Assembly (NCBI GenBank): GCA_963693365.1
Contig: CAVNZM010000017.1
Location: 62,001-126,000, forward strand
Reading direction: 5' to 3'
Source: Amoebidium appalachense
Lineage: Eukaryota > Protista > Ichthyosporea
Length of the DNA stretch: 64,000 bases
A program made the translations under genes and the position numbers. Positions 1-64,000 of the stretch are shown here, piece after piece. The notes below the pieces were generated by a model that saw only the letters and a program-made list of their open reading frames with translations, was not told where the DNA came from and searched no databases. The stretch's first letter is position 1, and every line of letters starts with the position of its first letter.

Positions 1-268
1 TTAATAGATTGGCCCGGGAATCAACGGCTATGACTAAAGGGATGAGCCCCCCCCCCCCCCCCCCCCCCCCCCGAATTGAGATGTCAGGCGCTGAGATCTA
101 TGTATAGGTGGGCCAGGGGGTAAGGACCTATAAAAAGCTACGCAAGAGAGTGAAGACTCTATTTATAGGTGGCTGCATGGAAGACTTGAGTCAGGCCCAT
201 GGCATGCACTAGAGGGGGAGGGGGCCAAATCAAAATGTGCTGATTGGAGTCAGCCATTTTTTTTTTTT

Positions 269-311
<43 letters not shown>

Positions 312-408
312 TTGGCACAGGGGCACATGAGCAAACACACTAATGTGGAAGTGTTAGACGACCTCCAATCTGCTAAGGGGAATAGGCCACAGGGAGCAGA
401 GAATATAC

Positions 409-472
409 CTTGCCCACTATCAGCTTGCCTTCCTTGTCGTAGGGCAAGTGGCCTGAGAGGTAGCAGAGGCTG

Positions 473-512
<40 letters not shown>

Positions 513-655
513 CGTGTCCATGTATGTGCATAGGTGTAGTCACCAGGAGGAGAAGGCACACAAAGGGGGGGGGGGGGGGGGGGGGGGGGGGCACCATTGA
601 AAGTCAGTTAAAAAACCGTGTGCACGCGCGTGTGTGTTTTGGGGCAGGGGAGGGT

Positions 656-691
<36 letters not shown>

Positions 692-929
692 TTGAATGAA
701 GCAAAAGAATGTCAACAGACAACAGGAAACATAAAACCGACTGAGCCAAGGCACGGCAATGCACCCCCCCCTGCTAACAGGCAAGTGCAATAGGTACAGG
801 GCCCCTTTTAGAACCAATATTGTTCCTGGAGGGAGGTGGCTCAGGGAGCTAGCACCACACTCAGACAGCCCCCCCCCCCCCCCCCCCCCCCCCTTTCCTC
901 CACCTGCTCCCCCCCCCCTTACCCACCCC

Positions 930-975
<46 letters not shown>

Positions 976-1379
976 CTCCCCCTTTCCCCTGCACCGACAC
1001 AGGTTGTCTGGCATCCTGCCCAGCAATCGACCCACCACCAGAGGCTTCCACCCAGTAAGTCCAACCAATCAGAGGCCTTCACTCTCGGCCCCCCTGCCTG
1101 CCTGCTTCCATCCCCGCATGTCTCTGTATGTTTCCCATCCAACGTCTCTTCCTTCCTTTTCAATATACAGTCAGGTGCCCCTGCTCACCACGAACCAGAC
1201 CCCCCCCCCCCCCCAAAAAAAAAAAAAAGAAATCTCTTGCAAGCACCCCTCTTGAAGCGCAAGCACACCTCTTCCCCCCCCCTCTCACCTGAGCACACAA
1301 TGTTGACATAGTTTGCCTTGGGGGTTGCCGGCGCCAACTTGTGGCCCATAGCAGCTATCTTGGCCTCAACGTGCACCCC

Positions 1380-1428
<49 letters not shown>

Positions 1429-1898
1429 ATCCATGGTGGGGGGAGGTAAGAGGGGGGGGGGGGGGAGTAGATGGGCAACCGTAGAGAAGGAATGGCGGGG
1501 GTGGCGGTTGAGGTTGGGGACAGGGGGAGGGGGGGGGGGCAGAGAGAGAGAGAGAGGACACAGAAAAAAACGGAGGTAAAAAAGCAAGCCAATACGGGAG
1601 GGGAGGAAAAAGGCCAGACAACACTAGGTAGGGTTTAATATAAAACATAAGATAAAGTATGTGGGTGCATAGGAGGTAGTTATATGACTGGAGAAGATGT
1701 TAAAAAAAAGAGTGAGTGGTGGTCATAGAGGGGAAAGGAAACAAAGACGGGCTGAGCAAGAGATATGTGATATCGGACAAATAGAAGAGGGGAAGAAAAG
1801 TGAAAGAAAGCTAACAGCATACGAAAGGAGAGAGAGAAAGAAAGAGAAGAGGGGGGGGGGAGGGGGGGGGGGGGGGAGAGAGAGAAAGAGAGACAGAG

Positions 1899-1996
<98 letters not shown>

Positions 1997-2184
1997 GAGT
2001 GAGAGACGGAAACACACACAGAGAGAGAGAGATGAGATGTGTGTGTGTGTGTGTGTGACGTGTGTGTGACGTGTGTGTGCGTGTGACGTGTGTGTGCGTG
2101 TGAGTGAGTGAGTGAGTGAGTGAGTGAGTGAGTGAGTGAGTGTGTGAGGGAGGGAGGGAGGGAGGGAGAGGGAGAGAGAGAGGG

Positions 2185-2254
<70 letters not shown>

Positions 2255-2643
2255 AAGACAAGAAATGTCCAAGTGAGAGTGTAAGGAGCAAAGAGGGGAT
2301 GTGGCTATGTTCAAAGCCAACGTCAGAACTGACCCACACACTCCCAAAAAAGGAAAGCCAAAAAAAAACATCAGTACAGAACTTTCGTAACGATAAAAAG
2401 CAGCACAATACACTTCCTGGACGGAGTGAAAAGCACAATGATTTGAGGGAATATTAAAAAAAAGGGATTAGAAGATCGGCTGGTTATCTGTGTGTCAACG
2501 AGAAACCGAAGGGCCTTATTATCTTGCCGATTAGCAGGAAGGGAAATGGGCAGAGCAGACCTCGAAACAAGTGGTGTCAGCTGAGAAGATAAGAGGGAGG
2601 CGGCGGCGGGGAGGACTGCATTATGAGACATTTGTGCGTGTGT

Positions 2644-2681
<38 letters not shown>

Positions 2682-2878
2682 CAACGGGGGAGGGACGGGG
2701 GAAGGGGGGGAGGGGGAGGGGGGAGGGATGGTGACTTGGAGGGAGCGAGGGAGGGGCAGATGGGAAGTTGCAGAAAGGTGAGGGTGGGGAGGAGGGGGTG
2801 TCGTATAAGTCACCTCACTGCGGTGCGTGCCACAGCCTTGCGTGCCAGCGACGCAACCTGCTTTGTGGAGGCATACAT
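409..2878 (-). CDS. RidA/YjgF/YER057c/UK114-family protein (Atu1372/TCP17-like subgroup) with mitochondrial-presequence-like N-terminus; 5' part only, continues off the left edge
   Basis: Exons 2878-2814, 1380-1289 and 473-409 have GT-AG borders and matching phases (2,1,0). They give MYASTKQVASLARKAVARTAVR-GVHVEAKIAAMGHKLAPATPKANYVNIVCSG-SLCYLSGHLPYDKEGKLIVGK, matching the family pattern (IEARL..LG..LP....P.ANYV....G.L.Y.SG.LP......GK). Confidence 0.85.
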
Positions 2879-3066
2879 GGTGAGGGGTGGGTGGGTGAAA
2901 GGAGGTGGAAGGTGGGGAGTGACAACTAATTAGTACTTTCACGTTGTGCCCGCGCCGGGCTTTTGTGTTTTTTTGGTTTTTTTGTGGCTGCAATGGTATG
3001 CCGATTGCGTAATGCTTCCCTCGTATGATTGGCCGATCCGAAACGGGCCAAAAAATCAGTTTCAAG

Positions 3067-3101
3067 CAAGGCCTCCTAAATGTGCTATTTAGGAGGCCTT
3101 G
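3067..3101. mobile_element. 35-bp palindromic mini-element or transposon relic with 8-bp TSD
   Basis: CAAGGCCTCCTAAAT-gtgct-ATTTAGGAGGCCTTG is a perfect 15-bp inverted repeat, flanked by direct repeat GTTTCAAG at 3059-3066 and 3102-3109. Confidence 0.75.
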
Positions 3102-3139
3102 GTTTCAAGGCTCTCTTTAAATTTCTTGGGGGAGTTACA

Positions 3140-3368
3140 CAGGGGTCGAAATAAGGTTTTCGGTGAGGGTATTTTCGAACCCCGGGCTGGGTTTCGCCGC
3201 AGAGTAGAGGGTACTTTTATATAGTAAATTATATGTTACTTAGGTAACCTCAGTAATGAAAGTAACCTCAAACTGAAAAAATAAAGTTATTCTCTGTCAA
3301 ATTTTGAGGATACTTTTTAAACTTTGAGGGTATTTTTGACGCGTCAAATCGCGTTATTTGGACCCCTG
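3140..3368. mobile_element. MITE, hAT-like (229 bp)
   Basis: TIRs CAGGGGTCGAAATAA / TTATTTGGACCCCTG (1 mismatch in 15), AT-rich non-coding interior, imperfect flanking duplication gagttaca / g-gttaca. Confidence 0.65.
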
Positions 3369-5604
3369 GGTTACACACTATTTATTGCCGTGGGCCCTGT
3401 CTGGCCCAGCCTCACTCGACGGCCTACTGCGTTTTCCAGCGCAGCGGTGACATATGTACACGCTAAGCAACATCTAGCGCAGTCGTAGCATGCATACGAC
3501 AACCCTATTACATATTATGGATAAGCAGAGGCTAGCATTGGTAGCTCCGAAAGTTCTTTTTTTCTTGGTCAGCTTGGAGCTGAGGGGTAAAGAGGCAAAC
3601 TAGGGTAGCTGCAACGCACCTAAAGGGGTTGGCGAGGGGTTTTTTTTTCGCGAGTACATAGGGGCAAGGTGGCATAAGGTTGCGCGTGCGCCTCACCCGT
3701 ACGCAGTGCATGTCCATTTGTTTGTGTGCTCTACCTGTCGTGCATACAAAGTGTAAGTGTTTGCAGGCCAAGCGTGAGTGTAATCCCTCCTCGAGCTCTC
3801 AGCGACATATGTGCATGCCCTGAAGGGCGAGTGAATCTGCAGGCGCCCATACGCACAAGCCATATTCCCATGGATATTAACACATTCCTGTGTGCAACAG
3901 CATCAAGGTGTGCAAAAGCACCTGTGCATGCGTTGCTCAGTGTTTTAGTGTGTTATTTGGATCCTACGGGCGAAAAAACACCGTCTAATGTGTGGAGGTC
4001 CCGCATAATTTGACCCAATGAAGGTCTGAGACCTACTGGAAGGTCTGGGATCAGAGTGGCACATGGCTTTATGCGGGGCCTTCACACTAATGGCAGCAAC
4101 ATGCACGCCTGTGCGGGCTGGCAGCCGCCTGTGTTGTCCATGTGATCACCCCCTCGGTCAGCTCCACTTCCACCCCTCCCCCCCCCCTCCCCCCACTTCC
4201 ACCCCCACCCCACCCTCCCCTCTCGAACCCCATTCCCCCGGTCCCAACCCACCCTTCTTCCGCTGTCCCAAATATTATATCGTAGCCTTAGGCTACCCTG
4301 GATGTCCTTTACTTTTTCGCTGTTCCTTTGTCCCCGGCCGACGGCATCTGCTAACTATTTTGTGGAAGCGGGCTGTAGCTGGTCACGACGGCGTTGTGCG
4401 TTTTCCTTGTACATTCTGTGGATGTCTCGCACCCTGAATATAACACGTTTTACAAGTGCTCGTGACATTAGCTGGGGAAGGGGGGCAGGGACTTTGCCTG
4501 TGCAAGCGTGGCACCTGGAGCTCGAGTAGGTCGGGGTTTGGGTGCATGCGCACGTACTATTTACGCGAGCACGATGAAAAGTTGTATGGCTGTTGCGCAG
4601 AGAAATATTAGGTTCCTCTCAATGTTTTCCTCACGTTTGTGGAGCCACACGACCTGATTATTATTTTCAAGCATCTACATTGGTTACATGACATTACTTA
4701 CATCAGTCTTTTTTTTTTTTTTTTTTTTTCAGCTGTGGTCGCCGTGCAGAGTTGACGCCAGAAATATTTGGCGGCTATTCCTATTGCCTAAGCAGGCACT
4801 CGTACCAGGCTCCTATTGGCTGTTGATATCAACGGTTTAAAGGCCTTGTAAACTTTTTCCTGAAAATCAAAAGATATCCTGTGGCACCTGTTGGTCCAGC
4901 TCGCTGTTTTACACACCTCTGCCACTGTGGCATGTCATACTTCGTGTTGCTCCGAATATTAGAATATTATGATGCACAGTGAGTAAATAAACGTCATACG
5001 GTCAAGAGATTTTGGTGTAGTAAGTGCACATTGTTCTTGATGTATCCCGAACACAAAGCATATCCCACCTCCGTTTGTATTTCCAGAATACTTACAGGCT
5101 AAGCCAATCACATATAGCTGCCTTATATGGAAGGCATTTAGCCCACAGCTCGCCGCCACGTTTTCGGATCACACTTTCCGCTCAAGTGAAACTGTGCAAG
5201 TTTCGCGTTCCAGTTGGAAGGGAGGGAGAGAGATCACATCAGCTGTACATGTATAATAACGGAACATAGAGGGGTTTTTTGTGTTGGCAACGTTTTTGAA
5301 AGGGTGTAAAGCGAAAAATAGAAAGAAAAAGACACGCGCACCTGCGCAACTGGCGAGGGAGAGTGGAAGTGCTGTGGTAACCGGGGGGGCAGAAACAGAA
5401 AGTGTAGGCGAGATGTTCTTTGTGGCACGAGTGGCACAACAAACCCAATTGACAGAGCGCAAGTAGAGAAAGGGGGTTTAGTTATTCGGTATTTGCAGGA
5501 ATAGGGGCTTAATATACATCACATTCCTGGGAAGCAGCAGATACACCCAGGCAGAGAGAGGAAAGACTGGCACATAAAGGTGTGTGAGGGTGGAGGCAGG
5601 TAGG

Positions 5605-14653
<9,049 letters not shown>

Positions 14654-15538
14654 ACATGTGCCACGTGTTTAGTCACGTGTTTGGTGTTCTCATCGTGTGG
14701 GTAGATGGTGCCGGCACCGACCCACGGTGTGTGGGGTAAAAGGGAGTAATAGAGAGTGATTTGGAGTAGAATGGACGAGATAACGTAGCGATGGGATGAT
14801 TTGCATGTATGGAGATGGGTGTAGCTACAGTAGGTGCGCGCTCGCACACACACACACACACACATGCGCACGCACACACACCCGTGACACACACACACAC
14901 AAAACACAAACACAAATACACACACACCACACACACACACAAGGCGCACATGCACACACAGGCAGAACCCTCATATACCCCCAGACTTCGCACAAACATA
15001 AAATATTGTGCATAATTCATTTCGTTGGAGGTATTGTACTACAGAAAAAAGGCTTCAGTTTTGCCACCTCAATTTGTAGCCATTCTTCTGTTCATTTCGA
15101 CCAAAAAGAAAAACAGGGTTTTATTTTGTTTTTTTTTTTTTTTTTTTTTTTTTTTGGGGGGGGGGGGGGGGATCTTTCTAGTACTAGTACTGTGAATAGA
15201 CAAAATCTGTAGCCCGTATGTGGTTACGTTGTGTTGTATGCACGCAGTCTGTGACTGGTTGTGCTCAAGCACACAGTGTTTTCGAACCAAATAAATTCGT
15301 TCAAATAGCCTAAGGTAAAGAAAGATATTGCGGGACACATCATGTCATAGATGCTCAGTCTGTGCATGCTGGTAATGGTTCTCGGTGAGTTCTGCAAGGA
15401 TCATGAGGGGGGCATTGCAGCATTATTTGGCATTCCAAACACTTGCGTTGATCGATGTTAGCTCGACAGCGGGGGGAAGTGAATATTCATTTGACACAGC
15501 TAGATCTCTAGAGGACATGGGGGGGGCTCGAGAGTCCA

Positions 15539-15577
<39 letters not shown>

Positions 15578-16608
15578 CACACACACGTGCACACACAACT
15601 TCAAGTTGGTGCCGGCCATGGGCACACTTTTTCAAGTTATTGCACAACTGTTGAACCTCCTTCGATAACGAATACGAGCTCGAGTGGAGTATGGTGTAGG
15701 TGTTATAAAACATAGCAGTCGCTGTCCCCCAGAGGCAATGCCTTTTGGCCGATCTGGGTAAGCGCTTGGTCATAGACCTAAAGCACCCATGTTCGAGCCT
15801 CTGGCTGGGGACTTGACTTTCGAAAACCTACTTGCACACTTTTTCTAAGGCTTTCTTATACAAGCCGAGGCCATGGCCGGCCATGCATATGGGTTTAGGC
15901 CAGTTTAGGCCATGCATGTGTCAGCACTGATTGTGCAAGATGGTTCTGGGCTGCCGCTTTTTTCTTCTTTTCTGTGTGGTTGGGTGTATGTATGGGGTTG
16001 AGTTGGTGGCGGGTATATACGAGGGTGAGATGGAGCGGTGTACACACGTCACATGTGGACATGGCGGCCATCATACAAGGGCGGTCAGATGCCTTTCGCG
16101 ACATCGGTAGGTCACTTGTCGGCTGGAAAATAAAAATACCTTTATATGGTTATTTCGTTTCGTATAAATTGTTGTTGCAATGTGATTCGATAATTGTCCG
16201 ACGTTGGACAAGCCAAAACCCTAAACCCTACATACTAATCTGCATTTTGATTGGATTCTCAAAATGTCTGCAGCAGGGTTGGGCTGGGGTTCGCCAGCTT
16301 AACCGTACCGCCCTTTGGCCAATCGTAACGGATAATTTCTTAATCGCAATGGGTGGGTTCTTGGGGAGCTGCAAGCCCCGCCTAAAACGCCCCTCCAGTC
16401 GCAAAACTCAAAATACGTGTTTTTACAAATTGAGTACCGCAAGATTACATGCCCTGAAAACTTCACGGGGCTCGATATTGCACATGAGAAGCGCTGTAGA
16501 TATGTTCTTGGGGGGGGGATGTGCTGTTCTTGAACAGAAATATTGAAAAAATATGGAAAATTACATATTCAAGCGTTTATAATGCTACACACCTGATACG
16601 AAAGTTAT

Positions 16609-17310
16609 TGCGACGGTACCCTGACCTTATTCGCATCGGGGTCTCTCGTTAATCGTAATTACGACGATTTCTTGTCGTAATTCCTACCCTGGTCTGCAGA
16701 TGAAATGATCTGGGTACACCGTGACTGAAGTTGAGAGCTGCAGCTCGAGTCAAACTGGTCAAAGTGTCACACGGTACAAAAGCCCTCAAGCAGCGCGTGG
16801 CAACGCCACATCCCAGCCTGTACTGTAGTGAGGCCCACGAAACAACGAACACGTGCAGGTGTAGATGACTGTTACAATAAATAGAATGGTAGCTGATTTA
16901 GGAATTTTTCGCCTGCCCAACTTTCCCTCAAACTTCGAACAGGGCTATGGTCGGCCTTGCGAGCCACTAGTAGCGCTAGCGTTGTGCTCAATACACCTGC
17001 GGCACCTTTTTCTTGAACACGAACTATCATTGATGTGCAGTCAAACCCCTAAATTGGATACCAGCCATGTGGACTTCTGGGGCTGCTGCCATAATATTGC
17101 TTCTCGTTTCCACAACCATTGGGCCGGTCATGTAGAGAAGCAAGGGCGAGGCTGGCGTCCACCGTTGCCCGAGCGAGATCACGTGACCTCGCCCGCACTG
17201 GGGTATACGCAGGCGCACCCGGCTCTCGGCAGCCAGATTGGCCATCGCTCTCACAAGCACAGGCCCAATAATTTACAGACTCTCGGCAGCTCTGTGTGAG
17301 TCCCGTCACA
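16609..17310. mobile_element. Possible solo LTR (~700 bp) without target-site duplication
   Basis: Termini TGCGACGG...CCGTCACA (TG..CA, 8-bp inverted, 1 mismatch) and an internal AATAAA near 16876. Flanks GTTAT and TTCCC do not match. Confidence 0.4.
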
Positions 17311-19172
17311 TTCCCTCACACTAAGTGCCTCGTTCCCCTTTTCCTCTCTCGTTCCTTAGTCCCACTTACCACTAGCTTAGGCATGGTAGCAGAGTTTGTT
17401 CCTTGAAGTTCCTGTTGAAACTCTTGGCTTATGGGTTACATCCCAGGTACGTTTCCCTGGTTTTGCTCTGCTCGCGTCGTTTCGCCAGTTCGTCGCCCTA
17501 TTCCGGCGCTGCTGGTTGGCTCGTGCTGGCCCGTAATGGGCTCCATCATGATGTGTGCGCGCCCACTAGCCGCTTACCACTTTGTCTTCCCTCTCTTTGC
17601 TTCTTTCCTTCCTCTTGTCTCTTGAGTGTTCCTTTATTATTTTTATTATTTTTCTGTCTTTGTTACCCGCTTTCGTAAGCACCTCTGCTTCAGCGTGCAC
17701 AGCACACCTTTGGTGCGCATACACCCTCTCCCATGTGTGCATTGGCCCGCAGAGAAACGCTTGCGTGCGCCTTTTTCGTGCTTCGCTTTTGTGTTATTCT
17801 TTACTATTTTTTTGTTGTCTTTTTCGTCTCTTTTTTTTTATTATTGCTAAAAGTTTTTTCTTCGCTTTCTTTTTTTCTTTTTTTCCCCCTCTGCTTTTCT
17901 GCGACCTACGTCATCGGGAAAAGCTTTACAGTTTTACCCTCCTCGCCACTTACTGTCGTGTATTATAGCCAATCAGCGTGATCGCTCTTTTGGCCATGGC
18001 TCGGAACTTTTTGTGTCCAATCATTGCGGCGTAGATCTATTTTAGGAAGTTGCTTTTTCTGTTCACCAATCGTGTCCCGGGACCCTTGTCATTCCAGTGT
18101 TTTCTGTGCACTTTCGCTGGCTTAGCTGCTTTTGGGTTGTGCTTCGCTGGCGCATGTTTTGTTGTTGCTGTTTTTAGTGCTTTGCCTTCTCCGTTGTTTT
18201 CTGCGCTATTTTTGTTGTTTGCATATTATTTTACTTGCTGTAGTGCTGCCTATTCAAAGTTTTCCGTCGTGTGATTTTACGGAAGCGTGCTTGTCGTTTT
18301 ACCCTGCTCTCCTGACGTCACGTTTTGTCGGTTGCTGCCGTTGCGTTGCTGTATGTGCGCCTTTTCCCGCACACTATCCGCATTCCTGTTGCGCACCGCT
18401 GCTGTATGACGTCATCTTCTGCCTCCTCGTTCTCGATCGCTGCATATTTTCCGTAATCACTTGTAATCGGATGCGATCGGTGCCGTGAATTCACGATTTA
18501 CATACATTTTTGATCGATGTTTTGTCATTTTTTCTTTTCTCCGGGTACGTGTGCAGCATAACGTCTTTAGGCTACCCCCGCCGACCCTGGGTTCAGATCG
18601 TGCTGCTTTGCCGTGCAATTCTGTCTTTCATGTTTTGTTGTCCTGTTTGTAAGTGTCTGTTGCTTTCAGTTTCTCTTGTTTTAAGTTTCATTTGTTTCAA
18701 GGAGGTTTACCTAGTTATCATCATAGTCTTGTGTTGTTTATAGGGGTTGATTCCCTGATAGGTAGAACTAGTGACTGTTTATCTCTCCCCTGTGTTTCCT
18801 TGTCTTATTGTGTTTTTCAGCTACCACTGCCTACCTTACTCCTACCTTATCTTGTGGAGAACGGAGTAGCTTTTCACCATTCTCAACTTCTCCCCACCAC
18901 AGATTGTTGTTGACACGATGGCTGACCATGAGGACCCCCCTGTGCCTCCCCCTGAGGATAAGGACGACCACCCTCCCATCTTGTTGGGGCCGGGCCTGTA
19001 ATGTGGCGCAGCCGCCTCCGGGCCCCTATGGGGTGCTGCCCCCTCCGTCCCGGCCCCCCCCCGCCCCCCATGCAGGCGCAGCAGCAGCAGCCGCCTTTGG
19101 CGTTGATAGCCCCTGACCAAGCTCCCCTGGTTGCCGGACCCCCTGCCGCCGCCCCCCTGGCGCTGGTGGGCC

Positions 19173-19782
19173 TGTAAACATCTGTACACGCCGTACATGT
19201 TTACTATTACGAATATACTGTACATATCATAGTGATCACGTAGATATTGTGTACATATGATCAGATCAATATCACACGCGACAGCCGCGGGCTGCGGCTC
19301 ACGACTGAGCCGCGGCGCCGGCAATATGCAGTGGCCGTGCAGTCAGTATGAACCAATAGAATTCGAGAACCGCTAGGATAGGAATGCAAGTCTCATCCAC
19401 TACGGAGGCGACATCTATAGCTAAACGAACGGAACCAATAAGGAAATCAGACCCAGTTGCATAAACCTAAACGGGCTTAAGTATTGACCAATCATTTGCC
19501 ACAAAGTTATCCTTTTAGTTAGCTTCATGTTATTGGTGCACTGTGTGCACATAAAGACGACCGCACTCTTCTGACTGGTCAGAAGTCACGAAGGCATCAA
19601 TGCCACCCATCCAGATGATCCGGAACCTGGGGGCTATATAAACAAGCCGTCCCAGTACGGGGGATCACTCTGAACGAGCACATTAAATAGTAACCTGGCC
19701 GCGTGTGCCTTACTACCCGTTCTCTGTCTTTATTCTGATTCAGTTGTTCTCTGCCTTATCCCAACTAGTTCAACTGTTTACA
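19173..19782 (+). mobile_element. Solo LTR (610 bp) inserted in the first coding exon of the methyltransferase gene
   Basis: TGTAAACA...TGTTTACA termini, perfect 5-bp TSD GGGCC (19168-19172, 19783-19787), TATATAAA near 19635 and ATTAAA near 19682. The GC-rich Pro/Ala coding sequence resumes on both sides. Confidence 0.88.
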
Positions 19783-20341
19783 GGGCCGCCCCGCGCTTCC
19801 CCCTGTTGCCGCTGCCGCTGGCGCCCTTGATGCGAATGCTGCAATCGTAGCCGCTGCAGCCGCCCTTATGGCCGGCAACCGTCCCCGCCAGTACCTACGC
19901 GACTCCTACGTCTCCAAGCCCGAGGGTGCCGATTTGGACTCCCTCAGCACCTACATAGACGGGCTTCAGGCCGTGCGCGGCGAAGACGGCAACCCCTTTT
20001 CGGACGTCGCAAAGTTCAACACCCTGCTTGGCCAGCTTCAGGAGTTCCCCATCTACGATGGCGTGTTGGGTGGTGCGCGCAACATGTCGTTTGACGAACT
20101 GGTAGTGAGCACAGAAGGGTCAATGTTCTGGATCATATGAAGGAGGAGGCAGTTGCGGGCCTCCTTGAGTTCAGCAGCAGTACCGTAGCCGTAGAAGGGG
20201 GCTGCATCGTCCAAACTGTTCAGCCTCGAGGTCACGGAACGTGAGAACAAACGGAAGAGGCCCAAAACATCGGAGACCACGAAGGTCTACAAAGTGGTTG
20301 TTGCAGAGCCACCCCACGGCCCCAACAGCAATGTTTAGAGA

Positions 20342-20411
<70 letters not shown>

Positions 20412-21037
20412 TCACACACACACACGTGCACGCATGCATGCACACGTTGAAGGGTGTGGTAGGGTGATTGTTGGTGATTGTTGGTGATTGTTGGTGATTG
20501 TTGTTATTTTTTATTTTTTTCGTTAAAATCTTCATAGACTTTCGTTAGAGTCTTTTGGCACACACACACACAAGCACACACATGCAGACACATGCACACA
20601 CACACGTGCAGGCACAAGTGTGCAATGCACCGGAGTAGTCTTAATCAGCTTGTGCTCTGTTTTTTTTTTCTTGGATCTTTTCGTAAAAAACAAATGTTTA
20701 TTTTTGCCGTTGGTTGGGGGGGGGGGGGGGGGGAAGTGGGAGGGGGGAAAGGGGGGGGGGGGGGGAGGGGAGGGAGCGGTGGGGAGGGGGGAGGCAATAC
20801 TATGTGACAGACTCAACCACATGGCTATATGCTCAAATATTTCGTTACATTATGAATACCCACCCGTCCACAAGCACTCACACCACACAAACACGCATGA
20901 ACATGGCTATTAATACGAGCCGCTGATGGGTATAGTAGGGAGGGGGAGAGGGGCCGTTTGTTGTGGCAAAATGTGGCAAACAACGCTCGAAAGTTTCGCA
21001 TTCAAAACATACATACACACACACACCGGTCCACAAA

Positions 21038-21139
<102 letters not shown>

Positions 21140-23227
21140 ACAAAAACCCGCACAAATATAGTATTACCGACACACACACACACACACACTAAGTTAAACA
21201 CACCCCCACACCGCCACACCATCGTAGGCGTCACACACATGCACACATGTATACCGTAAGCACAAGTACACATCACCACACATACACACGTGCACGTCTC
21301 CCATACAAAAACTGATATATCCATACCCCCCCCCCCCCCCCCCCTCCCCCCTGCAGGTCCAAGAACTGGAGCAAGCAGGTCTACAGCTCCAAGTTAAGCG
21401 CATGATCCTGTGGAAGGATGCGGAGGCACTGGCACACCGTGACCCCGCCAAGCCGTAAACGAGGTTGTCGTCAAGCGCATCGGCCCGGTGTTTGGTGCCG
21501 GGGAGGACAACACACTCTTCGACCCCTACCAGGTCATTGAAGAGGACGGCTACCAAGGGTGACAACGTTGAAGACAGGTACGGGGTGTTCTTTAACCCTT
21601 ACAACCCCCTCCTTTATCGTTTCTCTATAAACCATCTGGAGTGGTTTAGCCCGTTTTATAGGCACCCTGACATTATCATTATGAAAGGAACTGAACGCAC
21701 ACCCCAGTCTGAGAATCCACACTCGCCCGTTAAGTACGTCCACCCCTTTTGGCATGATGTGCACGAACATGACACTGTAGTCCGAGAGCTAAGGACCATA
21801 ATTACAGCCCACCCGCATGCACTTAGTACTTGGTCGTGAACTACTGAATATTGTCAGGCCTGCACTGGCACCCCCTAAACCCATATTCCTAGATTTAATA
21901 TTAGTATTGACGGTCGATTGGATATTGAAATATTGCGTTTCAATCTGCTACCAATCATCACGTGGTCGGATATGCCATAGATCACCATCGAGCACCTGAA
22001 TCTTATAAGAAAAGCGCCTCTTTGATAGCACATCTTTTCCAAATATGGCAGGTAATTTGGGTTTCACGGTCCAAAATCTGGGTTTGGGATAGGAATCCAG
22101 AAGGGGGTGAGGGGGGGGGGGGGGGGGGGTCTTCTAGATTCCCAAACCCAAACCCAAATCTTCAGCGACAGCAAGAAGAAGCAAGAAAACGCCCAGAGCT
22201 AAGATTTAAGCATATTCACTGCAAACCCCTGCATTAGAAAATCGTGCCCTACAAAGCACGACTGTGATCGCTACTACATGGGTATAAAGTCGTGCCGGCC
22301 GATCGACGATGTCGTTCTGACTCTTTTCTCAACGGGATGGTGCGCGCGCGCGCCGCCGTATTCCGGGAATGCATTCTTGGCCGTGACTCATCATCACGGC
22401 GCACAGGAATGCATTCCTCGATCGAACGTGCGCACACACGTCGCGCACGCGGCCACAGACTCTGCACCGATCAAAACAGGCACCGACCTTACCCGTCGCC
22501 CCCCGACTCTGAACCGATAAAAATAGGCACCGACCTTCCCCCGTCCCCCCCCCCCCCCCCCCCCCCCCACCCCACCCCACCCACCCCCACACGTGCACGT
22601 GCACCAGGATCCTAGTATAGGCCAACCGTTTATTGTGACGACAGTATTTATTCAGTTCGATGTCACCGACGCAGCTCATGCGTGCCACTTTTCACGTAGC
22701 CCAGGCACATGAACACAAGAGGAGCATAAACATCTAAATGTTTACGTTACAACGAAGTACTATGATATGGCATCTAAATGTTACAACGATGAACTATGAG
22801 ATGGAGAATACTAATATGTTAACACAGCAGAGCACCGCACTATCCGGATTCTTTGGAGGTACTTCTAAGAAAATGATAATATGTTGTCACCTTGACTCGG
22901 AGTCTTGCACGAGACAACACAGCTTAATGTATACACGTTCATAAACAGCTATCACTAACACAATATTCTATGTACTTGCACGGGAACAACACAGGTTGAG
23001 CTTACGTGTATGTGTGTGTATGTGGTTTAGAGTTGGGGGGGGGGGGGGGGGGGGGAGGGAGGAGAGAGAGAGGGGGAGAAGCGAGGGAGAGAGACAGAGA
23101 GAGGTGTGTGTATGTGTGTGTGTGGGGGGGGGGGGGGGAGATCGAGACTAGAAAGGAGAAGAGAGAGGAAAGAGAGAGGGAGAGAAAGAGAAAGAAAGAG
23201 AGAGAGAGAGAGAGGGAGAGAGAGAGT

Positions 23228-23265
<38 letters not shown>

Positions 23266-23277
23266 AAGGGAGATAGA

Positions 23278-23309
<32 letters not shown>

Positions 23310-23531
23310 GTGGGTGTGTGTGTGTGGGGGGGGGGGGGGGGGGGGGGGGTTGTTTTATCTTGTCGGGAACCGGGGGGAGGGGGGGGGAGAAGGTGAAAGG
23401 GCAAGAATAAGAGAAGAAGAAAGGGAACCAGGAAGAGAAGGAGGAAAAGGTTAGAAGAAGGAGGGGTCTGGATCGAGAAGGGGATGTAGGAAACATGCAG
23501 AAGGGGGCACAACGGATGGATGGATGGATGG

Positions 23532-23597
<66 letters not shown>

Positions 23598-26500
23598 TTG
23601 TGTGTGTGTATGTGTGTGTGTGTGTGTTTGTGTGTGTGTGTGCGTGTTTACATGTGACTGTGTGTCATATGAACGTCTACAAACATGTGCATACGTGTAC
23701 GGACAAACACCTACATCTTCTTCTACAAAAATAAACAAACACACACAAAAAGATACTGCAAACACATATATGCCACAATAACGAAGCAAACCTAACCTTT
23801 AAGCACCCCCCCCCCCCCTCCCCACCCCCGCCCGCCCCCCCCCCCCCCCCCCCCCCCGCCCGCCCCCACTTACACCAGTACCACCCCCCTCCCTTCCCCA
23901 CCCCCCCCCCCCTCCCCACGTCTTCCCGTCCGTCCCTTTCCCTCCCATCCCCTACTAACACAACACACACGGGCACACACCATTCTCTACCGCCCGGCTA
24001 CCAAGCTGCCCTTCAACTTTAAAGCATCACAGCCACCCACTGACACAGGCACGGTGCACACAGGTGTAGAGTGGCGTGTTTTTGGTGTGTGTGTGTGTGT
24101 GTGTGTGTACGTGTGAGTGATAGTGTGTGTAGTAAAGTAAGAAAAAATTAGCATGTATTTCTATGGATAACGTATGGTATTAAGGCGTGCATGAATGTTT
24201 AGACAAGGCTTGGGTACACATTATTATCGTTTCATTATAAAGCCATGAATGCATGCAAAGGAGAGGCATGTCCAAAGTGCAAAACTCACTGGCCTGAAAA
24301 TACCTGTATGGGCTCGAATACATGCATACACAAACACAAACACCATAAAAAGACTCCTTCCCGATGCAAGAATGAAAGCCATGTGTGTTGAAAAAAAAAA
24401 AGGAAATGAGTCAATGAAGAGAAAAGATGAACAGCAGTCCTAAACGAAGATCAAACACTGGCCTTGCAGGCGTGCCAGTACAGCGCGAGGGCAGGAAGAG
24501 GGTGGAGAGGCGAAGAGGGAGGGAAGGAGGCTGCGGACTTCAGAGTAGGGGCGGGAGGGGGCCGGGTGGGGGGAGGGGGGTGGGGGGGGTAAAACTAACC
24601 TGCCTGTTGTGGCAAGGAGTGCACACGTCCAGAATGTTTCGCCGCCATTTTTAATTAAGGAACATTGAAGGTAGCACGGTTCGAACTTGAACGCAGAAGT
24701 AGAGTGAAAAAAAAAAAGGTGTCAAAAAAAACACACCACGTCTTGTATATAACTGACAAACGATATGAACTTCGAGAACAACAGGAGTGGACTTATGACA
24801 AACTTTGGAAACGAAGTTCATTGGCTGCTGTGGAGAGCCTTGTACAGCAACACGGGAACCTGACCAGCAACGGAAGTCTCTTCGCGAAGCTCTTCATCGA
24901 TGCACACGTAAGTCTATATATTTTCTCCACACTAGTTCGGCGTTACCATTCGAAATCTTTGTCTTTGCCCCCCCCCCCCCCCAGATCAATCAGATTTTCC
25001 CCCTCCACATGATGGCATCGTATTTTCCTCATTGGAGCCCATTATCTCGCATGAGACAGTCACTTGGCATACACTACCTACATACACTGTAAGGCTCACG
25101 GTGGTACAAATGACACCTACCCCCATTTGCATGTGTTGTGCTTGCAATTTGTTACTGTAAGTCAGTACCATTTTATATTAGTCATATTTCAAAAGTGTGT
25201 ATGGAATCTGAGAGTCGTGTGTGTTTTTTTATGGTCACCGTGTGCTGTTAATGTGCGTGCTCCCCATTTGACTCGGCGTGTGTGTGTATGTGCTAAAATT
25301 CGTGTGCGTGTGTGCTGGGGGGGTTGGGTGGGGCGACGTGGGGGGGTGGGTGGGGGGCTAGGGGCAGGGGTCTGAGGGAAGCCGAATGGGTGGGGTTTGG
25401 GGGGGGGGGGGGGGGGGGGGAGGGGGAAGCTGGGAGGGGAGGGGAGGGGGAGGGGGGCGATCAACTAGCACTCCAGACCAGCAATCATATAAATACAAAT
25501 TTGTTGTTGATTCTTGAGTTTGCATTATCCTTTACAACAACACACATCATGCATGATAACATCCAACCACCCACCACACATGCATGTTGAGCACACTGCC
25601 AAGCACAAACAAGATCATGTACGCACATGCACGTACATGTGTATGCTGCATGCAAATAGATAGGCAAAATGTATGCATACACAAAAACAAATTGCAATAT
25701 ACATACACAAAAGCAGACACAGAGACACGTCAGACAAATAGACACACATTTGTAAGGCTTGATCTCCCTAGAAAATGTGCACAGTATCACACAGGCTTTG
25801 CTTTAGTCGTAACATTCTGCTCCCACAGGTGTACCTCAACCTCACTCGTGAGGAAATGTTGGTGGTGGGGGCCCAGCACAACAAGGTGCAGACGATGAGC
25901 AAGGAGCTGTGCATGTACGTCACGCTCAAGCTTGGCCGAAACAAGAAGCCGAACTTCAAGAAGATGCCTACACACGGATGAAGGATCTGCCACAGATGGG
26001 CTTCTTAAAGTATGTGTGCAACTCCTGTATTAATCCCTCCCGCTTCCCCCCATCCTCCCCCCCCCCCCTCCCCCCTTCCCCCTTCCCCCTTACCCCCTTA
26101 CCCCCCCTACTCCACATACCCCTTCCCCAGTATCTATAGCTCTTTTGACCCCTAAATTGAAGGCTTGTACATGATAATCTTGCCGTCATCATCATATCAT
26201 GACCTGTACACATTCAACAATCTTGTGCATCGACACCGGCTCCCCATATACATCAACTACTCCATACATTGAAACCCCGTCATTGCTTTTTTTTTAAAAA
26301 AAAAATTCCCGTTTGCCTCTTGCTCTCCAATGCCCCCCTCTCCTCTCTGCCCATCCACTTCCCTTACCTGCTCTCTGTCCCTTTCATGCATTCATGCATG
26401 CTGAAATACTTTATTTGCCCCCCGTCTATTTGCCCCCGTCGATGCTGTTAGTAAGCATTCACACAAATACACACATACGCATGCATGCAGCCCCCCCCCC

Positions 26501-26670
26501 CCCCCCCCCCCCCCCCCACACAAAAAAAAAAAAAAAGAAGAAAAAACAAGAAGAAAAAAAAAAAGAAAAAAAGAACCTGAACATTAAGATGACATCATTT
26601 CCCCTCCTTCTGTTCTTCTCTTGGCCCAACTTTCAAGAACACCCAATGCTCTTGCACTTATTCTTCGTTT

Positions 26671-26718
<48 letters not shown>

Positions 26719-28061
26719 ACACACCCAACCCAACCCAACCCACCCAAACTACCCCCCTCCCACCAAATTCAACCAGCCATCATGAACTATCTACGTTAAG
26801 GTTCTTCAGCACATGCTCAATCGAGGGCTTTTCCCTCTTTTCAGACTGAAGAAAATGATTGCTGAGACCTACCAGCTACTCGGCAAGGAGACCCAAGCCA
26901 AGGTCGATAAAGCTCGCCGCGAAGGCAAGGAACCAGCAGCCAAGCTCTACGACGTGGTCGCACCCCACCTCAAGGTGATGTCGAGTGCAGAGCCATTGTG
27001 GAACGTCATTTCACAGGTGCTCACTCAACCCCATCCCCCCCCCCCCCCCCCCCTTCTACCCACCCACCCACCTTCGATATACATGTGCAAGTACAGTTGC
27101 TGGGTACTTTGTGGTGACACACACGTGCACACCCATACACAGATGCACACACAGAAGCACGGCCACAGAATTTGAATACGACTAAACATACACACCAACA
27201 CCAGGTTGGCATTGCCTAATACGTAGCTGCGAGAGCGTAATCTTGGAGGAGTCCGACAGCAAATCTGCTCCTAGGTTGGTATGCAGTATTGCGTAAATAA
27301 AGATGGTTTTTCTTGGCTTTTCTCCCCTCCCTCCTCACCCAAACCGTTCAACCACTGTGATGTTGCACACAGAAGACTCGTATATACACATGATCATCCA
27401 CACCACTCCCGACAGTCAAAGCCACTATCCTGTATCCAGCACTCCCCCCCCCCCCCCCCCCCCTCCCCCTCTCCCCCTCCTCCTCTCCCCTTGCCCCCCT
27501 CCTTCCCTCAGGCAATATTTTTTTATCTTTCCTGCTGTCTTTACTTAGACTGACTACCACATTAATGCAGATCTACGAGGCACATGCTGGCGGCCACTTT
27601 GACACACGAAAGAGGAAGCCGGACCTCAAAAACCCATCCAACGACCTCAGCCCCACCATTTTCAGGGGCATCGACCTCCTGCCAACATACGCAGCGGTCA
27701 ACCTTCTGCAACAGGTGCTCAAGGGTGAATCTATCGCGGAGCTCAAGAAGCTTCCCGCTCAAATCTATGCAACGAGGGTAATCAACCCCCCAACCTATAC
27801 CTTCCAACCCTCCGTGGGTGTCTCCGTGGGTGTGGGCTTGGGTGCGCACGGGCAAAGGCTTGCTTGGCTCTCTCAGTTCTAACCTTTGTCTCCCCCGTCC
27901 TACCCCAAGTATCATTGCACATGCACTGTACCTAGATTCAAACCCCTCTCTTTCCCTGCCTAGTGAACGTCTCCCTCCCCCCCCCCCCCCCCCCCTCCTC
28001 CCCCTCCCCCTACCACCATATACACCCAATAACACACACACCCGTAACACACAACTTGAAG

Positions 28062-28201
<140 letters not shown>

Positions 28202-28253
28202 ACTTTTGGCCATAACGGCTGCCCTGCGCTGAAGACTCCCTTTGCACACAGAC

Positions 28254-28392
28254 AACTTCACTTGTGCCCTTGTTGCCACTTCACTTTACCCTTGTTGCCA
28301 CTTCACTTTACCCTTGTTGCCACTTCACTTTACCCTTGTTGCCACTTCACTTTACCCTTGTTGCCACTTCACTTGTACCCTTGTTGCCACTT
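28254..28392. repeat. 22-bp minisatellite, ~6 copies
   Basis: Tandem CCACTTCACTTTACCCTTGTTG units, intronic. Confidence 0.9.
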
Positions 28393-28903
28393 TGACACAG
28401 CTACGAGTGCCTATACACACGTACGCACGTACACACGTACACATGTATACACGTATACACGTACACACACACACACAAACACACACAACACACACACTGA
28501 GTCTGACACACACACTGAGTCTGACACAGACACACGAAACGTACAATATGTACGTGGCATTACTGATACTGATTGACACAATATTCTCATACAGGCGGAC
28601 CTGGACCTGCAGCTAACTCTGTGGGAGCGGACAGAGGAAACCATCAGAGCAGTGGCTGATAAGTCTGGGAAGCCGTTACCCCGGGATGCTCCTCCTACCT
28701 GGGCTGAGGTATGTATTTTGGTGCCATAATGCCAGCTTGTCCTCTGCTCTCTTCGGTTTCAAACACTTGCACACAATCAAAAGTGGTTCGGGAGGTTTGT
28801 GAGTGGGCAATTTATTTTTCAGTTCTTTCTTTATCTCTTTCTTCTTCCCTTTCCTTTCCTTTTTTTTTTTTTTTTTTTTTTTTTGTTGTTGTTGTTTAGG
28901 GGT

Positions 28904-28950
<47 letters not shown>

Positions 28951-29143
28951 GAGGTAGTTACATTTTTTGTGAACCACACACACTCACCCCAAGTTTGGGG
29001 AGGGAGATCAGATGGACCCCTCGAATAGGAAGGGGGAAGGAGTTGCATAGGAGTTGCATATAAACATCTGCCTAGCAACTTAGTTCTTGGGGCACATGTT
29101 TCTTTTGCTCGTGTGTTTTCCCACTGTTGCAGTTGGCTGACCC

Positions 29144-29174
<31 letters not shown>

Positions 29175-29897
29175 AAAAAAAAAAAAAAACACCTACATAA
29201 ACATCTAGATGTACACTGTACATTGACAAACAACACAAATGTCGCGTGCACACACATACACACACACACACACACCTGCTATTTACAGATCAAGCCCCAA
29301 ATTGGGCATGTGCTCCCCGGCAAGCAGGAGTTCAGAACCCTGGCGATTGGGCATTTCAAGAAGGATATAGGGGCCCTGGCATCTGTCAATGCTCTCGTCA
29401 ACCAGATCAAGTCCTGGGGCCGGCAAGGAGAAGCCGGCTTCTGTGGCATAAACAAGTTCGTTGCAGCCCTGGTGGACCCCTCGACACAACAGCGGCCTGT
29501 GTCCACCATATACGCCGTGCTGCAAGTGGACATCCTAGACCAGGCCACCCTGACGCCAACATATATACAGGACAACCTCAGCAAGCGGGCTGGGCACAAC
29601 CCGCCACCAGAAGTGCAGCACCAAATCACGAGGATTGCAACACCCAACGTATGTAGCCGATGATGATGTCATAAAAAGACTGCCTTCGGTTAGCTCAAGA
29701 AGTTGTGGCTGATATGGTTCACTTCTGATTCAGATCAGAATTATCTCTGACCCACCTTCACTGTTATATCCTGTTCGTAGCACAATGCAACCAGGAGACC
29801 CCCACCCTTCACCCCAGTGTTTTCTTATTATGAATAATACGAATTGGCAATTGCAAAGAAAAAAATACATTGTGGCTTACAAATCTCGTACATGCAG

Positions 29898-30019
29898 GGT
29901 GGCTTTCCCTACGTTCGCATCGACCCCCCCGGCAGTTCCGTGTTCACAAGCGACCCGGGCCAGGTCGACACCACCCAGGTGCCCTTCACCGACTCCAACT
30001 GGAAGTCTATTCTGAAAAG
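29898..30019 (+). CDS. Methyltransferase exon carrying motif IV (GGFPYVRIDPPGSSVF)
   Basis: CAG acceptor and GTAAT donor; phase 0 in, phase 2 out, matching exons 29289-29648 and 36480-36885. Not shown in the ORF track in this frame. Confidence 0.75.
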
Positions 30020-30953
30020 GTAATACCCCAGTATGGCAAATTACAGACTCTGATACGCTAGTAATTGGTGTCTGTTAGAGATTGTTTTGGCCTTTTCGAA
30101 CCTTTTACCCCCCCCCCCCCCCCCCCCCCCCAACACCTACACACACACGCCCCCAGACACCCACACACACCTCCCTCTACCCCCACCCCCACACCCCCCG
30201 GCCACCACCACCACCACCACCACCACCCCACCAAAACAAAACAAAACAAAACAAAACAAAACGGGAAAAAAACACCTTTTCTTCCTGGAGCCCTTACTTA
30301 TGCTTGATGGCAAAGTGTCCCCCCCCCCCCCCCCCCCCCCATATGGCCATTTGTGTGGAAATGGAAATTGAGCTGTGCATACCCGCATCCAATCATTTGG
30401 CGTGTGTGCATACCCGCATCCAATCGGCTCATATGACTTCTCAGGAGCCGATTCGGACCGGCAACCAATAGCCGCCGCGTACCCTCCGGGACCCTGGATA
30501 GAGTTTCTGCTAAGCCCATGGGGTGAATAGCAAAAAACCATATAGTAGGGCAGAAATACTTAGATTTATAGGTTTATAGCCAAAAATAACTATTATAAAC
30601 ATTTTTTTGCCGTTTACTGCACCATTGTTCAAGGTATTAGCGAGTTTATACTTTGCCGGCACACAGTAAGTTGTGAAAAGCATCTACCCACCTCGGTAGA
30701 TCGTCAATCAGATGCAAGACGGCCTCCTATAACCAATGAAAACTATATCCGCAAAACTTAGGTTCGGTCAAGGAGTGCAAACCAGTTGCGATTGATTGGC
30801 CGTGTTAAACGTGGAATTTGCTGTGTGCCAGCCACGGCCATCTAGAGTCTCTAGATGGCCGTGGTGCCAGCCTATTTATTTTTGACGGACTGGCAGGTGT
30901 GGAAACGACGTTTCTCTCAGCGGTTTGCTTCAAGTTTGACCTGTCACAAAGTT

Positions 30954-31970
30954 ATGGCGGGGACCGATATTGAGATTTTTTGCCCAACAAGCCAGACGTG
31001 GGCAGAAGTTATCAGTTTCAAATATGTAGCGGCAGGAAACTCTAGAATCACAGCAGTGTGCATTAACAACTATACCTGCCTCAGTGACGATAGTCGCCTC
31101 TTTTTGAAAACTAGACACGACATCTTGGGCCATGAGAATGGCTCAGAGCTGAGAAACATTAAGGAAACATCGAAGGAGCTTGACCTGGACAAGGAGCAAT
31201 GGCGCCACAAAGGCACAGCTGGAGCTAGCTTCAAACGCAGCAAAACGTGAGTTTTTGTTCATAAACGAGTCCCAGACAGTGCCTCTGCATCACTTGGTAG
31301 TACACAAGACTCTTTGTGTGGGGATAGTGGGCGCGAGATTCGAATGGGCTTTTTTTTCATTGTGCTATTCCCTTCCGTACTTCTTTTGTTAGTTGCTTGT
31401 CATGCATATTAATAGAAAGAAAGCAAGTGCAAACATTAGTTTGCTTTGTGTTTTTGTTTGCCGAAACGAATTCGTTTTAACGAACTATTTTTGTACTCTC
31501 AGGGTGAGGGTGGTCGACTATTATGAGCCTGGTACAGAGTATAACGGCGAAAAGGAGGTTTATTTCCTCTGTGAAAACAACACAGGCGATCGGGTGGGTG
31601 GATTCTGATTCCCCCCTCCCCCCCCCCCCCCCTCCCCCCTCTCTGCGACACACCCCTGTTTCTCATTCTCTCTCTACATCCGTGCCTGTTACTACAGTTT
31701 TTTTGGTTACGTTTTCTTCAGCACACAACTCTTAGCTGCATGCTTACCACAATTGCACGCTATAGTATAACACGAAGTCAACCAACTCGAGTCGGTCAAC
31801 ATTACCTTTTCCCCTCCCTCCCTCCCTCCCTCCCACGGGCACTCCTCTGCTCATCGGTTCATCGGTTCATCGGTTCACTTGGAAAATGCTGATCGATAAG
31901 CTGCATACGTTTGCCTGTGAGACATGTACAAGATTTAAGGAGAAAGATGCTTTCGTAAGGTTTTCTTTCT

Positions 31971-32007
<37 letters not shown>

Positions 32008-32403
32008 ACCAACACACACACAGCCTCAAACAGCCCTCCCCGTCCCCCATTGAACACATAGAAGAAAAGGAAAGGAGGGAGGGGGAGAGGAGGGAGGGGA
32101 AAGGTATGTTAGCGGACAGCTGCGTTTGTATGTGTAACGGGAGAGTGAGCCTTATGATAGTGAGTAAATGAAAAAGGTTGATCTCTCATTGCATGGGGGT
32201 TTCAGGTCTGGTGGACCCGTGTTGGGGACAAAAAGAAAAACAGCCCAACTGACGTCATCCCGCTCCCTGCCTTCGCAACAATTGAAGAAGAGTTGCCAAC
32301 GAAAAGGTGGGGGGCCCTGCGAACGGCGTTCGGCAACCAACTAATCACCAAACTGGAAAACAGGGTGCAACTGTACAAAAAGAATGGGGCAGAGAAAGAA
32401 TAG
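30954..32403 (+). CDS. Orphan spliced cargo gene of the TIR element (~193 aa), unknown function
   Basis: Exons 30954-31246, 31503-31593 and 32206-32403 are GT-AG with matching phases (2,0): MAGTDIEIFCPTSQTWAEV...VRVVDYYEPGTEYNGEKEVYFLCENNTGDR-VWWTRVG...NGAEKE*. Confidence 0.6.
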
Positions 32404-32470
32404 TCAGGCCCCCCCGTTGTGCTCCTGCGCATAGAGTCATTTATTGATTTCTTGTGTCTGCTGTCTATAG

Positions 32471-32862
32471 TGGGGTACTTTGATTACACTGAAATGTGGA
32501 TGAACGAGTGCATTACCTGGAATGCTATCACTGTTCGGGTAGAGATGGATACAGACGATTTGCTTGCAAAGCTCCCTCCTCAGTATCTGTATTATAAGCA
32601 CGCAACCAATGTTTTCACTGAGGTTCAGGAGGGGAAAAAGTTCAGCTTGTTTTTTTACCAAAAGGCAGTTGTTTCGTTTGACCACTCTGCTTGCAAGCAC
32701 GACGAGCCTGGTGCTCGTGAAACATATGTGGATGAAACGGGTCGATTACGTTATAAAGACCGTACAACGACATCATGCAAAGGCAAGACGAAGCCGGACT
32801 TCTCTGTCTTGCGCCTGACATCCAGTGTAACAGTTCCCTACAAGCGAGTTGTTCTTAAGTAA
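32471..32862 (+). CDS. Further coding-like exon/ORF in the TIR element, unknown function
   Basis: High-complexity ~130-codon frame (GYFDYTEMWMNECITW...VPYKRVVLK) after a TAG acceptor. Its phase does not join cleanly to the upstream exon. Confidence 0.45.
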
Positions 32863-32935
32863 ACTATATAAATACCGACTGCAGTCCAGGCTCATCGAGG
32901 TTGTGTCCCTTGTCCCTCATCCATCTCTCTCTCTC

Positions 32936-32980
<45 letters not shown>

Positions 32981-33304
32981 TTTCCTTGTCGGAGTCCCCC
33001 TTACGTGCATAATCATGCGCTAGGACGGACACATGCCCAGGAGCACATCAACATCATGGCACACACATGCACACATGACACCTCCACGTAGCACACACAG
33101 ACACACGCACGACCCCTCACTCATATCATGCTCACACTGGAGAACTCTACATCTATACGGAAGTGATTATCTATGTTCAAGTATCTAAGATTATCACAAC
33201 GGACGTGCTCACACACACGAACACACACACACACACACACACACATGGGCACAACAAAAAGCACACACCCACATGCACAGACACACACACACACACACAC
33301 ACGT

Positions 33305-33346
<42 letters not shown>

Positions 33347-33363
33347 GGCACACACACACACGT

Positions 33364-33403
<40 letters not shown>

Positions 33404-33410
33404 GGGCACA

Positions 33411-33446
<36 letters not shown>

Positions 33447-33477
33447 GTCCATCACCACACATACCGCCAGCGCACGG

Positions 33478-33571
<94 letters not shown>

Positions 33572-33918
33572 TGTCACACACGCACCGGCTGCCGCAGTAC
33601 ACACATACACGTACACCAAAATGCTGTATTCTGTCATGCACAAGTGCCGCACATATGCACGTGGGCGTCGGCACATACACACACCACAGCGGCACACACA
33701 CACACACACATACACACACCGACACACACACACACAGTGACACCACATGGACAGATGCCATATACTTATATATACATAATCACACACACACACCGTTCCA
33801 CACCGTACACACAACCACACAGGCGTGGCGCGCGGCGCACCCGGTCCGTCACACACACACACACACACACACACTTACTGGCACCGTACACACAACCACA
33901 CACACATGTACACGGCAC

Positions 33919-33959
<41 letters not shown>

Positions 33960-34048
33960 GGCACGCACACACACGACACACACACACACACACACACCTG
34001 TCACACACAGTCACACACACACACACCAGCACACACACCATACACTGA

Positions 34049-34097
<49 letters not shown>

Positions 34098-34247
34098 CAC
34101 GTGACGCACACACAAATACAAACATCATACACATGTACAAACATACATGTACACAAATGTACACACACACACACACACACTGCCGTTTGGCAAACACACA
34201 CACTGCATGTGCACGTGTGCGTGCGCGCAGGCACTGACACACACTCA

Positions 34248-34289
<42 letters not shown>

Positions 34290-34330
34290 GTGACACACAC
34301 ACACACAGTATACACTGTACAAACACACAC

Positions 34331-34451
<121 letters not shown>

Positions 34452-34614
34452 ACACCGTGGCACACACACACACACACACCGTCGCACACACAACACACAC
34501 ACACACACACACACCGTCACAAACACACACATTGCCGTACACATACACACACACAGAAACACACACACTGCACGTGCACGTGTGCATGCGCGTGCGTGAA
34601 GGAATATGCGCGCG

Positions 34615-34656
<42 letters not shown>

Positions 34657-34691
34657 CACTCACAGCACACACCGTACAAACACACACACGT

Positions 34692-34812
<121 letters not shown>

Positions 34813-36008
34813 CACACCCAAATGCGAGGCCCAGCGTGTAGTATTCTTGGCACTGCGAGAAGCAACAGCAGCACAAGGAGTAGCGTAAGTGTTTCTAGTG
34901 GTGTTGTGATACAGATAGTCAGCTTATCGAAGAGGAAGCACGTAATAGTGAATGTGTGTAATGCTAACGCAGCAAGGCTGCATATGATTGTCCCTGCCAT
35001 TGTGCACGCATGTGCATTTACACTAACTAAAAGGCTGGATTGTGAACGCATATTACATGTGTGCGTGTGTCGTACACGGTCACGGTAGTGTAAAAGCTAT
35101 GTTGTACTAGTGGCATACACGCATGCACATATATAACGCTGGCCCCGGTACACGTACTGGTCCTCAGCCCATGGCCGAAGTTGTTTGTTTACATAGCTGG
35201 ATCTGGACTTTCATCTACACTACAACACGAGCACACGACCCAGCTTATTGGAGAAGAGGAACACGCTTGCCAGCCTTATCTTACCATGTATGGCTATTGC
35301 AAAAGGGGTAAAAAAAAGAAGAGCCAACAGACAAAGGCTTTGAAAAGGGTAAAGCATATTTTCACATAAACGTTACTGCCTGGCCGGACGGTTGGAGGCG
35401 AGCGCGAGGTCGAGGCTGCGTCGTCGGAGGCTGATCGGAACACGCCGGGCTTCTAGGGCAGAGCTGCGTGTAGGTTGTCGACTGAAAGCAGCATATTTCT
35501 CCAATGCAGCTGCCTAAAAATTTATTATTAAATTAATAATACCGCAATTTCTGACTGCACAAGCAGGATATTGTATATACGTACATGTACTGTACGTCGT
35601 ACAAGATCTTGACTTGAACTTAAAGATACACTGTTCAGCTTTACAATTGCCAAGTTTAAAGCAGACTGAATAACAGTCCTAAAAAACTATATATTGCAAA
35701 AATAAAGTAATTAAATTTGCTCTTCAAACAATACAAACCTTTGGTTAATACATATATGTTTTCGAACCTGTGGTGCGAAAGATGGCCTTTTATCTGGTCA
35801 CTTAACATTCCTAAATCAATGCTTTTTTTGCCCCCGCTTTATTGATCACGATATCATTGGATAGTGAGCTGATCCCGCGGCGCCGGCTAACTAGGTCTGA
35901 ATCAATTTCCATTACCCTCCTCCAAAAAACGGCTTGATCGGATTGACCAATATGGCAGACAGTCCCGCAGCCGCTCCCTAATTGCGCGTTTCAACACAAA
36001 TGGCCATA

Positions 36009-36058
<50 letters not shown>

Positions 36059-36355
36059 ATATTGCTACTCTGCCCCGGCGACCTGCCCTCTCCATCCCCA
36101 ATAAGGCATCCACATCAGGCTGTCTGCAGTCCCCTCACCCCCCCCCCCCCCCCCCCCCCCCCCCCAAACACACACACACGTACATGTACACAGACACGTG
36201 CATCTATATAATGCATATAATTGGGCATGTGTCATTGGTTTTCCTTCCTTTCTTGCACCGTGACAAACCCTTCATTACAGTATATTGCCACATCTCAGAT
36301 AACCAAAATCAACAACAGTTGCACTAGGTGCTAAGATCATGACAAGTTCTACTCC

Positions 36356-36391
<36 letters not shown>

Positions 36392-36479
36392 CCCACCCAC
36401 CCACCCACCCACCCACCCACCCGCCCACCCAAAAAAAAAAAAAAAATACATGCAACTGCTTCACTATCTCATTCATCAG

Positions 36480-36885
36480 TATGCGCCTCAGGCTCAAGCA
36501 GCTGAACGAGAGTCAAAGCTGCTACGACTGGGTCCTTGCGGCATCGTTCCAGGGCCACCAGGCAACGATTCCACTGTGCCAGGTGCTGCTGGAGCAGCAG
36601 TACCTCTACGACACCTTCACGTACGATGCACCTGCAAAGGGCAGTACCACCACCCACCTTGGGAGGCCTGCTACTCCGGCGTACTTCTATATTGTGGCCT
36701 ACATCACCAACGCCAAGAAGTTCACTCGCCCACAAGGCTTCTTCTACGCCGATCCTGATGAGGACAAGTCGACACTTCTGCTCCAACCCATCTACCCGGA
36801 CCCAGACTCAGTAGCTAAGAGGATGCGGTTCAACCTGATGCGAAGTGGCGAACAGGGTAAAGAGGGAATTCTTTGCCCCCAACAG
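36480..36885 (+). CDS. Methyltransferase central exon (motif V-VIII region)
   Basis: ORF 36481..36942 frame, bounded by CAG and GTACGT. It ends CPQQ, which joins KPVNVE of the last exon to form the HPTQKP-like motif. Confidence 0.8.
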
Positions 36886-37297
36886 GTACGTTTACTTGAT
36901 CACCCTTGCCCTCCCCCCTTCTTTCCCTCCCCTCCCCCGTGAATCAATGTTCCCCTATGATTTCATCTATCATCCCCCCACACATGATACAATACCGGCC
37001 ACCCAATCATTGCATTCTTTCCTTAGAACCACTACCCCATTCCGTGCCACACCCCATCATACAATTCTCAAGTTTAACCCCCCCCCCCCCTCCCCCCCCT
37101 CCCCCCCTCCCCCCCCACACACACACACCATGGCCTCCCCTCCTCCTTCTCCTGTGTGTGCATGTGCACACGTCCCCCCGCCCTACCTCCCGTCCCCTCC
37201 AACACATACACACCAAATAAAAAGGAAATATTTTGTGATCTATGCATGCACACAGCACTCTACAAAAATCTCATGTTCAACAAGCACACATATGCCT

Positions 37298-37351
<54 letters not shown>

Positions 37352-37573
37352 ACACACCACACACACACACCACACACACACCACACACACACCACACACA
37401 CACCACACACACACCACACACACACCACACACACACCACACACACACCACACACACCACACATGCACACTGGCAGCCCCGGCCCACCACCTCTTCACACA
37501 CACGCACACACACAAGGCCCTCCTCATCCTGTTGTTTACTCCGTGCTTCTTGCCCACAATCCAAGCACACACA

Positions 37574-37627
<54 letters not shown>

Positions 37628-37730
37628 ACACACACCACACACACCACACACACCACACACACCACACACACCACACACACCACACATACCACACACACCA
37701 CACATGCACACAGCCCCGGCCCACCACCTC

Positions 37731-37835
<105 letters not shown>

Positions 37836-38051
37836 GGCCATCCCCCTCCCTCATTATGGTACACCGTACGGCAACCTCCTCAACCTCCTCATCCCCCTCC
37901 TCATCCTCTTTACTCTGTCCCCCTTCCTCACAAGCCATAGTCTGTGGCCTCTTTTTATTACAGCAAGACTTCCCCTTTCCCCTCCTGTGCATCACGTGAA
38001 ACCACTGCACCCACACAGCCTCACGTTAAGATGACGTCAAAATGACGTCAT

Positions 38052-38269
38052 TTTCTAGTTTCAACTAGAAATCCTAACGTCCAGACAAAAGTGACGACAT
38101 TTCTAGTCACTACTAGAAATCCTAACCTCCAGACAAAAGTGACGACATTTCTAGTCACTACTAGAAATCCTAACCTCCAGACAAAAGTGACGACATTTCT
38201 AGTCACAACTAGAAATCCTAAACTCCACTGGCAGACAAAAGTGACGACATTTCTAGTCACAGCTAGAAA
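38052..38269. repeat. Tandem array of 48-bp units, each with a 20-bp palindrome
   Basis: TTTCTAGT-N4-ACTAGAAA at 38052, 38100, 38148, 38196 and 38250 (last has 1 mismatch), linked by near-constant TCCTAACCTCCAGACAAAAGTGACGACA. Confidence 0.9.
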
Positions 38270-38415
38270 AATCAACAAGTAATTCATCTCAAGTGTAGGC
38301 CTTCAGCTTTCAAGTCATTTTCCTTTCTAGTGGGCACTAGCAATGTTAGCACCCAAGTCAATTCGAGCGCGAGCCCTTCCCATTGTCTAATTACTCTCCT
38401 CCTTTCCCTCCACAG

Positions 38416-39315
38416 AAGCCCGTAAACGTGGAACGGGCACTTATTCGTAGGCACTGCCCACCAAACAGGGCAGTGCTGTCACTCTGCTCGGGAACTGGCA
38501 CGGTGATTGAAGCAGCAGCCATGGAACGTCGTGACGTTGTGGGGTTTGAAATCGACGAACGACTATGTGAAACGATTACGTCCGTACGAATGCCGTCAGC
38601 CAAGTTACGCAGCCAGGTATACCACGCCGTGGTGCAAAAGAACGCTGCACTTCTTCCACATACGGAACCGTCCGGAGACTCGTCTGCAGCTGAGCCAACG
38701 ATGGAGGCTCTTATAATGAAGGAGCGCCTGTTGAAGGTTGCAAGTTCGGAAGACGACGGCTGGATGTTTCAACTGGGCTCGTTGAACTCTGATGGCACGT
38801 GGGGGAATTTGCGTTATTCCCAAGTCATGACCAGCATCAGTCGGGAAAAGATCGTCTCGTATTGGGCAAGGAAAAAGCGGGGAAGTGATGGCTTTGATGA
38901 TGACGACGTCGCTCATAAGCGGCCACGGAAAGAAACACCCGCTCGGCCGGCACGGTCGGAAACGATTGCTCTGCCGGCAGACGTTCTTCGACCCCTCGGC
39001 CAGTCGTTCAGGGAGGAAAGAGAGAAAGAAGTTCAAGAGCGACTGTCTTCGTTCGGTGCGAGTGCCATACATGCTTCCACTCATTCAAATGAAGCTCAGG
39101 TGGCTAGCAACACCACGGCGACCGTTCCAGCTGCAGTGTCAAACGACACGAACAACACGTCAGCCCCGAGTCAAGATGACAACAATTCAGCCGCTAATAC
39201 GCAAGCCGCCACATCAATTGAGGAGACCACCCAACAGGACACAACAAACGAGAACAGTGGCAGGGAAGATTATGAGATCGACGACGAATTGGCAGAGCAG
39301 CTTTTTACTCCCTGA
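38416..39315 (+). CDS. Methyltransferase terminal exon: SAM-binding motifs X-I-II plus NLS-like, low-complexity acidic tail
   Basis: KPVNVERALIRRHCPPNRAVLSLCSGTGTVIEAAAMERRDVVGFEIDERLCETI parallels KP..L.R.I...S..GD.VLDPF.GSGTT..AA...GR...G.EID..YC of beta-class MTases. The tail has RKKRG and HKRPRK. Confidence 0.85.
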   Translation, partial: KPVNVERALIRRHCPPNRAVLSLCSGTGTVIEAAAMERRDVVGFEIDERLCETITSVRMPSAKLRSQVYHAVVQKNAALLPHTEPSGDSSAAEPTMEALIMKERLLKVASSEDDGWMFQLGSLNSDGTWGNLRYSQVMTSISREKIVSYWARKKRGSDGFDDDDVAHKRPRKETPARPARSETIALPADVLRPLGQSFREEREKEVQERLSSFGASAIHASTHSNEAQVASNTTATVPAAVSNDTNNTSAPSQDDNNSAANTQAATSIEETTQQDTTNENSGREDYEIDDELAEQLFTP

Positions 39316-39911
39316 GTTTCTCTCCTGTGTTGATTTTTTTTGAACTGTATTCTGTAATGATGTAGACCGTCAAGATTCTGAGCAGCAGACATGACATATA
39401 CGTGTGCATCGTTTGCATCGTTCTGTGATGTAAGTTCAAAGACCCTGGTGGCATTTTCATTGTAAATAGCTGATAATTTGTTATGACAAATGAGACTTTG
39501 CATTCTAAAGATACTTGATATAGGTTTTATTTGTGGAAATTATTGACATAAATATTTTTCTGGGTAAACACGTAGGATGGGTGTTCGATACCAACATAAC
39601 CATGTAGGCTTCATTTCGTGTTTTAGCAGTTAGCGGTTGGCTGCCCGCACACGGGCACCTATTAGCCAGTCAAAACATCAGATACCACAGATCACTAGAC
39701 CGAGTTATGATTGGCTCGGATCAGATTTCACATATCACTAGATCGATTTTTGATTGGTTCAGATCGGTAGGCTTAGGTATATAAGCACGACAGTTTTTAG
39801 CAGATCAGCAAGCTACAAACACATCTTCTGTGTTTAGCATCCACAGCCTTACAGCTATATATTCCTTTTCACTCCTTTTCATTCTCCCTATCTTTCCCTA
39901 CGCCGGTCAGC

Positions 39912-41081
39912 ATGCCGCCGAAAAAGCGCCAGGCCTCAGCCGCCGCCCCTGCCGCGGCACCTAAGCGCCTGACCCGCAGCGACCTCCGCCACAGGCTGAC
40001 CAACGCTCCCGCGGACACTGACGCGCCTCCAGCGGCCCATACCACCACGGACCCGGACCCGCCGGCTACTCTCCCCTCCACCCCTGAAGTCCCCCCTCAG
40101 GCCCCGCCGTCCCCGCAGATGACTTCTCAAGACGCCGTCCTGGCCGCCCTCACCGCCATCAGCACCCAGATGGCTGGCGTCCTGGCTGCTCTCACCAACC
40201 GCGACCCTCCCGCGCCCCCCGCCGCGCCCTCCACACCCGGGGAGGTTTCCCCGGGGCTGCATCTCGGCCCTGACCTTGACCTGCCTGCCCTGCCCGCGCC
40301 CCCCATCACAGGTGAGAACACTGGCGACATTCAGCCGGGCACACTCCCGCTTCCCCCCGCGGATGTGCTGGCAGATTTGCGCGCCAATCGTTTCGTCGAC
40401 CTGTATAAGTTCACCCCCGCCGCCCTCCTGGCCCCATCCAAGAAAGGTCAGCATCTGCGCATGGCCGACGACGGCAGCATCGAGACTTTTCGCCAAGACA
40501 AACCCGTTCCCCTGCGTTCACTCGTCATTTGGATCCAAGCTTGGACCCATTACATGGCCGCCAAGCACCACCTCGGCCTTCCCACGGACAAAGACGTACT
40601 TTGGACTCAGCACATCACTCGCCTCAGCACCCGATACCCGTGGGCCCAGATCCACAACTATGACGTATACGCCCGCACCGTGGCCCACCAGCAGGGTCGG
40701 GCTCCGATCGAGTGCCCCAACCTGCTCGCCCAACTCCACCAGGATCTCCTCCTGCCACCCACCCTGCTCATCCAGGACGCATGTCAGCGCTGTGGCTTCC
40801 CCGACCACCCCAGCGCGGCCTGCCCCATGTACCCCAAGCCCGGCTGTGGTCTTGACGGCTTTAAGCCGCCCCACAAGCCCGGCGGGGGTCACACCCCTAA
40901 CCGCCCTGGCCCGCAACCCGGCCCGGCCAAACCGGCCCGACCCGTGGATCTACCCGCGACGCACTGCAGGAATTTCCACATTAACGGTCGGTCCTGCGCT
41001 AAGCAGCCCTGCCCCTTCTCCCACGTGTGCCCGCTCTGCTCTGGCACACACCCCCGCAAAGACTGCAAGCACAATGCCTAG
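39912..41081 (+). CDS. gag: Ngaro gag-like protein (389 aa)
   Basis: ATG-initiated ORF with a Pro/Ala-rich N-terminus, FVDL and W..AW..Y...YD..R core, and C-terminal CQRCGFPDHPSAAC and CRNFH...C...CPFSHVCPLCSGTHPRKDC zinc fingers. Confidence 0.85.
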   Translation: MPPKKRQASAAAPAAAPKRLTRSDLRHRLTNAPADTDAPPAAHTTTDPDPPATLPSTPEVPPQAPPSPQMTSQDAVLAALTAISTQMAGVLAALTNRDPPAPPAAPSTPGEVSPGLHLGPDLDLPALPAPPITGENTGDIQPGTLPLPPADVLADLRANRFVDLYKFTPAALLAPSKKGQHLRMADDGSIETFRQDKPVPLRSLVIWIQAWTHYMAAKHHLGLPTDKDVLWTQHITRLSTRYPWAQIHNYDVYARTVAHQQGRAPIECPNLLAQLHQDLLLPPTLLIQDACQRCGFPDHPSAACPMYPKPGCGLDGFKPPHKPGGGHTPNRPGPQPGPAKPARPVDLPATHCRNFHINGRSCAKQPCPFSHVCPLCSGTHPRKDCKHNA

Positions 41082-41381
41082 TCTACGCGCACACCCACAC
41101 ACACAGCTAGAACATAGGGGTTCGGAGCTAGGACACACGAGTACAGGGAAACGGAGCTCGGGAGAACGGGCCAATAGGGCTGAGTACAAAATTTCGCAGG
41201 CCAACTACGGCGCCCGCGCGCGTCAAGAATAAATGTCCCTATACAAAGACGTTTATTCTGGCCACTGCACATAATTTTACTCCCCCCCCCCCCCATCCCA
41301 CGAGCCTCCCCCCCCTTACACTCACCTAGCACTCCCTCCCCCCCCCCCTTCTTCTACCGCTGTGTCCGCCCACACCCCCGC

Positions 41382-43217
41382 GTGCTCGGGCACATTCCCC
41401 TGCACAGGGCCCCGCTGCCCTCCCTGCCAACCCTCACTTGGGCCAAGCTGCCCTACTCTAACCCCCCGGGGCCCTGCTGCCCCCCCCCCCCCCCCCCCCC
41501 CCCCCCAAACCCCCCCCCCCCCCCCCCCCCCCCCCGCTGCCGGGATCTCCCCAAGGGTACACCACCCTTGCTAACCACCCCCTTCCCCCGAGGCTCAGAC
41601 CCGGAGGCCCGCCCGCTGCCCCAGCACCACATTGACACCTCCCGCCTCCGGGAACTGCTGGCCTCCTACCCGGACCAACCATTCGCCGCACAACTCCTCC
41701 ACGATGTCGAATTCGGCGTCGACATCGGCTATCGCGGCCCCTCCACCTCTCGGGTGGGCCCCAACCTACCCACCACCCCGGAGGCAGCTGCCGCTATCAC
41801 GGTGGATATTGCCAAAGAAGTCGCCCTCGGCCACCTGCGCGGCCCCCTCTCCCCGGCCCAATTCTTTGACGAATTTCCCGTCCACCGTTCCTCCCCCATC
41901 GGCGCCGTTACCAAGAAAGGGAACCCCCCCAAGTACCGTCGAATCCACCACCTCTCCTGGCCCCGGGGTAGCAGTGTCAATGACAGCATCACCTACCCCG
42001 ACGAACTTCAGTACATTCGCGCCCGGGATGTCACCCAACTCATTCTCGACGCAGGCCCCGGCTGCTACATGGCCGTGGCAGATGTGCAGGCTGCCTTCCG
42101 GCACATGCCCATCCGACCGGAAGACCACCACTTAATGGCATTCAAATGGCAAGGGCATTTTTACGTTGAAACCAGACTGCCCTTCGGCCTGAAATCTAGC
42201 CCAGCCATCTGGGAACGGATCGCGGCCACCCTACAGTGGCTGGCACACCAGCACGGTATTACCCTCATCCGCCACTACGTAGACGACTGGATTATAGTCG
42301 CCCCCACACAACAGCAGTGCCAACGTCACCTATCCACCTTTCTGCAACTCTGCCGAGAGCTGCACATTGCCATCTCCGAAGACAAGATGCAGGGCCCGGC
42401 TACCCGTGTCGTCTTCATCGGTATCGAATTCGACTCCATCGCCATGGAGGCACGAATCCCGGCTTCCAAGCTCTCGGACCTACTCGACCTCACTTCCCAC
42501 CCAAAGCCCACCATCACCATTCGGGACCTCCAGTCCCTCCTCGGCAAACTCACCTGGTGTGCCCAGCTGGTTCCCCCCGGGAGGGCCTTCTCCCAGCGCC
42601 TATGGGCCCTTCTCCGGACCCACCCACACCTTGCCGGCCACCACCACATACGACTGACTGCTGCCGCCCGGGCCGACATAGCCGAATGGCACCAGTTCCT
42701 CACATCATGGAATGGGGTGCACCTCATCACACCCCCCACATACACCACCCTGGCCACTGATGCTGCCGGATCGGTGGGTCTAGGTGGCCACTGGCTCGAC
42801 CAATGGTTCTTCATGCCCTGGTCCCCCTCCACCCAAGCCCTCTATGCTCATGAGGGTAAACTCGGTTCTTCCGTCATCGAACTCCTGGCCATCGCAGCCG
42901 CCGTGGCCCTCTGGGCCCCCTCCTGGTCCACCCACCATGTCCGTATTTTATGCGACAACACGGGTGCTGTGTCTGACCTGCACTCCCGGTCTTCCCCCCA
43001 CCCCGTGATGGCCAAACTTATTCGGTTCATCACCCGCATGGAAATGCAATACCAATTTACGTTACAGGCATCCTACCTACCAGGACCCCTCAACCATCTG
43101 GCCGATGCCATTTCTCGTAACCAACTTCCCCGGGCCCGACGACTCCGACCTTCCCTGCAACCGGAGCCCTGCCCCTTCCCCTCCTGGGTCCACGAGTTCC
43201 TATCCCTTCCCTTGGGC

Positions 43218-43220
<3 letters not shown>
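41382..43220 (+). CDS. pol: Ngaro reverse transcriptase-RNase H (true start uncertain because of poly-C runs)
   Basis: RT motifs YRRIHHLS, DVQAAFR, LPFGLKSSP, YVDD, FIGIEFD; RNase H motifs TDAAG, ELLAI, CDN, NHLADAISR. Confidence 0.93.
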
Positions 43221-43249
<29 letters not shown>

Positions 43250-43280
43250 AGATCTCCCGTTCCGGAGCAACACTGGCAGA

Positions 43281-44312
43281 TTGGCCCCCCACTTTGCTCC
43301 GGCCGAGCTGCTTCGAGCCACCACTACCCTGCAGGAATGCCAGGCCCTGAGTCTCAACCTCGACTCTCGGGCCTTTTACTCCCGGGTGCAAAAAGTGTTC
43401 ATCGATTTCTGTGTGGCATCTCGGCTGCAATCCTCCTCCGGGTCCTCCCTCCCGGCCTCCCCACACACCGTGCAACTTTTTCTCGCCTGGTGTGCCCAAC
43501 GAGGGGTACAGGCCTCTTCCTTAACCGGCTACAATTCGGCCATCACCAGGCTCCACCTCGACATGGGCCTCCCTGCTCCCTACCCCCACGACAAGTCTCT
43601 GGCCTGGTTCCTACGGGGGGTAGGCCGATGGCAGCTTTCTCACAACATCCGACCCCGCTCATCCACCAGGGAACCCCTCCTCCCCTCCCACCTCCACCTA
43701 CTCCACGGCCAGTGCCCCACCAAGGCCTCCTCGGCCAATCTCCGGCTATGGACGGCCCTCATCGTCGGTTTCTGTGGTCTCCTCCGTTCAGGGGAATTTA
43801 CCTCCAAGACCCTGACTTCTTTCGACCCGTCCCGTCACGTTAAACGGAAGGACGTGACCTTCAGCTACACCCCCACCGGTACTTTGTCCCATGCCACCCT
43901 CCACCTGCCAACCTCTAAGACGGATGTACAGGCCCGAGGTGTCAACGTCACCCTAGCTGCCCTGCCCCTCACCCACTTCTCCCCAGCCCATCTCCTCCGG
44001 CAGTTCCTGGATACAACGTCCGGTCAACCCGACGACCCCCTCTTCAGTCTCGGTGGCATCCCCTACACCAAGAGTGCTTTCTCTGCCGATTTCCGTGCCC
44101 TCCTCTCCCGGGCAGGCCTCTCACCCTCCCGGTTTGCCGGACACAGCCTCCGCATCGGGGGGGCCACAGCACTGGCTGAGGCCGGGGTCGACGACTCCCG
44201 GATCAAACAACTCGGCCGGTGGTCCTCCGACTGCTTCCTGATCTATACCCGACTTCGTCCGGCCTCCATTGCTGCCACCACCACACGTGTATTCGCCTCT
44301 ATTCTTAAGTGA
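43281..44312 (+). CDS. Ngaro tyrosine recombinase
   Basis: Catalytic residues intact: GLLRSGEF (R), SKTD (K), HSLRIGGAT (HxxR), LGRW (W), FLIYTR (Y). Confidence 0.93.
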   Translation: MAPHFAPAELLRATTTLQECQALSLNLDSRAFYSRVQKVFIDFCVASRLQSSSGSSLPASPHTVQLFLAWCAQRGVQASSLTGYNSAITRLHLDMGLPAPYPHDKSLAWFLRGVGRWQLSHNIRPRSSTREPLLPSHLHLLHGQCPTKASSANLRLWTALIVGFCGLLRSGEFTSKTLTSFDPSRHVKRKDVTFSYTPTGTLSHATLHLPTSKTDVQARGVNVTLAALPLTHFSPAHLLRQFLDTTSGQPDDPLFSLGGIPYTKSAFSADFRALLSRAGLSPSRFAGHSLRIGGATALAEAGVDDSRIKQLGRWSSDCFLIYTRLRPASIAATTTRVFASILK

Positions 44313-46280
44313 AACCTTTGGAGCAAGCATACTGCTCTCGTGCCGTGGTTTACAACCATTGCAGGTTCACTTTCGTCCAAGGGGATGTCCCCCTAGAGGC
44401 AACACACGTCCCGGAGTAGTTTTTCATAGAGGTTTTATTTGTGGAAATTATTGACATAAATATTTTTCTGGGTAAACACGTAGGATGGGTGTTCGATACC
44501 AACATAACCATGTAGGCTTCATTTCGTGTTTTAGCAGTTAGCGGTTGGCTGCCCGCACACGGGCACCTATTAGCCAGTCAAAACATCAGATACCACAGAT
44601 CACTAGACCGAGTTATGATTGGCTCGGATCAGATTTCACATATCACTAGATCGATTTTTGATTGGTTCAGATCGGTAGGCTTAGGTATATAAGCACGACA
44701 GTTTTTAGCAGATCAGCAAGCTACAAACACATCTTCTGTGTTTAGCATCCACAGCCTTACAGCTATATATTCCTTTTCACCCACCCACCTACACCCACAC
44801 ACAACCCCCATTGATCCACACATACGTGCTGTTTTTTCACGGGGCGAAGCCTTCCCCCGTTTTTTGGGCACATGGACCTCACGGATCAATAAATTGATGA
44901 CTGGGGGCTTGCCGTGGTTTACAACCATTGCAGGTTCACTTTCGTCCAAGGGGATGTCCCCCTAGAGGCAACACACGTCCCGGAGTAGTTTTTCATAGAG
45001 TGAGTAAAGATTATGCTGATAGCATCCGTTCGGTGCCTGCTGTGTTGATCTTTTTTGAATTGTATTCTGTAATGATGTAGGCCGTCAAGATTCTGAGCAG
45101 GAGACAAGACATATATGTGTACATAGTTACTGTTATGTAAGTTCAAAGACCCTGGTGGCATATTCACAGCAGGCATATGTCACCGAACGTGTAATCTTTA
45201 AATCTTCAAAGCAAGTCGGGATGTTTGTTATTCTGGCTTTGCCTTTTTAAACATAAAGCCGGGCCTCAATGAGCCGAATGACCTCACAATAAAATTTATT
45301 CTACAACAATTCTGTCTCAAGTGACTGGCCCTGTTACAGGCCCATTACACCATGCAAACACGAAAAACCAGGCATGTTTTAGCAACACCAGCGGAGTCGA
45401 GATATATGACTTTAAAAAAAAATTTTTTAGTTCAAAAGCGAGAGGGTCTAAAGCCTGCACATTTCTAGTTAAAGATCTAGTTCTATTGATTAAAAAAGAA
45501 ATAGATTTCCCCAAAATGTATGTGGAAAAACCGACAAATTTTCACTAAAGGTCTCAAAACCCAAAAGTAGCTTGCAACCTCCTCCCGGCAGATGACCAGG
45601 TCGTAAAGGAAATAATGACTATGATGTTACAACCTCTGTTGCAATGACAAAGTTGACAGAGCGGCGCACGCAGTTTGACTACGGTAGCGTGCGCGAAACT
45701 TAGACTCCTTGCGTGCTTGCTCTTGGTCACGCACATTCACCTGCACTAATCGTTGCCGACTGGCACGTGTCAGTTCAAGCATCAAAGGATGTGTGCCTCG
45801 ATCGCATTCCTGGGTGCGGCCCAAACCAATCAAGTGCTAGCCCGCAGGTGCGTGCGGTTCAACCCAAAAATCCGAGGCTCACGATCCACGATTCCTCGCG
45901 GATCGGACCCGAAATATCGGTGCAGTGTAGGACCGCACGCCGCATGGGCAACATTCCTGCAGAAGCAAAACACATTCCACAAAAAATCGGTGAAAATCGT
46001 CCATCGGCCGGCCCTACCAGTTCATAATGTAACCCGGTCGTCACTCGTAGGTGCCTACTTTCCTATAGCGGGACTGGCAGTGATTTCTGGTACTTTTTCG
46101 GCTCAAAAATAATATCCTATTACGCAATATAAATATTTGTATGTTTCATAATGCTTCACTATAGTATACATTTTTTGTTTCTTTATAATACATAGGCGTG
46201 CAAGTGCCAAACGGCGGTCATGCTGCATGCGTGACATCTGGGTTTAAAATCTAGGCTTGGGTTTAAGTATCTGGGTACGG

Positions 46281-46493
46281 TATAGCCGTCCATTGAAAGT
46301 ATGGCGAAAAGGGTATCATACAGAGGCAAGGGTTGTTTTTATGGAGCAATTGGTCTCTTTTCTCTTTTTTTATGGCCAAATTTTGTCGGACACTACACCT
46401 TCCCAGCCAATCATTGTGCAATGGGTATTTATTCGGTCATTTAAACATGACCAGCACAACATCCTGCTGTCCACCGAGCCCCCCCCCCCCCCC

Positions 46494-46549
<56 letters not shown>

Positions 46550-47142
46550 AAGAAAGAAAGAAAGAAAGAAAAAAAGAAAAGAAAAGAAAAGAAAAAAAAC
46601 TATTTTTTGGGCCTCCGGAACCATCCTGTAATTATAGTGGAGCAGGAAAAAATCCCTATTTTTAGCCCTCCAGAACCAACACGTACATATAAATCAATAA
46701 ATAAAATAGCGCAGGTGAAAACCCCCGAACTTTTAGCCTGTCGCCACCAACACGTACCCATAAGTAGCACAGAAAAATGGCCTATTCTTAGCTATCAGGC
46801 ATAACACGTACCAATTAAAAGCCACACAGGGAAACCCCCATTTTTAAATTCGTTCCTAAATTGTGCACGGAAAAGAATTTATTTTTAACCCACCATCACC
46901 AACATTTCCCTTATAGCCGTCCATTGAAAGTATGGCGAAAAGGGTATCATACAGAGGCAAGGGTTGTTTTTATGGAGCAATTGGTCTCTTTTCTCTTTTT
47001 TATGGCCAAATTTTGTCGGACACTACACCTTCCCAGCCAATCATTGTGCAATGGGTATTTATTCGGTCATTTAAACATGACCAGCACAACATCCTGCTGT
47101 CCACCGAGCCCCCCCCCCCCCCCTCCCCCCCCCCCCCTCCCC

Positions 47143-47173
<31 letters not shown>

Positions 47174-47536
47174 AAAAGAAAGAAAGAAAGAAAGAAAAAA
47201 AGAAAAGAAAAGAAAAGAAAAAAAACTATTTTTTGGGCCTCCGGAACCATCCTGTAATTATAGTGGAGCAGGAAAAAATCCCTATTTTTAGCCCTCCAGA
47301 ACCAACACGTACATATAAATCAATAAATAAAATAGCGCAGGTGAAAACCCCCGAACTTTTAGCCTGTCGCCACCAACACGTACCCATAAGTAGCACAGAA
47401 AAATGGCCTATTCTTAGCTATCAGGCATAACACGTACCAATTAAAAGCCACACAGGGAAACCCCCATTTTTAAATTCGTTCCTAAATTGTGCACGGAAAA
47501 GAATTTATTTTTAACCCACCATCACCAACATTTCCC
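46281..47536. repeat. Near-identical tandem duplication, 2 x ~630 bp
   Basis: 46281-46911 and 46912-47536 differ essentially only in homopolymer or low-complexity run length. Confidence 0.92.
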
Positions 47537-47545
47537 TATAAATAG

Positions 47546-47770
47546 CGCAGGTGATCGTATCCCTCCAGTCCATCGTATCCCGTCAGATGCCCTCCAAGGA
47601 GAACATAGTGCTGAGTGTGTGCATGGTCCATGGGGGGGAGTCTCCAAACGTCATCCCTGACTCCGTAAAATTGTCGGGCACTGTAAGGTGTGTGCACACT
47701 CCCCTCCACACCCACCCACCCCCAACACACACACGCACACACGCACGCACGCATGCATGCACGCACGTGC

Positions 47771-47823
<53 letters not shown>

Positions 47824-47842
47824 CACACACACACACACTGTG

Positions 47843-47880
<38 letters not shown>

Positions 47881-50800
47881 CCGTGCACGGTACTGCACAC
47901 ACACACAGACCAATCCCCCCCCCCCCCCTTCCGAGGTGGATGACTTGCCCCGTGCCCCCCCCCCCCCCCCCCTCTTCCCCCGGGTGACTTGCTACCCCTT
48001 CTGGGGTAACGGGAGCTATTTTTGATGCACTGCTTGTATGGTCTATGTTTTGTGGGATCGATTGGGAGCATACTCTCTCCATGTGCTTTTTGCAAAGTCT
48101 GCATTGTGCTATCCGGCGCCTATACGTACTTTGTTCTCTGTAACACATTCTTACTCTTTTCCCCCCTCCCACCGCCTCCCCCTTCCCCTCTAACATCCCC
48201 TTCTTTAAGGAGAGGCTCTGCTTTTGGTGCAACTTTGCATGTGTGCCCTTCTTTTATACATATCATCATGAGGTTGTCCGGTTTGAGTTTCTTAATTGTA
48301 CCTTTAATACTACTACATTCACCCCCCCCTACCCCCCTCCCCCCTCTCTAGGCTTCTTGTCTGTATCTGCTCCCCTTTTTCCCTCGGTCTCTCCCCCTTC
48401 CTTCCCCCCCCCCCCCCCCCCCCCAAACACACACACACACACCTGAATATGGTCTTTTCTAATGTTTATACCATTATAGTACTGTTGGCCTTGGTACCGA
48501 CAATTCATCACAGCTCACGTATTTGTCGTTATTAAACATGTTTCCTGTGTCTTGCGCAGAGTTCCTCATCGTGAAGCGGCACGTCATGCTGGGTTACACA
48601 TTCTAACCCCCACTCCCCCGCGCGCGCACACACTGTCATCTTCACTTGATTCTCAGCAAGACTTAGAAGTTGAGTTTTGTATTTATTTATTAGTTGTTGT
48701 AGTTTGTTTCCTTTTCCTTTCTTCATTTCTTTCTTTCTTTTCTGTTTCCGTGTACACGACATCTTAGATCTGTGTACGTATCGACATACTTAGCTCGCGC
48801 ACACGTATTGTCGTTTGCGTCAAAATCTATATATGTCATCCAATCATATCTCGTTTGTATTTTCCCAAGTATAGTAACTTACATTCCTTTCTCATTCCTT
48901 TCTCACGACGTAGCATTGTGCTATGTTCTTCAACTATTTAGACGTGTTATGATAAGAACATGTATAAATGTATGTTATGAATTAATAGTTGCATAAGTGG
49001 TTTCATTTTGTTAAATGTTTCCGCGCTTTTATTACTAGAAGTTTCTTTCATTAGAGGATTGAGTTTTATATTCTATGTGTCGACAGACATTTTAATCGAT
49101 ATATTTTACACTCATAGTTTTCGTTCTTTTGATTGGTTTATCGTTTCACATTCCCAAGTATAAAAGGGACCTCATCTTGAAATAAATCACAAGCAGTCGT
49201 ATTCATTTCCTATGGTTCCAGAAATCGCTCCTCCTCTCCGGTTGTGTTTTTCCCGTGTGTCTCTGTGTTGTGTATATCATAACACCCATCTGTGCTCTCT
49301 GCTTCTCCGTTTACCCACACAAAATAACAGGTTTACGGCCCCTTTGCACGCTAACACACAATCTCGTTACAACCGCGAAAATCTCTCAGTCTTACTGCTT
49401 CAATCATGACTGACAAACCGTCGTATATCAACCTTCCAATATGGAATCCGTCCGAGAAACGAGACGAGAAACGTCTTAATTATTTCGAGTGGGAGCCACT
49501 CATTCACCGGTTCATTAGAACAACCATTGCCGAGAAATTCGTTGACGCTATCAAGAGGCCACAGTGGGTTGACGGCGCTGAAGCCAACCAGTGGCTAGGC
49601 TACGCCACCAAGGACTCATACAAGAAAGCTTCCGACGTCCTCGACCAGATCCTCAACCAGTCCGTCCACCCGACCGAGCTCTACGACTCCGGCCGGATGC
49701 AAGACGGTGTCCACGGTGGTGAAGTCTTCCACAACCTACGTATGGCGTATGTAGCAGAGAAGGAGGCCCGAGTCACCCAGATCCAAGTCACCTTCGAGGA
49801 GCTTGAACTACGAGACTACCCCAACGTCACAGCATACCTCACCCGTCTCCAACGTCTGGCTACGACACTTGCCTGCCTCGACGAGCCCGTCCAGCACAAG
49901 GATGTCGTACGTAAGTTCTTCCTTCACCTCAGGAAGAACACGGCCCTGGTCTGCTCCGACATTGAACGTCTCTGCTCCGACTACTGCCAGTGGATGAACA
50001 ACAAGGCCTACCCGTCCTTCAACCAGCTCATCAGTGACATCCGAGGAGCTGAAATCCGTGCCGGCCTCATCGACGCAGGCACTGGTGCAACCGTCAACCA
50101 CCGTCCCCTCCGTGCACTCCAGAGCAGAGTGCTTCCCCCCGGTGACCTCCGTAACCGTATTCCTCGACGTGAGCATACACCTCACCGTTCCCCGTCCCGT
50201 TCCCGTGATCCTCGTCCTTCCTCCAAGTCACCCGGCCCCCGTTCAACTTCCCCTTACCACCGTGGTAACAGGGACAACCGTAACCGACAGCACAACACCA
50301 AGAAGGTGGAGTGTTCCTACTGCCATGAGCCCCACCACATCACAGCATGCCCGGAGCCTGGCTGTACTGTTGCTCGTCGTGCCAAGCAGGAGAAAGGCGA
50401 CAAAAGTGTGAAATTTGCACTCATCTCCTCCACCGGCACACCTGACAGTAACGACCCCGTCTGGGACAGTGCTTGTAATGCACACATCTGCCCCATCAAG
50501 GAGTATTTCTCCTCTCTTACCCCGTGTCCTCCCACCCCCATTCACGGCCTCGGCACAGTCAATGCCAAACAACGTGGCATCATCAACATGACACTGCACT
50601 ACAACGGCCAACCAACACAGTGCAGCATCAATGCTTACTACGTACCCGAGTCACCGTCTTTCCTCGTGTCTACCTCCATGGCCTCAGCTGCCGGCCTCCT
50701 AGGTCATTGTGACGATACAGACAACCACCCGTCGTTCCTCTACAGCCGTAATGGTGACATCATTTCAGATCTCACCCCCCTCGACGGTCTCTACTACATC

Positions 50801-53787
50801 ACTGACTATGTGATTGAGACTCCTAAACACCCGGGGGTCCAAGCCTACACAGCAAGGACTCAACCACCCGCCGACCTCACCCTTTGGCACAACCGTCTCG
50901 GCCACCGTGCCCTCTCCACCGTCACCAGGATGGCCAAGGATGAGCTTGTCATCGGCATGCCCCCCTCCCTCAAGTCACCCGACAACAGTGACTGCTTCGG
51001 CTGCATGTCTGGCAAGACCACCAAAACCCCCTTTCCCGGCACCCGTTCCAAGTTCACCATTCCCGGTGCTAACTGAGTGGCACCTGGACTTCTTCGAAGC
51101 TCCCTGTGCTTCCTACGGAGGCTACAAGGTTGCTCTGGTGTGTGTTTGTGATGCCACCGGTTACACCACCGTGTTCCCCCTCTACAACCGTGGTGAAACC
51201 CTCAGCTACATTCAGTCTCTCGTTGAAACCATCGAACGTCAGACACCTGAGATCGTCACCCATCTTCGGTTTGACTCCGGCTCTGAGTTCACCTCCAAGG
51301 ACACCGAGGCCTACTGCAAGCAGAAAGGCATCATCATGGAGTTTGCCCCCGTCGACACACCACAGCACAACGGTGTTGTTGAACGGAAGATGAGAGAACT
51401 GCAAGAGACAGTCCGTTGCTTCCTCCATGCCGACAAGGACCAACCTCTCTCTCCCAAGTTGTGGGTTGCTGCTCTCAAGCATGCTGGCTACATCATCAAC
51501 GTCACACCGTCATCTGCTGCCAACGGCAACACTCCCTTCGAGGCCTTCCACGGCTTCAAACCCGACGTCTCCCAGCTCCACGTGTTCGGCTCCCCTGCCT
51601 ATGTGCATGTTCCCCGGTCAAAGAGGAACAAGCTGGCATCAACCGTCAGAGTCGGCACCTACGTCGGCTGGGACCTGCCCTCCAAGGCACACAAGATCCT
51701 CGACCATGCCAGCAACCAAATCAAGATCTGCCGTGATGTGATCTTCGACGAGTCAAAATTCACGAGCTGCACCAATCAGGTCCCCGTTCCCCCCAAACCC
51801 GATCTGCCGACATTAGACCCCCCCTCCGACGACGACGATGAAACTCCGTCTGTGGTCATCTCCCAACCGTCCTGGCACAACCAACCAGCCCCGGTTGAAC
51901 CCGTGCCTCCCCCGAGCCCCCCCCCCCACTGGCCAACAACCCTTGCTGCCGGCCCCCCCCGTTGCTGTGCATCAACCCGGCTACATGACTCCGGTTTGTC
52001 CTGGGTCCCCCACCTTCCACTCGGCCTCGAGCAGCCCTGTGGACACCGATGCCCCCCTCACCACCGGTCCTATTCCTGGCTTCCATGCCCCTGTCCCGGC
52101 CTCCACCACCTACCCGGCCACCACCCCCCTCAAGGACCCCCCCAAGCCCAACCTTCGTCGGTCTACACGTCTCACCAAGACTCCAACGGCACTGGTCAGC
52201 ATCACAGCACCGACCATCAACATTGACCAGCTCCCCAAGGGCATTCACAAGCTTTGCAACGGTCCCAACGGTGATGCCGTCATAGCTGCCCTCACCTCCG
52301 AGTACCAAGCCTTCATCACCAAGGATGTCTTCACCATTGTTGATCCCCCCCTGGTGCCAACATCATCAAGTTCAAGTGGATTGTGACTGAGAAAGTCCTC
52401 AACTCAGCCGGTGACACCAAGATCAAAACTCGTGGTGTTGCAAAGGGCTTCACTCAAGTCTACGGTGTTGACTACGGTGACACCTCTTCCCCCGTGGTGA
52501 TGTCCTCCTCCGTCCGTGCCCTCCTTCCCATCGGTGTGGACGGCAACCATGAGATTCATCAACTCGACGTCTCAACTGCCTTCCTCAACAGTCCTCTTCA
52601 AGCAGACATCTACATTGAGCCACCACCTGGCTTCATCACCCCCGGCAACGAGCACAAGGTCTGGAAACTTAAGAAGGCACTCTACGGCCTCAAGCAAGCA
52701 TCACTGGCATGGTATGAGTACTTCGACAAGGTCCTCCTTGCTCACGGTCTCGAACGTCTCCGTTCAGATCCATGTGTCTACATCAAGACCTTCCCCAACG
52801 GTGACATCATCCTCACTGGCAACTATGTGGACGACGTCATCATCATCTGCACGGCCAACTCTTCCCACACCAAGGATCTAGTAGACCACATCATGAAGTC
52901 AGCTCTCTGCAAGGTTGACCTTCCCGACATCTTCCTTGGCACCCAGCTCATCCACACCCCCGGTCACCTCAAGCTGCTTCAACAATCCTACATCAAAGAC
53001 ATCGTCAGAGACTTCAACCTAAACGATGCTCACCCCAAGGCTACTCCCATTCCCGTCGGCACCGTCATCACCATCAACGAGAACGACTCACCACCCATCA
53101 AGGTTCCCTACCGTGAACTACTCGGCCGTCTTTTGTGGGTTGCTCGTTGTTCCCGGCCCGACATCTCCTTTGCCATCGGCTACCTCGGTAGATTCAGTGC
53201 CAACCCCACCAAACTTGCATGGGAATCATGATGTCTACTCCGTGTAGTTCGGTACCTCATCGGCACTTCCAACCTCGGCCTTCACTACGACAAGTCTGCA
53301 TCCGACGACAACACCCCCTTGCTGGAGTGTTATTCTGATGCTGACTTTGCCAACTGCCCCAACACCCGTCGTTCAACCACCGGATACGTCATCTTCTTCA
53401 AGGGCATACCCATCACATGGTATTCGAAGCTGCAGTCCATCACGGCAACATCCACCACCGAGGCTGAGCTTCTAGCCATCAATGCTGCTGTTCAAAACGT
53501 CATCTGGCACCGTGATCTCCTCCGTGAACTCGGCTACCCGATGACCGACCCCACCCCCGTCTACTGTGACAACCAGTCCACCATTGCCCTCCTGCACACC
53601 AACAGCATCAAGCACCGGACCAAACACATTGCAGTCCGGTACCACAACACGAAGGACTACATCAAGAGTGGGGATGTGGTCGTCACCTACGTGTCCAGCA
53701 AAGACAACGTGGCTGACATCTTCACCAAGCCCCTGCCCGGGCCCTCCCACGAGCAGCACCGTGATTCACTCAGTCTTCGTGACTGAG

Positions 53788-53830
<43 letters not shown>

Positions 53831-55822
53831 TCATCTACAGTGGTCTTCAAGTAGGTTGGGGCACTGGCCAGTGGTCTACACATCACCGTGTAGAGACACC
53901 TCCCAACGAAAGTCTACTGCTGTCTTCATCGATCTCCAGTGTGTGCATCTTCAGTGGGGATTTCTTCTCCACCATCCGTCGTTTATTTATATACCATCAT
54001 ATACTATATAATGTATAAATCATTAGCCATCAACACGTCACACATACACTAGTTGTTTCTTATATATATATTTATATATCGTCATTGGCTACCGTCATCT
54101 TCCGAGTCTTCAGAGGCAACCGTCGTTGTGTGCTTCTTCCGTTTGGTTTTCTTTCCCGGCTTGCACCTTCAAGTCTTCTCCAATTGTCTTCTCGAGTGGG
54201 GAAACTTGACTGTGACTTCACGGCACCTGCTTCTACATGTGTGAGAGTCTTAACATCAACAGTCACATCAACAAACTTCACGAGAACCCAACTTCCAACC
54301 CTTGAGTGGGGATGTCATCTTAACTTGATTCTCAGCAAGACTTAGAAGTTGAGTTTTGTATTTATTTATTAGTTGTTGTAGTTTGTTTCCTTTTCCTTTC
54401 TTCATTTCTTTCTTTCTTTTCTGTTTCCGTGTACACGACATCTTAGATCTGTGTACGTATCGACATACTTAGCTCGCGCACACGTATTGTCGTTTGCGTC
54501 AAAATCTATATATGTCATCCAATCATATCTCGTTTGTATTTTCCCAAGTATAGTAACTTACATTCCTTTCTCATTCCTTTCTCACGACGTAGCATTGTGC
54601 TATGTTCTTCAACTATTAGGAATAGTTATATTTAGACGTGTTATGATAAGAACATGTATAAATGTATGTTATGAATTAATAGTTGCATAAGTGGTTTCAT
54701 TTTGTTAAATGTTTCCGCGCTTTTATTACTAGAAGTTTCTTTCATTAGAGGATTGAGTTTTATATTCTATGTGTCGACAGACATTTTAATCGATATATTT
54801 TACACTCATAGTTTTCGTTCTTTTGATTGGTTTATCGTTCCCAAGTATAAAAGGGACCTCATCTTGAAATAAATCACAAGCAGTCGTATTCATTTCCTAT
54901 GGTTCCAGAAATCGTTCCTCCTCTCCGGTTGTGTTTTTCCCGTGTGTCTCTGTGTTGTGTATATCATAACACCCATCTGTGCTCTCTGCTTCTCCGTTTA
55001 CCCACACAAAATAACACACACACACACACATACACACACACACACACACACAGGACCCTCTCTGTGCCCATCTTCGATGAGGTGTGCGCTAAGATTCGGC
55101 AAAATGTCAACGGCACGTGTGCTGTCTATGGCTGCACGTCTGATATGGAGGTGGGTGGAGGGAGAGAGTGTTGAGCAACATCGGAGTTAGGTAAAGGGGG
55201 TTTGTTTTAGGGATCCGGGTCGGGTCGCAAAGGTTAAAGTGGCTTGTTTTGGGGATCCGGGTCGGGGCGCAAAAAGTGATTAACTCTTTGTGATTGGCGA
55301 GATGCTCATCAAACAGCATTTTGGCCTGACCTGAAAGAGCCTTGAATGTGGCCTATGAGAACCCTCTGTGATGTGTGTGTAGGTGTGTGGGATGGTAGAA
55401 GGGGGTGGGGGCCGGGAGGGGGGTGGAGGGGGTGGAGGGGGGGGGGGGGGGGGATGGGGAAGCCACCTGCACAACCATGGATGTGTCACAAGTATGTGTT
55501 GTGCCCTTTCTGTCTTATAGATACTGTATACGCTTAGGCATAGACAGAGAAGTCTCCTGTACAAAACCACACATACGCACACGTGCACATACTCAGCACC
55601 CTTATGTGTACTCGTACATGTGCGCATATGCTTGTACACACACATTCAAATGAGATATGCTTGTACACACACATTCAAATGAGATATGCTTGTACCCGCA
55701 CCCCCATGCAGGCACAGGTGTGTGCCCATACACACACACATACACTCAGGTTCCCGCACGCAGGCGTGCACACACACACACACTCACACTCACACTCACA
55801 CTCACACACACAAACACACACG

Positions 55823-55871
<49 letters not shown>

Positions 55872-56176
55872 ACACACACACACACACACACACACACAGC
55901 TCAACATCGGCTATCCCCCCGTCGTCAATCCGGAGAGGGAGTTTGAACATATCATTCGGATCGGGTCGAAGGTGGTTGGCCCGGACCGTGTTGGCCCGAC
56001 ATCAGACCTTCCTTTTATGGGTGCTGAAGATTTCTCATACTTCTTGCAGGTACGTAGCAAAATCTTTCAAGACTACACATATTTATTGCAAACACTGTTT
56101 CACACTCCCCCCCCCCCCCCCCCCCCTCCCTCCCCCCCCCCCTCACCCTGTCTTTTTTTCTCCCTGTTTCCCTCCG

Positions 56177-56255
<79 letters not shown>

Positions 56256-56565
56256 CCCCTCCCCCCCCTCCACCCTTTCCCCCCCCCCCACACACATACA
56301 CACACACTCTCTCTCTCACTCTCTTTCGCTCTCCCACTTCTCACACACTCTCTCCCTCACACAGGAGCGTCCAGGCTGCTTTTTCTTTGTGGGCACACAC
56401 GACGGCACGTCACCCCCCGCCGTGCTCCACAACCCCCACTACAATTTCAACGACAAAGCCCTCCCTGTCGCCGCACAAATGTTCGTCCGATTGGCCGAAG
56501 ACAGGTTGGGCGTGTCTCTCTATGAGGATTTGAACACGGTGTTGCCCTTGCCTGACTTTAAATGA
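47546..56565 (+). CDS. Peptidase M20D-type amidohydrolase (hippuricase/IAA-amino acid hydrolase-like), C-terminal half only
   Basis: Exons 47546(or 47551)-47687, 55054-55150, 55900-56049 and 56365-56565 are phase-consistent. Motifs [66 protein letters not shown]. No N-terminal exons found in the window. Confidence 0.85.
49406..51076 (+). CDS. Copia gag-protease-GAG-pre-integrase region
   Basis: Zinc knuckle [13 protein letters not shown], protease [17 protein letters not shown]...CFGC. Confidence 0.9.
   Translation: MTDKPSYINLPIWNPSEKRDEKRLNYFEWEPLIHRFIRTTIAEKFVDAIKRPQWVDGAEANQWLGYATKDSYKKASDVLDQILNQSVHPTELYDSGRMQDGVHGGEVFHNLRMAYVAEKEARVTQIQVTFEELELRDYPNVTAYLTRLQRLATTLACLDEPVQHKDVVRKFFLHLRKNTALVCSDIERLCSDYCQWMNNKAYPSFNQLISDIRGAEIRAGLIDAGTGATVNHRPLRALQSRVLPPGDLRNRIPRREHTPHRSPSRSRDPRPSSKSPGPRSTSPYHRGNRDNRNRQHNTKKVECSYCHEPHHITACPEPGCTVARRAKQEKGDKSVKFALISSTGTPDSNDPVWDSACNAHICPIKEYFSSLTPCPPTPIHGLGTVNAKQRGIINMTLHYNGQPTQCSINAYYVPESPSFLVSTSMASAAGLLGHCDDTDNHPSFLYSRNGDIISDLTPLDGLYYITDYVIETPKHPGVQAYTARTQPPADLTLWHNRLGHRALSTVTRMAKDELVIGMPPSLKSPDNSDCFGCMSGKTTKTPFPGTRSKFTIPGAN
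51074..51940 (+). CDS. Copia integrase core (frameshifted relative to gag-PR)
   Basis: [44 protein letters not shown]. Confidence 0.88.
52383..53786 (+). CDS. Copia reverse transcriptase + RNase H (in-frame TGA at 53229-53231)
   Basis: [32 protein letters not shown]; RNase H YSDADFA, STTEAE, CDNQS, ADIFTK. ORFs 52383..53231 and 53319..53786 share a frame. Confidence 0.9.
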
Positions 56566-57016
56566 GCGTTGGTTTAATGGTTAGGCTGACTTAACATGAT
56601 CGTCGGTTTAATTGTGCGGGTGATGTTGTTGTGGCCGGCTGGGATGTGAGGTGAACAAGTGGGAAAGAATGAGTGGGTTTTTTGGGTAGCGGTCTGTGGT
56701 GGCAAATTTTGGTGTTATTTATGTGAGTTGGTGTGTTCTAGGTCGTGTAAAGATGATGAATTGGTAAAATATTTAACGTGGTTCAGAAAGGATATGAGAT
56801 GAGTTGATGTCACGAAATTTTAGTTTTAGTTGCGATGTTTTGTTAAAGTGAGTTCTCGACTGTGCGAAGAAGCTGAGAATTTGGAGGGTTGTGAGTTCCA
56901 GTGTGCCTGTTTTCGATTTTTTTCGGCTATTTTTGATCTGTCGTGTATTGGTAATGTAATATCCTACCTAGACCCCACCCTCCCCCGCGCCCCTCCTCCC
57001 CCCAACACACACACTT

Positions 57017-57098
<82 letters not shown>

Positions 57099-57146
57099 GC
57101 ACGCACGCACGCACGCACGCACACACATGCGCACACGCACACACAC

Positions 57147-57261
<115 letters not shown>

Positions 57262-57895
57262 AGGCATCCCTCACTGGTACTCGCACGATCATTTGCACAC
57301 ATATCAGGTAGTTTTGCCGCAGGAAATAGTTTTTCTGTACACTTTTGCATAATTTTAATTTTTAAGTTTCGTGTTCGTGTTTAAAATTTAATAAGGGATT
57401 TTCCAGAGGTGAACGGCAAAAGTTGGAGCTTAAGCATGAATTATTCTATGCTGATATGGGTGTGTGTTGTGCAAGGGAAAGAAGTTCGTTTTTAGACTTA
57501 GAGCTTTAAAACAATATTTATCAGCAGCAGGGTTTTAAAGCCTCGTTTTCATTGGCAGATGTGTATATGTAATTTACGGATGAAGTGTGAGCAAATCAGG
57601 TAAGCTGCCGGTACGGCGTAGTAATTAAGTTTGAGTAGAGTGTGATGCTATGGTGGCCAATATTGAAAAGTCATGCCATAATACACGTACAAAGTGTGCA
57701 CGTGATTAGTAGTCCGGACACACCTGCACACGTGCACACACACACACACACATACCGTGATCCCGTTGCACACGCAAACAAACACGTGTACACACACCGT
57801 CACACGTACAGACGTCACACTGCAACGAAACACAGACGCACACACTAATATGTAGTCACTGGGTCACACACACACAACGGTTACCACGCACGCAT

Positions 57896-57957
<62 letters not shown>

Positions 57958-57991
57958 ACACACAACACACACTGGCACGCGTGTCACGTGC

Positions 57992-58031
<40 letters not shown>

Positions 58032-59906
58032 ACACACACATGACATGGTACATACACACGTGCACCGTGACACACACACACACATGTGCACACACACGTA
58101 CACATATGCATGCACACACACACGCACACACACACGCACACACACGTGCGCGCACACACACACACGTGCACCTGGTCCACACACACACACACACACACAC
58201 ACAAACCACTGCACCGCACGTACCGGCACCTTCCCCGCTCGCTTGCAACCGGCAACCCCTAGCTAGGCAAGCTAAGGCTTCGTGAATGTGCACCCGGGGC
58301 ATGGCCAATATCATAACAATCCGGCAGTGCATAAATACAATAATATCCGATAATTGTGACTGGGCGACTGCCGCGTGACGTCAGCTGCTTACTATTATTG
58401 GAACCCATAGTATAGTATTATCAAATTCACGTTGGTAAGCAAGATATATTAAGTTAGTAACGTAAGCAATAAAAATGATCAAAATATAACTAAAATTGTT
58501 ATGAAGTGAACAGTGCTCTATGCAATGCCGTCATCCGCTGGCCGCCGTGACCACGGGCCACATAATCATTTTATCTCCGGTGTCTGCCAGAGCGGATAAA
58601 GTGATCACGTGACAAAACAAAGACGTTGATTAGCTCGGAGCGCATCAAATGTTTCCGATTGGTTGAACGCGCATCTGGTTCCCATGCGGGCCAGTTAACG
58701 TTGGCCAGCCATAAAAAACAAGCAAGAAGGAGAGCACACAGCCTGCGCAGGCATGCGCATACGCACACACGCACACGTACGTGTAAGGGGTGAAAGAGGC
58801 GGGAATATAGACGCGCACGGTTCACAGCCACGTTTGATTCCTGTTAGGAGCCAAAGGTAAGCGATAATGGGTGCGTTTTGCAGTAGTTGTTTTGGAGGAA
58901 GGGGTGGTACCATATTCTGTTCACATGAAAAGATGGTTCCGAGAATGCTTGATTTCGGTAACAGCAGGATTCCTTAATAACCATTAGGTTGATAGTATAA
59001 TTGAGATTGGTTCTAATTTCTGAGGTTAGTTCTAGGAGAACAGATTCAGTGGTGCTCTGGTGCTGGGTTTCCGCTTGTAAGGAAGAGAGAGAGCAGACTG
59101 TTTTGGTGATGTTTTTGTTACAACGTTGTTTAGTCTTAGAAGAAACCAACACACCCACATACACGCCCGCGCACACACACACGTACACACACGCACACAC
59201 GCGCATACACACACACACACACACACACACACATACGCAGTTACACTTACACACAGGGCCACGGCATGCTCGCAAAAGCAAACACAGTCGTACACACACA
59301 GGAGGATGTATAAGTACAAATAAGCAGATAACTTGGGTGTGTGCACACACGAAGACAAACATTAACACACAAACATAGCGAAAAAGCAGTATTTGCCAGC
59401 TATGGGGCTAGCTGCCTGATGTTTACATCTTGCATTATAGGAAAGATGCCTGCTTTGCAACATTCATACTTACCCCTAAGCCTACACTATTACCCCCCAT
59501 TTTCCTGCCCTCACCCTGCACCCACGCCCCATTTCTCCACCACTTTTGTGAAAAATAGGTGTAGAAATCTTAGGGGTAGCCTGTTTGCCACAACTATCAT
59601 CAGCCGGGCTCTGACGTACCACAAGCCTCCTGTTCATACACCACACTCTTGCTCGGCTCTTCCCCACTTGGTTACTTGTTCTCTCTCTCTTTTCTGCCCT
59701 CCCCCACCCACCCCATCATCTCCCCGACTCGAACTTCGCCGACCTTACCCTCCACATCCTCCCCCGAGCTCATAACCTTCCCCAGCTTATTCCCCCTCCG
59801 CTTTGCTTTTTTCAACCCACTCACTCAATCATATCCACACAGGCCAAACACTCCGACCAGCCAACTTTCACCCCTCGTTCGCATCATCCTTCGCAATCAC
59901 ACAAAC

Positions 59907-60112
59907 ATGGAGTCCCCCAAGGTCAACGGTCGTCTGGACCTTTCCAAGCCCCACTGGGAGCAGAGCACCTACCTTGGCCGCGCCAAGCATTTCTTCAATG
60001 TCACTGATCCCCGCACGGTGCTTGCCTCTGACAAGGAGCTTGATGATGCAAAGGCGCTTGTGGAGGCGTACAAGAACGGCACTGAGCCTGCTGGAACAAC
60101 TGATGAGCAGGT

Positions 60113-60151
<39 letters not shown>

Positions 60152-60364
60152 TGTGTGTGTGCGTCTATGTGTGTGTATGGTGGCTGGAAAGGGGGATAAT
60201 GGGGTGGGTGTGGGTGAGTGGGCGTGTGTATATGTGTATGGTGGTTGGTGGTGGGTAGGGGGATGTGGGCCGGTGAGTGGGTGGGTGCGCACGTGTGTGT
60301 ATTTGTTTACGCTCACGGACACGTGTCAAGCTATGTGGGGGTGTGAGTGTCTCTTCCCCGCTCA

Positions 60365-60404
<40 letters not shown>

Positions 60405-60902
60405 CCCTAATTCCCGATGGGGTTCTTGTGCTATATCTCTATCACGCGCACTCACACACACTCTCTCTTTCTCTCTCGCTCTGTCTCTCTCTCACTCCCT
60501 CCCTCCCTCCTCTCCTCCCTCCCCCCCCCCCCCCCCCCCTCTTTCCCTTCCTCTTCCTGTCTCCCCTGCCCCCCCTTCTACCCCCCCACTTCCTGTCTTC
60601 TCCTTCGTAATTGTGTACTTTGTATGCTGTATATAACATTTTTAACCCCCCCCCCCCCCCCCCCCTCCCCCGCTTCCAGCCACTAACAGCATACCCCCTT
60701 CTTTCAGGTGTGGGCAGCTAAGAAGCTGTACGACAGTGCCTTCCACCCGCAGACGGGGGAGAAGCAGTTCATTCTGGGCAGAATGTCCTTCCAGGTCCCT
60801 GGCAACATGCTTATCTCGGGTAGGCATGCACGTGCACATGCACACACACACACACATATAACGTAAGGTAAGAGGAACACACAAACACCTACACACACAC
60901 GC

Positions 60903-60942
<40 letters not shown>

Positions 60943-61019
60943 ACACACACACAAACACAGGAATAAGAGACAGGCAAGCAGGCAACCAGACAGATGCACA
61001 CAAAGCCTAAGAGAAGGGT

Positions 61020-61087
<68 letters not shown>

Positions 61088-61199
61088 CTAGGGTCAAGGA
61101 GTGAGAGATCTGATGGAGGGTGAGAGAGAGGGATAGGCAGAGAGAGATGTAACGAAGGGGAGGGAGAAACAGGGAGAACACCAGGATTTTGTGCTGGAG

Positions 61200-61232
<33 letters not shown>

Positions 61233-61867
61233 GGTGGGGAAGGGGGGGGGGGAGGGGGTGGGAAGGGGGGAGGGGGCAGGGGGGGGCGGGGGAAAGAGGA
61301 GATGTTTCATTAGCTTCAGGGTCTGGAAGCTCCTCCGGGAGGGTGGGGGGAGGGGGAGGGTGGGGAAAGAGGTGCCTTGTACGTAATGTCAGCGCTTGCA
61401 TCATACCCCCCTCCCCCCCCTTTTCCCGGTCGTGAAACTTACCTTCTTCTCCCCGGCCCCCTCTCTCTCCACCCACCCCCCCCCCCCCCTCCCCTCCCCC
61501 CTCCAGGCGGAATGTTGGCCTTCTACCGCTCCACCCCGGCTGTCATCTTCTGGCAGGTTTGTACCTCTTACCCCCCCCCCGTCCCCCCCCCCCCCAAAAA
61601 AAAAAAAAAAAAAAAAAAACACAACCAACGAAAGCAAAAAAAAAAACCCTTTACCTTATTATGCATACTCTTTGTGTGACCTTTGAAGCATTGTAATGCC
61701 CGGATATGATTGTGCTTGTCTTCTTCAACACATTCTATCCCCCCCCCCCCCCCCCCGAGGATGGGCTCTGCTTATTATGCATACTCTTTATGTATGGCTT
61801 GCATTCTGCATCGTGTTATCCGTTTGTTCTTGTGTGCTTCGTACTTTTTGACGCATTCAAACCCCCC

Positions 61868-61899
<32 letters not shown>

Positions 61900-62342
61900 A
61901 CACACACACACATACCCTGACCACTTCCACACACACACACCGACCCCCCCCCCCCCCCCCCCATGCAACCGGGCATGGTTGCTCTGTGTCGTGCATCTGT
62001 AAGCACATACGTGTTTGTCGCTGCACTGCATTAGTTTGCACACACATCTTCACCGCTTTGCTCACCTTGCTTGCATAAGCAACCCTGCTCGTCTTTGATC
62101 AAGACGGGTTGACCCACCCAAGTTCAGTTGATGCTGCTGTCTAAGTTGGAGCGTCGTATATACGCGGGCTAAGGGGCCGAAACTCAGACGCAATTGATGA
62201 CTTGGGCCCTCCCTGAGGATGGGCTCTGCTTATGATGCATACTGTGCGCATGGCTGATGCTGCATACTTGAATGTTTGCCTTTGCATGTGTCCTGCACCA
62301 TGCTTCTCATCGTGTATGCGTACTTCGTGGTGTTCCGCATTC

Positions 62343-62379
<37 letters not shown>

Positions 62380-63094
62380 CCTGCTCCTCCTCCGCCTCTA
62401 CCACTTATGCACCCACGCACACACATCCACGTGCACAGTGGTTGAACCAGAGTTTCAACTGCATCGTCAACTACACCAACCGCAACGCAAGTGCCGGCAT
62501 CACCAACGAGCAACTGGCACAGGCCTATGCGGCCGCATGCGGTGCGTCCGTTGTTACGGCCGTGGGGTTGAACAAGTTGGTCGCTAGGAGCCCTAAGCTG
62601 GCTGGCGGCCTCGTTGGAAGGTGCGTGTGTGTGTGGGGGGGGGGGGGGGGGGGGGGGGGGGAGGGGGGAGGGTGGAGGGGGGTTGTTGTGCAAATGAGCA
62701 AGGATGCATGTATGCAAAACACAATTGGGCTACGCGGTGCAACACGCGCATGCACTCACAACACACAAATAAAGGCACACGAATGCTCACTCACACACAC
62801 ACACACGTACACACAAACACACACATGCATGCATGCATGTATGCATGCACACACACAGACAGGCACACAAACACTAAGACAGAGACACCCACATGCAAAC
62901 ACATACGGGCGTGTGCACACACGCACACACGGGAATACAAGTTAAACTGTATTCCAAAACCGTATCCTCCTTACAGCACAAAGTGTCTCACCACTACCCC
63001 TTCCCCTCCCCGTCCCCCTCTCTCTTCATTTCCTTCCTCACTCGCTACACCATCAAATGTGTTTCTCACGCCTATGACACTCCCCCCCCCCCCC

Positions 63095-63125
<31 letters not shown>

Positions 63126-63703
63126 TTCCCTCGCTACATTTGCAATCCTCTACCCTATTGCACCATTATCGCATGTCACACCACTAAATTTCATTTCCGT
63201 CTCTCAGAGCCACATTATCAACGTAAATCCCACCTCCTAACTATCTCCTTAAAAACTATAGGCTGGTTCCCTTTGTAGCTGTAGCAGTAGCCAACTGCAT
63301 CAATGTATATTTCCCACCTATTCCATCATCATATATCCTACCGCTATCTCATTAATTCCATCCTCTATCCCCTTACCATCAACACATATCTTATCTTACG
63401 CCTATCTATCGGCTCCCCGCCCCCCTCCTTCCCTCCCCCCCTCCCCCTGCGTCCCCTGCTCTGCTTTTCAAACATAACCTTTGGTTTGCACATTCTAACC
63501 ACCCCCCCCCCCCCCCCCCCCTCCTAGCGGGCTCCTCCCCCCCTGCTCCCCCCCTTACAGACTGGTTTCCTTTTTAGCCGTTACACAACCCACCACGCCT
63601 TCAATGTATATTTCACCCTTTTCAACCTAAAATATCTCACCACTACCTCTGTGTTTCCATGTCTCATATTCACACCATCACCACCTACCTCACCTCCTAA
63701 CTA

Positions 63704-63736
<33 letters not shown>

Positions 63737-63894
63737 TATACAGGCTGGTTCCCTTTGTAGCTGTGGCCGCCGCCAACTGTGTCAACATTCCCCTCATGCG
63801 TCAGCGTGAGCTGGTGGGTGGTATCACGGTGAGCACAAAGGAGGGTGAGCCTGTGACGGATAGCAAGGAGGCTGCAAAGATGGCCGTGGCTCAG
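59907..63894 (+). CDS. SFXN: Sideroflexin (SFXN1/3-like mitochondrial transporter), 5' part, continues off the right edge
   Basis: Exons 59907-60110, 60708-60819, 61507-61556, 62439-62620 and 63744-63894 are phase-consistent. Motifs [82 protein letters not shown]. Confidence 0.95.
61757..62344 (+). repeat. Dispersed intronic repeat, copy 2 (two segments)
   Basis: Matches 9472-9540 and 9570-9717. Confidence 0.75.
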
Positions 63895-63930
63895 GTGTGT
63901 GGGTGTGGGTGTACATGGGTGTACATGGGG

Positions 63931-63961
<31 letters not shown>

Positions 63962-64000
63962 GGAGCGTATATGTGTGTGTGTGGTTGTTTGGGTGTCTGT

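What the first reader, a model, noticed from the sequence alone, without database searches (positions are those of the whole stretch)
18919..39315. Spliceosomal-intron-rich ParB-like/beta-class DNA amino-methyltransferase gene in a eukaryote
Seen: nine GT-AG exons from 24785 to 39315 join in phase (needing one extra A in an A-run near 25938) into ~861 aa. The C-terminal half has motifs in the order III (VLQVDILD), IV (IDPPG), X-I (CPQQKP...SLCSGTGT), II (VGFEID). Established: this order defines beta-class N6-adenine/N4-cytosine DNA methyltransferases (PF01555), normally bacterial or phage. ParB-MTase fusions are known in phages, and a few eukaryotic acquisitions exist (e.g. bdelloid N4CMT). 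Inference: YDKLWKRSSLAAVESL...VYLNLTREEMLVVGAQHN resembles a ParB/DndB-like domain with a degenerate nucleotide-binding motif. Host-style introns and NLS-like basic clusters point to long residence and nuclear action. This is a candidate non-5mC epigenetic or element self-marking system, invisible in the ORF track because the catalytic domain is split over ~9 kb.
Basis: partly seen in the sequence, partly recalled or inferred. Interest (0 to 1): 0.88.

Follow-up and report, generated by a model that had tools for sequence, protein, structure and literature searches.

The report
Broken self-marking transposon DNA methylase gene
This is a damaged copy of a nine-exon gene for a bacterial-type DNA methyltransferase, with six DNA palindromes in its last intron; it likely belongs to the transposon-borne ParB-plus-methylase genes already reported in seaweeds, whose intact copies are predicted to bind and mark their own DNA.

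Summary
The gene is real. Nine GT-AG exons join into 857 aa with one break. The C-terminal half aligns end to end with a family whose model folds like beta-class amino-methyltransferases. This copy is broken. Intron 7 holds a 5.7-kb nested element. Motif IV is DPPG, against DPPF in 15 of 15 relatives. New here: intron 8 carries six TTTCTAG-N6-CTAGAAA palindromes, the only ones in the window, and a paralogue keeps the outlying site perfect. Paralogues include a deletion derivative. A ParB-like plus N4C/N6A methylase on a transposon is already published for Ectocarpus (PMC12477816), and ParB-like genes beside inverted-repeat arrays for red algae. No transposase or element ends were found, and the ParB fold is untested. 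The scan noted similar genes in two other genomes. Verdict: new member of a known but untested kind.

The parts
24711..24821 (.).
   Evidence: separate contigs at depth 456-481 (X1) and 198 (X7) against 78 and 37.5 for the adjoining gene contigs; loose end behind 24802 in X1 continues into other sequence
24822..24907 (+). Surviving 3' part of exon 1, just after the lost GGQH motif
   Evidence: contigs of X1, X4, X7 match from 24822 with 0 other letters; donor GTAAGT
25829..26009 (+). Exon 2 (VYLNLTREE...HN, resembling the end of a ParB N-terminal domain, recalled); frame broken by a 28-nt loss near 25942
   Evidence: (3 of 3 DNA runs)
26845..27016 (+). Exon 3, predicted helical central region
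   Evidence: covered without indels by X1, X4, X7 contigs
27571..27777 (+). Exon 4, central region with RKRK; candidate DNA-binding part (inferred from position only)
   Evidence: no family hit
28595..28708 (+). Exon 5
29289..29648 (+). Exon 6, ending the linker and carrying the first methyltransferase strand (LQVDILD, motif III position)
29898..30019 (+). Exon 7 with catalytic motif IV as DPPG (aromatic residue missing)
   Evidence: DPPF in 15 of 15 family rows covering the motif
30340..36010 (.). Nested 5.7-kb element in intron 7, bounded by 22-bp terminal inverted repeats in a poly-C tract, with its own decayed ORF pieces
   Evidence: 21 of 22 complementary; intron is 801 nt without it; no Pfam match
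36492..36885 (+). Exon 8, central strands of the methyltransferase domain, ending in CPQQ
38052..38343 (.). Six palindromes TTTCTAG-N6-CTAGAAA in intron 8: five in a 48-bp tandem array, one outlier with unrelated flanks; candidate parS-like loading site
   Evidence: (6 matches, 0.01 expected by chance); paralogue keeps site 6 perfect
38416..39315 (+). Exon 9: KP.. (completing PQQKP), SAM-binding SLCSGTGT, VGFEID, then basic clusters and a low-complexity tail; stop at 39313-39315
39322..39459 (+). 3' flank repeat unit, repeated at 45037-45166 on the far side of an inserted retroelement
   Evidence: 85.5% over 138 nt; joint 39520 to 39325 in X12, X15, X7

Best explanation
The window holds a disrupted copy of a multi-copy, spliced gene for a beta-class DNA amino-methyltransferase with a likely ParB-like N-terminal part, likely carried as an accessory gene by a large DNA transposon, whose intact copies would bind the palindromes in their own intron 8 and methylate the element's DNA, likely on adenine. 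Shown: exon structure, methyltransferase homology, the lesions in this copy, paralogues, the palindrome array. Inferred: ParB fold (GGQH and HN motifs, domain order, precedent); transposon carriage (paralogues, deletion derivative, repeated 3' flank, precedent); binding to the palindromes by the central region; 6mA rather than 4mC (D at the first place of motif IV); a role in keeping the element expressed or marked as self. This copy itself cannot make the protein: its start is lost and exon 2 is frameshifted.
For: Profile alignment of the spliced C-half to family A2: probability 98.4, E 6.5e-15, co-linear. The part before motif X aligns on its own: score 25.9 against a maximum of 17.8 in 60 shuffles, 0 of 60 reaching it, though probability is only 12.7. 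The family model (P0004, pLDDT 72.9) matches M.BceJIV, CcrM, M1.HpyAVI, M.RsrI, M.PvuII and N4CMT. The exon 8/9 junction rebuilds PQQKP, matching PTQKP of relatives. Lesions. Paralogues: a copy that leaves the window at 38551 for sequence like the gene's 3' end; a divergent copy in X1 whose likeness starts at the intron-8 acceptor and whose next 11 codons hold 7 silent and 3 replacing changes. Six palindromes, none elsewhere in 64 kb; site 6 shares 13 of 14 arm letters but 10 of 28 flank letters with the array, and is 8 of 8 symmetric in the paralogue. Precedent: Ectocarpus Sola1-1; Bostrychia PAG2 and PAG3 with inverted-repeat arrays.
Against: No transposase match among 99 flanking and nested ORFs of 50 aa or more, and no terminal inverted repeats enclosing the gene in 14000-50000. 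No ParB or DndB profile hit on any exon in Pfam, NCBIfam or PHROGs; GGQH rests on 30 loose letters from one run, and the residue after it is G, where ParB needs R for nucleotide binding. Motif IV is DPPG and was not checked in other runs, so no copy with a complete catalytic motif has been seen. Five of the six palindromes are tandem copies and not independent. The deep paralogue in X12 and X15 is itself deleted and changes frame after GFE. The window protein sits on a long branch (3.01) in a quick tree only, and the relatives are unnamed contig ORFs whose eukaryotic origin is inferred.
Confidence: 0.5

Rival explanations
1. A catalytically dead lineage: all copies in this organism have lost the motif IV aromatic residue and the ParB arginine, so the protein binds the palindromes and perhaps SAM but does not methylate, acting as a DNA-binding or anti-silencing accessory factor.
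For: DPPG against DPPF in 15 of 15 relatives; the family's conserved WD and W after motif IV align to VD and F; GGQHG lacks the Box II arginine; the tyrosine of motif IV stacks on the target base in N4CMT models and SPPY to APPA abolishes activity.
Against: SAM-binding motifs I and II and PQQKP are intact; the divergent paralogue keeps the motif I region with mostly silent changes; D-P-P itself is kept; DPPG may be one more lesion private to this copy.
Confidence: 0.25
2. A domesticated host epigenetic writer like bdelloid N4CMT or Marchantia DN4MT1, intact in other strains and broken only in this one; the palindromes are an unrelated minisatellite.
For: Eight host-style introns; the gene lies among host genes (mitochondrial carrier, sideroflexin); other runs show no stop or frameshift in the stretches covered (exons 1-4 and 9); no transposase nearby.
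Against: Several paralogues with a deletion derivative, present in X1 but not among the X7 contigs laid; repeated 3' flank; palindrome arms kept where spacers and flanks change; the published fusion of this architecture is transposon-borne.
Confidence: 0.15
3. The lesions are assembly errors of this window and the organism's gene is intact.
For: No laid run shows the 24822 junction or the 28-nt loss among the pieces listed; the region is rich in poly-C and CA repeats.
Against: A clean 28-nt loss in non-repetitive exon sequence and a young retroelement with 99-100% identical repeats look biological; the runs differ from the window at scattered single letters too, as other strains would.
Confidence: 0.1

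Closest known systems
ParB-like + N4C/N6A DNA methyltransferase accessory gene of Sola1-1_Ec32, Ectocarpus (PMC12477816; passages and supplement rows seen)
   Same: Same predicted two-domain fusion in a eukaryote; 1104 aa there against 857 aa for this 5'-truncated copy; the authors propose binding and modification of the element's own sequence.
   Different: There it lies in a complete 21.5-kb element with 282-bp TIRs and a transposase on the other strand; none was found here. Sequence kinship was not tested (no sequence at hand). No palindrome array appears in the passages seen.
Plavaka accessory genes PAG2 (PF01555 + SET) and PAG3 (ParB + 2OG oxygenase), red algae (bioRxiv 10.1101/2025.02.11.637652; passages seen, supplements not seen)
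   Same: Transposon-borne PF01555 methylase, and a ParB-like gene beside tandem arrays of inverted repeats proposed as its binding sites.
   Different: There ParB and methylase are separate genes with other partner domains and the arrays lie next to PAG3; here the two are likely fused and the array lies inside an intron.
Beta-class amino-methyltransferases (PF01555): M.BceJIV, CcrM, M.RsrI, M1.MboII, M.PvuII; phage ParB-N6N4 fusions (bioRxiv 10.1101/2025.10.10.680097; passages seen)
   Same: Motif IV before motif I; PxQKP; fold of the related family.
   Different: Spliced; motif I reads SLCSGTGT rather than DPFxGSGT; motif IV DPPG; pattern scans with the family alignment A2 confirmed no relative in prokaryote genomes or viral contigs.
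Bdelloid N4CMT (PMC8885841, PMC10406627) and Marchantia DN4MT1 (bioRxiv 10.1101/2021.02.12.428880); passages seen
   Same: Eukaryotic, beta-class, bacterial-type; N4CMT has introns.
   Different: They carry SPPY (4mC), are host genes with shown activity, and N4CMT has a chromodomain rather than a ParB-like part.

Membership tests
Beta-class DNA amino-methyltransferase (PF01555) | Catalytic motif IV N-terminal to SAM-binding motif I | tested here: met
   IDPP at aa 394, SLCSGTGT at 580; co-linear profile alignment
Beta-class DNA amino-methyltransferase (PF01555) | SAM-binding motifs I and II with preceding PxQKP | tested here: met
   PF01555 positions 166-219, E 2e-5; M.BceJIV E 6.4e-6; phrog_67 E 4.6e-9
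Beta-class DNA amino-methyltransferase (PF01555) | Motif IV (D/N/S)PP(Y/F/W) | tested here: not met
   DPPG in the window; DPPF in 15 of 15 relatives; other strains not checked. Filed as a homologue, not as an active member
Beta-class DNA amino-methyltransferase (PF01555) | Fold | tested here: inconclusive
   Met for the relative P0004; the window's own split domain could not be folded
Beta-class DNA amino-methyltransferase (PF01555) | Methyl transfer to A-N6 or C-N4 in DNA | not testable with these tools
   Needs an assay or modification-aware sequencing
ParB/Srx/DndB CTPase fold | Profile or fold match of the N-terminal domain | tested here: inconclusive
   No hit for exons of 36-69 aa; most of the domain is missing from the window
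ParB/Srx/DndB CTPase fold | Box II GxxR motif | tested here: inconclusive
   X1 loose end reads GGQHG in the exon 1 frame: shape of a GGxH/DGQHR motif (recalled) but without the arginine needed for NTP binding; one run, 30 letters
ParB/Srx/DndB CTPase fold | Palindromic parS-like sites close to the gene | tested here: met
   Six sites in intron 8; binding itself untested
Transposon accessory ParB-methylase genes of algae | Inside a DNA transposon with ends and a transposase | tested here: inconclusive
   No transposase match in 99 ORFs, no enclosing TIRs; but this copy is 5'-truncated and no whole genome is held
Transposon accessory ParB-methylase genes of algae | Multiple copies, with decayed or deleted derivatives | tested here: met
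   at least two further coding variants in X1 and several 3' flank variants
Transposon accessory ParB-methylase genes of algae | Sequence kinship with the Ectocarpus or red-algal proteins | not testable with these tools
   Their sequences were not among the proteins returned or in the supplement rows seen

The most novel reading that the evidence does not exclude
A eukaryotic transposon carries a complete ParB/parS-type address system: the protein loads on the TTTCTAG-N6-CTAGAAA array in its own last intron, spreads along the element and writes 6mA or 4mC over it, a self-targeted bacterial-style mark that shields the element from host silencing. The intron would supply the first concrete binding site for this class.
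Probability: 0.3. Interest if true: 0.75.

Novelty: new member of a known kind. Interest (0 to 1): 0.45.

Why it matters
[quoted passage not shown] This locus adds a heavily spliced member and a short, sharply defined candidate site kept in a paralogue, which makes the idea testable with one gel shift and one modification-aware sequencing run. The copy in the window is dead and its catalytic motif is incomplete, so it points to the system rather than showing it.

Tried and rejected
No whole genome is held. Homologue search with exon 8, longer proteins: 0 of 137 candidates; with alignment A1, longer proteins: 0 of 7990 scored; weak evidence, so no full-length relative is in hand. ESM Atlas on exon 8: best score 0.79, uninformative. 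Folding A1 (4 rows) failed, pLDDT 35.6. Metagenome scans with A2 and A1 confirmed 0 of 68 and 0 of 505 stretches; viral scan with A1 gave four generic phage methylases; A2 gave 0 of 29 viral and 0 of 46 prokaryote stretches. The N-terminal 333 aa matched none of the fetched proteins. The lost upstream exon 1 letters were not found elsewhere in the window (1 match, 0.9 expected). A GGQH at 21502 was rejected as an off-frame chance match by codon pattern. A possible extra exon at 24986-25088 was rejected: 103 nt does not fit between two phase-0 junctions. No RNA holder on record was listed; X12 and X15 are only guessed to be RNA, X12 did not cover exons 1-4, and no splice joint was seen directly. 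NCBIfam hits of exon 9 to Erm, KsgA and CpaM (E 3e-4 or worse, far below cut-offs) reflect the shared SAM-binding stretch; an RNA or protein methyltransferase reading was rejected on motif order and fold. A search for mutational data on the motif IV aromatic residue of M.TaqI listed two papers, not read; that single changes there cripple such enzymes is recalled. The careful tree did not finish. The host lineage was not established (one search gave no hit).
Full report
Observation. The nine exons are there: 24785-24907, 25829-26009, 26845-27016, 27571-27777, 28595-28708, 29289-29648, 29898-30019, 36492-36885 and 38416-39315. All eight introns are GT-AG and the join gives 857 aa with one break in exon 2. 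From that break to the stop the frame is open across seven junctions. I chose the boundaries, so this is not a formal test, but the exon 8/9 junction independently rebuilds PQQKP, which aligns with PTQKP of relatives. The window is a microsatellite-rich eukaryotic region with mitochondrial-carrier and sideroflexin exons on either side. No whole genome is held and the host lineage was not established.

The methyltransferase. Of the nine exon pieces scanned, only exon 9 has a credible Pfam hit: PF01555, E 2e-5, 25.1 bits against a cut-off of 26.7. The same stretch matches M.BceJIV in the PDB (E 6.4e-6; named) and phage DNA methyltransferases. A full HMMER search with its first 150 aa gave 11 proteins at E 0.001 or better among 1.84 billion. 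Eight are ordinary PF01555 proteins; three (P0004, P0005, P0011) share the unusual LC[NS]GTGT form of motif I. Searching with these gave 17 proteins among 7992 candidates scored, none with an informative name. Sixteen were aligned as A2 (P0005 left out). They diverge abruptly after a shared V in a QV-like motif, which I read as run-through into an intron, so they are probably eukaryotic exons (inference). The AlphaFold model of P0004 on A2 has pLDDT 72.9 and matches M.BceJIV, CcrM, M1.HpyAVI, M.RsrI, M.PvuII and N4CMT first, METTL3 only from rank 41. The window's spliced C-half aligns to A2 end to end with probability 98.4 and E 6.5e-15. Without the strong X-I-II block, the rest still scores 25.9 against at most 17.8 in 60 shuffles, with low probability (12.7). 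A quick tree puts the window protein with this family and apart from 11 prokaryote-type rows (SH-aLRT 96), on a long branch; the careful search did not finish. Against activity: motif IV is DPPG, whereas 15 of 15 A2 rows that cover it have DPPF. The aromatic residue stacks on the target base in the N4CMT model (PMC10406627, passages), and SPPY to APPA abolishes N4CMT activity (PMC8885841, passages). D at the first place suggests adenine rather than cytosine (same paper).

This copy is broken. I laid four runs on 24700-27800. All three DNA runs (three samples, two studies) carry 28 extra nt behind 25942, which gives exon 2 the phase that exon 3 needs; the fourth, X12, did not cover the exons. 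In all three the gene contig starts at 24822 with 222-225 unrelated letters before it. The 30 letters printed for X1 read, in the exon 1 frame, as ...GGQHG followed by the window's AAVESL. Depth is only a hint of copy number. The lost letters are not elsewhere in the window. Intron 7 contains a 5.7-kb element bounded by 22-bp inverted repeats (30340-30361, 35989-36010). A young tyrosine-recombinase retroelement sits in the 3' flank, between two copies of a flank repeat that are adjacent in X12, X15 and X7.

The ParB part. No exon matches a ParB or DndB profile, but the pieces are short and most of the domain is missing. GGQH followed some 50 residues later by a strand and helix ending in HN resembles ParB Box II and Box III (recalled). 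The arginine that NTP binding needs (bioRxiv 2025.10.10.680097, passages) is absent. This part is likely, not shown.

Paralogues. On 38290-39520 run X1 shows several variants. One matches to 38551 and then continues in sequence like the gene's last letters, so it has lost most of exon 9; it is deep in X12 (704) and X15 (49), while the middle of exon 9 has depth under 5 in X12 and none in X15. In those two runs (one sample, only guessed to be RNA) the exon-side contig begins at 38414, the AG of the intron 8 acceptor, whereas X1 contigs begin at 38394-38396; this is a weak hint of splicing, and intron-side contigs exist there too. A more distant variant in X1 resembles the window only from 38410, next to the acceptor, and its next 11 codons hold 7 silent and 3 replacing changes (read from the loose end), as expected under selection on the protein. 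X7 shows 3' flank variants but no coding paralogue among its 11 laid contigs.

The palindromes. Intron 8 holds six TTTCTAG-N6-CTAGAAA sites at 38052-38343; the pattern has 6 matches in the window against 0.01 expected, and these are the only CTAG-N6-CTAG in 64 kb. Five lie in a 48-bp tandem array and are not independent, yet their arms are identical while spacers differ. The sixth shares 13 of 14 arm letters but 2 of 6 spacer and 10 of 28 flank letters with the array. In the paralogue that site is perfectly symmetric (8 of 8 pairs) with two other spacer letters; in the X1 and X7 alleles of this locus it has decayed to 6 of 8. This is the pattern expected of a site for a dimeric DNA-binding protein such as ParB on parS (recalled).

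Mechanism. Most likely, intact copies make a nuclear protein whose central region binds these palindromes, whose ParB-like part dimerises and perhaps spreads, and whose beta-class domain methylates nearby adenines, marking the element as self or keeping it expressed (confidence 0.5). Binding, spreading, catalysis and the biological effect are all inferred. The main rival is a dead enzyme that only binds (0.25); a domesticated host writer (0.15) and assembly error (0.1) follow. Against the favoured reading, 99 flanking and nested ORFs gave no transposase match and no inverted repeats enclose the gene.

What is known. Ectocarpus Sola1-1_Ec32 carries a 1104-aa ParB-like plus N4C/N6A methyltransferase gene, described as a possible new class of accessory proteins that bind and modify their own transposon (PMC12477816, passages and supplement rows). 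Red-algal Plavaka elements carry a PF01555-SET gene and a ParB-2OG gene beside tandem arrays of inverted repeats (bioRxiv 2025.02.11.637652, passages; its supplements, not seen, may show the repeat sequences). Iyer et al. list eukaryotic amino-methyltransferase clades, some from phage ParB loci (PMC4738411, passages); Iyer 2011, cited by the Ectocarpus paper, was not seen. I also saw passages of bioRxiv 2021.02.12.428880, PMC11244446, PMC12695648 and PMC12344493, none describing this gene in what I saw. Eight literature searches led me to no experimental test of this class; that is limited to the library and to the passages read. The scan's own notes describe similar decayed genes in a plant and an animal genome, with no look-alike by sequence; I did not check them.

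Verdict. Observation partly confirmed, interpretation partly supported. A new, broken member of a recently described and untested kind. Its added value is the candidate binding site. Interest 0.45.

Noticed in passing
window 39515-45000 (+): Young, apparently intact tyrosine-recombinase retroelement with Gag-like (CCCH), RT and YR ORFs and split direct repeats A1 39515-39872, B1 44341-44431, A2 44423-44780, B2 44910-45000 (99.4% and 100% identical). The layout is that of Ngaro elements (recalled). Runs X12, X15 and X7 show the flank repeats adjacent without it.
   Followed up: partly
window 30340-36010: Nested element with 22-bp TIRs starting CATATGGCC inside a poly-C tract; spliced-looking ORF pieces at about 30855-31246, 31503-31592 and 32206-32860, a 33-bp palindrome at 30832-30864, and no Pfam match. 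Superfamily unknown.
   Followed up: partly
window 18919-21580 (+): Decayed spliced gene with strong third-position G/C bias and several stops or frameshifts; the 19784-20137 piece looks Gag-like by eye but has no Pfam or PHROG match. Not linked to the methyltransferase gene.
   Followed up: partly
window 48634-55016: Copia-type LTR retrotransposon (LTR-like repeats 48749-49329 and 54428-55016, 96% identical; gag-pre-integrase, protease and RVT_2 matches) between exons of an M20-type amidohydrolase gene (assignment by eye).
   Followed up: partly
window 46281-47552: A 630-bp tandem duplication ends at the first visible exon of the amidohydrolase gene; no upstream exon motifs of that gene were found in the window, so it may be 5'-truncated too.
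   Followed up: partly
window 45581-45597 and the loose end behind 24802 in run X1: The repeat fused to the gene's 5' break continues in X1 with a 14-nt stretch also present downstream of the gene's 3' flank, hinting that both come from related elements. Seen by eye.
   Followed up: no
protein P0005: A family relative with a C-terminal cysteine cluster resembling a PHD-type finger (weak C1_1 hit, E 0.073): a possible chromatin-reader fusion in the same methylase family.
   Followed up: no
window 28255-28392 and 22458-22552: Further minisatellites: a 22-bp unit in intron 4 and a 47-bp unit upstream; neither appears among the palindromes listed.
   Followed up: no
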